Shown here: piece by piece, positions 1 through 64,000 of the stretch | Layout of the letters: each line of letters starts with the position of its first letter | How positions within the stretch are numbered: the stretch's first letter is position 1 | NCBI GenBank assembly: GCA_017504435.1 | Contig: JAFVRD010000035.1 | Coordinates: forward strand, 24,606-88,605 | Origin: Lentisphaeria bacterium | Lineage (GTDB): Bacteria; Verrucomicrobiota; Lentisphaeria; Victivallales; Victivallaceae | Length of the DNA: 64,000 bases | Direction: 5' to 3' | Notes under the pieces: model-generated | Database searches by the model: none | What the model saw: the letters and a program-made list of their open reading frames with translations, nothing else | Told to the model about the DNA's origin: nothing | Made by a program: the position numbers and the translations under genes

Positions 1-1193
1 TGGTGCAGGTCGCTAAAGCTCCCATAAGTACAAAAGGTGCCAGAGTAACCACTGATTTGACTATTCCCGGACGTTTCCTCGTGCTGATGCCGTACAGTAA
101 CCATATCGGTCTGTCCAGCCGCATTGAAAGTAATACGGAACGGGACCGACTCCGGAAAATCCTTGAACAACTGGATCTTCCCGAAAACATGGGGGTGATC
201 TGCAGAACTGTCGGCGAAGGACGCCGTTCAACCTTTTTCAAACGCGATTTGGAACTGCTGCTGGACTATTGGAAAAAAATCGCCAACGGTATGGAGAATT
301 GCGATGCTCCCAAACTGCTGTTCACAGAACCGAACCTCATCGACCGGACTGTAAGAGACTTCATGACCGAAGAAATTGACGGTATTGTCGTTGATGATCA
401 GGAAGCGTATAAGCATATACGCGAAACGCTCAAACGCATCGGCGGCAGCAAAATGGTCAGTAAAGTAACGTTATACAAAGGCACTGATCCGATTTATGAT
501 TATTACCACATCGATGAGGAGCTGCGTAACGTTTTTCAGCGGGAAGTCAAACTCCCCGGCGGAGGTGCAATCGTCATTGATGAAACCGAGGCAATGATCG
601 CCATTGATGTAAATACCGGACACGGCAGAAAAACCGCCGATCAGCCGGAATTCATTCTCCAGACCAATCTGGAAGCCGCCGAAGAAATCGCCCGCCAGCT
701 GCGGCTGCGGAATGTCGGCGGATTGGTGGTGCTGGATTTTATTGATATGCGTTCTGCTTCAGACCGGGATGCCGTATACCGGCACATGAAAAAACTGGTC
801 AAAGATGACCGTGCCAAAACTCAATTGCTCCCGCTGAGCAAACTCGGTCTTATGGAAATGACCCGGCAGCGTGAACATGAAAGTATTCAGGATCAAGTCT
901 TTTCACCATGTCCTTACTGCAACGGTTCCGGATTGATCAAATCGGCATTGACCATGAGTGCGGAAATCCAGCGCAAGCTCAGTTCCATTATGAGAAATAA
1001 AAAATATAAAGGCGTGCCTCTGCGGGTATTCATGCATCCGGAGGTGCTGACCAGGCTCCGCAATGAGGATGCCCAACTGCTCAGCGACATGGAAGAAAAA
1101 TATAAACATGAATTAAGTTTCCGTGCCGACCCGGCTCTGCATTATGAAGAATTTTTACTTGTTGATCCGGAAACCGGAGCTGAAGTCAAGTGA
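1..1193 (+). CDS. rng: RNase E/G-family ribonuclease (RNase G-like), 5'-truncated by window edge
   Basis: Frame +3 is open from the window edge to TGA at 1191-1193. Catalytic-core hallmarks: GGAIVIDETEAMIAIDVNTG, LVVLDFIDM, MTRQR, and CPYCNGSG (zinc-link). Confidence 0.85.
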   Translation, partial: VQVAKAPISTKGARVTTDLTIPGRFLVLMPYSNHIGLSSRIESNTERDRLRKILEQLDLPENMGVICRTVGEGRRSTFFKRDLELLLDYWKKIANGMENCDAPKLLFTEPNLIDRTVRDFMTEEIDGIVVDDQEAYKHIRETLKRIGGSKMVSKVTLYKGTDPIYDYYHIDEELRNVFQREVKLPGGGAIVIDETEAMIAIDVNTGHGRKTADQPEFILQTNLEAAEEIARQLRLRNVGGLVVLDFIDMRSASDRDAVYRHMKKLVKDDRAKTQLLPLSKLGLMEMTRQREHESIQDQVFSPCPYCNGSGLIKSALTMSAEIQRKLSSIMRNKKYKGVPLRVFMHPEVLTRLRNEDAQLLSDMEEKYKHELSFRADPALHYEEFLLVDPETGAEVK

Positions 1194-2677
1194 AATTTGA
1201 AGAATATCACCCTTCGGAAATCCCTGCCAAACCGGGAGTATACATGTTCCGCGACCGATTCGGCAAGGTCATTTACGTGGGCAAGGCCAGAGATCTGCGG
1301 CGACGGCTGGGCAACTATTTCCAACCCTCACGTAAACGGACTGCAGATGCCAAACTGCGGTCATTGATAAATTCTATTTCGGATTGGTCATATACCATTG
1401 TCCGTAACGAAGATGAGGCTCTCTTACTGGAATCGCAATTGATCAAAAGTTATGCTCCGCATTACAACATCCTCATGCGCGATGACAAACGCTACTTATT
1501 ACTGAAAGTTGATCTCAATGAAAAATTCCCCACCTTGACCCTTGCCCGTTTGAAAAAACCGGACAACGCACGATATTTCGGTCCATTTCCGCATGGAACT
1601 GCACTGAAAATGACCCGGGAATTTTTGTTGGCATATTTCGGTTTGCGCGGCTGTAAAAGTTCCGATCCGAATCCGGATACCCGCAAACACTGTTTAAAAA
1701 AACTGGTCAAAGATTGTTGTGCCCCCTGCACCGGAGCTGTAACTCCGGAGGAATACCGTGCCAAAGTCAACGCCGCTTTGGAAGTGCTGGACGGCAACAT
1801 CCTGCCGGTCAAAGAGGCAATAAAAACAGAAATGCTCAAGGCTGCCGCAGCAGGAAATTTTGAAAAAGCAGCCCGCCTTCGCGATACTGCCGACAATATT
1901 GAGACTGTTTTTGGTAAGAAAAACCGGATTTTCGAAAATCCGGTCCTGCCCGATCAACTCATGCCTCCTGGAGAACATGCGGTCAGATCTCTGGCCGCAC
2001 GGCTGGGATTGAAAAATCTTCCGGATACGATAATCTGTTTTGATATCTCCAATATTCTCGGCACACTTGCCGTTGCCAGTATGGTCACATTTACCCAAGG
2101 TAAAGCCAATCGCAACGCATACCGGAGATTCAAAATCAGAACAGTAACTCAAAGCAACGATTTTGCGATGATGTACGAAGCCGTATTCAGGCATTTTTCA
2201 AGACTGCTTGCCGAGAAACGGCCGCTGCCGGATCTGGTCATGGTCGATGGCGGCAAAGGTCAGTTGTCCAGCGGTATAGATGCCCTGATCGCCGCCGGAG
2301 TTCCACCGTTACCCATTATCGGACTGGCAGAACGCAATGAAGAAATATATCTGCCGGGACAAAAAGATCCCCTCGTACTCGACCGTCATGATCCGGCACT
2401 GAAACTGTTGCAATCTGTCCGCGATGAAGCTCACCGTTTCGCAATAACCTATCACCGCAATCTGCGCGAAAAACGGATCAATTCATCACTGCTGGATGAT
2501 ATTCCGGGCATCGGCAGCATCCGCAAGCGGGAATTGCTCCGCACATTCGGTTCCATAGAACTCCTCCGCAAAGCCGATGCCGCCACTATCGCCGCCCGGG
2601 CTCCCGGTATAGGAATAACTGTTGCAGAAAAAATTGCCGATGCTCTGCGGGTTGAAAAAAAACAGACTTCACAGTGA
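1190..2677 (+). CDS. uvrC: Excinuclease ABC subunit C
   Basis: GTG start overlaps the rng stop (GTGA). GIY-YIG N-terminus (PGVYMFRD..VIYVGKARDLRRRL), Cys cluster (CAPCTG), UVR-like helix (AAAAGNFEKAARLRD), and C-terminal endonuclease plus HhH (IPGIGSIRKRELL). At 495 aa it is short for UvrC. Confidence 0.85.
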   Translation: MKFEEYHPSEIPAKPGVYMFRDRFGKVIYVGKARDLRRRLGNYFQPSRKRTADAKLRSLINSISDWSYTIVRNEDEALLLESQLIKSYAPHYNILMRDDKRYLLLKVDLNEKFPTLTLARLKKPDNARYFGPFPHGTALKMTREFLLAYFGLRGCKSSDPNPDTRKHCLKKLVKDCCAPCTGAVTPEEYRAKVNAALEVLDGNILPVKEAIKTEMLKAAAAGNFEKAARLRDTADNIETVFGKKNRIFENPVLPDQLMPPGEHAVRSLAARLGLKNLPDTIICFDISNILGTLAVASMVTFTQGKANRNAYRRFKIRTVTQSNDFAMMYEAVFRHFSRLLAEKRPLPDLVMVDGGKGQLSSGIDALIAAGVPPLPIIGLAERNEEIYLPGQKDPLVLDRHDPALKLLQSVRDEAHRFAITYHRNLREKRINSSLLDDIPGIGSIRKRELLRTFGSIELLRKADAATIAARAPGIGITVAEKIADALRVEKKQTSQ

Positions 2678-2724
2678 ATACAGCCGGATTTTTCTTTGGA
2701 CAGCAAATTCCGTTCCGGCAATTT

Positions 2725-3624
2725 TTAATTCAGATAATCATCCGGATCGCATGTCCCATTGAAAAATTCCTGACGCACTTTCAACGGAGTTTTTTGAAAA
2801 CGCTGTTTGAATATCCGGCAGAAATAACTTACATCGGCGAAACCTCCCGCCAATGCCGCTTCACTGACAGATGCCCCGCTTAATAACGCCAGTACCGCCA
2901 GATGCAAACGCTGCTTGAGCAAATACTCCATCGGTGAAACACCGATGAGTTTCTGAAAATGATGCCGGAAATTGCTTTCACTCATACCGGCAAACTGTGC
3001 AGCATCCCGAACCGACACCCCGTTGGAAGCATTGCGTTCCATATATTGCACCACCCGGCCGATCTGGTAGGCACTGCTGTCCACGTCAAAACGTTCTGCG
3101 GTGGAATACCGCTTGAAAAAAGTGAATATTTTGCAAAATCCGGCAAACAAACCTCCTTCCCGGTCATCCCGCCAACTGCTGTATTCGCCGCGCATTTCTT
3201 CTAATATTTCAATAGCTTTAGGCAGATTTTCCGGAGAAAGATAACGCCGTACCGCCGATGTTTCATCTGAGAAAAAATCCTGATAAAAACGCGCCAAAGA
3301 TTTCACACCGCCGCCCAGAAACGGAAAAATATCCGGCAGACAGAGTAAATTATAATAACGGAATGAACGGATATCAACATAACGGTGAATGGAATCAGGA
3401 GCAAAAAACAGCACATCTCCGGGCGCAAGCATCGTCATCCCGCGTTCATCTTCATTACGCGCACTGCCATGGCAGCAGACCACTATTTCGCAAAAACCGC
3501 AGTGACAGTGCCATGAAGAACGCAGCAAATTATCGTAATACCATGATTGTACACTGAGATTGAATTTGCCGACTCCTCCTGCCCGCTGCGGAGATATGTT
3601 TATAATACCGGAGTGATTCTGCAT
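2725..3624 (-). CDS. AraC-family transcriptional regulator (cupin sensor + HTH)
   Basis: C-terminal AraC HTH signature (VRDAAQFAGMSESNFRHHFQKLIGVSPMEYLLKQRL...YFCRIFKQRFQKTP). Divergent from the glycosidase operon. Confidence 0.85.
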   Translation of the reverse strand: MQNHSGIINISPQRAGGVGKFNLSVQSWYYDNLLRSSWHCHCGFCEIVVCCHGSARNEDERGMTMLAPGDVLFFAPDSIHRYVDIRSFRYYNLLCLPDIFPFLGGGVKSLARFYQDFFSDETSAVRRYLSPENLPKAIEILEEMRGEYSSWRDDREGGLFAGFCKIFTFFKRYSTAERFDVDSSAYQIGRVVQYMERNASNGVSVRDAAQFAGMSESNFRHHFQKLIGVSPMEYLLKQRLHLAVLALLSGASVSEAALAGGFADVSYFCRIFKQRFQKTPLKVRQEFFNGTCDPDDYLN

Positions 3625-3758
3625 AAAATTTCCTTTCTGAACCCTAAAATAACCGGTAAAAAAATAAATTCAAGTCCCTATCGAATACAAAGCCGTAATT
3701 TTTTATTGATTTGTTATATCTTTTTTTCGTTTAGTACAAGATTTTTTCTTTTTTCTGG

Positions 3759-3768
3759 TGTATAATAT
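3759..3768 (+). promoter_or_regulatory. Candidate -10 element TGTATAATAT for the 3828-15023 operon
   Basis: TATAAT at 3761-3766 lies in the AT-rich divergent intergenic region. No good -35 was seen. The same 10-mer occurs at 61868-61877. Confidence 0.3.
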
Positions 3769-3827
3769 ATGTTGAAAAGGTTTATATGTAAGAAATTTTC
3801 CATTTTCAAAGCAGAAGGAGTTTTTTT

Positions 3828-5168
3828 ATGAATGTCTTGAAAGATTTTGTTGACAATTACCGCGCCATCCGTGCCGCGTTGCCGTGGCTGGATTGCTATG
3901 TTTCTGAATTACCCGTTCCGTTTGCAGAAGCAAGCACTCAAGCCCCGACGGAAGCGGTCAAATTGACCGCTTCAGGGAACATCAGACTGGTGATCCAAAC
4001 GGAACACTCTTTTGAAGAAATTGCCGAAATGGCAAAAAATGAACCGGATGTAAAATTCATCATCGCTTCCGGTACCCAGAAATTGCTTTATCACTTTGCC
4101 GCAATCGAAAATCTGCTGCTCAACTATGAGAATATCTACCTCGCCAATGGTAATTTCTGCAGTATGCTCGGTTTGGAACGTCTGGTCAAAGCCGGAGTCG
4201 GAAAAAAACTGCTCTACGGCAGTATGGTACCTTACCTCGATCCCGGTCAGGCTCTCGGTCCTATCGTACTCGGACAGTTTGACTGGGTAACCAAATGCGG
4301 TATTGCCGGAAACAATTTCCGTAAACTGCTCGGACTTCCTCCGGTCAATGTGCCGGAAGTACCGCTGAAAAAATTCCCGCCATTCATGGTCGATGCTCAT
4401 GCTCACACGATCAGACCGGAAACAACATGCCGCTTCCCCGCCCCCGGTGCTGCACCGCAATGGGATCTTTGGGAACCGGTTCTGGATGCCTATGCTACGG
4501 AATTTTATTTTGCGACCCCCAGCGAGACCAACCGTGACGGTCAGGAAACACCTGCATCTCAGGAAATGGCTCAAATTGTCAAAGATTCCAACGGCAGAGT
4601 CCGTTACTTCACCGGATTTGATCCCCGCCATGCGGATTTCTGCTATGCTGAAGCGGAACGGACCCTCGGCAATCCGGAGTGCGTCGGTTTGAAAATCCAC
4701 CCACCGGCTCACCGGACTTACGGCAGTGATCTGGTTTACGCCCGGGCATTTGAAGTAGCCGGACGTTTCAATAAGACCGTAATGACTCACAGCTGGGGAT
4801 TGTCTGACTACAACGATACCCAGAAGTATTCCACCCCGCTGCTTTTTGATGAACATTGCCGCAACTATCCGGACACCAAATTTGTTCTCGGTCACGCCGG
4901 CGGCAGACCGAACGGATTTCCCGAAGCAGTGGAAATGTGCAAACGGCACAAAAACGTTTTTGTCGACCTCGCCGGAGACTTTTTCCACAACGGAGTGATA
5001 CAGGCCGCAGCGAAAGAGATCGGAGCAGACAAAATCCTTTTTGCCAGCGATCTTTACTGGATCGACCCCCGCTGCACACTTGGCATGCTTATCGAGGCAG
5101 AACTGCCGCTGGAAGATCTGTGGAAGATCCTGCGTACCAATGCCCTTAAAGTTTATCTGAACCGCTGA
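3828..5168 (+). CDS. Amidohydrolase-family (TIM-barrel metal hydrolase) protein with a degenerate N-terminal half-domain
   Basis: SD GAAGGAG lies upstream. C-terminal domain has VDAHAHT (HxH), MTHSWG, LGHAGG and ILFASD. The N-terminal ~190 aa repeats the back half of the fold (LLYGSMVPYLDP, GNNFRKLLGLP) without HxH. Confidence 0.6.
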   Translation: MNVLKDFVDNYRAIRAALPWLDCYVSELPVPFAEASTQAPTEAVKLTASGNIRLVIQTEHSFEEIAEMAKNEPDVKFIIASGTQKLLYHFAAIENLLLNYENIYLANGNFCSMLGLERLVKAGVGKKLLYGSMVPYLDPGQALGPIVLGQFDWVTKCGIAGNNFRKLLGLPPVNVPEVPLKKFPPFMVDAHAHTIRPETTCRFPAPGAAPQWDLWEPVLDAYATEFYFATPSETNRDGQETPASQEMAQIVKDSNGRVRYFTGFDPRHADFCYAEAERTLGNPECVGLKIHPPAHRTYGSDLVYARAFEVAGRFNKTVMTHSWGLSDYNDTQKYSTPLLFDEHCRNYPDTKFVLGHAGGRPNGFPEAVEMCKRHKNVFVDLAGDFFHNGVIQAAAKEIGADKILFASDLYWIDPRCTLGMLIEAELPLEDLWKILRTNALKVYLNR

Positions 5169-5176
5169 GGTGTTTT

Positions 5177-7516
5177 ATGTCCAAAATCAGCTTAAAAAAA
5201 TTCCGCACCCCATCCGCCCGCCGGTCCCCCGGATATTTCTGGAGCATCGGCAAACCGCTGGATACTGCCATGCTGCGGCAGCGGATATTGGAAATGATCG
5301 ACAAAAATGTCCGGACCGTCTGTTTTCATCCGGTGCCGCCCAATTTCAGGATCGATATTTCGACCACTATGGCTCCGGAATATCTCTCGGAACCGTATAA
5401 TAAACTTATCGGCGAAGTAGTTGATGCCTGTGATGAATTCGGGGTAAACTATTATCTCTATGATGAAGGCGGCTGGCCGTCCGGAGGAGCCTGCGGTCAG
5501 GTCTGGGCAAGCGATCCGGAACGTTTCACACGTAAATACATCGTACCGGATGGCGACTCCTGGAAAATCATCAGTGAAGCTGTCCGGCCGGAACTCGCTG
5601 CCCCCTACCCCAATTTGCTGGAAAAAGGCGTGACTGAAAAATTTTTGGAACTTACTCATGTTGCCCATGAGAAATATTGCAGCAAACACTTCGGAAAAAC
5701 CATGTATATGGCCTTCACCGATGAACCGACCATGCCGGGAATCACCGCCGGAGCAAGATTGGGGTACTGCAGTGATCTCTTTGAAGAATTTTTCAAACGC
5801 AAAGGCTACCGTCTGGAAGATCATCTCCACGACATTTTCACCAAACACAATCATTCTGAAATGCGCGGAGATCTGGCGGATAAACTGGTCGATTACTGTG
5901 ATGTAATGGCGCAACTTTTTGAAGAACGTTTCCTTGAACCGCTGCGCGACTGGTGTCGCAAACACAATATGGTCTCCGCCGGACACTTCGGCGGTGAAGA
6001 TGAGTGGTTCAATTTCAAATCCAACGGTTTCGGTCATATTCTGCGCTCACTCAAACGGCTGGATTGTCCCGGTGTGGATATGATCTGGCATCAGCTCTAC
6101 CCGGGAGAACGGCTCCATCCGTTCCCGAAACTGGCCTCATCCGCCGCCCGGCAAATCGGTAAAAATGAAGTTCTCGGTGAAATGTTTGCCATTTATGGCG
6201 GAGGTCTGCTGCCGGAACGTATGAAATTTCTGCTTGATTATATGCTGGTTTGCGGTATCAATACTTTTGTTTTCAGCAGCACACCTCAATATTCCGATCA
6301 GGTCAATCTCTCCGGTGGACGTCCCAGTTTCGGGAAAAGTGACCCGATGTGGGGTGAATTTGATCTCTGGCACACTTACGTCGGCAGAATGTCTGAATTG
6401 CTCACCATCGGCACTGCCAGAGCTGACACAGCATTGTATTTGGATGCCCATAATTTCTGGCTCGGCACCCGTGAAAGTGAATATGCGATCATGAACGCGG
6501 TGGAATACTCCGAACTGCTCCGCCGTCATCAACGGGACTTTGACTACATTGATGATGAATCCATTATTGATGCAGTGCTGAAAAAAGGCAAACTCTGTAT
6601 CGGCTCAGCTGTCTACAGTCAATTGGTCATTCCGGAGAAAAACCGTATGAGTGTTGCGGCAAAGGAAAAAATCGCCGCGCTGAAAAAAGTCGGTTTCCCG
6701 GTTCTTACTCCCGATGAAACCGACCGGATCACACCTGCACTGGAAGTAACTCCCGGTACGTGGAAACTGCTTGTCCACAAACGGGTCTGTACCAATGGTG
6801 AAGCCGGATATTTCGTTATGAATACATCCAACACTACGGTCAAAGCAACTTTGCAAGCCGCAGAAAAAGATAAAAAAATCTCTGTTGCAGATGCAGAAAA
6901 TGCCGTATTCTACGCGGTTGACGCCCAAAACGGTGCGTGGGAATGGGAATTTGCCCCCTATGAATCACGCTTTTTCTACTGTGGTAATGTGCCCAATGTG
7001 CCACGCCCGGAACAACCGGTCGAATGTGTACGCAAATTGACCTCATGGCAGCTTCAGCCGCTTAAACAGCACTTTGTTGCAAAGGTTTATCAGCAGGAAT
7101 GTAATACCCCGCCGGTCAAAGCAAAACTTGGTGACTGGGGAAAATATCTGGGAGATGATTTCTCCGGCACAGCTCTTTACAGTTCAACTTTCCGTTTCGA
7201 CGGCAAAGAAAACATCAAATTCATCGACCTCGGTCAGGTCAATTATACCTGCTGTGTCAAACTCAACGGTAAAGTCATCGGCCGCCATTTTACCGGCAGC
7301 ACCATATTTGACCTGCGTCCGGCATTGAAAAAAGGTGTGAATAAATTGGAAATAACCGTATCCAACACGCTTGCCAATGCTTTGCATCCACAGGAGGTAC
7401 AAGATTATTGGCAAAAGACCCGTAAAGTCGCTTCAGCCTACAATACGATTCAGCTGGTTTTTGAAACCGAAGCATTGCCGTCAGGACTTTTCGGACCGGT
7501 ACGGCTGATGAAATAA
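5177..7516 (+). CDS. Putative glycoside hydrolase with C-terminal galactose-binding-like jelly roll (possibly GH106-like rhamnosidase family; uncertain)
   Basis: 779-aa ORF with GAGGTG SD. YDEGGWPSGGACG motif, and a C-terminal sugar-binding jelly-roll pattern (GTALYSSTFRF..VNYTCCVKLNGKVIG..NKLEITVSNTLAN). No signal peptide. Family call is from memory only. Confidence 0.5.
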   Translation: MSKISLKKFRTPSARRSPGYFWSIGKPLDTAMLRQRILEMIDKNVRTVCFHPVPPNFRIDISTTMAPEYLSEPYNKLIGEVVDACDEFGVNYYLYDEGGWPSGGACGQVWASDPERFTRKYIVPDGDSWKIISEAVRPELAAPYPNLLEKGVTEKFLELTHVAHEKYCSKHFGKTMYMAFTDEPTMPGITAGARLGYCSDLFEEFFKRKGYRLEDHLHDIFTKHNHSEMRGDLADKLVDYCDVMAQLFEERFLEPLRDWCRKHNMVSAGHFGGEDEWFNFKSNGFGHILRSLKRLDCPGVDMIWHQLYPGERLHPFPKLASSAARQIGKNEVLGEMFAIYGGGLLPERMKFLLDYMLVCGINTFVFSSTPQYSDQVNLSGGRPSFGKSDPMWGEFDLWHTYVGRMSELLTIGTARADTALYLDAHNFWLGTRESEYAIMNAVEYSELLRRHQRDFDYIDDESIIDAVLKKGKLCIGSAVYSQLVIPEKNRMSVAAKEKIAALKKVGFPVLTPDETDRITPALEVTPGTWKLLVHKRVCTNGEAGYFVMNTSNTTVKATLQAAEKDKKISVADAENAVFYAVDAQNGAWEWEFAPYESRFFYCGNVPNVPRPEQPVECVRKLTSWQLQPLKQHFVAKVYQQECNTPPVKAKLGDWGKYLGDDFSGTALYSSTFRFDGKENIKFIDLGQVNYTCCVKLNGKVIGRHFTGSTIFDLRPALKKGVNKLEITVSNTLANALHPQEVQDYWQKTRKVASAYNTIQLVFETEALPSGLFGPVRLMK

Positions 7517-7539
7517 CCGTTTTTACAGGAATCCAGAAT

Positions 7540-10107
7540 ATGAAAAGTTTTCAAATAACCGATCCTCGGCTGGATCACCGCAAACCGGGAGAATTTGTTA
7601 TCACGTCCCAACCGGAGTTTTCATGGCAGATGCGTTCAGCCCGTCACGGTGCGGCGCAAAGCGCATACCGGATCGTCACCCGCAGCTCGGATGGAGAAGT
7701 GATTTGGGACAGCGGAAAAGTCGCCGACTCATATTCAGCTGCAATCCCGTGGCACGGCAGAGAACTGCGTTCCCGGGAAAAAGGCACCTGGACGCTGGAA
7801 GTCTGGGATGATGCCGGACGCAAAGAAGCAACTTTACCCATTCCGTTTGAAGTCACCCTGCTGGATAACAGTGACTGGAAAGCACAATGGATAAGTTTTG
7901 ACGGCAACAACCCCTCCGTTTCCGCCCCCTGCCCGTATTTCCGGAAAAAATTCACCCTTGAAGAAAAACCGGTGCAAGCCCGGCTCTATATTACCGCCAG
8001 AGGGTTGTTTGAAGCATATATCAACGGCAAAAAAGCCGGAGAAGACCGCTTTGTCCCCGGCTGGAGCAACTTTAACAAACACATTCAGTTCCTCACTTAT
8101 GATGTGACCGGACTTTGTCAAGCCGGAGATAACTTACTGGGAGCCATTCTCGGAGAAGGATGGTACTGCGGATGCGGAAGAAGAAAAAACTTTTACGGCG
8201 ACCGTCCGGAGCTGCTGGCCCAGCTGGAATTGACTTTTGCCGACGGCAGCGTAAAAAAAGTACTTTCCGGACGGAATTGGAAGTGTACTACCGGACCGTT
8301 CCTTTACAGTGATATTTACGATGGTGAATTCTACGATGCCAGATTGGAAATCCCCGGTTGGGACATGCCTGCATTTGATGATCGTAAATGGCGCGCCGCC
8401 ACGGTCGGAGAATCAGCTGTCAAATCGCCCCGCCTGCTCCCGAAACGGGGCGAACCGGTGCGGGAGATCATGACTCTGAAACCGGTGGATATACTCCATC
8501 CGAGACAGGATGTCTGGATTTGGGATTTCGGTCAGAATATTTCCGGTTATCTGCGCATCAAAATCGGCGGCAGCAGAGGACGTCTGTATACCTTGCGTTT
8601 CGGAGAAATGCTTTACGATGATAATACGTTGTACAACCTCAATTACCGCGGTGCCCGTTCCACAGACTTTGTGGTCATGGGTAATGAACCGGTAATGGAT
8701 TATGAGCCGAAATTCACGTTTCACGGATTCCGTTATGCTCAAATCGACGGATTTCAATTCTCCAACACCGATTTTTCCGTCAAAGACATGGAAGTTGAAG
8801 CGGTAGTGCTTTATTCATGTCTGGAAGAAAACGGCATTTTTGAATGCGGCAATGAAAAACTGAACCGGCTTTATCAAAATACTCTCTGGAGTCAGCGGGA
8901 CAACTTTTTTGAATTGCCCACAGATTGCCCCCAACGTGATGAACGGCTGGGATGGACCGGAGATGCCCAGGTATTTGCCGGAGCAGCGTGCTGCAGCATG
9001 AATACACTGAACTTTTTCCGCAAATATATGCACGATGTCCGGGATACTCAGCGCAATGACGGGGCAATCGCTTCGATCGCACCGGATATATTAGGCTACA
9101 GTTTCGGTGCCGCCGGTTGGGCGGATGCCATAACGATCATTCCATGGGTGATGTACTGCCGTTATGGATCAACAGAGATTCTTAAAGAAAATTTCGCCGC
9201 CATGGAAAAATGGGTGAATTTTCAAAAAAATTCATCCAACGGCTTGATTCGGCCCAAAACATTCTACGGCGATCACCTCAATTTTTCACCGGTGGAAACT
9301 CCCTCTGAATTGCTCGGAACAGCATATTTTTATAACAGTGCTTCATTGCTCTCTAAAATTGCCGCAATTCTCGGGAAAAAGCAAAAATCGGTCATTTATT
9401 CCGAACTTGCCCAACAGGTTTATGAAGCTTACCGGGCAAAATATGTAGACAAAGACGGGATGGTGAATATTCACAGCCAGACAGCACTGGCGATCTCACT
9501 GCATTTCGGACTTATCCCGGATGCTGACCGCAGGAAAAACCGTGATCTGCTAGTCAAACTCATCTCCGGAAACGGCAACCGTCTGACTACCGGATTTCTC
9601 GGAACTGCCTGTTTGAATACAGCTTTGAGTGCCAACGGCGCAACCGCAACCGCGCTTGATCTCTATTTACAGGAGGCGTTTCCCTCATGGCTCTTCCCGG
9701 TCAATCAGGGAGCGACCACCATTTGGGAACGGTGGAATTCATATACCCTCAAAGACGGTTTCGGCAATGTCAATATGAACAGTTTCAACCATTATGCTTA
9801 CGGTGCGGTCCATGAATGGGTCGTCGATACTGTTTGCGGCATCCGTCTGACCTCCCCCGGCGGCAAAAATATCCGTTTTTCATGTACTCCTGATAAACGT
9901 ATCGGTCATGCCAAAGCTGAGATCGGAACTTCCTACGGTCAGGTTTCATCCCAATGGAAATTCACCCCGGACGGCAATGTCATCTGGGAGATTTCCGCTC
10001 CGGCAAATACGGTGATCGAAATTGTTATCCCCGATAAATGGCAGTGTTCCGCAGAATCACTTCCAACCGGATGCGGGAAGTACAAACTTGAATTGCAACC
10101 CACGTAA
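7540..10107 (+). CDS. Alpha-L-rhamnosidase, GH78
   Basis: Classic GH78 core DCPQRDERLGWTGDAQVF, an N-terminal rhamnosidase domain (LYITARGLFEAYINGKK) and a six-hairpin region (ATTIWERW). No signal peptide. Confidence 0.9.
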   Translation: MKSFQITDPRLDHRKPGEFVITSQPEFSWQMRSARHGAAQSAYRIVTRSSDGEVIWDSGKVADSYSAAIPWHGRELRSREKGTWTLEVWDDAGRKEATLPIPFEVTLLDNSDWKAQWISFDGNNPSVSAPCPYFRKKFTLEEKPVQARLYITARGLFEAYINGKKAGEDRFVPGWSNFNKHIQFLTYDVTGLCQAGDNLLGAILGEGWYCGCGRRKNFYGDRPELLAQLELTFADGSVKKVLSGRNWKCTTGPFLYSDIYDGEFYDARLEIPGWDMPAFDDRKWRAATVGESAVKSPRLLPKRGEPVREIMTLKPVDILHPRQDVWIWDFGQNISGYLRIKIGGSRGRLYTLRFGEMLYDDNTLYNLNYRGARSTDFVVMGNEPVMDYEPKFTFHGFRYAQIDGFQFSNTDFSVKDMEVEAVVLYSCLEENGIFECGNEKLNRLYQNTLWSQRDNFFELPTDCPQRDERLGWTGDAQVFAGAACCSMNTLNFFRKYMHDVRDTQRNDGAIASIAPDILGYSFGAAGWADAITIIPWVMYCRYGSTEILKENFAAMEKWVNFQKNSSNGLIRPKTFYGDHLNFSPVETPSELLGTAYFYNSASLLSKIAAILGKKQKSVIYSELAQQVYEAYRAKYVDKDGMVNIHSQTALAISLHFGLIPDADRRKNRDLLVKLISGNGNRLTTGFLGTACLNTALSANGATATALDLYLQEAFPSWLFPVNQGATTIWERWNSYTLKDGFGNVNMNSFNHYAYGAVHEWVVDTVCGIRLTSPGGKNIRFSCTPDKRIGHAKAEIGTSYGQVSSQWKFTPDGNVIWEISAPANTVIEIVIPDKWQCSAESLPTGCGKYKLELQPT

Positions 10108-10121
10108 AAAAGGATATCGTT

Positions 10122-13100
10122 ATGAAAAAAATTCTGATCACATTCTTCTGTATGACTGCATTGCTGCTGGCAGCAGATGATTTGCTCCGCAATGCGCCAT
10201 GGAGATTTGTTACTGCTTCCGGAGGAACTGGAAGTGTGGAAAAAATTGCCAATGGAACAAGGAAGGTCATTTCTGATGCCGATGAAGGTTTTGTTTCGTT
10301 TGCCCATTCCCGCAATCTACCGATCACCCCCGGGAATAAATACCGGATCACCATGACCTGTGTCCGGGAAAATGCCGACACTAACATGACCATGCTGGTA
10401 AGTATCGGTAAACGTACTCCCTGGGCAGCTGTCAAAGCCGATGGTATCGCCGGCAAACCGGAAATTCTCAGCTATGAATTTACTGCTGAGCCGGGAGAAT
10501 CCGGCATGCGTGTCCACGCTATCGTATCCGGTCACGGCAGTGTCACGATCACCAGTGTAGCCAGAAGTATATCCGCTCCGGAAGTTAAACCGGTCAAATC
10601 CGTCCCCAAAGCGGCAATAGATCCTGCCATTCACGATTTGCTGCGTGATGCCCCATGGCGTACAGTCACAGCCGATGGCGGCAAAGGCAAAACCCTCTCC
10701 CTTGCTGACGGCTCCAGAAAAATCATTTCTGAATTGAATAAGGGACTTGTCTCATTTGCCAACACCCGGAACCTGCCAATTATGCCAGGAAAAACTTATC
10801 TTGTGGAAGCAGAATTTGTCCGCAGCAGCAACGCGCCATTCTCAATGCACGTTCAAATCGAAAAACAACGCCCGTGGGTCGCAATCAAAGCTGATGGTAT
10901 CGCCGGTAAACCGGAACGCATCAGTTACCGGTTCACCGCCAATCCGGGAGAAACCTGGATGCGTATCCACGCTATCGTATTCAACAAAAATACCGTTACG
11001 ATCCAAAAAATCACCTACCGTGAAACATCCGCAACTGACCCGGATGAAAACTGGCTGATTACCCGTCCGTGGCGCACTGTCACTGCCGATGGCGGCAGCG
11101 GCACAAGTATCAAACAAAGCGATGGAAAATGGCTCGTTACCAGTAACCTTGCTCAAGGAATAGTCTCTTTTGCCAATGCAGCAGATCAACAAATCATTCC
11201 CGGCAAAAATTACCGGGTAACAGCCAAAATCATTCGCAACAGCAGCGATGTTTCCGTCACTATGCTCAATCAAATCGCCAAACGGAGACCCTGGGCAGCA
11301 ATCAAAGCCGACGGTTTGACCGGGCAGGAAGATACACTTACTTATGATTTCACTGCCGGAGAAAATGAAAAAACTTACCGGCTGCATTTCATCGTTTCCG
11401 GTAAAGGCTCCGTGCAGATAAATTCTGTAAATGTCAAAGAGTTGTCCCATGCAGAACTCCAAGCTGCCCAAAATGCCCGCAAAGTTACCGGAACCGATTT
11501 CCGCGGCTCAGCATTGCGCCGATTCTGGAAACCGGTCAATATGCGCTCCCGTATTCCCGGAAAAATTCAGGCTTTCACTTGTACTCCTTACGGGGGATTG
11601 GAGTGCAATGATCTGGATTGGCAGGCGGACAAAATAAAGTCCATTGACATTCGTATGGCGGCGAATGAACCGGGATTCCTCCGCCTGGAGTTTACCACCG
11701 CCGCCGGACAAAACTCGTATCTGTCATGCGCCGCATACCCGTATGAAATGCGTGATTATTCATTTGACGTGGCATCCAATCCGGCATGGCAGGGAAAAAT
11801 CACCAATCTCCGTATCATCTGGCGCGCCTATGAACGCAACTGTACTTTGGATTTTGAACGTATTTCCGCAAACAACAGGAACAATATCATCCCATTTGCC
11901 GCAGATAACAAATCCCGGCAAATCACCACCATAGACCTGCTTCCCCGTGCCGAATGTTCCTTGTCATGGCAAAACGGCAGCAACCCCGGAATGACACTGA
12001 CTTTTTTGGACCGCAGCAACCGTAAACTTGATCAATTTGTCCTCCCCGCAGAAAAAAAACAAGGTGTTTTTTTCGTACCGGAAATGTGTACCCGGGCAAT
12101 ACTTGACATTGACCGCAATGCAAAAACTTCCGGATTTCCCTGTATAGAAGAACTGAATTTGAGCAAACCGGATAAAAAAGCGTTTGACTGGCGCGGCAAA
12201 TGGATATGGAGCAACACCGAATTCGGACCAGCCAATGCCAATGTCTGGTTCAAAAAAGAATTCACCTTGGACGGAGAGGTAAAAGAAGGAGCTGTCATCT
12301 TTACCGCGGATGATATGTTCACAGCCTACATCAACGGACAGGAGGTCTGCTCAGGAGATTCATGGCGCACGCCGGTACGGGCTGATGCCGCAAAATTTCT
12401 CAAACCCGGTCTCAATACCATCATCATTAAAACCCACAACGTTTCTGCATGGGGCGGCATGATCGGTGAAGTTTATGCCCAAGCCGGCGGAAAAGTATAC
12501 TTTTTCCCCACCGATGATTCGTGGGTCTACAAAGTCGGCGGAGACAATCCTCCTGAAAAATACACTGCCAATGCACTGGTTTTGGGCGCACCGCCAACTT
12601 CGCCGTGGGGAGATCTGGTCTATTCTTACATAGGCCCCAAAGGCAATGTAGAAATCAAATCTGCCGGAGAACTCTCAGCTGTGATCAAACCCGCAACAGT
12701 AATACCGGTAAAAACCGATTCTCTCACATTCAAACTGAATTATCCCGACGGTACTTCACGCCAGGTCTCCGGCAAAGTGTCTCCCGGTACTGAACAATGG
12801 CTGCCCGGAAAAGAATTACCCATCAAAATCGCTCTGCCGGAAACTGCCGTTGCCGGAGTAACTGCAGAATTTGATTCTCTGTTTATCAACGCTTCCGGTA
12901 AACTCTGCACACTTCCGGCTGCGGACATCAGAAAACTGGAAATCCCCACGGCAAAAATCATCGGTACCGGCTCACGGGCTTACATCACCATCAACGGAGA
13001 AAAATATCCGCCTATATACTATGACGGTTATCATAAACCGGCTAACTCATGGATGCTGGACAAGGCTAAAAAAAGCGGATGCAGAATCGTCCGTATAACC

Positions 13101-15023
13101 TGCTCAATGCACCAGATGTGGAAAAGCGAAGAAAACTTTGACTTCTCCATACTTGACCGGTTTATGGATGAATTCGCCGTCAATGCTCCTGAAATCAAGG
13201 TGATCTTGCAGATCGAACTGACCATGCCCGACTGGTGGTTGGAAAAATATCCCGATGATACCGTTACTTATCATAACGGCATTCCCCGTTCCAAAGCTCA
13301 TGACCGGCAAGCCCTCGCCTCTGCCCGCTGGCGGCAGGATGGAGCGCACTCTTTGCGCAAAATGATCCGGCATATCAAAAGTTCTCCCTACGCAGACCGG
13401 ATCTTTGCCATCGGCCCTGCCGAAGGCTGGAACTGCGAATGGTTCTGGAGCGTACATCGCGGTGCGACCAGCGGTTACAGCAAGTCCGATTATGCAACAT
13501 TCCGCACATATCTCAAAGAAGCTTACGGTGATGATGCCGCATTTGCCCAAGCATGGAACATTCCCGGTCTGACATTTGAAAACTTCAAAATGCCCCTGCC
13601 TGCGGAAATTGACCGTGCCGGCTGCGGTGAATTGCTCGATCCGGTCAAAGACCGCCGGATCATGGATTATTTCCGTTTCCGCAACCGGGCACTCGGCGAT
13701 GCGATCGAAACATTCGGCAAAGTCATCAAAGAAGAATCAGATAACCGTTATCTGGTGGGAGTTTACTACGGTTATTTTGTCATGTTCAGTCACGTCAACC
13801 GCAAACTTCAAACTGTAGGTCATCTGGAAATCGAAAGACTCGCCCGTTCCCCGTACGTGGACATTTTCTGGGCGCCATCCATATACCACTGGCGTCAGAT
13901 CGGCATGTCTGACGGAGTTATGCAAGCCGCTGAAACACTCACGTCTCACGGTAAACTTGTTGTCGTGGAACAGGATATCCGGACATTCTCCGAACCCAGT
14001 CACATGCAAGCCGGCAACGGCAGAACCGACAATCCGCATCAAACGATCAATGCCATGATCCGGGCATTGGGCATGCTTGCCACCCGCGGCATCGGAACCC
14101 ATTGGTATGATATGCACGAAATCTGGTTCCGGGAAAACGTCCTGCTGGAAATCATCAAGAATATCAATGAAACCTATATGGCTCTGCCGCAGGTAAAGGA
14201 CACCACCCCGATCGAAGTATGTATTGTCAGCGATCAGGAAAATGCTTATTACACCCGGCATAATTTTGCCCGTAATATCCATAAAGGCACGGTTTATGAA
14301 TTCCTGCGTACATTCAATCGTACCGGAGTGCCTTTCCGTCATGTGTTTGTCAAAGATCTTTTGGAAAAAGACCGGATCCCGGCACATAAATTCTACATTT
14401 TGACCAATTTGGTCATGATGACTCCGGAAAAATACCGGCAGCTGGAACAACGCTTCGCCGCTGAAAACGCCACCGTACTTCACCTTTATGCCACCGGAGC
14501 CAGCCGCCATGATGCACCACCGTCAGCAGCTAATATGGAAGAGTTGCTGGGAATGAAATTCCGCATGGATATGACTCCCCGGCTCCCGGATTTCACTCCA
14601 ATTGCTAACGTGAATATGCCTGCATTTGCCAATGCGATTTATTCGCAGCCGTGGTTCTATCCGGTTTCCGGTTTTGACAAGGTCCTCGGTACCGACCGTG
14701 CCGGCACTCCGGTACTGGTAAAGAAAAAAATCAATGGTATAAATCACATTTTCTCCACCCTGACCACGCCTCATGTTGATGTGTTACGGGAACTTTTCCG
14801 CAATGCAGGAATACATATCTATTCACCGGACAGCCGGAATAATCTGCACATCGGTAATGATCTGCTGTTTATTACCGCAACCCACACCGGCAACACCAGC
14901 GTAAATCTGCCTTCCAACCGGAAATTACGCGGCATTATCGGAGAACATAATGGAAAAATTTTTGAATCCGGTGCCGATATTCCGGTCGTAAACGGAGACT
15001 GTTACGGATTTATTGTCGAATGA
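10122..15023 (+). CDS. Giant secreted multidomain glycosidase: signal peptide, 3 CBM-like repeats, galactose-binding-like domain, GH42-like (clan GH-A) catalytic region
   Basis: Signal peptide MKKILITFFCMTALLLAADD. Three ~130-aa repeats. Jelly-roll motif (NVWFKKEFTL..FTAYINGQEV). GH42-like motif MWKSEENFDFSILDRFMDEF...MPDWWLEKYPDD. Confidence 0.6.
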   Translation: MKKILITFFCMTALLLAADDLLRNAPWRFVTASGGTGSVEKIANGTRKVISDADEGFVSFAHSRNLPITPGNKYRITMTCVRENADTNMTMLVSIGKRTPWAAVKADGIAGKPEILSYEFTAEPGESGMRVHAIVSGHGSVTITSVARSISAPEVKPVKSVPKAAIDPAIHDLLRDAPWRTVTADGGKGKTLSLADGSRKIISELNKGLVSFANTRNLPIMPGKTYLVEAEFVRSSNAPFSMHVQIEKQRPWVAIKADGIAGKPERISYRFTANPGETWMRIHAIVFNKNTVTIQKITYRETSATDPDENWLITRPWRTVTADGGSGTSIKQSDGKWLVTSNLAQGIVSFANAADQQIIPGKNYRVTAKIIRNSSDVSVTMLNQIAKRRPWAAIKADGLTGQEDTLTYDFTAGENEKTYRLHFIVSGKGSVQINSVNVKELSHAELQAAQNARKVTGTDFRGSALRRFWKPVNMRSRIPGKIQAFTCTPYGGLECNDLDWQADKIKSIDIRMAANEPGFLRLEFTTAAGQNSYLSCAAYPYEMRDYSFDVASNPAWQGKITNLRIIWRAYERNCTLDFERISANNRNNIIPFAADNKSRQITTIDLLPRAECSLSWQNGSNPGMTLTFLDRSNRKLDQFVLPAEKKQGVFFVPEMCTRAILDIDRNAKTSGFPCIEELNLSKPDKKAFDWRGKWIWSNTEFGPANANVWFKKEFTLDGEVKEGAVIFTADDMFTAYINGQEVCSGDSWRTPVRADAAKFLKPGLNTIIIKTHNVSAWGGMIGEVYAQAGGKVYFFPTDDSWVYKVGGDNPPEKYTANALVLGAPPTSPWGDLVYSYIGPKGNVEIKSAGELSAVIKPATVIPVKTDSLTFKLNYPDGTSRQVSGKVSPGTEQWLPGKELPIKIALPETAVAGVTAEFDSLFINASGKLCTLPAADIRKLEIPTAKIIGTGSRAYITINGEKYPPIYYDGYHKPANSWMLDKAKKSGCRIVRITCSMHQMWKSEENFDFSILDRFMDEFAVNAPEIKVILQIELTMPDWWLEKYPDDTVTYHNGIPRSKAHDRQALASARWRQDGAHSLRKMIRHIKSSPYADRIFAIGPAEGWNCEWFWSVHRGATSGYSKSDYATFRTYLKEAYGDDAAFAQAWNIPGLTFENFKMPLPAEIDRAGCGELLDPVKDRRIMDYFRFRNRALGDAIETFGKVIKEESDNRYLVGVYYGYFVMFSHVNRKLQTVGHLEIERLARSPYVDIFWAPSIYHWRQIGMSDGVMQAAETLTSHGKLVVVEQDIRTFSEPSHMQAGNGRTDNPHQTINAMIRALGMLATRGIGTHWYDMHEIWFRENVLLEIIKNINETYMALPQVKDTTPIEVCIVSDQENAYYTRHNFARNIHKGTVYEFLRTFNRTGVPFRHVFVKDLLEKDRIPAHKFYILTNLVMMTPEKYRQLEQRFAAENATVLHLYATGASRHDAPPSAANMEELLGMKFRMDMTPRLPDFTPIANVNMPAFANAIYSQPWFYPVSGFDKVLGTDRAGTPVLVKKKINGINHIFSTLTTPHVDVLRELFRNAGIHIYSPDSRNNLHIGNDLLFITATHTGNTSVNLPSNRKLRGIIGEHNGKIFESGADIPVVNGDCYGFIVE
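10179..11435 (+). repeat. Three tandem, diverged protein-level repeats (aa 20-146, 172-297, 311-438) inside the 1633-aa CDS
   Basis: Shared pattern: DLLR(N/D)APWR.VTA.GG.G...DG.RK.IS....G.VSFA..RNLPI.PGK.Y......R........M...I.K.RPW.AIKADGI.GKPE..SY.FTA.PGE...R.HAIV. Confidence 0.7.
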
Positions 15024-15069
15024 TTCCTCTCATGGATTTCATCGAAATTGAAACATCAATAATCTCTGC

Positions 15070-15099
15070 CTCCGGAACTGGACAAATCCGGTTCCGGAG
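15070..15099 (+). terminator. Hairpin downstream of the giant glycosidase gene (weak U-tract)
   Basis: CTCCGGAACTGGA-CAAA-TCCGGTTCCGGAG, a 13-bp stem with one G-U pair. It is followed by TGTATCTTATA, so intrinsic termination is uncertain. Confidence 0.35.
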
Positions 15100-15114
15100 T
15101 GTATCTTATACATC

Positions 15115-16002
15115 ATGAAAAAGAAATGTTACATCACTGCATCTGTCCACGGAATGTGCGGCGGAGTTTTTTCGGCATTGCGTATTCTGGATGAAGCCAC
15201 TGCCGGCAATCAGGAAGTATATGTTTTCCGGGAATTGGTACACAACCGGGCAGTAACCGCCAAATTGACGGCGGCAGGGGTGCATTGTGTGAATGATATT
15301 GATCATATCCCCGCCGGTTCCGCAATAGTCATCGGTGCCCACGGTGTTTCTGCCGGAATCGAGGCTGTTTTGCGTGCCAAAGCATCATCATGCCGGGATG
15401 CGACCTGTCCTCTCGTGAAAAAACTGCACCATATCGCCGCATCACTTTCTCCGGATGAGCAACTGGTCATCTGCGGAAAATCCGGTCATCCGGAAGTGGC
15501 AGGTATCGCAGGAAATTCCGGTACTGAAGCAGTGTTCATCGTGCCGTCCGTCAATGAAGTAAAAGCTCTGCCTGAACTGACTGCTCCGGTATTCATATCC
15601 CAAACGACAGTGGATCATCAGGAAGTTACAACAGTACTGAATGCATTGAAAAAGCGTTTTCCGCACATAAAAGAGTGTTCAAGCGTTTGTGATGCCTCCC
15701 GGAAACGGCAGAATGCGGTTATACAACTGGCTTCAAAATGTGATGTGATATTGGTTATCGGTTCACCTCACAGCTCCAATGCCCAGAGATTACGGGAAAT
15801 CGCCGGACAACATGGAGCAAAAGCATTTCTTATCGACAATGCCGATGAGATACCAGATGCAGCAGTAAATACAGCCGATGTGATCGGGATCACCAGCGGA
15901 GCCAGCACCCCGGAATACCTTTTTGACGCAGTTGTTGAGGTATTGGAATCAATGGGATTTACTTGCGGCGATGACGCAGTGTCCGGCAATCTGGACACAT
16001 AA
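15115..16002 (+). CDS. ispH: 4-hydroxy-3-methylbut-2-enyl diphosphate reductase
   Basis: IspH/LytB motifs: GMCGGV, ATCPLVKKLH, ISQTT and VIGSPHSSNAQRL. Confidence 0.9.
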   Translation: MKKKCYITASVHGMCGGVFSALRILDEATAGNQEVYVFRELVHNRAVTAKLTAAGVHCVNDIDHIPAGSAIVIGAHGVSAGIEAVLRAKASSCRDATCPLVKKLHHIAASLSPDEQLVICGKSGHPEVAGIAGNSGTEAVFIVPSVNEVKALPELTAPVFISQTTVDHQEVTTVLNALKKRFPHIKECSSVCDASRKRQNAVIQLASKCDVILVIGSPHSSNAQRLREIAGQHGAKAFLIDNADEIPDAAVNTADVIGITSGASTPEYLFDAVVEVLESMGFTCGDDAVSGNLDT

Positions 16003-16687
16003 AACCGTCCAGATCCCAAATCCCGGCAAACTTTTCCGTCTGACGGAAATCAACAGCGTCCCCGACTTCAAGGTCTATTTTACGCGGATCATTATCAGCA
16101 GTCAGCACCCCCGGCCCCCGGAGAATTTCCACAGAAATGAGTGATTTTTCGGGTAAGACCAGATGGTCGACAACCTCGGTGGAATTACAAAATGCCAAAC
16201 CGACCCCGACCCGGAATATGCCTCTGGTAATGCTCCGGTAATACGCGGTACTGCCATGTACTCCGGAAAAACATACCCCATCTCCGACAATCTCGCGTGC
16301 ATAAAGTTCACCATCAATGCGAACCCGGTAACGCAATGCACTTACATATTCACGGGAGTGGATGACCAAATCATTGATACCCAGTATCGTTTCCCCCCGG
16401 CAAACCGCTTCCAGCACCGGGATCCGTTGCAGAACCATGCTGCCATTCAAAAATTTTTCAATAACTTTCCTGGCCGGATGAGCCGGACAGGTCGGTGCGG
16501 TGGCAGTATCACGCAACGGCAGTTTGGGAATATCCGGATAGTCACGCTGCGCTCCAAGCAATGATCCATCGCCGCCATAGGTCACTATCAACTCAACGTT
16601 TTCACTGCCGGAGCACTCACTCAGACCATATTCAGAAAGCACCGGTCGGATATCATCCAGATTTTTACCAACTAATTTGATTTTCAT
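15959..16687 (-). CDS. nadK: NAD+ kinase
   Basis: GGDGSLL motif, NDLVI, DGVCFSGVHGSTAYYRS. The 3' end overlaps the ispH 3' end by 44 nt (convergent). Confidence 0.85.
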   Translation of the reverse strand: MKIKLVGKNLDDIRPVLSEYGLSECSGSENVELIVTYGGDGSLLGAQRDYPDIPKLPLRDTATAPTCPAHPARKVIEKFLNGSMVLQRIPVLEAVCRGETILGINDLVIHSREYVSALRYRVRIDGELYAREIVGDGVCFSGVHGSTAYYRSITRGIFRVGVGLAFCNSTEVVDHLVLPEKSLISVEILRGPGVLTADNDPRKIDLEVGDAVDFRQTEKFAGIWDLDGFMCPDCRTLRHRRK

Positions 16688-17175
16688 GATTTATTCCCGA
16701 TCCTGCCCCGACGCCTGGCATCAAGGGCATAAAGTATAGCCGCTGCTGCATTTCCAACGTTTATAGAGGCTTTACAGCCATTCATCGGCAGAGAAACCAC
16801 CCCGTCTGCCGCTTCCAGTGTTTCTTCGGCAATTCCCAAAGCTTCGTTGCCGAATACGACTGCAAGCGGGTAAACCGTATCAATTTCCCATGCTTCCCTA
16901 CCGCCAGGTTCCGCCGCCAGAACAGTATATCCGGCGGCATGCAACACCTGCACCGCCTCCAGAGAGGTTTCAAAATGTACACACGGTACAGTTTTGTCCG
17001 TTCCCATCGCCGTTTTTTCCAATTTCGGATGCGGAGGACACGGAGTATAACCGCAAGCGACGATACCGGCTCCAAGTGCTTCTGCTATCCGGAAAATATT
17101 TCCGGTATTATGTGCGCTGCGCAACCGGTCAAGCACCAACACCAGCGGCGGCAATTGTTCAATTACAGTATCCAT
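16684..17175 (-). CDS. SpoU/TrmH-family RNA 2'-O-methyltransferase
   Basis: SPOUT motifs: RSAHNTGNIFRIAEALGA, VVFGNEALGI and LPMNGCKASINVGNAAAILY. Its stop overlaps the nadK start. Confidence 0.8.
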   Translation of the reverse strand: MDTVIEQLPPLVLVLDRLRSAHNTGNIFRIAEALGAGIVACGYTPCPPHPKLEKTAMGTDKTVPCVHFETSLEAVQVLHAAGYTVLAAEPGGREAWEIDTVYPLAVVFGNEALGIAEETLEAADGVVSLPMNGCKASINVGNAAAAILYALDARRRGRIGNKS

Positions 17176-17220
17176 ACCGTATAAAATATCATTTCATTGC
17201 ATTTTTTACAAGTTTTTCTC

Positions 17221-17249
17221 TTGCCGAAAAGCCAAATTGATATTATATT
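17221..17249 (+). promoter_or_regulatory. Candidate sigma70-type promoter for lpxA
   Basis: TTGCCG-17 nt-TATATT, located 45 nt upstream of the lpxA ATG. Confidence 0.3.
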
Positions 17250-17293
17250 ATTAATTAAACGCAGAACCATACACTTATCAAGGAGTTTTTCTT

Positions 17294-18094
17294 ATGGCTA
17301 AAATCCATCCAAGTGCAGTTGTCGAAGACGGTGCAATTATCGGTGACGGAGTGGAAATCGGTCCGCTTTGTTTTGTCGGCAAAAATGTCAAAATCGGTGA
17401 CGGATGCCGTCTGATAGCCCAATGCAGTGTCGACGGTTACACCACTTTGGGTAAAAACAACGTATTGCACCCGTTTGCCGCCCTCGGACAACCGGCTCAG
17501 GATCACTCCGTTATTCCCGGCGAAGCAACTTACCTCAATGTCGGTGATAACAATATTTTCCGTGAAGGTACTGCCATTCACACCGGCACCCTCCCCGGTT
17601 CTGCCACCACCATCGGCAACAACAACATGTTTATGAACGGCAGCCATGTCGCTCACAATTGCAAAGTTGGCAACAATGTTCATTACATCAGTCTTGCGGT
17701 CACCGGCGGTTATGCAGAGGTTCATGATAATGCCATTCTCTCCGGTCTGGTTGCAATCCATCAATTCTGTCGCGTCGGCAGATTTGCTATCATTTCCGGC
17801 TGCTCGGCATTCTCACAGGATGTGCCGCCATTTATGATGGCTGAAGGACGCAACGGCGGTGTCAAAATGATCAATTTGGTTGGCTTGAAACGCGCCGGAT
17901 TCACTGCGGAACAAATTTCTGTGATCAAAAATATTTTCCGGATCTACTACCGCAGCGGTCTGATCCCGTCTGTTGCTCTGGAAAAAATCCGCACTGAATT
18001 GCCGCAGACTCCGGAAGTCCTGGAATTTCTGGAATTTTGCGCCAACAGCAAAAAAGGTGTCGTGCCCCCCAATCACGGCGGACGCCGCAACTGA
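17294..18094 (+). CDS. lpxA: Acyl-ACP--UDP-N-acetylglucosamine O-acyltransferase
   Basis: SD AAGGAG. N-terminal MAKIHPSAVVEDGAIIGDGVEIGP hexapeptide repeats plus the LpxA C-terminal helical domain. Confidence 0.9.
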   Translation: MAKIHPSAVVEDGAIIGDGVEIGPLCFVGKNVKIGDGCRLIAQCSVDGYTTLGKNNVLHPFAALGQPAQDHSVIPGEATYLNVGDNNIFREGTAIHTGTLPGSATTIGNNNMFMNGSHVAHNCKVGNNVHYISLAVTGGYAEVHDNAILSGLVAIHQFCRVGRFAIISGCSAFSQDVPPFMMAEGRNGGVKMINLVGLKRAGFTAEQISVIKNIFRIYYRSGLIPSVALEKIRTELPQTPEVLEFLEFCANSKKGVVPPNHGGRRN

Positions 18095-18125
18095 TTCCCC
18101 CCGATCATAAAAAAGGAAATATACC

Positions 18126-19781
18126 ATGCTTAAACCTTTGGAAATCAACAGCAAATTCACTCCCCGCCGCGGGCCGGTAGTTTTGGCGATCCTCGACGGA
18201 GTCGGATTCGGAAAATATGCTGACGGCGATGCCGTCAAACTTGCCAACACCCCGATTTTGGATGAACTTATGGCAAGCTGCCCCTGTACCAAACTCAAAG
18301 CCCACGGCACTGCTGTCGGAATGCCCTCTGATGCGGACATGGGCAACAGTGAGGTCGGTCATAACGCCATCGGCTCCGGCCGGGTCTTCTCTCAGGGAGC
18401 AAAACTGGTCGGCAAAGCGGTTTCTTCCGGAAAACTTTTTGAAGGTGAAGTCTGGAAAAAAATCATTGCCAATGTCATTGACAACAACAGTGCATTGCAT
18501 CTGATCGGTCTGGTCTCTGACGGCAACGTTCACAGCCATATCGACCATCTTTATGCAATGATTGATGCTGCGTTTGCCGCCGGAGTGAAAACTCTGCGTG
18601 TCCATGCGCTGCTGGACGGCAGGGATGTACCGGAAACCAGTGCACTTGAGTACATCCGCCCTCTGGAAGCAAAACTGGCAGAACTCAGTTCCAAAGGAGT
18701 TGATTATCTCATTGCTTCCGGCGGCGGTCGCATGGTCATTACCATGGATCGTTACGGAGCGAACTGGGATATGGTTCGCAAGGGCTGGGAAACCCATGTG
18801 CAAGGCAAAGGCGAATTTTTTGCATCTGCAGTTGAAGCGATTGAAACTCTCCGCCAGCGTACCGGGGCAATTGACCAGGATTTGGGAGCATTCGTCATTT
18901 CCAAAGACGGCAAAACTCCTGCCGGGGCAATGCACGACGGCGATTCAGTAGTGCTTTTCAACTTCCGCGGCGACCGGGCATTGGAAATCACGGCAGCTTT
19001 TGAAGAAGGAGCTTCTTTTGATAAATTTGACCGGGGCAATGTGCCGGATGTCATGTTTGCCGGAATGATGGAATACGACGGGGATCTTCATGCTCCGGCA
19101 AATTATCTGGTGAATCCTCCGGAAATCGACAGTACCATGGATGAATTTCTCTGCGCAACCAAAGTCAAACAACTGGCAATCAGCGAAACCCAGAAATACG
19201 GTCATGTCACCTACTTTTTCAACGGCAACCGTTCCGGTAAATTCGATGAAAACTATGACGACTATATGGAAATCCCTTCCGATGTCGTTCCATTTGAACA
19301 GCGTCCATGGATGAAATGTGCTGAAATCACCGATGCCGTTGTCGCCGCGATTGCCGACAACAAATACCGGATGATCCGTCTCAATTTCCCCAACGGGGAT
19401 ATGGTCGGTCATACCGGCAGTATGGAAGCGGTTCTGGTTTCAATGGGTGCGTTGGATATCTGTCTCGGCAGGATCCGGGATGCAGTCAAAGCTGCCGGCG
19501 GAGTGTTGGTCATTTCAGCTGACCACGGCAATGCCGATGACATGCTCGAACATGACAAACAAGGCAATGCCAAACGGGATAAAGCCGGTAATCTTGCCCG
19601 CAAGACCAGCCATTCCCTCAATCCGGTACCGTGCATCATCTACGATCCGGAATCAAAAGGCGAATATGCGCCTGAACTCCGGGAAGGATTGGGCATCAGT
19701 TCACTTGGTGCGACCTGCATCGAGCTGCTCGGATATAAAGCTCCGGAGATTTACGATCCCAGCGTTTTACAATTCAAATAA
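18126..19781 (+). CDS. gpmI: 2,3-bisphosphoglycerate-independent phosphoglycerate mutase (long, ~550-aa type)
   Basis: iPGM motifs: VLAILDGVG, GNSEVGHNAIG, GLVSDGNVHSH, ETQKYGHVTYFFNG, NGDMVGHTG and SADHGNAD. Confidence 0.9.
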   Translation: MLKPLEINSKFTPRRGPVVLAILDGVGFGKYADGDAVKLANTPILDELMASCPCTKLKAHGTAVGMPSDADMGNSEVGHNAIGSGRVFSQGAKLVGKAVSSGKLFEGEVWKKIIANVIDNNSALHLIGLVSDGNVHSHIDHLYAMIDAAFAAGVKTLRVHALLDGRDVPETSALEYIRPLEAKLAELSSKGVDYLIASGGGRMVITMDRYGANWDMVRKGWETHVQGKGEFFASAVEAIETLRQRTGAIDQDLGAFVISKDGKTPAGAMHDGDSVVLFNFRGDRALEITAAFEEGASFDKFDRGNVPDVMFAGMMEYDGDLHAPANYLVNPPEIDSTMDEFLCATKVKQLAISETQKYGHVTYFFNGNRSGKFDENYDDYMEIPSDVVPFEQRPWMKCAEITDAVVAAIADNKYRMIRLNFPNGDMVGHTGSMEAVLVSMGALDICLGRIRDAVKAAGGVLVISADHGNADDMLEHDKQGNAKRDKAGNLARKTSHSLNPVPCIIYDPESKGEYAPELREGLGISSLGATCIELLGYKAPEIYDPSVLQFK

Positions 19782-19848
19782 TTCTGAAATCAGTAAAACA
19801 GCTCCGTGGGGAAAGACTCCCGCCACATTCACCCAATTTCCGCAATTT

Positions 19849-19884
19849 TCACCTGAAAACAACAGTTTTCAGGTGACTTTTTTT
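19849..19884 (+). terminator. Rho-independent terminator of gpmI
   Basis: TCACCTGAAAAC-AACA-GTTTTCAGGTGA, a perfect 12-bp stem followed by CTTTTTTT. The stem and T-tract also encode the last codons (KKVT*) of the minus-strand 1681-aa ORF. Confidence 0.7.
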
Positions 19885-22800
19885 GCTTTCGCTGTATGCC
19901 AATTATCGGCAACCAGCGCAGCTCCGGACATATCGCCGGATTCAATGACCATGTTCAATATCTCCATTTCCCGCTGTGACGGCATATCTTTCACAAACTC
20001 CGCAGTCGGGAATACATAGCGGTACAAAGTCTGATACACCTGACGGTTGGTCATCACCCACTTTTTGTCAACTACCGGCTCTTTCGCTTCAAACAACGTT
20101 TTGACCTGCGACAACAACGATTCTTTCTGCGCTGCTTTGCGGTCGGAGGTGAGGGAAAGTTTCAACTCCGGTTGTGCGGTTCTTTCTCTTTCGGGAACGT
20201 ACTCTTTGACGGAGTAATCAATTTCTACGCCGATTTTTTCAAGTTCAGCACGGAGAGACGGAGTTACCACATTGGCGGGGATAGCAATATCTTTTCCGGC
20301 AATCAACTCTTTGATATGCTGTGCGACTTCGGAATCCGGAACGATGCGTACCGGTTTGTCCCAGCGGGAGAGCATAACTTTTCTTTTACCGGTCAATTTG
20401 CTTTGCACAACCCCGGCTTTCCAATCTTTCATGCCGACAGCATCATTGGCTCTTTTTGCTTTATATCCGCTGGTCAATTCACTTTCAGGTACATGAACCT
20501 CAACAGTCACCAATTCCGGTCTCTGATATGCTTCACTGAATTGATCATTGAGCATGACATTGGATGAGTGAATGTATGGATTATACAACACACCGCCAAT
20601 GGTCTTGCCATTGCCTTTGTTCAGGTCAAACAAATATTTTATTTTGCCGTCTTTGGCGATTTTGGCTTTTGATAATTCCGGGCGTTCATCTGCTTGTTCC
20701 CATGCACCAAGTTTGATTTCCGGTCCCCATTTGCCGGCGATTTTTGCCGCCATCGGGGAATGCAGTTTTCCGTCCGGTCCAATCTGCACAGAACGGTACA
20801 ATGTGAGATAATCCCCGGATTTTTCTTCCGCATCAAGTTTGTCGATGATCTTTTTGTCAGTGACCAGTGAAAACTTGATGCCGTTGCCGACTTCTTCTGC
20901 AAGCTGCTCGTTGTTTTCAAGTTCAGCAACTTCTTCCGGAGTGAGAGTAGTGCTTAAAGAATTTTCCGGATTTTTTTCAGAAGCGGGGTTGACTTTTGCC
21001 TCCGGAGAAGTTATATTATTTTTATATTGTGGGTTGATGGGGACCAGATCGGATAATAATCCGTGAGATGTCCGCAGACCCGCAATTATTTTTTTTGTCT
21101 GCTTCTCGCCTCTTGCATGACCATAGAAACTTTCAAAATACTCCTTGCCATCTTTTTCATAAGTACGAAAGGTATATATTGGCTTGTCCTCTGAATTCAA
21201 GAGTTCATAAAAACCTTCCTTGGTTTTCGCGTCAAACCTTCTTTTCCCGTTAAATGTCTTTTCAAAATTATTGATAAACTCTTGTAAATAGATTCCCCCT
21301 CTTGTAGCATACCCCAATTCAAGAATATGCTTTCCTAATCCTGATTGCACCCCTTTGCTTTCTAAATAAACACGATTCCTTCCATTAAAAATACTGCCTT
21401 TTCTGCTCAATATTTTGAAAAATATATGATTTGCAGGAAGGTTGATAGATTTTGCATATTCGTAAAGGTTGTTGATATCCGTGATATTTGCTTTCGCCAA
21501 CTCGCTTACTCCGGCATTTTCCATAAGATAAATACGGTCTTCGGGAGCGACATCGGCGGTTTCATCCAGCAGGGATTGACGGCGTTCTTCCATGCTCATT
21601 CGGGAACGGGTAACGGCGTTACGGGATTCAACTTCTCCGGCAAGATTGTTGTACCCGATAAAAAGCGGTATCTTCTGGAAAATCTTATTGTACTTTTCTT
21701 CGGTCATGCCTTTAGCAACAAGTTTATCCCAGAGTTTTTCCAATTCCGTATCGTTTGCATTTTCATCTGTCAAAAGCATTGCTTCAGCTTTTGAGACTTC
21801 AAAACCGGCATCAGCAAGGTGTTTGCGAAGTGAATTTGCCCTTGCGTTATGTCTTGCTTCGGGGGAAATTTTTTTGTCTGCTTCCAAACTGCCGCCTTTG
21901 GCAAAGCCCTCGATTTGCTGAACGGCATGCTGAACTTCGTGGATCAAAATATCTTCTATGATTTCAACAAGTTCCTGTCTGCGGGATTCCTTGCCTTTCT
22001 GATCTTCAATATAATCAATGCTTTCTGCAACCGGTCTCAGTTTTTCGTTATTGATAACGATTTTGTTGCCTACTTCATCAAAATAAGCGTTCTGCGCCCA
22101 AGGCAATTCGCTGAAATCCAGTTTGATATTTTTCAATTCCGGATATGCCTGAAAGAGTTCCGGAGCATTGACATAATCACCCAACTTGCCGGAAGTCCAT
22201 ATCATATCAAAAGGCGTTCTCTCGTATTTTATGCCATCCGGTAAAGTCGCTTCGGTTTTCCATTTCAAATCCGGAATTTCCATTCTCCACTTGCCGTCTT
22301 TGCCTTTTTCCCAGCCGGTGGCAAGTTTGATCGTTTTCGCATCTTCACCTTTGCCGGTCATCTCTTTGGCAATCCGCAGATTGTCAAGCAACGTTTCAGA
22401 ATTATCCATCCGGGCGGCTCCACGGTCGCCAACCATTGAAAACAGTACCCGGTTGCCGGATTCGTCGGTTTTCTCATCAAGGGTGTTAAAAAGGCTCTGC
22501 AAAGTATCATCAATTTTTACAGCATCTTCTCCGGTCGGGTACGGATAGGTATTTTCTTCACCTTTCCAATCTGTTTCTGAAACGCTGCTGTTCAGAAAAT
22601 CATTCACCTGACCTCTGCTTTCCAAAATCCTTGAGATGTAATCTCCAAAAGCTCTTGCCGCCATTTCGGTAGGCTGGGCATAATAATTTTTCTTGGTAAA
22701 AGCATCAAGTCTTTCTGCGCGGGTGACATAGGAGCTGTCGCCGGTGAAAAGAATATTCAACTTCTGGAAGATGTTTTTCACTTCATCCCTGATGCCGCTT

Positions 22801-24914
22801 CGGAATTTCCCGTCAGTAGCCGGAGTGGTTTTGCTGTCGGCAAAATAATAGTCAAGAGCATGCCACCATTCGTGTGCCACATTTCCTGCTCCACGGGTTC
22901 TGGTCAGGTTGATAACGTTCTTTTCCGGTTCGTAATGCGCTTCTGCATTGCCGGAGCCTCTGGCACCATAGGCGAATGCCAATTTACCATTGAGCGAAAT
23001 TGCTTCGGGAGATATATCAAGCGCATTTGCCATATCCATCAATGAATCATAAAGCGCATTCAAAGCGGTCTGACGTTCTTTTTGAGAAACTGAATTACCA
23101 AACTCAACCGCCCGGAAATTGAATCTTTCGGCAAATTCTTTTGCTGAAACATCCTTGCCGTTGCGGTAATCAATACCGACACGATCCCGGAGAGTTTCTG
23201 CATTGAAGCGCAGACGCAAAGGTTTGTTTTTTCCGGTAAACTTGCCTTTGCGTTCAGCCTTTTTCTGTTCTTCAATTTCTGCCGCCTGATGCTGAAGATC
23301 ATCAGCGTGTTCTTCGCTGTATTTCCATGCTTCTCTCAAAGATTTGAAATACTGTAAAATGATTTCACCGAAGCCACGGATTTTTGCCGCAAGGTAATAT
23401 TCACCCTTGTGTTCTCCGGATATGGCTTTGTAGGTGAGAATTTTATATTTAGGTTGGTCAACAGTGGTGTGTTTTTTGACTATTTCTATGTAATATTTTA
23501 TGGCATCTTCAACGTTGTCAAAAAATCCTGTCTTACTGGCGTGATAAGTCCAAACCCGGTATCTTTTTTGCCAATCTTCATCCCGGTTTTTTGATGCCCA
23601 CTCCGGTAGTTCCGGCTTTTTGCCGTTTTCCCATGTGTCCGTAATGTCAAAACCGGACAAATCGACATTGGCATACTCTACACCAAGCTCCTTGAGCAGT
23701 TGTTCCATTGCCTGACTGCGGATGATTACAGTGCGTTTGCCATAATCGGTAAAAACATATCCTGCTTCTGCCATATCAACTGATTCTTCACCGATCAGAG
23801 CGTTTTTTGCGTAAACCGCATAGAATTTTGCAACATTGAGATCTTGTTTGCCATCAAGAGTTTTGTGCCGCTTTACTCCGGCTTTTGCCATATCATATGC
23901 GGTTTTGAGTTTGGCAAGTACATCAATTTTTATTCCGGCTTCAAGCAGTTTTGCATAATCAGGTTTGGGGAACATTTTGGCAAATGTGGCACCGTTCAGA
24001 TTGATTTTATCGGCATATCTGCGGATAATATCTTTTTTTGCGCCGCCGATTTTTTCGCCGTAATCCTCGATCTTTTCAGCGGCGGATTTATCGGACTTTT
24101 CCGACACTTCGGGAGTGCTGGATTTTTTGCCCTTGCTACGCATTTTGTCAGAGAGGGTCGGCTCCTTTTCCGGTTTTGCTTCGGTTTTGGGTGTATAGCC
24201 GATCTCGGCATCTGATACGGTTTCTTCAACCGTTTTACGCATCTTTTCAGAGGTAGTGCGGGTGGCTTTCTCGATTTCCCGGGCGTTGAGCGTTTTGCCG
24301 TCCAGCGTGAAAGCATTGCCTTTTTTGGTGAATGTTTTGCCGTTGACCGTATGTTCACCATCGGGCAAATCGGCAAACGCCATGATCCGCTCCCGGCTCC
24401 CGGATGGCGCGGAGGTGATTTTGGAGATGGTGGATTCAGCAGAGGTTACTGATCCTGATTTTTGTCCTCCGGATACTTGTCCAGAATCTCTATCTGCTCC
24501 GGTGTCAATTCGCTGAACTTCATCGCTCCGCTTTTCAGTTCTCCCCGAAGCCAATTCGCTCCCTCTTGATTCAGTTGCTTCTCCATCGCTTTGCTGAAGT
24601 CTTTCAAGAATTGCTCTTGCTCTGGCGTAAGATTCGGCATTGATAGCCTCCTTTATCTGATTTTTGGTATATTTGGGTTTATTTTCAAGTTCTTCAATGG
24701 TGATTTCAGATGCTTTGCCGTCTGTAACCTCTTTTATAATATACTGCACCTTGTCGCCAAAATCACGCACCAGTTTCAAAAAGTTTTCTTTAGCGATGGC
24801 ATGAGTATTGATAAAAGTTGTTTCTGGAACGATATGACCATCGGCACTCTGATTACGTTTCTGTACCCCATTGAACCAAGCATCTGCCGGATTGCGATAG
24901 ACAAAGGCAAGCAA
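19869..24914 (-). CDS. Polyvalent-protein-like giant protein with two zincin-type HExxH modules (LPD1-like module plus a second metallopeptidase-like module); start uncertain
   Basis: 1681-codon open frame. HEWWH (22860-22874) sits in GARGSGNAEAHYEPEKNVINLTRTRGAGNVAHEWWHALDYYF. HEVQH (21927-21941) is followed by EGFAKGG and LAGEVESRN. EDYGEKIGGAKKD motif at 24030-24068. K/E/S-rich linkers. The TTG at 24914 has no SD; the first in-frame ATG is at 24383. Confidence 0.65.
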   Translation of the reverse strand: MLAFVYRNPADAWFNGVQKRNQSADGHIVPETTFINTHAIAKENFLKLVRDFGDKVQYIIKEVTDGKASEITIEELENKPKYTKNQIKEAINAESYARARAILERLQQSDGEATESRGSELASGRTEKRSDEVQRIDTGADRDSGQVSGGQKSGSVTSAESTISKITSAPSGSRERIMAFADLPDGEHTVNGKTFTKKGNAFTLDGKTLNAREIEKATRTTSEKMRKTVEETVSDAEIGYTPKTEAKPEKEPTLSDKMRSKGKKSSTPEVSEKSDKSAAEKIEDYGEKIGGAKKDIIRRYADKINLNGATFAKMFPKPDYAKLLEAGIKIDVLAKLKTAYDMAKAGVKRHKTLDGKQDLNVAKFYAVYAKNALIGEESVDMAEAGYVFTDYGKRTVIIRSQAMEQLLKELGVEYANVDLSGFDITDTWENGKKPELPEWASKNRDEDWQKRYRVWTYHASKTGFFDNVEDAIKYYIEIVKKHTTVDQPKYKILTYKAISGEHKGEYYLAAKIRGFGEIILQYFKSLREAWKYSEEHADDLQHQAAEIEEQKKAERKGKFTGKNKPLRLRFNAETLRDRVGIDYRNGKDVSAKEFAERFNFRAVEFGNSVSQKERQTALNALYDSLMDMANALDISPEAISLNGKLAFAYGARGSGNAEAHYEPEKNVINLTRTRGAGNVAHEWWHALDYYFADSKTTPATDGKFRSGIRDEVKNIFQKLNILFTGDSSYVTRAERLDAFTKKNYYAQPTEMAARAFGDYISRILESRGQVNDFLNSSVSETDWKGEENTYPYPTGEDAVKIDDTLQSLFNTLDEKTDESGNRVLFSMVGDRGAARMDNSETLLDNLRIAKEMTGKGEDAKTIKLATGWEKGKDGKWRMEIPDLKWKTEATLPDGIKYERTPFDMIWTSGKLGDYVNAPELFQAYPELKNIKLDFSELPWAQNAYFDEVGNKIVINNEKLRPVAESIDYIEDQKGKESRRQELVEIIEDILIHEVQHAVQQIEGFAKGGSLEADKKISPEARHNARANSLRKHLADAGFEVSKAEAMLLTDENANDTELEKLWDKLVAKGMTEEKYNKIFQKIPLFIGYNNLAGEVESRNAVTRSRMSMEERRQSLLDETADVAPEDRIYLMENAGVSELAKANITDINNLYEYAKSINLPANHIFFKILSRKGSIFNGRNRVYLESKGVQSGLGKHILELGYATRGGIYLQEFINNFEKTFNGKRRFDAKTKEGFYELLNSEDKPIYTFRTYEKDGKEYFESFYGHARGEKQTKKIIAGLRTSHGLLSDLVPINPQYKNNITSPEAKVNPASEKNPENSLSTTLTPEEVAELENNEQLAEEVGNGIKFSLVTDKKIIDKLDAEEKSGDYLTLYRSVQIGPDGKLHSPMAAKIAGKWGPEIKLGAWEQADERPELSKAKIAKDGKIKYLFDLNKGNGKTIGGVLYNPYIHSSNVMLNDQFSEAYQRPELVTVEVHVPESELTSGYKAKRANDAVGMKDWKAGVVQSKLTGKRKVMLSRWDKPVRIVPDSEVAQHIKELIAGKDIAIPANVVTPSLRAELEKIGVEIDYSVKEYVPERERTAQPELKLSLTSDRKAAQKESLLSQVKTLFEAKEPVVDKKWVMTNRQVYQTLYRYVFPTAEFVKDMPSQREMEILNMVIESGDMSGAALVADNWHTAKAKKVT
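24446..24640 (-). CDS. Embedded 64-codon ORF with canonical SD, out of frame with the giant ORF
   Basis: Minus strand reads AAAGGAGG-CTATCA-ATG. Translation MPNLTPEQEQFLKDFSKAMEKQLNQEGANWLRGELKSGAMKFSELTPEQIEILDKYPEDKNQDQ looks protein-like, while the main frame over the same nucleotides is low complexity. Confidence 0.3.
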   Translation of the reverse strand: MPNLTPEQEQFLKDFSKAMEKQLNQEGANWLRGELKSGAMKFSELTPEQIEILDKYPEDKNQDQ

Positions 24915-24934
24915 AGGAGTTTGACCATTGTCAA

Positions 24935-25201
24935 TTACTTGCTGAATACTCTTTCGGGCGGCTTCTCATGATATATCAGCACCGCTTTGCCGGAATCGTT
25001 TTTGAGACTTTTTCCGTCTTTCATGGCAAATCCACTTGAATTATCCGGAGATTGGGGTATAGTATTATTGGCGGAGTTCTCCGGGGTCACAGTCGCATCC
25101 CCTTTATCGCCATGAGCGTCGGAACTGGGATTGGCGGGAGACTCCGCCGCTTGGGGCAATGAATTCTGTGATCCCTGCGCGGTTGCCAAGTACAACGGCA
25201 T
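24935..25201 (-). CDS. Hypothetical low-complexity ORF (possible decayed 5' fragment of the island)
   Basis: The track ORF 24935..25276 starts at a TTG inside the fabK terminator stem, so I trimmed it to the first ATG (25201). S/P/N/D-rich, with no recognisable domain. Confidence 0.2.
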   Translation of the reverse strand: MPLYLATAQGSQNSLPQAAESPANPSSDAHGDKGDATVTPENSANNTIPQSPDNSSGFAMKDGKSLKNDSGKAVLIYHEKPPERVFSK

Positions 25202-25258
25202 ATCCTCTTTTACATTTTGATACTCATCCCATGTAATATTCTGCTTGATGCCGCACTT

Positions 25259-25301
25259 ATAAAAAAAACACCTCAAAGGCTGTTTTCAACGTTTGAGGTG
25301 T
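25259..25301 (-). terminator. Rho-independent terminator of the fabK-like gene
   Basis: Minus strand: ACACCTCAAA-14-nt loop-TTTGAGGTGT followed by TTTTTTTT. Confidence 0.65.
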
Positions 25302-25338
25302 ATTTCGTTTTGCAACAGATTTTTCAGTTTTACATGCA

Positions 25339-26373
25339 TTATTCAGCAAAGAAATTTTTCATTTTCTGCAATTCCTTTTCGCCGTCTGACATGATTTCTT
25401 GAATAACATCATTAACAGAGGTGATCTTATCCATCAACCCGACAGACTGCCCCGCCATTACCGAACCATATTCAACATCTCCATCCACAACGGCTTTGCG
25501 CAGAGAACCGACCCAGAAACGCTCCAACTCAAGCTGTGCTTCCTGACGGGTGGTCGTTCCTTCGGCAACTTTTTTGACCAATTCCAACTGAAGTTTGGTA
25601 AATTCCTGAGTTCCGTGATTGCGAATGACCCGCACTGACACCACCGGCAATTTCGGATCAAACTGGGCAGTGGACATAGCATCCCGGGCGTTGGCTTTGG
25701 CAAAGTAATCTTTGAACCGCGGATGCGCCTGACACTCCTCTGTCATTACAAAACGGGTTCCCATCTGAATACCAGCCGCCCCGCAGAGCAGTAAATGAGC
25801 AGTAAGTTTACCGGTCGCGACTCCTCCGGCTACAAAAATCGGCAAGGTATCTCCGAAACGGAAAAGTAATTGCTGGATCAACACCGTAGTTGACACATGT
25901 CCGATATGTCCACCCGCTTCTGCTCCTTCCAGAACCAACGCATCTGCACCGCTGCGGATCATCCGTTCGGCAATGGAAATCGTCGATGCAAAACAAATGA
26001 CCTTTGCCCCGGTTTCTTTAATCGCGGCGATTTCTTTTTCTTTGGGAATACTGCCGGCAAAAACAATATAAGGTACCGGATTATCCAGACTTTTAAGCAA
26101 AGCAATGTGTTCCTGATATGCCGGTGCAATAGTGATGAGATTTACTGCAAATGATTTATCAGTCAAAGTACGCAATTCGGATATTTGCGCTTTAAGAATT
26201 TCCGGTGGGGTATTACCTCCGGCAAGACAGGCAAATGCACCATTGTTACAAACAGTTGCCACAAGTTTCGGATCGCTGACCCAAGTCATCGCTCCGCAAA
26301 TGATCGGATAACGAACATTCAGGAACTCTCTGCCGCGCTGCATCAATCGGTCCATATATTTGTAATCTTGCAT
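25339..26373 (-). CDS. fabK: FMN-dependent enoyl-ACP reductase II / nitronate monooxygenase family
   Basis: YPIICGAMTWVSD...LAGGNTPPEILKAQISELRTLTDKSFAVNLI closely resembles the FabK N-terminus as I recall it. Start moved to the ATG at 26373, which is preceded by AAGAGGTG; the track start at 26502 adds 43 unlikely residues. Confidence 0.7.
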   Translation of the reverse strand: MQDYKYMDRLMQRGREFLNVRYPIICGAMTWVSDPKLVATVCNNGAFACLAGGNTPPEILKAQISELRTLTDKSFAVNLITIAPAYQEHIALLKSLDNPVPYIVFAGSIPKEKEIAAIKETGAKVICFASTISIAERMIRSGADALVLEGAEAGGHIGHVSTTVLIQQLLFRFGDTLPIFVAGGVATGKLTAHLLLCGAAGIQMGTRFVMTEECQAHPRFKDYFAKANARDAMSTAQFDPKLPVVSVRVIRNHGTQEFTKLQLELVKKVAEGTTTRQEAQLELERFWVGSLRKAVVDGDVEYGSVMAGQSVGLMDKITSVNDVIQEIMSDGEKELQKMKNFFAE

Positions 26374-26560
26374 AAAAACACCTCTTTTTGTTAAAAATCT
26401 TTCAATGAAAGATAATATATCATGCTTTGGCAAATTTATCAAGTTTTTTATAATTTTTTCATACGAAACCTCTTTTTTATCAATGCAGTCATCGTTTGAC
26501 AAATCTGCATTTATTCAAATAAATGTTTTATTCACCATTTTTTGCAGGAAACAAAACTAT

Positions 26561-26596
26561 TTGAAAAAACTTCCGGATATGCTATATTATCCGGAA
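26561..26596 (+). promoter_or_regulatory. Candidate promoter with overlapping inverted repeat upstream of the MATE gene
   Basis: TTGAAA (26561-66)-16 nt-TATATT (26583-88). The 8-bp inverted repeat TTCCGGAT/ATCCGGAA (26571-78 / 26589-96) brackets the -10. Confidence 0.3.
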
Positions 26597-26630
26597 CAAA
26601 ATAAATAATAACCCGGAAAGAATTCTGTTT

Positions 26631-27974
26631 ATGATCGGTAAGCCGATGACCATCGGAGCCCCCTGGCTTCATATTATCAAGTTTTCCATCCCGATATTTC
26701 TGGGAGCAGTTCTGCAGCAGTTATACAGTACCGTTGACACCGTGATCGTTGGTCACTTCTGCGGGGAATCTGCATTGGCGGCAGTCGGCACGACCAATAC
26801 GATGGTCTTTTTCTTTCTGGCAGCGGCCATCGGTTTTTCCGCAGGTAACGGGGTGTTGATCGCACAACACTTCGGTGCAGAAAGACCGGCGGATGTCCGC
26901 CGTTATGCTGCTGGCGGAATATGGTTCATGCTGACAGCAGGTCTTATATCCGGAGCAGCCGGGATAATCCTGTCCCGCTGGATCTACATATATTTCATGG
27001 CGGTTCCTCCTGAAATTATTGATGAAACCATGCTCTATTTCCGCATATATTGTACCGGACTGGTATTCCAATTCGGTTACAATGCTCTGGCGGCGATACT
27101 GCGTTCAGTCGGCGACAGTGCGGCAACGCTTTATTTTCTGCTGCTGGCATCTGTATTGAATATTGTCATTGACATCTGGTTTGTCGCTTATTTGCACCTG
27201 GGAGTTGCCGGAGCCGCCGCCGCCACCAACATTTCTCAGACGGTATCGCTGGCAGCAGCATGGATATATATGCATCGGAAATACCCATATTTCCGTTATC
27301 ACATCAATGAGATAAAATTTGACCGGCAAGTTATTTCCGGAACAATTAAGATCGGTTGGCCGATCGCAGTTCAGATGATGATCGTGGCTTTGGGAATAAG
27401 CGGTATTCAGCGTGCGGCAAATACATTCGGACAGATCATGACCGCCACTTTTGCAATAGGTCACCGGATCGAAATGTATTTGCATTTGCCATGCAATGCC
27501 CTGATGACCACGTTGGCAACATTCACCGGACAAAACGTCGGAGCCGGCAAAATGAACCGGGTACTGCAAGGTGCGCGTCAAGGGGTTCTGCTCTCATTTA
27601 TATTGACCCTTTTTCTGGCACTGATCATCTGGATATACGCCGAAGAATTGCCCGGCTTGTTTGCGCTTCAATCTGAAACCGCAAAATACTGTACCGCATA
27701 CTTGAATGCAATGGCTTTTATCGTAGTTATATTATCCCTTTATGTACCGCTGTTCGGGGTGTTTCAGGGAACCAGACATGCTTTAATACCGACCATAGTT
27801 GCATTATGTGCGCTGACCTTGCGGGTCATTGTGACGTACTGGCTGAAAAGAGACGATCTGATGGGGTACTCGATCATATGGTGGAACGGTCTTTTCGGCT
27901 TTTCATTGGGATGTACGATCACCTGGATATACTACATCAGCCGCCGTTGGCAATATAACGCCTCCGGGAACTGA
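26631..27974 (+). CDS. MATE-family efflux transporter
   Basis: 447 aa and about 12 TM segments. N-terminal MATE pattern (IIKFSIPIFLGAVLQQLYSTVDTVIVGHF). Confidence 0.85.
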   Translation: MIGKPMTIGAPWLHIIKFSIPIFLGAVLQQLYSTVDTVIVGHFCGESALAAVGTTNTMVFFFLAAAIGFSAGNGVLIAQHFGAERPADVRRYAAGGIWFMLTAGLISGAAGIILSRWIYIYFMAVPPEIIDETMLYFRIYCTGLVFQFGYNALAAILRSVGDSAATLYFLLLASVLNIVIDIWFVAYLHLGVAGAAAATNISQTVSLAAAWIYMHRKYPYFRYHINEIKFDRQVISGTIKIGWPIAVQMMIVALGISGIQRAANTFGQIMTATFAIGHRIEMYLHLPCNALMTTLATFTGQNVGAGKMNRVLQGARQGVLLSFILTLFLALIIWIYAEELPGLFALQSETAKYCTAYLNAMAFIVVILSLYVPLFGVFQGTRHALIPTIVALCALTLRVIVTYWLKRDDLMGYSIIWWNGLFGFSLGCTITWIYYISRRWQYNASGN

Positions 27975-28117
27975 CAGCCGAAAAAAATCATTTGCGATAT
28001 CCACAAATTTCGTGCCGGTGCCAAAATTGAAAAACAGCACAGTTCCACAATAAAAATTAATGCCGGTTCAAAAATAAAGTAAAAAATAAAAATTCATTCA
28101 AGTTTATCTTTCAAGGG

Positions 28118-28146
28118 TTGACTTTGACGGTGTTTAACGATATATT
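28118..28146 (+). promoter_or_regulatory. Candidate sigma70-type promoter for the XRE-family gene
   Basis: TTGACT-17 nt-TATATT, with a second overlapping TTGACG-16-TATAAC. Confidence 0.35.
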
Positions 28147-28226
28147 ATAACTGATATAAATTGTGTACTGCTGTCGGGATCGCCCCGGCCGGCAATCGCA
28201 ACGAAAGTAATTCACAGGACACAAAA

Positions 28227-28964
28227 ATGAATCGTCAGGACTTTGCAGACTGTTTCCGGCAAATGTGCAAACAATACAATATAAAGCAAAAAGATCTTGC
28301 TGAATGTCTTGGGTTGTCTTGCGCTGCGATTTCACAGTTTATGAGTGGAGTCTCCCTGCCCAGCCAGGATCAAATGGATAAAATGCTGCTCAAAATGTCA
28401 GTTTCTCCCCGCGATGCCGGAACCATGCGGTTCCGTCTGATGATCGCCCGTTCGGAGAAAATCAAAAAAGAGATTCCGGAAAACAACAGTATCTGGCCCA
28501 TACCGCAAGATTATGTCCCCATCGGAGTACCGAACTCTCCGGATATTCTGTTTGGAGATCCCGGTTCTCTGCCGGCAATACCGGTGATCCATCTGGAGGA
28601 CTTAAACACCTACTCGCCGAATGAAGCATTGCACTCATTTGCCAAAAGAAATATGAGGCGCATCATCCGCCGGGATGTCGGTTCTTTCGGCACAGTAGTT
28701 GCGGTTGAAACTTCCGGTTCAGATATAGATATCGCCTGCAGCGGAGTGATAAATTTACTGCTGATGGAGAATATGCCGGATAATTGCTCTTCTCTGGAGC
28801 TTTGTAAATTTCCGGACAACACATACTCGATTGCCGCCTCCGACCAAAGTCCACGTTGGCAATCTTTCACCAGTATTCAGCCTCAGAATTCCACTCCGGA
28901 ATGGAAACTGCCGGTTCTGGAGATGAGCATAACTCCACTGCTCCGCAAAAACGATACAGATTAA
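28227..28964 (+). CDS. XRE-family HTH protein with uncharacterised C-terminal domain
   Basis: HTH_3-like region: YNIKQKDLAECLGLSCAAISQFMSGVSLPSQDQMDKM. ATG at 28227 with AGGA upstream is preferred over the TTG at 28161. Confidence 0.6.
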   Translation: MNRQDFADCFRQMCKQYNIKQKDLAECLGLSCAAISQFMSGVSLPSQDQMDKMLLKMSVSPRDAGTMRFRLMIARSEKIKKEIPENNSIWPIPQDYVPIGVPNSPDILFGDPGSLPAIPVIHLEDLNTYSPNEALHSFAKRNMRRIIRRDVGSFGTVVAVETSGSDIDIACSGVINLLLMENMPDNCSSLELCKFPDNTYSIAASDQSPRWQSFTSIQPQNSTPEWKLPVLEMSITPLLRKNDTD

Positions 28965-28981
28965 AAAGGATATAAAAAAAC

Positions 28982-29215
28982 ATGAGATGCTGTTTGCTTG
29001 GGGTCATAATCGGAATTCTGCTTTCCGCGGCTTGTGTATATTATTTCCATCGTTGGAAAAATCCGGAACACTCCTCAGATGACATGAAAAAAATTGAGCA
29101 AACCTGGGAAAGTGCAAAATCAACCGGTGATAAAATGATCGAATCGGTCAAACCGTATGCCGGACAACCGCAATCATCACCGGAAAACACTAAAGATAAC
29201 ACTCTGGAAAATTGA
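28982..29215 (+). CDS. Small single-pass membrane protein, hypothetical
   Basis: AAGGA SD. N-terminal TM segment (CCLLGVIIGILLSAACVYYF) followed by a polar tail. Its stop overlaps the uppP start region. Confidence 0.45.
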   Translation: MRCCLLGVIIGILLSAACVYYFHRWKNPEHSSDDMKKIEQTWESAKSTGDKMIESVKPYAGQPQSSPENTKDNTLEN

Positions 29216-29217
29216 TT

Positions 29218-30018
29218 ATGCTGAAAGTAATATTATTAGCTGTTATTCAAGGTTTGACCGAATTTCTGCCGGTAAGTTCATCCGGACATCTGGCAGTTTT
29301 CAGCAGCCTTTTCGGGATGAATACTGAAACCGGGATCTCTCTGGGAATAGTCCTGCATGCCGGTTCGCTATTGGCGATCGCAACATTTTACTTCCATACC
29401 TTGCTGGGTTTTCTGAAAAAAGATCAGTTCCATCTGCTCGGCATGGTCATCCTGGGATCAATTCCGGCGGGAGTCGCAGGAATGTTGCTGAAATACAGCG
29501 GTCTGGCCGAAAAACTTTTCGGTGATATGATGTCTGTAGCACTTGGTTTTCTTATCACCGCAAGTTTGCTCCGGCTAACCGGAAAACGCAAACTTGTCTC
29601 CGATGCCGGAACTGAATTGAAAAATATCTCGGTCAGACAATCTCTTGCCGTCGGTTTTGCCCAGATGTTCGCCATTATGCCGGGGATTTCCCGTTCCGGC
29701 AGTACGATTGCAGCCGGGATACTCTCCGGAATCAAATTTGAAGCTGCAGCGACATTCTCTTTTTTACTGGCACTGCCTGCCATTGCCGGTGCAACGTTAC
29801 TTGAAATCATGGAACTGGCAAAATGCAACTTCAAGCTGGACGGTCTTGAAATATACCATTTGCTGACCGGATTCGCAGTGTCCGCACTGGTCAGTTTCGC
29901 AGCGTTGATACTTTTAGTCAAAATCGTCAAAAGCGGTAAATTATCCTATTTTTCCTGGTATCTGTTTCTGCTTGGAGCCGGTTTGATGATATGGCAAATA
30001 ATCTCCATGGGAAAATAA
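29218..30018 (+). CDS. uppP: Undecaprenyl-diphosphate phosphatase
   Basis: BacA/UppP motifs: QGLTEFLPVSSSGHL and PGISRSGSTI. ATG at 29218 preferred; the TTG at 29212 is possible. Confidence 0.9.
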   Translation: MLKVILLAVIQGLTEFLPVSSSGHLAVFSSLFGMNTETGISLGIVLHAGSLLAIATFYFHTLLGFLKKDQFHLLGMVILGSIPAGVAGMLLKYSGLAEKLFGDMMSVALGFLITASLLRLTGKRKLVSDAGTELKNISVRQSLAVGFAQMFAIMPGISRSGSTIAAGILSGIKFEAAATFSFLLALPAIAGATLLEIMELAKCNFKLDGLEIYHLLTGFAVSALVSFAALILLVKIVKSGKLSYFSWYLFLLGAGLMIWQIISMGK

Positions 30019-30019
30019 T

Positions 30020-30823
30020 ATGAAAGAACTTTTTTTTATCGGAAGCGGCAAAATGGCAACCGCCATTGCCGGAGGTATCATCAAAGCAGGTTTATTCACT
30101 CCGGAACAAATGGGGGCATTTGACCCGGATACCGGTGCAGCGGCGAACTTCACCAAACTCACCGGAGTAAAAGCGGTCAGTGATTCTCCTGTTGATGGTA
30201 TATCATCCGGCAAAGCAGTTGTTATAGCCGTAAAACCTCAAGTGCTGGACAAAGCTCTGGCAGAATTCAAAGAGCTGCTGAAAGACAAACTGATCCTCTC
30301 CATTGCCGCCGGAATCACGCTTGAACATCTCGCTCAGATAACCGGTGCGCGCCGGATAGTCCGGATCATGCCGAACACCCCGGCTCTGGTCGGTTGCGGT
30401 GCCGCAGCATACGCCGGAAATTCAGGTGTCATGCCGGAGGATTTGGAACTTACGGAAAAAATTTTCTCTGCCGTGGGAACCGTATGCCGCTTGAAAGAAA
30501 CTGATTTGGATGCAGTCACAGCTCTGTCCGGAAGCGGTCCGGCTTATGTTTTTGAATTCATACAAGCTTTGGCAGACGGTGGAGTCGCAGAAGGATTGCC
30601 GCGGGATACCGCACAGCTCCTTGCTGTCCAGACTCTCATCGGGGCTGCAAAAATGGTATTGGAAACCGGCGAACACCCATCGTCTCTCAAAGATAAAGTT
30701 ACCAGTCCGGGAGGAACCACCAGCCGGGGATTGGAAGTTCTGGCGAAAAATGCGTTTTCCGGCATAGTAATGCAAGCAGTCAGAGCAGCCGCTGTCCGCT
30801 CCAGAGAATTGGGAAAGAAATAA
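30020..30823 (+). CDS. proC: Pyrroline-5-carboxylate reductase
   Basis: FIGSGKMATAI Rossmann motif, RIMPNTPALVG, and LSGSGPAYVF...SPGGTT. Confidence 0.9.
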   Translation: MKELFFIGSGKMATAIAGGIIKAGLFTPEQMGAFDPDTGAAANFTKLTGVKAVSDSPVDGISSGKAVVIAVKPQVLDKALAEFKELLKDKLILSIAAGITLEHLAQITGARRIVRIMPNTPALVGCGAAAYAGNSGVMPEDLELTEKIFSAVGTVCRLKETDLDAVTALSGSGPAYVFEFIQALADGGVAEGLPRDTAQLLAVQTLIGAAKMVLETGEHPSSLKDKVTSPGGTTSRGLEVLAKNAFSGIVMQAVRAAAVRSRELGKK

Positions 30824-30827
30824 TTTT

Positions 30828-31595
30828 ATGGATATTACAATTCCAGAAAAATGTCTCTCGGTAGTCATGCCGGTATACAATGAAGAAAACACCATCTGTA
30901 CTATAGTTCAATCGGTTCTGGCAAGAACTGAAGTCGGAGAATTGATCATCATTGATGATGCATCAAAAGATGCCAGTTGGGAAAAATTACAGATTTTTGC
31001 CGATATTCCGGAAGTAAAACTGCTGCATCAGGAGGTCAATCAAGGCAAAGGCGCAGCTATCATCCGCGGTTTTGCGGAAGCTTCGTTACCTTTTGTGGTC
31101 ATTCAGGATGCGGATTTTGAGTATACTCCGGAAGATTACCCCAAACTGCTCGCGCCTCTGATTGCAGACAAAGCAGAGGTCGTTTACGGTTCACGATTCA
31201 TGAATGTTCCGGGACAAGTGCGCTTTTTCAAACATGAAATGGGCAACAAATTATTGACATTCTGTTCCAATTTTTTCTCAGACATCCATTTATCCGACAT
31301 GGAAACATGCTACAAATGTTTCAAACGTGAGGTCATTCAAAATCTGCTCCTTACTTCAAAACGTTTCGGCATTGAAGTTGAAATGACCGCAAAACTTGCC
31401 CGTTCCAGAAAATTGCGGATATGGGAAGTCCCGATATCCTATTGCCCCAGACGTTATGATGAAGGTAAAAAAATCGGCTGGCGAGACGGGATCGCCGCAT
31501 TTTGGCACATTGTCAGATTCAACTGCTTTACCAGCGAAAAAAAGTGTTACCGCAAACCGTGGGAAAAGATATTGCCAGCCTTGATAAATCGCTGA
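30828..31595 (+). CDS. Family 2 glycosyltransferase (polyprenol-phosphate sugar transferase-like)
   Basis: VVMPVYNEE, IIIDDASKD, and a QDADFEY DxD-type motif. Confidence 0.85.
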   Translation: MDITIPEKCLSVVMPVYNEENTICTIVQSVLARTEVGELIIIDDASKDASWEKLQIFADIPEVKLLHQEVNQGKGAAIIRGFAEASLPFVVIQDADFEYTPEDYPKLLAPLIADKAEVVYGSRFMNVPGQVRFFKHEMGNKLLTFCSNFFSDIHLSDMETCYKCFKREVIQNLLLTSKRFGIEVEMTAKLARSRKLRIWEVPISYCPRRYDEGKKIGWRDGIAAFWHIVRFNCFTSEKKCYRKPWEKILPALINR

Positions 31596-31672
31596 ATCGG
31601 GGCTATTTTATAAGAATGACGAAATTAATGATCTAAATGATCTGAACAAACATAAAATAAGGAATTTTTATC

Positions 31673-33331
31673 ATGAGTAAGATCTCTCCGCTTCAAAAGG
31701 CGCGTGCCGCCTATGCCCCGAAACTTCCCGCCGCACTCGCAAATGGCGCATCTGTCTGCGTTCAGGAAGGCGGTGCCACCACTGCTGTGGCTGATGTGGA
31801 AAAAATCCAGGCCCTTTTCAAAAGCACGTTCGGCAGTCCGGTATTGACTTTCGCTCCCGGTAAAGGCGAAACCAAACCCGCGATCAATGTCGGTGTCATT
31901 CTCTCCGGAGGTCAGGCTCCCGGTGGTCACAACGTTATTGCCGGTCTGTTTGACGGTTTGAAATCCATGAATAAAGACAGCCGCCTGTTCGGTTTCCTCA
32001 AAGGTCCTGACGGTCTGGTCAAAAATGAATGCATGGAGTTGACCTCTGATATCATCGACGCCTACCGCAACACCGGCGGATTCGATATGATCGGTTCCGG
32101 CCGTACCAAATTGGAAGAAGAAGCCCAATTCATCGCAGCTAAAGCCAGTTGTGAAAAATTCGGCATCTCCGCATTGGTCATCATCGGCGGTGATGACTCC
32201 AACACCAACGCCTGCGTACTGGCGGAATATTTTAAAAGCAACGGTATTCCCATTCAGGTCATCGGCTGCCCCAAAACAATTGATGGCGACCTCAAAAATG
32301 AATGGATCGAAGCCAGCTTTGGTTTTGATACCGCATGCCGCGTTTACAGCGAATTGATCGGTAATATCGGCAGAGATGCCAATTCTGCGAAAAAATATTG
32401 GCATTTCATCAAACTTATGGGACGTTCAGCATCTCACATCGCTTTGGAATGTGCTCTGCAGACCCAGCCCAATGCCGCAATCATTTCCGAAGAAGTTGCT
32501 GCCAAAAAGATGACTCTCGCTCAGATCGTCGATGATCTCGCCGCTGTCGTTGCCAAACGTGCCGCCAACGGCATGAATTTCGGTGTTGCTCTCATCCCCG
32601 AAGGTTTGGTGGAATTTATTCCGGAAATCAAAGTTCTGATTGCGGAACTCAATGATCTGCTCGCCGCCAATGCCACGGCGGTGGAAGCCATGGACAAAAC
32701 TGAAAAAGTCGCATTTGCCGCCGGCAAACTCTCTGCGGCATCTGCCAATGTTTTCAAATCACTTCCCGCCGGTATCCAGATGCAGCTCTGCAACGACCGC
32801 GATCCCCACGGCAACGTGCAGGTCTCACTGATCGAAACCGAAAAAATGCTCGCCGAAATGGTCGGCACCAAACTCAAGGAGATGAAAGCTGCCGGTTCTT
32901 ACAAAGGCAAATTCTCCACTCAAACCCACTTTTTCGGTTATGAAGGCCGTTGCGCAGCTCCGTCCAATTACGATGCGGACTACTGCTACAGCCTCGGATT
33001 CAATGCCGCTGCTTTGATCGGCGCCGGACGTACCGGTTACATGTCCAGCGTCCGGAACACTATGAAACCTGCCTCCGAATGGATCGCCGGCGGTATTCCG
33101 ATCACCATGATGCTCAACATGGAACGCCGTCACGGCGCAGACAAACCGGTCATCCGTAAAGCTCTGGTTGAACTTGACGGAGCCCCGTTTGCCGCATTTG
33201 CCGCAAATCGCGAAGTCTGGGCAGAAAAAACCAGTTTTGTCTATCCCGGTCCGATCCAGTATTTCGGTCCGTCTGAAGTCTGTGATCTGGTCACCAAAAC
33301 TCTTACTTTGGAAAAAGGCGGTACGCTCTGA
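31673..33331 (+). CDS. pfp: Diphosphate--fructose-6-phosphate 1-phosphotransferase (PPi-PFK)
   Basis: 552-aa long PFK: [31 protein letters not shown] and MGRSASHI. Confidence 0.9.
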
Positions 33332-33630
33332 TGGAATCGGCTGTCGATATAAAATACGTTGCCGATCTGGCACGACTGGATCTTTCTGCTGAACAGGCGG
33401 AAAAGATCCAGGGTGAACTGGGTCGCATTGTGGATTACATCGCGGAACTTGCGGAAGTGGATGTTTCCGGAGTGGAACCGACTGCCCATGCCGCTCAATT
33501 GACCAATGTATGGCGGGAAGATGCGGCAAAACCCTCTTTCCCCCGCAGCGAAATGCTCGCCAATGCCCCCGGTATTATCCACGAAGAACTTATCAAAGTT
33601 CCCCGGGTTCTGCCCAGTGAGGAGGAGTAA
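33331..33630 (+). CDS. gatC: Asp/Glu-tRNA amidotransferase subunit C
   Basis: ATG overlaps the pfp stop (TGATG). VADLARLDLSAEQAEKIQGELGRIVDYI is typical of GatC. Confidence 0.9.
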   Translation: MESAVDIKYVADLARLDLSAEQAEKIQGELGRIVDYIAELAEVDVSGVEPTAHAAQLTNVWREDAAKPSFPRSEMLANAPGIIHEELIKVPRVLPSEEE

Positions 33631-33633
33631 AGC

Positions 33634-35073
33634 ATGGATATCAGAAAAGCGGCTTTGCACAATCTGGCTGAAGCTCTCAAAAACAAGGAGTTCTCATCCG
33701 AAGAGTTATGCCGGGAATATTTGAAACAAATTGACACCCGCGACCATGAGATCGGTGCATTTCTGGAAATTGACCGGGAAAATATGCTCAATGCGGCCAA
33801 AGCATCCGATGCCCGCCGTGCAGCAGGAAACATTCTCAGCGATTACGATGGATTGCCGATTGCAGTCAAAGACAATATCGCGGTCAAAGGTGAACGCTGT
33901 TCCTGCGCTTCAAAATTGCTGGAACCGGTAAAATCCCCGTATGATGCTACGGCAATTACCGGATTAAAGAATCAGGGGTTCATTCCTTTCGGCAGATTGA
34001 ACATGGATGAATTTGCCATGGGCTCCAGTTGTGAAAACAGTGCGTTCAAACGCACTGCCAACCCACTGGATACGACCCGGGTCCCCGGCGGTTCCTCCGG
34101 CGGCTCTGCCGCATGTGTTGCAGCAGACTTTGCGCCGGCGGCATTGGGTTCCGACACCGGCGGTTCGATCCGTCAGCCGGCGGCATTCTGCGGTGTAGTC
34201 GGCGTAAAACCGACCTACGGCAGAGTTTCCCGCTACGGTCTGGTGGCATTTGCATCCAGTTTGGATCAGATCGGTCCGTTGTGTAATGATGCAATCGATG
34301 CCGGTATCATTCTGGATGCGATCTCCGGTGTAGATGCTCATGACTCAACCACGTTGCCCAATGCAGTGGACAATTATACTGCCGCAGCTTGGGAAGGATC
34401 AAAATCCGGTTCACTTGCCGGATTGAAATTCGGTCTGCCCAAAGAGTATTTCGCAAGCGGCATGGATGCCGGAGTGGCAAAGGTCATGGATGAAAGCATT
34501 GCCAAAGTCAAATCTCTCGGCGGTGAAATCGTCGATGTTTCCCTGCCGCATACTAAATATGCTGTAGCAGTATACTATATCATCGCCACAGCAGAAGCCA
34601 GTGCCAACCTGGCACGATTTGACGGCATCCGGTATGGAGCAAGAAAAGATGCCAACGGATTGGTGGACACCTACTATAAATCCCGCGGAGCCGGTTTCGG
34701 CGATGAGGTAAAACGGCGCATTCTGCTGGGAACGTATGTTTTGTCCAGCGGATATTACGATGCGTATTATCTGCGCGCACAGCGGGTGCGCACATTGATC
34801 CGTAAAGATTTTGAAAATGCGTTTACCAAATGCGATCTGCTGTTGACACCGGTAACTCCGGGAGTGGCATTCAAGTTCAATGAAAAAAGTGATCCGTTGC
34901 AAATGTACCTGTCGGATATCTACACGATCGCACTGAATTTGTCAGGTCATTGCGGTATCAGCATTCCGGCGGGAATTGATTCTGCCACCGGAATGCCGGT
35001 AGCGGCTCAAATCATGGCCCCTGCCCTCGGCGAAGCCAAAATGCTTAACGCAGCAGCAGCATTCATGCGGTAA
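33634..35073 (+). CDS. gatA: Asp/Glu-tRNA amidotransferase subunit A
   Basis: Amidase signature GGSSGGSAACVA...GSDTGGSIRQPA. Confidence 0.95.
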   Translation: MDIRKAALHNLAEALKNKEFSSEELCREYLKQIDTRDHEIGAFLEIDRENMLNAAKASDARRAAGNILSDYDGLPIAVKDNIAVKGERCSCASKLLEPVKSPYDATAITGLKNQGFIPFGRLNMDEFAMGSSCENSAFKRTANPLDTTRVPGGSSGGSAACVAADFAPAALGSDTGGSIRQPAAFCGVVGVKPTYGRVSRYGLVAFASSLDQIGPLCNDAIDAGIILDAISGVDAHDSTTLPNAVDNYTAAAWEGSKSGSLAGLKFGLPKEYFASGMDAGVAKVMDESIAKVKSLGGEIVDVSLPHTKYAVAVYYIIATAEASANLARFDGIRYGARKDANGLVDTYYKSRGAGFGDEVKRRILLGTYVLSSGYYDAYYLRAQRVRTLIRKDFENAFTKCDLLLTPVTPGVAFKFNEKSDPLQMYLSDIYTIALNLSGHCGISIPAGIDSATGMPVAAQIMAPALGEAKMLNAAAAFMR

Positions 35074-35078
35074 ACACA

Positions 35079-35591
35079 ATGATAATCCTCGGTATAGATC
35101 CGGCGATACGCACCACCGGGTACGGTGTGATAAGTGCCGACCCTCAAGCCGGAAGCGGTATGGAAATATTGGATTGCGGAGTGATCCGCAATCCGGCATC
35201 CATGCCGCATACCGGGTGCCTGCACCGATTATACGGCGGCATCAGTGAACTGGTGTCGCTTTATCATCCTGATTGCGCGGTTTTGGAAGAGCCGTTTGTG
35301 GGACGCAACGCTAAAACTGCGATTATACTCGGCATGGCGCGCGGGGGGATTCTGGCTGCGCTTGCCAATTGCAATATACCTGCCTACGCATATACGCCCA
35401 GGGTAGCAAAACGTGCTGCGACCGGTAGCGGCAGTGCCGACAAATCCCGGATCGCATTTCTGCTGGCGGCGGAATTCGGCATTGAAGTGGAAAATATACC
35501 GCTGGACAGTACTGATGCTCTGGCATTGGCGATGTGCCATATTCAGCGTTTACGTTTCCCCACATTGAATGGCACCGGAAAAATGCTCTGA
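35079..35591 (+). CDS. ruvC: Crossover junction endodeoxyribonuclease
   Basis: MIILGIDPAIRTTGYGVI, EEPFVGRNAKTAI and DSTDALALAMCH. Confidence 0.9.
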   Translation: MIILGIDPAIRTTGYGVISADPQAGSGMEILDCGVIRNPASMPHTGCLHRLYGGISELVSLYHPDCAVLEEPFVGRNAKTAIILGMARGGILAALANCNIPAYAYTPRVAKRAATGSGSADKSRIAFLLAAEFGIEVENIPLDSTDALALAMCHIQRLRFPTLNGTGKML

Positions 35592-36190
35592 TGGCAAGCG
35601 ATTTTCACACTCATTATCTGCCGGCAGACCACTGCAGAGCGTTGTTATCAACTTCAGATCCGCAGGCCGGAGAATTTGTTTCATTGGAATATCATCCCTG
35701 GCATTTACCGGAAAATTTCACGGTGATTCCACAAGATTTTCCGGAAAAGCTTGCCGGATTTAATGCGTTGGGAGAAATCGGGCTTGATAAATTGCACGGG
35801 GCATCACCGGATATTCAACTGCACTGCCTGGAACAACTTCTGCAGCTTGCCCATGAAATGAATAAACCGGTAGTTTTGCACGTTGTCCGGTGCTATCAGG
35901 AAATATTTGCCTTGCTGAAACGTTTTTCTCTCCGGGTCATGGTGCATGGTTTCTGCGGTTCTCCGGAGTTGCTGGATGAGTTATGGAAAAGGGATATTAC
36001 AGTTTCATTTCCGGTCAACGCACTTAAAAAAACTGCATTGATGGATAAATTAACCGCCCCACGGGGAAGATTCGGATTTGAAAGTGACTGTAATCAAAAT
36101 ATATCGGTAAATGAAATCATAAACAAAAGCATGATTCCCGGTGTAGAAAAGATGACAGATCAATATTTTAACGATTTTTTGGGAATTTGA
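35591..36190 (+). CDS. TatD-family metal-dependent hydrolase (short form)
   Basis: ATG overlaps the ruvC stop by 1 nt. Motifs DFHTH, GEIGLD, PVVLHVVR and HGFCGS. The track start at 35534 was rejected. Confidence 0.7.
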   Translation: MASDFHTHYLPADHCRALLSTSDPQAGEFVSLEYHPWHLPENFTVIPQDFPEKLAGFNALGEIGLDKLHGASPDIQLHCLEQLLQLAHEMNKPVVLHVVRCYQEIFALLKRFSLRVMVHGFCGSPELLDELWKRDITVSFPVNALKKTALMDKLTAPRGRFGFESDCNQNISVNEIINKSMIPGVEKMTDQYFNDFLGI

Positions 36191-36194
36191 TACA

Positions 36195-36893
36195 ATGAAG
36201 CGTATTCAGGAACGTTTTTCCCGTACAGCACTGCTCATTGGCGAAAACACCGTCAATGCTCTTGCCGATAAAAAAGTCCTGATCGTCGGTGTCGGCGGTG
36301 TAGGCGGACATGCGGCAGAAAATATCGCCCGGTGCGGAGTAGGACATCTGACTCTGGTGGACGGAGATACTGTAGATATCACCAACTGCAACCGTCAGAT
36401 TATTGCAACAGAGCACGTCATCGGCTTTCCCAAAGCAGAAGTATTGGCATCACGCTGCAGAGATATCAATCCGGCGGGTAACTTCACGGCAAAGGTAAAA
36501 TTCCTGAAAACTCCGGAAGATATTGCAGAAATACTGAAAGAAAATTTTGATTTTGCCGTCGATGCGATCGACGATGTTTCTGCCAAAACTGAATTGATCA
36601 GGCAGTTGAAAATACACAATATCCCTTTCATCAGCGCAATGGGAGCAGGAGGGAAACTGGATCCTTCACAGATCCTGACTGCAGATATATCCAAAACCTA
36701 TGGCTGTCCGCTGGCGAGAGTCATGCGGGGAAAATTAAAGGCAATCGGGATCGTCAAAGGAGTCAGAACCGTATTTTCTCCGGAAAAACCTCAACGCAGT
36801 TTTGCCGACAGAAAAATCGGCAGTATCAGTTATCTGCCGGCAATTTGCGGATGTTTCTGTGCTGCAGAAGCGATCAGAGAACTGAGCAAGTGA
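36195..36893 (+). CDS. tcdA: tRNA threonylcarbamoyladenosine dehydratase (ThiF/E1-like)
   Basis: VLIVGVGGVGGHAAENIARCGVGHLTLVDGDTVDITNCNRQ. Confidence 0.85.
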   Translation: MKRIQERFSRTALLIGENTVNALADKKVLIVGVGGVGGHAAENIARCGVGHLTLVDGDTVDITNCNRQIIATEHVIGFPKAEVLASRCRDINPAGNFTAKVKFLKTPEDIAEILKENFDFAVDAIDDVSAKTELIRQLKIHNIPFISAMGAGGKLDPSQILTADISKTYGCPLARVMRGKLKAIGIVKGVRTVFSPEKPQRSFADRKIGSISYLPAICGCFCAAEAIRELSK

Positions 36894-36896
36894 CGC

Positions 36897-37547
36897 TCAG
36901 ATATTTTCAAGATACCCGATCATATCATCGACCGAACGGAACACCAGACCGGGATTGATTTTTTCCAATTCCGCTATCCGGGCAGATTTTGCCCAGGCTG
37001 CAGACAAACATTTCACTCCAGCTGCGCGGCAGGCTTCTGCATCGGAAACGGCATCACCTATATATAAGAGTTCATCGGCGTTCAGGGCATATTTTTCCAT
37101 TAAATTGCGCAACTGAGCTGATTTATCATTTTTCAAAGGGGAACCATATTGAAAATCAGTAAAATATTCTTTGAGTTTAAGAACTTCCAAAGAAATTTGA
37201 CAAGTCGTTTCCGATCTTCCGGTCAAAATAGAAACCGGAATATTTCTATCCTGCAGAAAATCCAGCAACTTCCGGCAGCCGGGAAACACGTCCGGACACA
37301 TCTGCAAGTGAAGTTCCCGGTGCAAACGGTAAAAATCTTCCTCCGCTTCCGGAACTTCTCTGCCGATAAAATAACGGATAACGCCGGGTTCATTCATACC
37401 GAAACAGCGGTAGATCATTTCCCGGTCGGGAGCGTTTTCTCCCATGTGTTTCTGCAAAACCAGTTCAAACACAAGCAGACAGAAATCCACACTGTCCGCA
37501 ATAGTGCCGTCAAAGTCAAATGCAATATGCCTGATCATAAACTCCAT
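36897..37547 (-). CDS. HAD-superfamily hydrolase (phosphoglycolate phosphatase-like)
   Basis: DFDGT motif I, LTGRS motif II, and YIGDAVSD motif IV. Confidence 0.8.
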   Translation of the reverse strand: MEFMIRHIAFDFDGTIADSVDFCLLVFELVLQKHMGENAPDREMIYRCFGMNEPGVIRYFIGREVPEAEEDFYRLHRELHLQMCPDVFPGCRKLLDFLQDRNIPVSILTGRSETTCQISLEVLKLKEYFTDFQYGSPLKNDKSAQLRNLMEKYALNADELLYIGDAVSDAEACRAAGVKCLSAAWAKSARIAELEKINPGLVFRSVDDMIGYLENI

Positions 37548-37875
37548 TTTCCCTGTAATTACTCTGTTTCATTGAAAAAAGTCATTTAAACAACTGGATC
37601 GGACAAATAAAATGTTTTTATTTGTAAAAAGAAGTTTTCCTTTTTTCTGATTTTCTCCCCTGCGGGAACAAAGCGGTTACAATATACTTCTGAATAAACC
37701 GTTTTTCAAACCAGAATCAAGCAAAAAAATGTATATTATTAATAAAAAAGACTTGAAAAAATATTGAAATGGCAGTATGTTATAAGAATTGCAACGGTAT
37801 TCCGGGCCCCATATTATTTTTGAGGCTTGACACCCGGGATATCATAAACTAAATTTTTTAAGAAAGGGATTGGTT

Positions 37876-38478
37876 ATGCCAACCGCAAGTCGAGCAAAAC
37901 ACAAATTCTGCCGCCGGATCGGCCAGTGTCTCTGGGGTGATCCGAAATGCCCGAGCGTCAAACGTCCGTATGCCGCAGGTCCTCACGGTAAAGGCCGCCG
38001 GGTCAAACTCTCCACATATGGCGAATTGCTGATGGAGAAACAGAAACTCCGTAACTACTATGCAATCAGTGAAAAACAGCTCCGCATCGCTTTTGCCAAA
38101 GCCAAAAGCGGTACCGGTGTCACTCACGAAAAACTTTTCCGCAGTCTTGAACAGCGTTTGGATGCAATGGTCTACCGCGCCGGTTTCGCCCCGACCATTT
38201 TTGCCGCCAAACAGATGGTCAACCATGGTCACATCCTTGTGGATGGTAAACGGGTTGACCGTTCCAGCTGCATCGTGAAAGAAGGTCAGGTCATCACCAT
38301 TGATGCCGCCAAATCCCCTGCAATCGCTGAAATCGCCAAAAAGAGCAACACCACCGTGCCGGCTTACATGGAAGTCGATCTTGACAACCTGAAAGCCACT
38401 CTTGTCCGCGCTCCGCAAGTCGAAGAGATTCCGGTCTCTGTCAAAATCATGAGCGTTATCGAGTACTACGCCCGGTAA
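37876..38478 (+). CDS. rpsD: 30S ribosomal protein S4
   Basis: MPTASRAKHKFCRRIG..., S4 domain (RLDAMVYRAGFAPTIFAAKQMVNHGHILVDGKRV). ATG at 37876 is preceded by AAGGGA. Confidence 0.95.
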   Translation: MPTASRAKHKFCRRIGQCLWGDPKCPSVKRPYAAGPHGKGRRVKLSTYGELLMEKQKLRNYYAISEKQLRIAFAKAKSGTGVTHEKLFRSLEQRLDAMVYRAGFAPTIFAAKQMVNHGHILVDGKRVDRSSCIVKEGQVITIDAAKSPAIAEIAKKSNTTVPAYMEVDLDNLKATLVRAPQVEEIPVSVKIMSVIEYYAR

Positions 38479-38496
38479 TCTGCGCTGCAGAAAATC

Positions 38497-38537
38497 AAAG
38501 GATTGCTGCCCATTTTCAGGGTGGCAATCCTTTTTTA
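38497..38537 (+). terminator. Rho-independent terminator of rpsD
   Basis: AAAGGATTGC-17-nt loop-GCAATCCTTT, running into a TTTTTT tract. Confidence 0.65.
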
Positions 38538-38694
38538 TTTGTCTGCCCGCTTCGCTTGTTTGCAAAGTTCCGGTCAGATAAATCATTTCAGTTCAATTAT
38601 ATTCTTTAGATATAAAAAAGTATCTTTGGCATTGTTTTTTTGATATTCCCAATGTATATTGAAACGAATCATAAAACAATTCAGAGGAATAATT

Positions 38695-39504
38695 ATGTAT
38701 TACGATTTTCATGCTCACTTCAATTCGCTTGATCCGGATCAAATTGATGTCTTTGCGAAAACTTGTGAAAAAAATCAGACCCGGGCGGTGATGAGTGCCG
38801 GCTCGAATGACAAGTTATCCGCCAATTGGGAGGAAATACTTAAATATTGCCGGAAATATCCGGATTGGATGCTGCCGGGAGCTAAAATCAAACTCTGGAA
38901 CACTCCTCCGGATGTGTCTGCAGTGCGAAAACTTAAGGATATGGGATTTGTTATGGCAAAATTCATCTGTCCTTTTTATGCTTATGACCACGAGATGTAT
39001 CTGCCGGTATATGAAGAACTGGAAAAGCTGAACATCCCGGCTCTTTTTCACACCGGGATCCACTCTGTAACAGAGGAAGATACCAAATATCGAATTCCGT
39101 CACTGTTGAATATGGAACCAGTTCGCCTTGACCGTATTGCCAGAAGTTTTCCCAAACTGAAAATAGTTGCTGCCCATCTGGGAACCAGTTTCTTCCGGGT
39201 GCAGGCTGCCCAGATGGCGAAAGTTTTTGCCAATGTGTATGTCGATCTCGCCGGAAGCGGTGCATGGAAAGGATTGACTCCGGAAGAGGTCGGATTTTAC
39301 ATGCGCAACACCATGAATCCTGGCGATACCGCATATTTCAAAAAATTGGTCTTCGGTTCGGACTGCTACGTCAAATATCCGGAAATCCAAACCGAAGCTA
39401 TCAAACATTATCTGAATATATGTGAACAAAATCACCTGGATCAGGAAACCATCGATGGTATTATGGGTAAAACCGTTGCCTCATGGCTGGAGATCAACGA
39501 TTAA
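38695..39504 (+). CDS. Amidohydrolase-family protein
   Basis: AGAGGA SD and ATG at 38695. Motifs YYDFHAHF (HxH), FHTG, AHLG and LVFGSDCY. Confidence 0.65.
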   Translation: MYYDFHAHFNSLDPDQIDVFAKTCEKNQTRAVMSAGSNDKLSANWEEILKYCRKYPDWMLPGAKIKLWNTPPDVSAVRKLKDMGFVMAKFICPFYAYDHEMYLPVYEELEKLNIPALFHTGIHSVTEEDTKYRIPSLLNMEPVRLDRIARSFPKLKIVAAHLGTSFFRVQAAQMAKVFANVYVDLAGSGAWKGLTPEEVGFYMRNTMNPGDTAYFKKLVFGSDCYVKYPEIQTEAIKHYLNICEQNHLDQETIDGIMGKTVASWLEIND

Positions 39505-40255
39505 GCCCGGCAAGAAATGCTTTGGTTCGCGCATGACGGGGTGAGATGATCAACGATTTAGCTTCACCCTCTTCCACAATAACCCCGTCAGCCATAAATA
39601 CGATCCTGTCCGCGACCTGCGCTGCAAAATCCATTTCATGAGTGACAATGACCATCGTCATGTGCTCTTCTGCCAACCCCCGGATCACGTTCAGGATCTC
39701 TTGGGTCAGTTCCGGATCAAGAGCCGAAGTCGGTTCATCAAAAAACAAAATATCCGGATGCAATGCCAACGCCCGGGCGATCGCAATTCGCTGCTGCTGC
39801 CCACCGGACAATTCACATGGATACGCTTGTGCGTGATCCAGCAAGCCCATTTTCATCAACAGCTGCATCGCTTCGGCATAAGCTTCTGCACGCGGTATGT
39901 GCTGCACATGCACCGGTGCATCAATGATATTATCCAATACCGACATGTGGGGAAATAAATTGAAATTCTGAAACACCAGACCGCAACGCTGATGTGCTTT
40001 TTTCAAGGTTTCTTTATCGGCGTACGCGAAACTCCCATTCTTATCCACACCGGCAACACATAAATCTCCAAAACATATTTCCCCGCCATCAGCACGTTCC
40101 AAAAGCGTAGCGCAGCGCAGCAAAGTCGTTTTACCGGATCCGGACGGTCCGATTATGGCAACAACTTCCCCCTCGTTCACACTCATGGAAATATCACAGA
40201 GCACCTGATGCTCCTTAAAACTTTTGGAAAGATGAGATACCTGAAAAACCTGCAT
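39494..40255 (-). CDS. Polar amino-acid ABC transporter ATP-binding protein
   Basis: Walker A GPSGSGKTT, signature LSGGQQQRIAIARAL, and Walker B ILFFDEPTSALD. Confidence 0.9.
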   Translation of the reverse strand: MQVFQVSHLSKSFKEHQVLCDISMSVNEGEVVAIIGPSGSGKTTLLRCATLLERADGGEICFGDLCVAGVDKNGSFAYADKETLKKAHQRCGLVFQNFNLFPHMSVLDNIIDAPVHVQHIPRAEAYAEAMQLLMKMGLLDHAQAYPCELSGGQQQRIAIARALALHPDILFFDEPTSALDPELTQEILNVIRGLAEEHMTMVIVTHEMDFAAQVADRIVFMADGVIVEEGEAKSLIISPRHARTKAFLAGLNR

Positions 40256-40260
40256 TTATT

Positions 40261-40968
40261 TCACCGGTAATAATTTAATTTTTTCTCAATAACTGCCATC
40301 CCGCCGGCGACCAGAATATTGAATATATAATAGAATATTCCCGCGATCACAAACGGCAGCATGGAGGAGGATGCACTGGAAATTTCTTTTGCCACTGTAA
40401 ACATCTCCAGAACCGACAGCGAAAATGCCAGAGAGGTATCTTTTACCAGCGTAATAACCTCATTAGTCACCGGCGGAATTATCCTCTTGATAACCTGCGG
40501 CAGAATAATACGTATAAAAGTCTGCCACCGGGTGTAACCGAGAACATACGCCGCTTCATACTGCCCTTTGGCGATAGATTCTATTCCGCCGCGGTATATC
40601 TCCGCAAAATAAGCCGCATAATTAAGGGAAAAGCCAATGATAACCGCCGAAAAACGGTATTCAATGCCGCAAAAAGACAACTCATTCAACTTGATGTTGA
40701 AAAGATAATATGGTCCGAAAAACCATACAAATAACTGCAGCATCAGCGGAGTACCGCGCATTATAGAAATATAAGCCCGGAATATATTGCGGAGAATCAC
40801 ACTTCCGGACATGCGCCCCAGCGCCACCAGTAATCCCAATGGCAAAGCAAATATCAACGTCAGAAAAAAGATTTCCGCAGATACCACCAATCCTTTCAGC
40901 AATTCAAGAGTCAACGGCAGCAGTTGAGCGGTTTTTTCCAACCCAATCGTCAATATGTCCACAATCAC
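40261..40968 (-). CDS. Amino-acid ABC transporter permease (His/Glu/Gln/Arg/opine family)
   Basis: Permease with an EAA-like loop (YEAAYVLGYTRWQTFIRIILPQ). Confidence 0.9.
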   Translation of the reverse strand: MIVDILTIGLEKTAQLLPLTLELLKGLVVSAEIFFLTLIFALPLGLLVALGRMSGSVILRNIFRAYISIMRGTPLMLQLFVWFFGPYYLFNIKLNELSFCGIEYRFSAVIIGFSLNYAAYFAEIYRGGIESIAKGQYEAAYVLGYTRWQTFIRIILPQVIKRIIPPVTNEVITLVKDTSLAFSLSVLEMFTVAKEISSASSSMLPFVIAGIFYYIFNILVAGGMAVIEKKLNYYR

Positions 40969-41747
40969 TTCCCGATGATCAAAACGTCTCTGCCATTGAA
41001 ATATTTTGCGGAAATTTGAGCCGCTGTCCCATCTTTGACCATTTCCAACAGAGTTTTCTGCACAGCATCACGCAACGTTTTATTGCCTTTGGCAAAACCG
41101 ATACCATACTTTTCAGAGATAACCACCTCTTCAAGCATACGGAAATTACCGCTTTTCATTTTTTCCTGTGCCACTCCGATATCCAATGCAACCGCGTCCA
41201 CACTGCCGGACTCAAGCTCCATAATAGCATTGTTATAATTAGGAGTCACGACTATTTTACGGAACTTTTTCCCAAGATCTTCGTGACGTGCGCCGCCTTT
41301 ATTCAATGCTTTCTGCACCGGAGTATCGGTTTGTACCGCGACATTTTTACCAGCCAGATCGGCGGCTTTGACTATATTGTCTTTGGCCCGTACCAGCAAA
41401 ACCTGACTGTTATCGACATATGGTTCGCTCCACTCATATTTATCTTCTCGGCCATTGATCGTAAAACCGTTCCAAATACAATCTATCATGCCGCTGTTCA
41501 ACTCCATATCTTTGGCATCCCAGTTGATCGGTTTCAACACCAGTTTCCAATTATTGCGTTTAGCGACCTCACGCGCCAGATCCAAGTCAAATCCGACATA
41601 TTCAGATCCCTGCTTGTAACCATAAGGAGGAAAATTGGCATCAAAACCAACTGTAAAACTCTTTTTCTGATCTCCACTTTGACCGCATCCGGCAAGCACG
41701 ATCATCAATACTCCGCACAACGCCATCACAACTTTTTTAACTGACAT
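40965..41747 (-). CDS. Amino-acid ABC transporter substrate-binding lipoprotein
   Basis: Lipobox LAGCG, and a family 3 SBP pattern (FDANFPPYGY...GFDLDLAREVA). Confidence 0.9.
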   Translation of the reverse strand: MSVKKVVMALCGVLMIVLAGCGQSGDQKKSFTVGFDANFPPYGYKQGSEYVGFDLDLAREVAKRNNWKLVLKPINWDAKDMELNSGMIDCIWNGFTINGREDKYEWSEPYVDNSQVLLVRAKDNIVKAADLAGKNVAVQTDTPVQKALNKGGARHEDLGKKFRKIVVTPNYNNAIMELESGSVDAVALDIGVAQEKMKSGNFRMLEEVVISEKYGIGFAKGNKTLRDAVQKTLLEMVKDGTAAQISAKYFNGRDVLIIGK

Positions 41748-41839
41748 AGCAACACCCCGTAATATAACAATTTGTTCAGGTTAAAATACCGTTCCTTAAT
41801 ATACCGCCGCAAACACTTAAATGCAAATAAGCAAAGATG

Positions 41840-42334
41840 CTATTTGACCACAAGTTCCACCGCAAGTTCGGTTACAAACCATCGCCCCTCTTGTTTTTCC
41901 GCCCTTCCCTTGACTGCAACTACCTCTTCCCGAAACATTCGGTCTTTGTAAACCATTTTCACACTGGCATCAAAAGAAAAATCCGCCCGGTTTTCTGATA
42001 CAGAAATATGCAAATTCCCAGTTTCAACATCCATTTTTACCACACCGCGATGTAACAGTATCAACACGGTACGCAATTTATTCCGCGGCAGTTTCTGGTC
42101 AAACTCCGGATACTCTGAATACACTCTGACCGGATCGGCAAAAATTGTATCGATCCCGGAATACTTCAATATTCCATGATGCGGAACTTTTGACGGAACT
42201 TTATTGCACAATTGAATCATGTTGTTCAACAGTTTTTTCACCGCCCGCTGATCCCGGGTCGCATACCAGTAATATAAACCTGCAGTGATCAGTAATATTG
42301 CGATTATCCCTATTGCAAGAATAAGTTTTTTCAA
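41840..42334 (-). CDS. Membrane-anchored hypothetical protein
   Basis: N-terminal TM segment (LILAIGIIAILLITAGLYYW). Start/stop overlap with lepB. No domain recognised. Confidence 0.5.
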   Translation of the reverse strand: MKKLILAIGIIAILLITAGLYYWYATRDQRAVKKLLNNMIQLCNKVPSKVPHHGILKYSGIDTIFADPVRVYSEYPEFDQKLPRNKLRTVLILLHRGVVKMDVETGNLHISVSENRADFSFDASVKMVYKDRMFREEVVAVKGRAEKQEGRWFVTELAVELVVK

Positions 42335-42870
42335 AACAGCAATCCTCCGACTATACGTTCAAGTCTCACCTCTCCGAATACATGTTCTCCGGGATGCTGC
42401 GCCCGATTGTCCCCAACGACAAAACAATGCCCGGGGGCAACGGTCAAAGGTTTGATATTCCAATTTCCCCGGTAACGGACGTATGGCTCATCAAGCTTTT
42501 CACCATTGACGAATACCGTGCCGTTACGGAATTCGACTTCTTCTCCAGCCAACGCAACAATGCGTTTCAACAGATAACGCTTTCCGAAATATGAAATAAC
42601 CACCACATCGCCTCTTTGAAGTTTTTTATACCGGTAGCGCAGTAAATTGCAGAAAACCAGACCGCTGCGGTCATAGGCAGGCTGCATACTTTCTCCATTG
42701 ATAAAGCATGGCCGCAGTACAAATCCGAACAGCAGAATTGCGGATATCACCACCAGCGACATCCGCAACAATACCATTTTGGTCAGCTTCGGGAAAAAAA
42801 ATTCCTTTACGGCATGTTTGACGTGCAGTCTGAATCCAGAGGAAAGAAATTTTTTCATATTCATTTCCAC
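42331..42870 (-). CDS. lepB: Signal peptidase I
   Basis: S26 boxes: NGESMQPAY (Ser), KRIVALAGEEVEF (Lys) and VVGDNRAQ. Confidence 0.8.
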   Translation of the reverse strand: MEMNMKKFLSSGFRLHVKHAVKEFFFPKLTKMVLLRMSLVVISAILLFGFVLRPCFINGESMQPAYDRSGLVFCNLLRYRYKKLQRGDVVVISYFGKRYLLKRIVALAGEEVEFRNGTVFVNGEKLDEPYVRYRGNWNIKPLTVAPGHCFVVGDNRAQHPGEHVFGEVRLERIVGGLLF

Positions 42871-42891
42871 TGCTGATCAAATTCAGCCGGT

Positions 42892-43992
42892 TTACTGTTT
42901 CATCCGGGCCATACGCCGTTTTTCTTCAGCTTCCATCAGCGGCAGAAAACGTCCTTTATCGCTGGATTTCATATAAGCTTCTTCGGCTGAAATATTGCCG
43001 GCATCCAATTCCTGCTGAATGGAGTTATCCATTGATTTCATGCCGCGTCCGACACCGGCATCAATGATTGTACGGATATTGGATATCTGTCCTTCGCGGA
43101 TCGTGTTGGGCAACCCATCGCTCCACAACAGAACTTCATGCACGGCGACACGGCCGCCGCTGAGCGTCCGGCACAACAGCTGGGAGACGATTCCCTGCAG
43201 ACACTCTGCCAACATAGTACGGATCTGAGCTTGTTCATCAGCAGGAAATGCATCAATAATACGGTCGATTGTCTGCGGAGCATTATTGGTATGCAAAGTG
43301 GCAAAAACCAACATCCCCATTGCAGCACAAGTCAATCCCAGACGCATGGTCTCATTGTCACGCATCTCACCGATCAGCACAATATCCGGGTCAGAACGCA
43401 TCGCTCCGCGCAAAGCCTGCGGAAACGATGGACTGTGAATCCCCACCTCACGATGAATGATCGTGGAAAGTTTATTCTGATGAACAAACTCAATCGGATC
43501 TTCAATGGTAATAATGTGTTTGCTCTCATTCTCGTTGATATAGTCGATCATCGCCGCCAGAGTTGTGGATTTTCCGGAACCTGTAGGTCCGGTAACCAGC
43601 ACCAATCCGGATTTATAAGTACAGATCTCTTTGAGTACCTGCGGCAATGCCAACTCATCCAAAGTCAATATTTTACTGGGGATCTGACGCAGAACACACG
43701 CCATACCGTGGTAATTGTAGAAAAAATTACACCGGAAACGTGCCAATCCGGGAATTTCATGGGCAAAATCCAAATCATGAGTTTTCATGAATGTTTCCCA
43801 CCGTTTCTCCGGCAGACAGATCTCTTTCATCAGAGTTTCCATAGATTCCGAAGTCAGGATGTTATCATCCAACGGGCGGATATTGCCGTGAAAACGGGCT
43901 TTTGCCGGAAAATTTATGGACAAATGCAAGTCAGACCCGCCGTCAGCAAGCATCTGGCGTAAATAACTGTTGATAATCGGTTCGTTTTCCAT
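42892..43992 (-). CDS. pilT: Type IV pilus retraction ATPase PilT
   Basis: GGSDLHL, Walker A GPTGSGKSTT, IITIEDPIEF, DPDIVLIGEMRD and ATLHTN. Confidence 0.9.
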   Translation of the reverse strand: MENEPIINSYLRQMLADGGSDLHLSINFPAKARFHGNIRPLDDNILTSESMETLMKEICLPEKRWETFMKTHDLDFAHEIPGLARFRCNFFYNYHGMACVLRQIPSKILTLDELALPQVLKEICTYKSGLVLVTGPTGSGKSTTLAAMIDYINENESKHIITIEDPIEFVHQNKLSTIIHREVGIHSPSFPQALRGAMRSDPDIVLIGEMRDNETMRLGLTCAAMGMLVFATLHTNNAPQTIDRIIDAFPADEQAQIRTMLAECLQGIVSQLLCRTLSGGRVAVHEVLLWSDGLPNTIREGQISNIRTIIDAGVGRGMKSMDNSIQQELDAGNISAEEAYMKSSDKGRFLPLMEAEEKRRMARMKQ

Positions 43993-44006
43993 AGTCGTTC
44001 TTCCTG

Positions 44007-45470
44007 TTATTTCTTTTTGTTCGCCATTGCTTCCCGCTGGGCATACAGTGCATTAAGCTGGGAGATCACTGTCTGATCTTTCATTACCGCCAGCGCAGCA
44101 TCATGAGTCATCAGACCTTCAGTGAATTTTTCCAATGCACACTGATCAAATGTACACATTCCCTGCTTATTGCTGGTGACCATGGTGGATTCCAGCCGGA
44201 AAGTCTTGCCTTCACTGATGATATTGGCAACTGCCATGGAATTCAGCATGATTTCATAAACAAGTGTCAATCCGCCGAAACCGTCAGGAACCAGTTTCTG
44301 ACAGATAACCCCGCGCATACTTCCGGCGGTCATTGCCCGGATCTGCGGCTGCTGCGACGGCGGAAACACATCAAGCAGACGGTTCAGGGTAGTCGCAGCA
44401 TTGCCGGTATGCAAAGTACCGATAACCAAATGCCCGGTTTCTGATGCGGTAATGGCATTTTCAATTGTTTCAAGGTCGTGCATTTCTCCGATCACAATAA
44501 TATCCGGGTCCTCACGCAAAGCAGCTTTGAGAGCGGTACGATAGCTGGCAGTGTGTTTACCGATTTCACGTTGGGAAACCTGACAATTTTTGGAGATTTG
44601 AAGTATCTCAATGGGATCTTCCACGGAAATGATGTGATCGCTCCGTTTCTCATTTATGATATCGGTCATTGCTGCCAGAGTAGTAGATTTTCCACTGCCG
44701 ATGGGCCCGGTGACCAGCACCAGACCGTTGTGATAATCCAACAGTCGTTTTATATAGACGACATCTTTGGGCAGGAATCCCAACTCTTCCAATGAACTGA
44801 TATGATCAGCAACCAAACGATAACTGCCGGCAATACCCTCTTTTTGTTCCATCAGGCAAACCCGGAAACGGTTTTCTCCGACCTCAAGAGCAGAACTTAA
44901 ATCCTGACATTCTGCAAACTTTTTGCGATCTTCTTCAGACAGCAGTGCCGTATTCAACCTTTCCGCATCACTGGCGGTAAGCACATAACTGTCAAGTCGT
45001 TCTATCTGACGCATACGCCGCACAAACGGAGGCGATCCGGCAGAAATGTGCAGATCGCTGCACCCCAGTGCCCGTACTCCGGTCAACAGCAGAACCATCC
45101 GTTCCGCGACCTCCTCATCACTCAAAGAAGATACATCACTGAGCCCGGGCAAATCACTGTAACCGCTGACACCGGTCACATCTGCCGCTTCATAACTGAC
45201 CACATCATCTTCCTGCCCCGGAAACACTCCGGCTGCAGCCTGTTGGCAGGCATAATCGACCAACGCCTGAATCTGTTCCACCAAATCATTCTGTTCAGAT
45301 AGTTCCAAACCTTCGCAAAGCCGTTCAACGACAGCCTCTGCAAACACACCCAAATCCTGAGTACGTCCCAAAGTTTCCCAGAGTTGACCGGCATCCTCAT
45401 CAGACAAAACGCCGTTGTCCGCCAACACATAAGCGAACCATTGAATATCCAGCGGTGTTTCCGGTATCAT
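44007..45470 (-). CDS. PilT/PilU-family ATPase with ~130-aa acidic N-terminal extension
   Basis: CSDLHISAG, GPIGSGKSTT, IISVEDPIE, DPDIIVIGEMHD and GTLHTGN. The N-terminal 130 aa have no recognisable domain. Confidence 0.8.
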   Translation of the reverse strand: MIPETPLDIQWFAYVLADNGVLSDEDAGQLWETLGRTQDLGVFAEAVVERLCEGLELSEQNDLVEQIQALVDYACQQAAAGVFPGQEDDVVSYEAADVTGVSGYSDLPGLSDVSSLSDEEVAERMVLLLTGVRALGCSDLHISAGSPPFVRRMRQIERLDSYVLTASDAERLNTALLSEEDRKKFAECQDLSSALEVGENRFRVCLMEQKEGIAGSYRLVADHISSLEELGFLPKDVVYIKRLLDYHNGLVLVTGPIGSGKSTTLAAMTDIINEKRSDHIISVEDPIEILQISKNCQVSQREIGKHTASYRTALKAALREDPDIIVIGEMHDLETIENAITASETGHLVIGTLHTGNAATTLNRLLDVFPPSQQPQIRAMTAGSMRGVICQKLVPDGFGGLTLVYEIMLNSMAVANIISEGKTFRLESTMVTSNKQGMCTFDQCALEKFTEGLMTHDAALAVMKDQTVISQLNALYAQREAMANKKK

Positions 45471-45681
45471 TCAAATGTCTCCTTTTTTCAATGGTATTTT
45501 GTATCTTTTCACGTTACACTGATTATACAATACAACATTTTTTTCTCAAGTCAACCGCAAAAACAGTTTTATGGAATAAAAAAAACCATAAGGTATTTGA
45601 AAAAAACTGCGATTGGCGTTATATTACATTAACAGTTTGGTATGTTTATGCCCTTTTACTCAAATTTATGGAGGTAACCCC

Positions 45682-46569
45682 GTGAGTTTTAATCTGTTGG
45701 TATTTGTCAAGCAGGTTCCGGATACGCAGAATATTTCCGGCGATGCGATGACACCCGAAGGTACGGTCAACCGTGCTGCCCTCCCGGCAATCTTCAATCC
45801 TGAAGACCTCAACGCCCTGGAACTGGCCCTTCAATTGAAAGACCGTTATAACGCCCATGTCACAGTGGCTACAATGGGTATGCCGGCTGCTGCAGAAGTC
45901 CTGCGCCAGTCGCTCTATCGCGGTGCAGATCGCGGAATTCTGGTAACTGACCGCGCACTTGCCGGTGCCGATACTCTCGCGACCAGTTACACTCTCAGCT
46001 GTGTTGCCAAGAAACTTGGTAATATTGACCTCGTTCTCTGCGGACGGCAGGCTATTGACGGAGACACCGCACAGGTCGGTCCTCAAATCGCCGAAAAATT
46101 GCACATCCCGCAAATCTGCTATGTCGAAGAGGTCAACAGCCTCGAACCCGGCAAGATCGTCGCCAAACGTGCGATCGAAGGCGGTTATGAGATTCTCTCT
46201 TCGCCGCTTCCCGCTTTGCTGACCGTCATTGATGCCAATGATCCGCGTCCCATCAATGTCAAACGGATGATGAAATTCAAACGCGCCCGTACCGCCGGTG
46301 AAATCGACATGGCTGCCAAAAAAGGCGAAATCGCCGATGCCGAAGCATGCAAAGCTGATCTGAAAGCCCGCGGCTTGCTCATGGATGAGTATTCCGCAGC
46401 CGATATCAATGCCGATCCATCACGGATCGGATTCCCCGGCTCACCGACCAAAGTCAAACAGGTCATGAGCGTTGTCCTCACCGCCGGTGAAGCAAAAACC
46501 GTTTCCGCCGATGCCGAAGGTATCGCCGGACTTATGCACGAACTTATCAGCGATCACACTCTGGGGTAA
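45682..46569 (+). CDS. etfB: Electron transfer flavoprotein subunit beta
   Basis: GTG at 45682 lies 7 nt after GGAGG. VFVKQVPDT..., NPEDLNALELAL, and GRQAIDGDTAQVG. Confidence 0.9.
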   Translation: MSFNLLVFVKQVPDTQNISGDAMTPEGTVNRAALPAIFNPEDLNALELALQLKDRYNAHVTVATMGMPAAAEVLRQSLYRGADRGILVTDRALAGADTLATSYTLSCVAKKLGNIDLVLCGRQAIDGDTAQVGPQIAEKLHIPQICYVEEVNSLEPGKIVAKRAIEGGYEILSSPLPALLTVIDANDPRPINVKRMMKFKRARTAGEIDMAAKKGEIADAEACKADLKARGLLMDEYSAADINADPSRIGFPGSPTKVKQVMSVVLTAGEAKTVSADAEGIAGLMHELISDHTLG

Positions 46570-46574
46570 GCAAA

Positions 46575-47597
46575 ATGGCCAATATTGGAAACGTCTGGGT
46601 TTTTATTGAACAGGAACAGGGCAAAATCGCCGGAGTCAGCTTGCAGCTGGTCTCCAAAGGCCGTGAACTTGCCGATCGTCTCGGAGTCAAACTGGAAGGT
46701 ATCCTGCTGGGAGATAATCTCTCCGGATGTGTTGATACTCTCTACCATTACGGCTGCGACCGGGTAATCCTCGCAGAAGACAGCCGCCTGGAACCTTTCA
46801 CCGTACTGCCGTATGCAAAAGTCATCATGCAGCTCATTCTTGAGCATAAACCTAATATCCTCCTTTTCGGAGCGACCCTCAAAGGCAGAGAACTTGCCCC
46901 CCGTATCGCTTCAGAAAAACTTGCCGGTTTGACAGCAGACTGCACCGATTTGCAGATCGATGATTTTGAAGACAAAAAGAATAATCAGAGTTACACCGAC
47001 AAACTTATGCAGATCCGTCCTGCATTCGGCGGCAATATCATCGCCACCATCGTCAACACCTGGGATGATCCCCAGATGGTCACCGTGCGTGAAGGCGTGA
47101 TGAAACTCGGCGATGCCGACACTTCCCGTACCGGTGAATTGCTCAAAGTCGATGTCAAACTTGATGATACCGATACGGTTGTCAAAGTTATTGAGCGCGT
47201 CCGTGCCGACAAAGAAGTCGATCTGCAGGGTGCTCAAATTATTGTCGCCGGAGGTTACGGCGTCGGTTCTAAAGAAAATTTCAAACTCATCTATGACCTT
47301 GCCGAGGCAATCGGCGGTGAAGTCGGTGCCTCCCGCGCCGCAGTTGACGCCGGTTGGATCAGCCATGATCATCAGGTCGGACAAACCGGTGTCACCGTAC
47401 GTCCGCGCCTCTACATTGCCTGCGGTATTTCCGGTTCAATTCAGCACACTGCCGGCATGAGCGAATCCAAAAAGATCATCGCGATCAATACCGATCCCGA
47501 TGCACCGATTTTCAGCTGCGCTCATTATGCGATCGTCGGTGACTTGAATCAGGTTATTCCGCAAATGATCAAAGCGTTCAAAGCCAAGCAGCAGTAA
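46575..47597 (+). CDS. etfA: Electron transfer flavoprotein subunit alpha
   Basis: C-terminal FAD-binding pattern: VGASRAAVDAGW...QVGQTG..V.P.LYIACGISGSIQH. Confidence 0.9.
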   Translation: MANIGNVWVFIEQEQGKIAGVSLQLVSKGRELADRLGVKLEGILLGDNLSGCVDTLYHYGCDRVILAEDSRLEPFTVLPYAKVIMQLILEHKPNILLFGATLKGRELAPRIASEKLAGLTADCTDLQIDDFEDKKNNQSYTDKLMQIRPAFGGNIIATIVNTWDDPQMVTVREGVMKLGDADTSRTGELLKVDVKLDDTDTVVKVIERVRADKEVDLQGAQIIVAGGYGVGSKENFKLIYDLAEAIGGEVGASRAAVDAGWISHDHQVGQTGVTVRPRLYIACGISGSIQHTAGMSESKKIIAINTDPDAPIFSCAHYAIVGDLNQVIPQMIKAFKAKQQ

Positions 47598-47614
47598 CAG
47601 GAGAATTTCTTACG

Positions 47615-49345
47615 ATGTTGAACTATTTTTCTGACAATAAAGATCTCGAATTCACTTTGGGGTCACTGGAGCTTGCCGAAATCACTGAACGGTTGGAGAA
47701 CAACTATCGGCATGCGGAAAAATTTGAATCCGCGCCTGTGGATTTCAAAGATGCCATGGATAACTATGAGCGTGCACTCAAAGTCATCGGTGAAATTGCT
47801 GCGGAACGTATTGAAGCCCGTTCCCGTACCGTTGACCAGGAAGGTGCGAAATTCAAAGACGGCAAAGTCATTTATCACCCGTTCACCCTCCAGAACCTCG
47901 AAGATCTCACTCAAGCCGGTCTGATGGGCGTTATGCTCGGTCATGAATACGGCGGTTTGAACTTCCCGGTCTCAGTTTACACGATGATGACCGAAATCGT
48001 TTCCCGTGCCGATGCATCTCTGCAGAACATTTTCGGCTTGCAGGATATCGCAGAAACCATCAGCTTTTTCGGCAACGATGAACAAAAAGCCCAATATCTG
48101 CCCCGCTTCGCAACCGGCGAACTCGACGGTTCAATGGATTTGACCGAACCTGATTATGGTTCAGACCTCCAGTCAGTGCGTCTGCGTGCGTGGCAGGATG
48201 AAAACGGTCAGTGGTACCTCAACGGCATGAAACGCTTTATCACCAACGGCTGTTCCAAAGTGCATCTGGTTCTGGCCCGTTCCGAAGAAGGTACGACGGA
48301 TGGACGCGGCTTGTCCATGTTTATCTGTGAAGCATGTCCGCAACTGGTGGTGCGCCGCATTGAAGATAAAATGGGTATTCACGGAGTTGCGACCTGCGAA
48401 TTGCAATTCAATGATGTACCTGCCCAGCTCTGCGGCAAACGCCGTCTCGGATTGATCCGCTATGTTATGAGTTTGATGAATGGTGCCCGCGTGGCAATCA
48501 GTGCCCAGGCTGTAGGTATTGCCGAGGCTGCCTACCGTCAGGCCCGTAAATACGCTTCAGAGCGTGAACAATTCAAACGCAGCATTGATAAATTCCCGGC
48601 GATTTTCTCCATGCTCAGTTCCATGAAAGTCCGGCTCACTGCCGCCCGCGCCCTGCTCTACGAAACCACCCGGATCGTTGACTTGCGCAATGTTTACACT
48701 CATATCGTGGAACACGGAACTCCCACTGATGAAGATCGCGTCAAACAGAAATATTACACCAAACTGGCAGCTCAGCTCACTCCGATGTGCAAAGCTCTTG
48801 CCACTGAAAGTGCAAATTCTATTGCCTATGATGGTATTCAAATCCATGGCGGTACCGGTTACATGCGGGATTTCAACGCGGAACGCTACTACCGGGATGC
48901 CCGTATCACCAACATCTACGAAGGTACCACCCAGTTGCAAATCGTTGCCGCCATCGGCGGAGTCATGCAGCGCGATGCAGATACCAGAATTAAAGAGTTA
49001 TGCGAAATCAAGCTGCCTGACAATTTGGCAATTTTGCGGAACAAACTGGTGGAATTGCACGCAAAACAGCTTGATGCGGTTAAATTTGTATCTGAAAAGC
49101 GCACTGATGACGGAGCAAAAGATACCGCATACCATGATTTGATGGCACGCAATCTGGTGGAAATGGAAACCTACATTTTTGTCGGATTGCTGTTGTTGCG
49201 TGACGGTGCGATCTGTGCCGATCGTGCCCCGATCGCAGAAAGATATGTTTTGGATGCTGTTGCAGAATTCAACCGCCGCTATGCGGTCATCACATCCGGT
49301 GACGATTTGCTGATCCAGAACCACCGCGACATCATTGATTACTGA
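47615..49345 (+). CDS. Acyl-CoA dehydrogenase (long, ~576-aa form)
   Basis: LTEPDYGSDL, KRFITNG, and IHGGTGYMRDFNAERYYRDARITNIYEGT. Confidence 0.85.
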   Translation: MLNYFSDNKDLEFTLGSLELAEITERLENNYRHAEKFESAPVDFKDAMDNYERALKVIGEIAAERIEARSRTVDQEGAKFKDGKVIYHPFTLQNLEDLTQAGLMGVMLGHEYGGLNFPVSVYTMMTEIVSRADASLQNIFGLQDIAETISFFGNDEQKAQYLPRFATGELDGSMDLTEPDYGSDLQSVRLRAWQDENGQWYLNGMKRFITNGCSKVHLVLARSEEGTTDGRGLSMFICEACPQLVVRRIEDKMGIHGVATCELQFNDVPAQLCGKRRLGLIRYVMSLMNGARVAISAQAVGIAEAAYRQARKYASEREQFKRSIDKFPAIFSMLSSMKVRLTAARALLYETTRIVDLRNVYTHIVEHGTPTDEDRVKQKYYTKLAAQLTPMCKALATESANSIAYDGIQIHGGTGYMRDFNAERYYRDARITNIYEGTTQLQIVAAIGGVMQRDADTRIKELCEIKLPDNLAILRNKLVELHAKQLDAVKFVSEKRTDDGAKDTAYHDLMARNLVEMETYIFVGLLLLRDGAICADRAPIAERYVLDAVAEFNRRYAVITSGDDLLIQNHRDIIDY

Positions 49346-49363
49346 TAAGGAGTATTTATTTTT

Positions 49364-49597
49364 ATGAACAACAGTTACCTTGAACGGGCAAGAAAAGTTA
49401 TTACCGATCCGCAGATTCTCTCTGTAGTAGCCGCAAAACGAGCCAAACAACTGGCAACCGGCGCACGTCCGATGATCAAATGTGATTCAGAAAATCTGCT
49501 GGATATTGCGTTGTTGGAAATCGCAGAAGGATTGCTTTCCTACGAATTTCCGGATGAAAACGAAACTGCAGCGGCAGCAACTGCCGATGCAGAATAA
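49364..49597 (+). CDS. rpoZ: DNA-directed RNA polymerase subunit omega
   Basis: 77 aa. ...ILSVVAAKRAKQLATGARPMI...LLDIALLEIAEGLL is typical of RpoZ. Confidence 0.8.
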   Translation: MNNSYLERARKVITDPQILSVVAAKRAKQLATGARPMIKCDSENLLDIALLEIAEGLLSYEFPDENETAAAATADAE

Positions 49598-49616
49598 AAT
49601 ACGCCTGCATAAACAA

Positions 49617-49665
49617 GGCTGTTGCAAAACCTCCCAAAAGGTGAGCAACAGCCCTTTTGCTTTTA
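49617..49665. terminator. Hairpin between convergent rpoZ and the His-rich peptide gene
   Basis: GGCTGTTGC-19-nt loop-GCAACAGCC followed by CTTTTGCTTTTA on the plus strand. Confidence 0.55.
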
Positions 49666-49666
49666 T

Positions 49667-49945
49667 TCAGCGGTGATGCTTCGGTGCCGGACGGTGATGC
49701 TTCGGTGCCGGACGGTGATGCTTCGGTGCCGGACGGTGATGCTTCGGTGCCGGACGGTAGTCCCCCGGCTGCTGATAAATCGTAACTGCCGGTTCAGAAC
49801 GGACAACTTTCAGCACCAGATCAACTATTCCGGCTGCCAAATCCAGACCATCGCGCTTATGATGTCTGCCGTGCGGTCCGGCAAATACTGCAGTTCCAGC
49901 GAACATAACTGTTGCAATCAACATAATTTTACCTAATTTTTTCAT
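49667..49945 (-). CDS. Small secreted basic His-rich protein with four C-terminal HRPAPKH repeats
   Basis: AAGGGA SD 6 nt before the ATG. Signal peptide MKKLGKIMLIATVMFAGTAVFA/GP. The mature part ends in (RPAPKHH)x4. Confidence 0.6.
   Translation of the reverse strand: MKKLGKIMLIATVMFAGTAVFAGPHGRHHKRDGLDLAAGIVDLVLKVVRSEPAVTIYQQPGDYRPAPKHHRPAPKHHRPAPKHHRPAPKHHR
49671..49754. repeat. Perfect 21-bp tandem repeat x4 (CGGTGATGCTTCGGTGCCGGA), plus a partial 5th unit
   Basis: Read directly from the sequence: units at 49671, 49692, 49713 and 49734 are identical. In-frame (7 codons) in the minus-strand CDS. Confidence 0.95.
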
Positions 49946-50219
49946 TTTTATTCCCTTTCATTATTTAAATTGTTGTTTTATCAGCATCTCCCCCGATGCT
50001 TTCAACATTTTAACGTTCAAGAAAACCTAATTATTTTATCAAATAAAAAAATATCGACTTTTTTTGTAAACTTTTACAGTTTTGCCGGGTAGAATTCTGA
50101 TTTCAATATTTCCGGACTTGCTGAAGCAGCAGGATTTTCATCTGTATTTATCAGTTTTATATTGACTTTTCCGACGGTGGTGCTATTTTAATTGTTATGC
50201 GTAACAATATGTATAACAG

Positions 50220-51239
50220 GTGAAAAAATTGAATTCTGACCACAAAATACGCACTATTGTAATTGGATTCGGTTTTATGGGACAAACCCATACCGGCAAT
50301 CTTCTGCGCTCCAGACACGCCACTATTGCCGCTATCGTTGACCCCTGCCCTCCCGAAGAACGTCTTGCCAATGTCCACGGCAATCGGGACACCGTTTTTA
50401 TTACAGCAAGCGATATTGCCGGGATTCCCCATTTTGTCTCTCTTGATGAGGCGTTGCAAAATGTGACTGCTGATGCCGCTATCGTCGCTCTGCCGACCAA
50501 ACTTCACAGTCAGGCGGTTATAAAATGTCTCAACGCCGGATTACATGTTTTTGTGGAAAAACCCTTTGCTGTGGAAGCTGATGAATGTGATGCCATGCTC
50601 AATGCAGCAGCTATGTCCGGCAAAATTCTGGCGGTGGGCTATGTCGTCCGGGCAATGGGCGCATACGCAAAATTGCGTAATGAATGTATCTCTCACCGGC
50701 TCGGCAAACTGCATTATATGCGGTTGACCCGAATGACCGGCGTACCATTATGGGGCAACTGGAGCGATCCGGAATTTGTCCGTTCATCCGGGGGAGCGTT
50801 GTTCGATTTGACTTCACATGATGTGGATTTTGCCCGGTACTGTCTGGGAGATCCGGAACGGATCACGGTAAATAATGAACTGAAAAAAGTTTTCAACGGC
50901 AATATGATCTCGGCAGTAGCATCATTCAAAGAAAGCAAGGTCGAGTTTTCCGGTGGTTTTGTGCTGCCGCCTGCCCTCCCCTTTGAATGCGGCGTGCAGG
51001 CTTTTTTTGAAAATGCTGCGGTTTGCATTTCTGCGAATGGGAATTGTTACCGGGAAACCCGCCATGACGGAACATTCTGTGATACATTCTTTTCCGGAGA
51101 TGATCCTTATGCAGTTGAAATCGAAAACTTTTTGCAGGCAATCATCAATAATTCACCAACAGCATTGCTTTGTACGGCAGAAGATGCCGCCCGCACTGCC
51201 GCATGCTGCCGTGAAATCATGCTTCAAATACAAAAATAA
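50220..51239 (+). CDS. Gfo/Idh/MocA-family oxidoreductase
   Basis: N-terminal Rossmann motif IRTIVIGFGFMGQTH, and VFVEKPFA. GTG start with a weak RBS. Confidence 0.85.
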   Translation: MKKLNSDHKIRTIVIGFGFMGQTHTGNLLRSRHATIAAIVDPCPPEERLANVHGNRDTVFITASDIAGIPHFVSLDEALQNVTADAAIVALPTKLHSQAVIKCLNAGLHVFVEKPFAVEADECDAMLNAAAMSGKILAVGYVVRAMGAYAKLRNECISHRLGKLHYMRLTRMTGVPLWGNWSDPEFVRSSGGALFDLTSHDVDFARYCLGDPERITVNNELKKVFNGNMISAVASFKESKVEFSGGFVLPPALPFECGVQAFFENAAVCISANGNCYRETRHDGTFCDTFFSGDDPYAVEIENFLQAIINNSPTALLCTAEDAARTAACCREIMLQIQK

Positions 51240-51271
51240 AATGTTTTTATAAAATTTTTACCGGAGGAATT

Positions 51272-52300
51272 TTGATTATTATGAAATATTTTTACATCCT
51301 GATCGTTACATTGGTTTGTTTTGCGGTGCTTCATGCTCAAACGCAGCTGATTCCCGGAAAAGTACAGAAAATTTCTATTGTCAGTAAACTTGACAACTCG
51401 TCCCAACCGGTAAAAATCATGCCCGCATCCGGAGATGCTCCGCGCCCGCTGCTGGTGGTACTGCATACCTGGAGTCAATCGGTCAACTCCGGAACCGGCA
51501 GCTATGTAAAATTATGCAAGCAGAAAAACTGGCACATGGTTTTTCCGCACTTCCGTGGCCCGAATTGGACTCCGGAAGCCTGCGGATCTGATCTGGTGAT
51601 TTCCGATATTGAAGATGCTGTATCTTACATGTGCAAAAATTTCAATGTCGATCCGAAACGGATTTATTTGTTGGGCGGTTCCGGCGGCGGACACTGTTCT
51701 CTGCTTATGGCAGGACGGCGGCCGGATCTTTTCACTGCAGTAAGTTCCTGGTGCCCGATCAGTGATATCGCCCGCTGGCACGCAGAAAAACGCCTTCACA
51801 ACCGCCACAGCAGATATGCTGACCACATTGAAAAATCCTGCGGCGGAGATCCAGCCGTCTCTCCGGCAGCAAAATATCAGGCTCAATTGCGTTCACCATT
51901 GAGCTGGCTTGCCAATGCCGCCGGAAAAACCATTATTGATATCAGTACCGGGATCCACGACGGTCATACCGGGAGTGTCCCGGTCGGTCATGCGATCAGA
52001 GCCTACAATATGCTCGCCGATGTCAATGACCGGATATCCGACAAAGATATCCAATTCATTGAAAAAAACCGTCGGGTGCCTGATCACCTCGCGGTAAAAA
52101 CAAGTGATCCGGCATACGGTAAACATACTGTTTATCTGCGTAAAATATCCAACCGTGTGCGGCTGACACTTTTTGAAGGCGGACACAATATTTTCCCGGA
52201 TATCGGTGGAGAATTTTTGGAACGGCAATGCGCCGGACATGCTCCGGACTTTTCCAACGGCAAAGCGTTGAACAATAAAATGGTAGAATTAACCAAATAA
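51272..52300 (+). CDS. Secreted alpha/beta hydrolase (S9 peptidase/esterase-like)
   Basis: Signal peptide (YILIVTLVCFAVLHAQ) and nucleophile elbow LLGGSGGGH. Start is ambiguous (TTG 51272 or ATG 51281). Confidence 0.75.
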   Translation: MIIMKYFYILIVTLVCFAVLHAQTQLIPGKVQKISIVSKLDNSSQPVKIMPASGDAPRPLLVVLHTWSQSVNSGTGSYVKLCKQKNWHMVFPHFRGPNWTPEACGSDLVISDIEDAVSYMCKNFNVDPKRIYLLGGSGGGHCSLLMAGRRPDLFTAVSSWCPISDIARWHAEKRLHNRHSRYADHIEKSCGGDPAVSPAAKYQAQLRSPLSWLANAAGKTIIDISTGIHDGHTGSVPVGHAIRAYNMLADVNDRISDKDIQFIEKNRRVPDHLAVKTSDPAYGKHTVYLRKISNRVRLTLFEGGHNIFPDIGGEFLERQCAGHAPDFSNGKALNNKMVELTK

Positions 52301-52312
52301 AAGGAATTTTCC

Positions 52313-54478
52313 ATGAATATTTCTGAACTTCCCTGCGGCAGTGCCCCTGCCCCGGCGGCTTACCCATATTTTCCCACCCGCTGGCAACATGTTCTGTACC
52401 GGAACTGGTCGCTGGTTCCGCCGGAAGTGCTTGCCGATATCCTGAACTGCGACGTGACGGCCGTAATCACAGCGGCTCAGGAGTTGGGGTTGCCGGGAAA
52501 TACCGCCACTGTTCCGCAATGGCGCACATCCGGTTATCTGACCCTTATCCGCAACAACTGGCAGCTGCTTGATTATGAACAATTACTTAAACTGCTTGAT
52601 TTCACTCCGGAAAGACTTGCTTATACGCTGAAAGAAGAAGATTTCTGTTTTTATAAACTTGGACAGCTCAAGCCTGCATGCCCGAAGGTACGCTATACGC
52701 CATTGACTCCGGAACAGCAAAAACGCACGGAGCAAATCAGAGAATTGATGCTAAAACATTTTCCCGGCGAATTACAGGAATATGTTGAACCGCCGTTTGC
52801 CTTTACCGGCAAATATCATTCGCTGGAACCGGCAGGAAATAATCAGGATACATTTGAATTCAATTTTATCCATTCCTATGCCGCCAGCTGCGGAGATGTT
52901 CTCGGCGAAGCCGAGCTGTGTGATCCTGTTCCGGAAAATCTGCTCGCTCAATATGCTTCTATGGGTATCAAGGGGGTGTGGCTTCATGCTCTGCTGTATC
53001 TGCTCTGCCCGATCCCGGGCGCAGAAGAATTTTCTGCCGGTCACGATCTACGGTTGAAAAATTTACAGCTCATCGCCCAAAGATGCGCAAAATACGGTAT
53101 AAAAATCTATCTTTACCTCAATGAACCGCGCAGTATGCCGCCGGCTTTCTATGAAAAATTCCCTCACTGGGGCGGCAGAAGCGTACGCGGCACCCGGACA
53201 TTATGCACTGCGGCAGCCCCGGAAATACTGGAGTATCTTGAACATGCCATGCGCTTTTTATTTACTCAAGTACCTGAACTCGGCGGTGCATTGACCATTA
53301 CCATGTCGGAAAATCCCACTCACTGCCATTTCGATTATCACGGCAGCGAATGTCCGATGTGCCGGAATATACCGCAGGAAAAAATCATTGCCGATATCAA
53401 TCGTGCCATGGAACGCGGCATGCATGCCGCCGCGCCGGATGCCCGCATGCTCTGTTTTGACTGGGCATGGCGGCGCAGTGAAAATGATTCCGAGGTGATA
53501 AGTTTCAAGAAAAAAGTCATTGATCTGCTCCCCAAAAACAAAAATGTTTATGTCGTCAGTGTCAGCGAATGGGGATTGATAACCAGGGTCGGAGGCGTGG
53601 AACAATATCTGGTCGACTACTCCATCAGTCAGCCCGGTCCGGCTGAGGAGGCAAAGGCGGTTTGGCAGTATGCCAAAGCTGTCGGACTTGGTACGGTGGC
53701 AAAAATACAAATCAATAATTCATGGGAACTCTCTGCCATTCCGAATATTCCGGTACCGTATCTGGTCAAAAAACATCTGGATAATCTGCGCGCGTCGGGA
53801 GTTGACGGAGTGATGCTGAGCTGGACGCTGGGCGGATATCCGGGCGGCAATCTGGAAATGCTCAATGCGTCTCCGGAAGAGATCGCCGCGGTCAGATTCG
53901 CTCCGGAAATCGCCGGTAAAGTGGTGCAGGCATGGAAAATTTTCAGTGATGCATTCAGCGAATTTCCATTCAATGTCAATGTGATCTACACCGCACCGGT
54001 AAATTACGGTCCGATGAATATACTGCATGCCAAGTCTACCGGATATCAGGCTACGATGGTCGGATTTCCCTACGATGACTTGAATTCATGGCGCGCAGTC
54101 TATCCCGAAGATATATTCATCAGCCAGTTTCAGAAACTTTCAGAAAAATGGGCAGAAGGTATTGCCGTATTGGAAAGCGTTTCCGGGAATACCAATGCCG
54201 GATTTGCCGAATTGCTCCGGATATCCACCGCAGCATATTGCCATTTCCGCAGTACGTTTTTGCAATCGTTTTTTGTTCGCGCCAGAAATGCCGGAGACCG
54301 GGAAACTATGCGTAAGTGTGCAACCGAAGAGCAAACTCTTGCCATCAAACTTTACCACATTGCCAGAGTTGATTCGCGTATCGGTTTTGAGGCAAGCAAT
54401 CACTATTACTACACGCTCAACGATTTGCGCGAAAAGGTCATAAATTGTGATTATATCCTCAATGAGGAGTTGTCATGA
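52313..54478 (+). CDS. Hypothetical 721-aa protein, possibly TIM-barrel glycosidase-like
   Basis: Long ORF with no signal peptide. GIKGVWLHALLY / YGIKIYLYLNEPRSMPPAFYEKFPHW is reminiscent of clan GH-A barrels. Function not established. Confidence 0.45.
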   Translation: MNISELPCGSAPAPAAYPYFPTRWQHVLYRNWSLVPPEVLADILNCDVTAVITAAQELGLPGNTATVPQWRTSGYLTLIRNNWQLLDYEQLLKLLDFTPERLAYTLKEEDFCFYKLGQLKPACPKVRYTPLTPEQQKRTEQIRELMLKHFPGELQEYVEPPFAFTGKYHSLEPAGNNQDTFEFNFIHSYAASCGDVLGEAELCDPVPENLLAQYASMGIKGVWLHALLYLLCPIPGAEEFSAGHDLRLKNLQLIAQRCAKYGIKIYLYLNEPRSMPPAFYEKFPHWGGRSVRGTRTLCTAAAPEILEYLEHAMRFLFTQVPELGGALTITMSENPTHCHFDYHGSECPMCRNIPQEKIIADINRAMERGMHAAAPDARMLCFDWAWRRSENDSEVISFKKKVIDLLPKNKNVYVVSVSEWGLITRVGGVEQYLVDYSISQPGPAEEAKAVWQYAKAVGLGTVAKIQINNSWELSAIPNIPVPYLVKKHLDNLRASGVDGVMLSWTLGGYPGGNLEMLNASPEEIAAVRFAPEIAGKVVQAWKIFSDAFSEFPFNVNVIYTAPVNYGPMNILHAKSTGYQATMVGFPYDDLNSWRAVYPEDIFISQFQKLSEKWAEGIAVLESVSGNTNAGFAELLRISTAAYCHFRSTFLQSFFVRARNAGDRETMRKCATEEQTLAIKLYHIARVDSRIGFEASNHYYYTLNDLREKVINCDYILNEELS

Positions 54479-55140
54479 AAAAACGTGCTTTGAAAATATA
54501 TTTTGCCGGAGACCTTTTTGACGCCAAAGACATCGGTGGCAATCTGATGCTTTCCCGGGCGATTGAGTCGGTTTCCGACCGCCGTTACCAGATCATGCTG
54601 CCGCAGGACGGTGAATGTGAAGTGAGCGACCGCACCTCGCAAAGCATCCGGGATGCAGATTTTGAATTGCTCTGCTCCTGCGATATTATCGTTGCCAACT
54701 TTGACGGTCATGATCTGGATTCCGGAACCGTTGCCGAATTCTGTTTTGCAAAAATGCTTGATATGCCGGCTGTTCTGTTGCGTACCGATTTCCGGAACAG
54801 CGGTGATAATACCCTTCCGGACGGTGAGCCGTGGAATTTGATGTGTTCCCACTATCCCCGCACAGAAGTTCTGCATATCAACGGCATGATTCGCTATCAC
54901 GAGTGCCGGAAATCCTGTCCGGAAAACATGCCGCAAGCCTATTACACGTCAATAGCCCAAGATGTAACTGCGGCATTGGATAAAGTTTGCGCCATCAAAT
55001 CATGGTTAAAAAACGATCAGCTGCCCAGCCATTATCAAAACGTATTCCGGAGTATCGGCGGCACGCTTGCCGACCGGTTCCCGGCTGACCGGTTGGCTGC
55101 TCTGCTGGGCGAAAAAAATGCCTCAGGTCTTTATGATTGA
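54475..55140 (+). CDS. Nucleoside 2-deoxyribosyltransferase-like protein with C-terminal extension
   Basis: ATGA start/stop overlap with the 721-aa ORF. KIYFAGDLF...CDIIVANFDGHDLDSGTVAEFCFAKMLDMPAVLL matches the NDT fold pattern. Confidence 0.75.
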   Translation: MKKRALKIYFAGDLFDAKDIGGNLMLSRAIESVSDRRYQIMLPQDGECEVSDRTSQSIRDADFELLCSCDIIVANFDGHDLDSGTVAEFCFAKMLDMPAVLLRTDFRNSGDNTLPDGEPWNLMCSHYPRTEVLHINGMIRYHECRKSCPENMPQAYYTSIAQDVTAALDKVCAIKSWLKNDQLPSHYQNVFRSIGGTLADRFPADRLAALLGEKNASGLYD

Positions 55141-55254
55141 TCATCGGTTGGCAAGTTTGTTGAAAAAGTGCAAACCGGCAACTTCTGCAAGCACTTCTTT
55201 TTCAAATCGCAACGTAATTTTTCAAGAGCTTTTTGAGAACTTTTGAAATTACCT

Positions 55255-56028
55255 CTAATGTAAATTAAAATTCCGGTCATAAACCTGAGTTATATACTGT
55301 TCTTTGTCACCGGAAGCCTGCCGGACAAACAGAGTAACTTTGGGATTATTTTTTATCTCAGCATATCCCAAAGATCTGACCTCTCCGGTCACATAAAGTA
55401 AATTGGCAACATTTCTGTGGCGAAGCATGATTTTAGCAACACCAAGCATATTAAAGTGGTACAAGTGATTGGCATCAGATGGAACCATGTAAGAATCTGC
55501 CGCCAACACCCAATCCGATGTCACACTGGGACTTGTCCGGCTTGATGCCGGATGCTTGGAATACTTGAAAAGCGGAAATATACCCCGTTCATTGACCTGG
55601 CTTTCTTTGTTATTGTATGCCAGAGCGTAGGCATAAAATCCGGGATAAGTTGTCTCCGGGCATCCTTTGGTATCCAACGACGGACAAATAAATACTCCGG
55701 GAACTTTCTGCGCTCTCATCCAAGCGTAATCTTTACCATCATGCATATCATAAGAAGCTCCGCCAAGATAAGGAGACATCACCGTATAACCGCTGCACCA
55801 CCATGCTGATGTATACACCCCTCCGCTTTGATGCTTCCAGTAACCATCATTATCACCGGCATACGATTGCGCTGCCACTCCCATCTGATGCTGATTACTG
55901 ACACAATTACTGCCTTTGCCGCGTTCACGCGCCTGCTGCAATGCCGGTAAAAGCATTGCAGCAAGGATCGCGATAATCGCGATAACGACAAGCAATTCTA
56001 TCAAAGTAAATGGGTTACTGCGTTTCAT
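55255..56028 (-). CDS. Prepilin-type N-terminal cleavage/methylation-domain protein (DUF1559 / H-X9-DG-like pseudopilin)
   Basis: N-terminus [25 protein letters not shown]-terminus [12 protein letters not shown], i.e. H-X9-TG in place of H-X9-DG. Confidence 0.9.
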
Positions 56029-56041
56029 AATTTTTATCTCC

Positions 56042-59000
56042 TCAGCGGATTATTTCAAATAAAGCTGTACCATTGGCACGCAAATCAAACCGGATCACGT
56101 TACTGTTTTCAGCAACGATTTTTCCGGAATGAAGGTCTTTCACCTGTGCGACCTTTTCCGGCAGACATACTGTTTTTTTACCGCCGACTCCGGAATGCAA
56201 AGAGAGGAAATTACCATCCGTACTGACAAAATCATGGTCGTTGTCCACATAGGTATGAACTCCCGCCGCACGGTAAATATTGCGGATCATCCGGGAGGGT
56301 ATCGCCGGCAGTGCCGCATAAATGCTGGTCGCACCTCTGACTTTTTTCACACCGAGTACCGGCTCACCGCTGGTAAAGTTGGCAAGGATCTTCGCTTGCG
56401 GATCATCCAGCGTGAAGTACGGCAGTGCCGGAACCACATTGTAACGGTATCTGCCGGAAACCGTGGAACCTTTCATACCGGAGGTGTAGGGAGCGACCTC
56501 TTTGTTGACCATTGCCAGCGGCAGCATTTTGCCAGGAACTTTGAAAGGTTTGACTTTGAATCCGGTCAACTCCTCAACCGCAGCTGCACTCAAATTATTG
56601 TATTTATCCAGATAACCGTCGCCCCAACGCCACAGCAGGGTCTTGTCTTTGCTGTGCAATCTGTTATGTACCGCTTCAAGCAGTTTGCCGCTGATCTGAT
56701 GGGTGCCGCCGAAAACAAAGACCTTGTACTGATCCACCGGAAACTCATCTTTCAGGATATCCTGCAGATAGAAAATGTCAAACTGCGTACCGGAGGTGGA
56801 CAATTCAGCCGCCAGGAATCCGCCGGTGGCACCGAGGAAAAAGTGCATATCACGTTCCGTAAAGTCACCGGTATGTTCAATGGCAGCTGTGTCGATCAGC
56901 AGACAGACTTCCGGTTTCCAGCGGATGGGCATTTCCAACTGCCGGCGGGACATATTCTGCAGCAGAGCGACTTCATCCATGATACCTGCGTTGTTCAACC
57001 AGCCGGGCCAGAATGTGTAAATACGGAATCCGGCACCGTGACGGAGCGTGGTCATCATCTCTTTTGCCCAGTGAGACTGGCTGGCAAACAAAGTGTCCGG
57101 TCCCCAAGTGGTCGCGTACGCACCGATGCAGAAACTGCGCAGATCCATTTCCGGACTCCAGATCTTGTTGCCCAGATGGGCACTGCCCGGGGCACCGTAC
57201 TGGGCGGAGGACAGACCGTTGCGGCGCAGATTGTAGTTGCCCGGATTACCGAACATATCCACGCTTTTTGAATTGTACTGGTAATAACCGGTGGAAACGC
57301 AAATACCGTGATAACCGTAGTGCATCGCACCGGAAATACCGGCACTGTCACTGGGATAAAGCCAAGTCAGACAGCGGCCGCCGGTGGCATCTTTGATCGT
57401 CTTGGTCATGGCATTGGTCAAATCCAGCTGTGCCCAGCCGAATGCCGCCACATAATCAGCCACAGCGCGGTTGACAAAGAAATTTGCCCCGGCACGTTCC
57501 GCATCACTGGGAATCTGCGCAGTTTCAAAGGTCACTTCCTTATTCTGCCACGCTGCCCGCAGTGCTTCGACCGTAACATATCTCTTTTTCAGGAAATCCC
57601 GGAAGTAACGGAGCATCGCAGCACTGTAATCCCCGCGTCCCAACTGTCCGGCATAACCGCCGTACGGGATGTAGGGATACAACTGATTGTCCATTTCTCC
57701 GGAAATACCATAACCGATGATCTTCTCTGAAATCGGGGATTTTTCAAAATATTCCACTGTGGCACGAATCAAATCGGTATACATTTTGGTTTTCAGCTTT
57801 GACGCGTGGGAAATACTGACCCGGGCACGATCCGGAACTTCCGACATATCCCGATAGGGATGACCGACTTTGCCCAGCCGTTTCGGACCGTCGAGCCACA
57901 ATTTGTATCCTTTGCCGGTGAGCATCAGATCGCCCTGCAGAGCCGGATCTTTGGCGAAATTTTTGGGCATACCGTTGCAGATAAGCGGCACGATATAGGC
58001 ATCCGGATCATGGCGGAGCTGCGCCGCAGCATCGATCAGAACCTGCTCGGTGATGGAGAAATCATAGTTGCCGGAACCGTCATCGATCAAATCAGCATTG
58101 TGAATAAACGGCTGGGTCGCTCTCATATTGATATAGATCTGGTGAACTTTTATTCCCACCCAGTCATTCATCTGCCGGACTTCCGGACAATAGGGTCTGC
58201 CGGTACAATACATACCGGACGGATGCGGTTTGCCATTGATAAACAGCGTGGACTTGCCATTGCTCTGCTTGACCACGGCAACCGGGCGTTTGAAAGGTTT
58301 CTCTTTGGCTCCGATGGTAACGTCTCCAAGTTTCAGATAAATTCCGTCTTTGAAACGGATACGGTACAGCTCCAGAAAACACTCATATTTACCGGGAGGC
58401 ATGAACATCGGAGCAAAAGCGATATTCAAATTTTTCCGGTCAAGTTTGATTTCCTGCGGAGCAAGTTCCAAACGGAATCTCCGGTTGCCCTGAGTAAAGA
58501 TCACTCTGCCGATGGTAACTTCTTCAGGGATATCCCCTTGCAAAGCGATATTCATCACTCCGTCGGCAGGAAATTTATCGGAATAACTTTTTTTGCTGAC
58601 ATTCAGCAATTCGCGCGGACCGATATAAAGATCTTCCCGGCGGTTGTTGACGATTGCCGCCGTTCCGCCATTGCCGAAATCACGCGCCGAACCGTCCCGG
58701 ATACCGGCAAATGCCCAAGCTGAATCGTCAAAATCATTTTCGCTCCATTTCCCGGAGGGAACTCCGGAAAAAACTTTGCTTTTGTCATCGGATACAATAA
58801 AGTATTCTTTGCCGTTCACATCACGGACAAAGAGTTCAAACATGGCTTTTTTACCACCGGATGAACAACTGACCAACAACGCCAGCGTATTTTTTCCGGA
58901 CTTCAATACCGGAGTAACATCAGCTACTCCGGGCGCAAATTGCCCACCGTTTCCGAAACCGCTGCCATTCACAAAAAGTTTGGCCCCGTTATGTCCGAGA

Positions 59001-61609
59001 AAACGGATGTACGCCTCCTGCGGTGCGGCATCAAGAGTAAAAGTACGGCGGATCACCGCTTTGCCTTTTTCAATGCCATCCCACAACGCATAGCCCTGCC
59101 ACTCATTGTTGTAAATAGCACGTTCCCGGTTGACTGTAAAATTTTTATCCACCGCGACAGAACGGATAATGGCACTGCCGGAGTTGCTGCTGACGGTCAA
59201 AGTTGCCAGCGATGCGGTTGACGGGACTTCAAAATCCAAAAAACACGGCGGAGCAAGCGGACGCTCATACCGGGCCAGCACTTTATCTCCGGCATCGCGG
59301 AAAACCAGAGTCACGACTGTATCCGGAGCGACATTGGCGGAATCAATGATCATCCGGTATTCGACCAACGGATTCAACCGGGCGGTTTTCCACATAAAAT
59401 TGCCGGGGAATTTGATTTTGAGACCTTTTTTGACTTTTTCAAGTTTCACGCCGTCGGCGATAAAATCCCGGCTGATAAGAGCGTCGGCACTGTTGATATT
59501 GAGTGTGGAGAAATCTTCAAAAAATATCCGGTTGCCGGAAGGTTGAAATTTTTTAACGGTGACATCATCAAAATTGCATTTGAATACCCCGTCACCGCCG
59601 GTGACTGCAAAACGGAGAAAACCATCCCGGGAAGCCTTGTATCTCACCGTGAATTCACGCCAGGAATGTTCGGGAAGCATGGATTCATGCCGCTGATAGG
59701 CACGCAATGCCCGTCTGCCGGGGCCCATGACCCGGATATCTTCACTGACCCGGCCCTTTTTGTCTTCAAGTTTAAAGAGTGCGGAAATATTTGCATCGGT
59801 GAGGCTTTCCAGACGGTAACGCAGAGAAAGTTGATAAGTTTCGCCTTTTTTCACGACGGCGCGGCTGGCAGTCGGCACGGCGATCTCAAAATCTCCGGCA
59901 AAGTTGGTTTTTTCGACCCGCAGAGAGGATTTTCCGGAAAAAGCGTTGACAGTATCGAGCGAGAATTTCTGTTCAGAACCCTCGGCTTTATCCAACCGCC
60001 ATTGAGCCAAGTCACCTGATTCAAAATCAAGCCTCAAATCAGAAACACCCGCAGTTTCATTAGCGGGTGTTTCGGTTTCATTCACAATTTTTACTGAGAT
60101 ATTTGTCAACACTCCATCTGCTGTACGCCCGCTGTAACCGCCGAAACGGAAACCGCTTCCACAGCAGAAACTCTCCATGGGGAACTTCCGCAGCAATCTG
60201 CCGTCCAAATAGAGTTTGCCTTCGCCTTTGGCCCATGTCAACCGGACTTTGAAAGTTTTACCGGCGGCAACCGGAACGACGGTTTCACAACCGGGCAGCG
60301 GTTTTTTATCATCGTAATGATGGAAAAAGAGCCGCAATTTGCCATTGGAAAGTTGATTGATACCGAGTTCGGTTCTGCCGCTGCGGAAAAACGGATAGGT
60401 ATTGATTTTGCCGGGAGCCAATGCTCTGGAGAAATTACCGGTGAATTCAAAAGAGATCTCACCGGATTTTGCACCGGAAAGCATTTCCGCATTGATACTT
60501 TCGCCGGGAGCATCGAGTTGTTTTTCGCTGTATATTTCAGCCATTCCGCTGCCGGAGGCGGCAGTGGTGGTATCGGTGATGACAAAGTTCTCAAATTTAC
60601 CGTCGGCGAGGCGGAGCGGTTTGCCGCCGCTGCTCATCCCGCCGATGGCGAATTTCCGTCCCCACGGGATGGAGGTCAGTTTGGATGAGCCGATCAGTCT
60701 GCCGTCAAAATAAAGTCTCGTACCGGTTTTGCCCCATTCGGCTTTTACGGTAAAGGGTTTGCCGGGAATGATTTTGACCACTTTTTCCATGCCGAATGAT
60801 TTTTTATTTTCATCGCGGGGGTGGAAAAAGAGCCGGAGAGTTTTCTCGGAAAGCTGTTGGATGCCCAATTGATGTGCGCCGGAATAGAACAACATATAGA
60901 GGTTCTCTTTGCCGCGTTCAAAACGGTCAAATTTTCCGGTGAATTTGAAAGAGATCGTACCGCCGTCAGGATTGAGGACGCCATCGGCATCTTCATAGAT
61001 GCACTTTTCAGTGGCATCGTATTCATCCCGGGTATAGGTCGGAGTTGCCGCGGAGGCGGTCTCTGCCTTCAGGGAATCGGTGATCACGATATTTTCGAAC
61101 ACACCTCCGGCGACCCGGATCGGCTTGCCGCCGCTGCTCATGCCGCCGATCATGAAATTCCGTGCCCACGGAATGGAGGTCAACTTGGATGAACCGATGA
61201 TTTTACCGTCGAAATAAAGTTTCGTACCGGCTTTGCCCCATTCGGCTTTTACGGTAAAGGGTTTACCGGGAATGATTTTGACCACTTTTTCCATGCCGAA
61301 TGATTTTTTATTTTCGTCGCGGGGGTGGAAAAAGAGCCGGAGAGTTTTCTCGGAAAGCTGTTGGATGCCCAACTGATGTTCGCCGGAATAAAACAGCATG
61401 TAGAGATTGTATTTCTCCTGACCGAAACGGTCAAATTTTCCGGTAAATTTAAAAGATATTGACCCGCCGTCAGGGTCCAGAATGCCCTCGGAACTGTTGC
61501 CGAAGCCTTTGACCGAAGCATCATATTCTTTCAGGTTGAATGTTTCAACCGCCGTCAAGGTCAAAGCGCAGAAACACAACGCCACGACTAACGATAAATA
61601 TCTCTTCAT
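56042..61609 (-). CDS. Giant secreted protein: signal peptide, 3 LamG/concanavalin-like repeats, CBM-like and galactose-binding-like domains, GH42-like region
   Basis: Start set to ATG 61609 ([20 protein letters not shown] signal peptide); the track start at 61717 adds 36 unlikely residues. Architecture parallels the 10122-15023 protein. Confidence 0.65.
60620..61453. repeat. Near-identical 330-bp direct repeats, 504-bp period, inside the giant CDS (60620-60949 and 61124-61453)
   Basis: Both copies encode [10 protein letters not shown]...[37 protein letters not shown]...GGMSSGGKP. The central ~130 bp differ at only a few positions by eye. Confidence 0.85.
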
Positions 61610-61846
61610 AAAACAGCCCTTTCTATATTTTACGTTTTTTGAAAACTGTAAGTTTACCCGAATTACTGTAATAAATATAGTCCCAAACTTGTAAAAAAAC
61701 CTTAACTTGACAATCAATTACAAGCACAAAACATCCAAAGACGTCTATTATTATACACAACACACCAGTGTTTGTCAATAGAAAATGAAAAAAAAAATCA
61801 AAAAATTAAAAATTCGTTATTTTTTTGCTCTTCACATTTTCAGGTA

Positions 61847-61875
61847 TTGCTTTTTTTAAGTTTTGAATGTATAAT
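61847..61875 (+). promoter_or_regulatory. Candidate sigma70-type promoter for the Pmp-like gene
   Basis: TTGCTT-17 nt-TATAAT, preceded by TG. About 46 nt upstream of the ATG at 61921. Confidence 0.35.
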
Positions 61876-61920
61876 ATGTTCAGGGTTATGTTTTATCAAC
61901 GATTAAAGGAGAACCGAATT

Positions 61921-64000
61921 ATGGCGATCACAATCAATGAAAATCCGGCAACATGGGATGATATCCTCGCCGGAGAAGTTGTCAAGGGTGACAAAATCAC
62001 GATTTCCAAAGATGAAAATGCTGAACACGGCGAGATAATCTCCTCAGACGAAGTGCGGGAAGCCTCCCTGACCGGTGGAATCATTTACGATATCAGCGGT
62101 GCGACTTTTTCCGGCAATACCGCCACCGTTGCAGGCGGCGCGCTCAATATCAGCAGTAACGGAAATGAAATTTCCGGCACCCTGTTTCACAACAATGCTT
62201 CCAGTCAAAAAGGCGCTGCCATATCTCTGGTTTCAGCAGCCCTCAACATTTCCGGCTGTACTTTCACCGGCAACACCTCGACTTACAGCAACAGCGAGGG
62301 CGGCGGTGCAATATATATTGACCTCAGCAACACCTCTCATGTCATAAATATTTCCAACACCACTTTTTCGGATAATCATTCCCAGAAAAACGGTGGCGTG
62401 ATCTACTACCATTCAACAGCCGGACAGGTGAACCTGACCAATGCGCTGGTCGTTGATAACTCCTCTATAGATAGCGGTGCCATCCGCAACCTGCGGGGCA
62501 CGATGACTCTGTCCGGAGTCACCTTTGCAAACAACAGTTGTTATAGCAATGTAAACGGTTCTGCTCTGCGAAACGGCGGACAGATGACCTTTGCCGGAGA
62601 AATCATCCTCGGAGCAAACCAAACCGTTTACAACACCGGTACTATTACCATCGATGCTGAAAAATTCATCACCGGCGATGCCCTGCAAATCGCCAAAGTC
62701 GTTGATGCCGAGGGTGAATGGTACTACGACAACAATGGTACAGGCGTGTTGACCTCTTCGGATGACTCGCTGCTGCTGCACACGTTCAACAATGACCTCT
62801 TCATCACCAATGCTGATGCCGACACCACATTCAATACGGTTGACTACATTGTCACTGCCGAAGGCACAGTAACTACTGCGGTCGATCAGAAAAACAACAC
62901 GATTTATCTTGCCGCCAATGCGACCAGCGATCCGTCGGTAGCGACAGGCAAGACCAATTCGGTTATCAGCGGCACATTGTCCGTAAACAGTGCAACCACG
63001 GTCAAAGGAACTAGAAATATTACCGGCATCTCCAATGCCACACTCATTGCAACTTCTGAAACAGCAGAATACGCTGCATTTCAAAGCAGCAGTGAAGGAT
63101 GTGTCTTCTCTGTATCAAATATTTCGTTTACCGGCTTTAAAAAAGCGATCACCAACGCAAGAACGATGACTGTTACCGGATGTACTTTCAATAACAACGC
63201 AACTGCATTGGCTTCAAGCAGCAAAACAATTGTTTCTGACTGTATGTTTGTCGGTAATACCTATTCTTACGGCAACGGTGGCGGCTCAATGTATGTCGAA
63301 GGCGGAACAACCACCATTACCGGAACTACATTCAGTTCAAACTCATCCGTCAGCAAACGCGCAGGAGCGATTTATCTGCGTGATGGAAATCTGATTATCA
63401 ACAACACTTTGTTTTATAAAAATCACGGTGCAGGCGGCGATGGAGCAATATACGTTTACATGGGAAGTCTGACCCTGAACGGGGCAACCTTCAATGGCAA
63501 CTACACTGACGGCAGTGCCGTAAAAGGTACAGTAGGCATCAGAAGCGGTCAATCCCTTTATTTGAGCGGAACGGTTTTCCTGGATAAAAATCAGTCTATC
63601 CGCAACGAAGGAACAACCACTGTGGTCGGCAGTTCTTTTTTCACAGCGGATATGCAAACTGCGACTGTCCTCAACGTACTTAGCGCAGACAATTCTTTTG
63701 ATGACAGTTTTATCAACACCTCCGGCACATTAACTGTCACTGATGGTAAACTTTATGTCGCCGGTAACGACCTTATGGTCACTAATGCCGACGCAGTGGT
63801 CACCGATGATGAGACATTCGTCGATGCTCTGGCGGATACCAAAGTCATCTATGCAGATCTGGCAGCGGCCCTCGCCGACAGCGGCAAAACCCTGCTGGCA
63901 AAGGATTATTCCTCCGAAACTGCGTTGGAAATCACTTCGGCTGAATCCATCGGCGCAAACGGAAACGTCACTTTGGATGTGCCGCTGACCGTTACCGAAA
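61921..64000 (+). CDS. Pmp-repeat (GGAI/FxxN) parallel beta-helix protein, 3'-truncated by window edge
   Basis: Not in the supplied track because there is no stop before the window end. I hand-translated 693 codons with no stop. AAGGAG SD 9 nt upstream. About ten FxxN...GGA(I/L/V)-type pairs. Confidence 0.75.
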   Translation, partial: MAITINENPATWDDILAGEVVKGDKITISKDENAEHGEIISSDEVREASLTGGIIYDISGATFSGNTATVAGGALNISSNGNEISGTLFHNNASSQKGAAISLVSAALNISGCTFTGNTSTYSNSEGGGAIYIDLSNTSHVINISNTTFSDNHSQKNGGVIYYHSTAGQVNLTNALVVDNSSIDSGAIRNLRGTMTLSGVTFANNSCYSNVNGSALRNGGQMTFAGEIILGANQTVYNTGTITIDAEKFITGDALQIAKVVDAEGEWYYDNNGTGVLTSSDDSLLLHTFNNDLFITNADADTTFNTVDYIVTAEGTVTTAVDQKNNTIYLAANATSDPSVATGKTNSVISGTLSVNSATTVKGTRNITGISNATLIATSETAEYAAFQSSSEGCVFSVSNISFTGFKKAITNARTMTVTGCTFNNNATALASSSKTIVSDCMFVGNTYSYGNGGGSMYVEGGTTTITGTTFSSNSSVSKRAGAIYLRDGNLIINNTLFYKNHGAGGDGAIYVYMGSLTLNGATFNGNYTDGSAVKGTVGIRSGQSLYLSGTVFLDKNQSIRNEGTTTVVGSSFFTADMQTATVLNVLSADNSFDDSFINTSGTLTVTDGKLYVAGNDLMVTNADAVVTDDETFVDALADTKVIYADLAAALADSGKTLLAKDYSSETALEITSAESIGANGNVTLDVPLTVTE

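Follow-up and report, generated by a model that had tools for sequence, protein, structure and literature searches.

A phage-type polyvalent protein gene, probably stranded and partly eroded, between gpmI and fabK of a gut Victivallaceae bacterium

On the chromosome of a gut Victivallaceae (Lentisphaerota) bacterium, an open reading frame (ORF) of 1681 codons is located between gpmI and fabK. The window, i.e. the whole stretch of 64 kb of DNA that was analysed, otherwise consists of housekeeping genes. According to Pfam and the called genes, the 64-kb window contains no integrase, relaxase, T4SS, capsid or terminase gene, as had been noted in a previous sequence-only reading, and no tRNA gene was found in it. 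Genes for T2SS ATPases are situated ~18 kb from the ORF. The ORF, a shorter one upstream of it and the two terminators enclosing them are arranged as follows:

19849-19876, plus strand: intrinsic terminator of gpmI, a hairpin and then a T-run, holding the stop codon of the polyvalent gene (19869-19871)
19869-24914, minus strand: main ORF, 1681 codons, TTG start, eroded body of a phage-type polyvalent protein
24935-25201, minus strand: 88-codon ORF, frame −1 with respect to the main ORF, with the last residues of PBECR1 and the linker AESPANP...TPENSANNTIPQS
25264-25305, minus strand: intrinsic terminator of fabK, hairpin and T8, 63 nt upstream of the 88-codon ORF

The sequence-only reading had placed the gene between the terminators of gpmI and fabK, and both hairpins could be located. 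The main ORF and the motifs quoted from it were likewise recovered, with EDYGEKIGGAKKD at aa 283-295, HEWWH at aa 681-685 (nt 22860-22874), HEVQH at aa 992-996 (nt 21927-21941), LYRSVQ at aa 1372 and VEVHVPESEL at aa 1471-1480. No promoter-like site was seen after the fabK terminator.

The layout is identical in the independent assemblies L084 and L085, and the junctions of the polyvalent gene with gpmI and fabK occur in at least four contigs, two of which, from two samples, were compared and showed 100% and 99.99% identity to the window. As the source is a metagenome assembly, an artificial joining of phage and host DNA might be suspected. Such a chimera is, however, hardly conceivable, given the recurrence of the same junctions in these contigs and their location in unique sequence.

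Pfam, PHROGs and NCBIfam all matched polyvalent-protein families, in line with the identity proposed earlier after Iyer et al. (2017). The following modules were assigned from the N- to the C-terminus of the encoded protein; P numbers denote homologous proteins:

24483-24965, minus strand: zeta-toxin-like P-loop kinase, C-terminal half, first ~160 codons, itself an out-of-frame linker insertion relative to P0001
24015-24452, minus strand: conserved linker module carrying EDYGEKIGGAKKD (24030-24068), 52-82% identical to P0001, P0002, P0004 and P0005
23127-23504, minus strand: LPD5, aa 471-596 (Pfam PF18799, 33.3 bits, cutoff 27)
22473-23183, minus strand: zincin metallopeptidase 1, CLCA_X/phage-type MPTase, aa 578-814, with HEWWHALD at 22851-22874 (aa 681-688)
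22470-22700, minus strand: LPD1 helical domain, aa 739-815 (Pfam, 56 bits), C-terminal part of zincin 1
22263-22391, minus strand: LPD23, aa 842-884, TGWEKGKDGKW region (Pfam PF18838, 42.2 bits, cutoff 27)
21600-22127, minus strand: probable zincin-like module 2, aa ~930-1105, with HEVQH at 21927-21941 and LAGEVESRN at 21618-21644
21045-21497, minus strand: middle region, function unknown, aa ~1140-1290, matched only by P0004 in a 37% alignment
20211-20873, minus strand: C-terminal domain, function unknown, aa ~1348-1568, motifs YNPYIHSS, LNDQF and ESELTSGY (alignment A2)
19869-20099, minus strand: C-terminal tail, aa 1606-1681, with the last codons and the stop inside the gpmI terminator

The protein is hence a chain of LPD5, a CLCA_X-type zincin, LPD1, LPD23, the HEVQH zincin-like module, the middle region and the conserved C-terminal domain. 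LPD5, LPD1 and LPD23 all scored above the Pfam gathering score, as the sequence-only reading had anticipated for LPD families. No Pfam match was obtained in the middle region (aa ~1140-1290), and a sequence search of the PDB returned nothing significant. The motif D[FY]GEKIGGA[KR]KD of the linker module is present in 21 homologues, and the sole homologue of the tail (aa 1606-1681) is the remnant P0098, which reaches only aa 1639.

The block around HEWWH (aa 598-690) had been described as LPD1-type; the block itself is a zincin, and the LPD1 domain, which does exist, follows it at aa 739-815. NCBIfam NF041907 (CLCA_X) matched aa 578-814 with an E value of 3e-47 over profile positions 3-247 of 250, while the whole-protein score of 161.2 bits remained below the curated cutoff of 260. 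A match that is nearly full-length for the domain but below the cutoff indicates a related domain rather than an equivalog of the CLCA_X family. Members of this family, which are mostly phage- or plasmid-borne (Lenart et al. 2013, PLoS One, PMC3650047), share with the domain found here HExxH and a downstream Asp as well as the near-full 250-position profile, but are stand-alone proteins of ~260 aa. The HExxHxxD sequence and the His of the upstream AHYEP fit the description of the MPTase by Iyer et al. (PMC5512222).

Two zincin modules had been claimed. The HEWWH module is firmly a zincin, whereas for the HEVQH module the assignment is based on its motif together with a predicted topology that fits the zincin fold. 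In an AF2 model with a mean pLDDT of 90, three strands spanning residues 108-132 of the modelled segment are followed by HEVQH on a long helix (149-179) and by GEVESRN on a later helix (269-280). This predicted order, a HExxH helix after a three-stranded sheet with a Glu ligand thereafter, makes a zincin-like fold probable. The match to Pfam DUF4344 was weak and below the cutoff (E 0.053), the best Foldseek hit in the PDB, PprI (8sln), was not significant (E 1.2), and the relation to the HEWWH module by hhalign was weak (P 8e-4, probability 24%).

The C-terminal domain is 76% identical to its counterpart in P0001 and its core was modelled by AF2 with pLDDT >90. Despite this confident model, neither a PDB fold match (Foldseek) nor a Pfam family match was obtained. 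The domain occurs in ~900 clusters, mostly within giant proteins, and in 223 IMG/VR loci, one example being a 5532-aa ORF beside a portal gene. The order of residues YR...HSS...ESE had suggested an R-S-E ADP-ribosyltransferase. This candidate was rejected on the basis of the lacking Pfam ART and Foldseek PDB matches, and because the true ART-PolyVal domain of P0001 sits after the block in question.

The ORF listed in the sequence-only reading is not an intact gene, a point which that reading had missed. Homology to relatives goes on upstream of the main ORF in another frame (25192 to 25031). The 88-codon ORF aligns to aa 250-317 of P0001 and to aa ~187-259 of P0002, P0004 and P0005; it is a separate called gene in L084 and L085 and yielded no Pfam or PHROG match. 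The kinase half is 51% identical to aa 756-917 of P0040, a protein with a Pfam Zeta_toxin hit and the Walker A sequence GGNGSGKS at aa 729. The Walker A pattern G....GK[ST] is absent from every minus-strand frame of the segment 24400-25340. PBECR1 occupies aa ~112-249 in P0001, P0004 and P0005, and ART-PolyVal is present in P0001 and P0005. Searches with the window protein, with its C-terminal 453 residues and with the 88-aa ORF detected neither PBECR1 (PF18809) nor ART-PolyVal (PF18760) at E values up to 1. Compared to the closest relatives, the N-terminal PBECR1 RNase domain has been lost, and the ART domain of P0001 and P0005 is absent. The TTG start codon is not preceded by a Shine-Dalgarno sequence, which typical genes of this organism possess, but there is a GGAG Shine-Dalgarno sequence at Met178 (ATG at 24383). 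The missing effector domains, the P0001 homology upstream in the −1 frame, the lacking Walker A motif, the stop codon within the gpmI terminator and the poor start site together point to erosion.

A programmed −1 frameshift joining the 88-codon ORF and the main ORF was considered, but no canonical slippery site X XXY YYZ was seen in the overlap; moreover, one side has its homologue in P0001 and the other in P0040. The 5′ end is better explained by a junction that arose through recombination or deletion. For annotation, it is advisable to separate a pseudogene-like 5′ region from a body annotated by domain, instead of entering the ORF as an intact "hypothetical protein".

With a GC content of 0.443 and a GC3 of 0.439, the polyvalent gene is the lowest among the 28 genes of the window, and its 5-kb tetranucleotide distance is 19.6, compared to a mean of 12.3 (sd 2.0). 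All three measures are outliers, and the gene is the most atypical in the window. A vertically inherited gene of native composition, occupying the same junction in relatives, had been named as the counter-case; among the gpmI loci of 80 related species, not a single one has the gene after gpmI (0/80), and its composition is outlying. Synteny with relatives ends at ~19785-19830 in tblastx comparisons to the window, the output of which consisted mostly of short noise hits and was used solely for this end point, and the gene lies at this break. Since gene order and intergenic DNA differ immediately past gpmI across the 80 species, no insertion boundary is definable. The gene is lineage-specific, compositionally foreign and located at a break in gene order.

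The position at a synteny break, and the existence of related lone genes at different loci per genome, each tight between housekeeping genes, would also be compatible with cargo of an unrecognised mobile unit, in that either the gene itself moves or a tiny non-autonomous element inserts between terminators. We consider this improbable. The gene has no inverted or direct repeats at its ends, the only repeats around it being short and at chance level, and neither a tRNA nor an integrase or transposase is present. The ragged, out-of-frame 5′ end, moreover, is better explained by a deletion or by illegitimate recombination than by a precise insertion.

Altogether, 48 polyvalent-protein homologues were found, along with matches in 233 records from phages and 430 from plasmids. 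The window protein also matched PHROG_616 and further phage families. Among the domains of the homologues are LPD38, InPase, MuF-C, PBECR1 and ART. The assignment to the phage type is supported by these domains, of which LPD38 and InPase are phage-only (PMC5512222), and by the presence of the C-terminal domain in IMG/VR loci. The same arrangement of D[FY]GEKIGGAKKD, LPD5, HEWWH zincin and LPD1 exists in large LPD5/LPD38 proteins of lambdoid phages, Stx-converting ones among them, and of Bacillus phage Dartukuta (GenBank hits H1-H25), with 29-37% identity over aa 313-1009 and none of the hits covering more than 31% of the query. These genes differ from the window gene in their location in complete phage genomes, in overall architecture and in their other domains.

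A large multidomain protein with peptidase modules, encoded ~18 kb from T2SS ATPase genes, could in principle also be a secreted effector or toxin that belongs with the polymorphic toxins and has nothing to do with delivery by phages. This is very improbable. A secretion-related N-terminal domain, a repeat region or a C-terminal toxin domain was not found, there is no downstream immunity gene, the neighbour being gpmI, and all homologues found are polyvalent-type proteins or their fragments. Moreover, the domain set is the one that Iyer et al. contrasted with polymorphic toxins (PMC5512222).

Polyvalent proteins were defined by Iyer, Burroughs, Anand, de Souza and Aravind (2017, J Bacteriol, PMC5512222). 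As in their examples, several unrelated domains of the repertoire are joined in one polypeptide (here LPD5, MPTase, LPD1 and LPD23), with a zincin as hub domain (here HEWWHALD with its downstream acidic ligand). The locus matches neither their context i, next to phage portal or terminase genes, nor context ii, with a conjugative T4SS, but falls in context iii, "no distinguishing context", i.e. a location in a host chromosome where phage and T4SS genes are lacking. Orphan genes of this kind were read as acquired from remnants of invasive elements (PMC5512222); stranded copies have been described since 2017, and the orphan state reported here is not new. In contrast to that catalogue, the window copy is demonstrably truncated, with no PBECR1 or ART, half a kinase and a frame break, and its host phylum, Lentisphaerota, is unmentioned in the text of PMC5512222.

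The closest relatives are P0001, P0004/P0100 and P0005, which stem from Lentisphaerota-like metagenome contigs and are 37-82% identical block by block. Like the window gene, they are lone genes among housekeeping genes, and they appear intact. They differ from it in retaining the N-terminal region with PBECR1, in the case of P0001 and P0005 also the C-terminal ART, and they are found at other loci, with domain order and content shuffled. At least 10 contigs, from at least 5 samples, carry an identical P0004/P0100 allele. P0098, a remnant of 336 aa with ~90% DNA identity, comes from a different contig of the sample that yielded the window and is likewise surrounded by housekeeping genes. A whole-protein scan of JGI metagenome contigs and IMG/VR gave no close relatives.

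These results support the core of the sequence-only reading, a polyvalent protein outside any recognisable mobile element, in a window that is otherwise housekeeping. Of the three options it had offered (domesticated effector, relic of an element, lone conflict gene), the relic fits best since both ends are eroded, and domestication is rated lower. We conclude that the locus probably represents a phage-type polyvalent gene that was stranded in the chromosome and has been partly eroded; as such, it is most likely a decaying relic. Judging from the literature on the family, the ancestral phage would have encoded the full protein adjoining its portal gene, and the protein would have been carried inside the virion and injected together with the DNA. 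In the recipient, the zincin domains may then have cleaved the polyprotein into effectors blunting host defences. Because there is no virion for delivery and the recognisable effector ends are gone, the stranded copy most likely has no role and decays. Any surviving product would likeliest be a cytoplasmic protein of ~1500 aa from Met178, retaining two peptidase-like modules.

Several observations count against a relic. The frame is still open over 1681 codons; under neutral evolution this would require a very recent event, the alternative being selection. In the shared blocks, comparison to P0001 gives a dN/dS ratio of 0.15-0.22, a value tempered by the fact that it is an average of both lineages, which also covers periods passed in phages. 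The apparently intact lone relatives, one of them identical in at least 5 samples, hint at retention by the host, and flanking prophage debris is absent, which is unusual for simple prophage decay. The long open frame, the dN/dS, the recurrence of lone relatives at differing housekeeping loci of Lentisphaerota-like contigs, the identical P0004/P0100 allele and the good Shine-Dalgarno sequence at Met178 would likewise suit a domesticated host gene, a hypothesis already put forward in PMC5512222. Lentisphaerota would then keep solitary polyvalent genes, for example against other invaders, and the window copy would be a functional shortened variant using an internal start. This is possible, though rather unlikely. 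The window copy lacks the PBECR1 and ART effector domains and has half a kinase and a frame break, there is no promoter-like site past the fabK terminator, and PADLOC-DB v2 yielded 0 families at E values up to 0.01. The available chromosomal copies of the locus are identical or have a single mismatch in 12 kb, so that dN/dS among chromosomal alleles is powerless as a test of selection. More doubtful is the wider proposal that Lentisphaerota (Victivallaceae) recruited polyvalent proteins as solitary, selected, locus-shuffled genes, that the window copy works and that its C-terminal domain represents a new activity.

Read as a stranded relic, the locus provides a clean, well-delimited case of a giant phage polyvalent protein left in a host chromosome and extends the 2017 catalogue to Lentisphaerota. 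A decay series becomes visible, from the apparently intact lone relatives via the 5′-broken copy of 1681 aa to the stub of 336 aa. The most useful by-product is the C-terminal domain of ~220 aa, which is predicted to fold confidently, is common in giant phage proteins and may define a new domain family, suited to structural or biochemical study. The findings raise the question of whether lone polyvalent genes are junk or kept by the host; if they were indeed recruited, they could serve as single-gene conflict or defence factors.

The large ORF that a sequence-only reading had placed between gpmI and fabK is present on the minus strand at 19869..24914, with 1681 codons counted from a TTG, a length far beyond what chance could plausibly give. 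All claimed motifs were recovered at their positions in the translation, and a Pfam scan detected LPD families, as expected.

Features of the window protein and its bracketing terminators
nt 22860-22874, minus strand, HEWWH motif
nt 21927-21941, minus strand, HEVQH motif
aa 283-295, EDYGEKIGGAKKD motif
from aa 1372, C-terminal block in the motif position check
aa 471-596, LPD5 (Pfam, over gathering score)
aa 739-815, LPD1 (Pfam, over gathering score)
aa 842-884, LPD23 (Pfam, over gathering score)
nt 19849-19876, gpmI terminator, followed by a T-run
nt 25264-25305, minus strand, fabK terminator, followed by T8

The NCBIfam CLCA_X zincin profile covers aa 578-814 nearly end to end (E 3e-47), with a score below the whole-protein cutoff. 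The block around HEWWH is real, but its label as LPD1-type is not: aa ~598-690 are the metallopeptidase itself, and Pfam LPD1 is the helical domain after it. The protein also matches six PHROG families of giant phage proteins and none of the PADLOC defence models. This first zincin contains HEWWHALD, that is HExxH plus an Asp three residues further, and a conserved upstream His ('AHYEP'). HExxH plus Asp and an upstream His are the features given for the widespread phage-type MPTase (Iyer et al. 2017, PMC5512222), with which the module agrees exactly; it likewise agrees with the CLCA_X family (Lenart et al. 2013, PMC3650047). The second of the two zincin modules originally proposed, HEVQH, is a probable but unproven peptidase, with no significant profile or fold match. 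Its predicted model (pLDDT 90) consists of a three-stranded sheet, a long helix with HEVQH and a later helix with a conserved GEVESRN, a topology compatible with a gluzincin. Pfam DUF4344 was matched at E 0.053 only, Foldseek against the PDB returned nothing significant (best match the zincin PprI, E 1.2), and hhalign against the first zincin gave P 8e-4 at a probability of 24%. The motif D[FY]GEKIGGA[KR]KD (window 24030-24068), almost invariant across 21 homologues, marks the beginning of the LPD5, zincin and LPD1 module.

The C-terminal block is a distinct domain of ~220 aa (aa ~1348-1568; nt 20211-20873) with a core AF2 pLDDT > 90 and the motifs YNPYIH[ST]S, LNDQF and SELTSGY; it also occurs as stand-alone proteins of 227-262 aa. 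The first idea, an ART domain, was rejected, as no Pfam family matched the block and its model had no fold match in the PDB. Matches in BFVD were uncharacterised viral proteins only. Searches recovered the block from 900 clusters (50% identity), with few exceptions within proteins of 2,000-7,500 aa, and from 223 IMG/VR loci; in one of these it belongs to a 5532-aa ORF with a portal gene immediately downstream. The block would seem to be a polyvalent-protein domain that has not been described before. A further instance lies at 10001-10672 of the fetched locus L094.

Records matching the window protein number 233 from phages, chiefly those that convert to Stx and their E. coli relatives, and 430 from plasmids. 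Its homologues carry LPD38, InPase, MuF-C, PBECR and ART domains, among which LPD38 and InPase are listed as phage-only (Iyer et al. 2017, PMC5512222). Unlike the present locus, phages are the natural home of these modules.

When 48 homologues were compared with the window by tblastn, homology extended upstream past the ORF start: 25192..25031 in the -1 frame aligns with residues ~187-317 of its four nearest relatives, P0001, P0002, P0004 and P0005. In the gene calls of independent assemblies this stretch is a separate 88-aa ORF (24935-25201), made up of the last few PBECR1 RNase residues of the relatives and the conserved linker 'AESPANP...TPENSANNTIPQS'. The remainder of PBECR1 and all that precedes it in the relatives is missing from the window copy, and the fabK terminator sits 63 nt upstream of the small ORF, which has GAGGA merely 2 nt ahead of its ATG. 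In P0001 the linker joins directly to '...RIMAFTELP' (window aa ~175-186); the window copy has about 560 nt inserted between the linker and this counterpart. The insert codes for one half, the C-terminal one, of a zeta-toxin-like P-loop kinase and shares 51% identity with aa 756-917 of the homologue P0040, whose Walker A (GGNGSGKS, aa 729) is matched in none of the minus-strand frames of 24400-25340. The annotated TTG start (24914) has no Shine-Dalgarno sequence, in contrast to the AAGGA or GGAG typical of window genes; the first in-frame ATG, Met178 (nt 24383), has GGAG 6 nt upstream.

Toward the 3′ end, P0001 and P0005 have an ART-PolyVal domain beyond the blocks common with the window, in P0001 directly after the C-terminal block; a Pfam search of the window protein did not find this domain. 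The last 76 residues have a related remnant as their sole homologue, and the ORF's stop codon falls within the hairpin of the gpmI terminator. Both ends of the gene are eroded.

The designation as an orphan is correct because the neighbours are housekeeping genes, no tRNA gene occurs in the 64-kb window, two terminators bracket the gene, both now located, and the gene is the strongest compositional outlier of the window, with the lowest GC (0.443) and GC3 (0.439) of 28 genes and a tetranucleotide distance ~3.7 sd over the mean. The absence of mobile-element genes nearby was borne out by the remaining gene content (RNase G, UvrC, glycoside hydrolases, lytB, lpxA, gpmI, fabK, MatE, BacA, proC, PFK, gatCA, ruvC, rpsD, T2SS ATPases, ETF, acyl-CoA dehydrogenase and rpoZ). 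A cryptic mobile unit carrying the gene is unlikely, since neither flanking repeats nor a recombinase are present. The window also encodes two other very large proteins of carbohydrate-active or lectin type, one of 1633 aa with GH42 and GH2_N domains (10122-15023) and one of ~1855-1891 aa with LamG/CBM domains beside an N_methyl (prepilin-type) gene (56042-61717).

The window is part of a metagenome contig of a gut bacterium of the Victivallaceae (Lentisphaerota), and its GpmI is 71-92% identical to that of 80 Victivallaceae/Lentisphaeria MAG species. An assembly chimera joining phage and host DNA is unlikely, given a 106-kb ENA contig that is 100% identical to the window across the 21.7 kb fetched around gpmI. 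In none of the 80 related species does the window gene, or fabK, directly follow gpmI; each has other genes there, and the intergenic DNA is unalignable. Gene order up to gpmI is kept (nadK-like, spoU, lpxA, gpmI), and in every one of the 80 synteny ends as soon as gpmI has reached its stop codon (window 19782-19900 versus L001-L080). By lineage, the following genes are fabF/LysM/PhoH, aminotransferase/GDSL lipase or AXE1/DUF6259/fabK.

A collection of 5.8 billion proteins contained no full-length homologue, and similarity to the homologues is mosaic. The closest relatives are also lone genes amid housekeeping genes.

Settings of the lone relatives
P0001, between a coaD-like gene and AraC, PFL and Rnf genes
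P0005, between thiamine genes and GT2 through UvrB
P0004/P0100, adjoining GFO_IDH, AsmA, TopA and LpxC

They lie at different loci (L081 8139-13268; L086 10001-14353; L087 26-3241; L174-L178). At least 10 contigs, drawn from 5 JGI samples, carry P0004/P0100, and the seven copies compared show no difference in DNA. The annotation of one cluster member as 'Lentisphaerae bacterium', and the 50-64% amino-acid identity of neighbouring genes to Victivallaceae loci, point to Lentisphaerota as the source of these contigs. L174 does not differ from L175/L176 in the polyvalent gene, in a divergent 186-aa ORF or anywhere in the right flank. The left flank past this ORF (upstream of 7306) varies, with fucosidase genes in L174 and GH123/GH127-like genes in L175 and L176; a strain-variable boundary thus adjoins the lone gene. 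P0003 (37% identical) is flanked by an InPase-domain gene and an opposite-strand polyvalent-like gene of 2404 aa that matches the LPD23/HEVQH region (L089 106-948, 4589-11803); L089 is a cluster of polyvalent genes on a contig of low GC (0.39).

P0098, a 336-aa stub, shows ~90% DNA identity to two window pieces (21824-21502 and 20168-20001), with a differing middle part. It lies at a contig end among Metallophos, His_Phos, ABC, sigma-70 and purL genes (L092 9950-11011; ENA ERZ27256852 k141_152161, 230 kb) in the same sample as the window, and in a second sample (L093). Possibly the same genome carries it as a further copy in a more advanced state of decay.

We favour, with some reserve, a relic: a polyvalent gene of phage type, whole or in part, would have reached the chromosome of this lineage through illegitimate recombination where gpmI and fabK meet, and the stranded copy would now be decaying. 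Following Iyer et al. (PMC5512222), the ancestral protein may have been packaged near the portal, injected with the DNA and self-processed by its zincins into anti-host effectors. A secreted toxin is an unlikely reading of the gene. Domestication, in which the host keeps and uses the gene, is a distinctly less probable explanation. In its favour, the 5-kb ORF is still intact, lone relatives recur in Lentisphaerota, and dN/dS versus P0001 is 0.15-0.22, although this value mostly reflects history common with functional ancestors.

Orphan-context polyvalent proteins have been read as acquired from invasive-element remnants and possibly defensive (Iyer et al. 2017, PMC5512222), therefore the kind of gene is already known. 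The present analysis adds the demonstrated truncation of such a gene, a series of decay stages, a setting in Lentisphaerota and a widespread unannotated domain. The locus would gain importance if the lone Lentisphaerota genes are functional.
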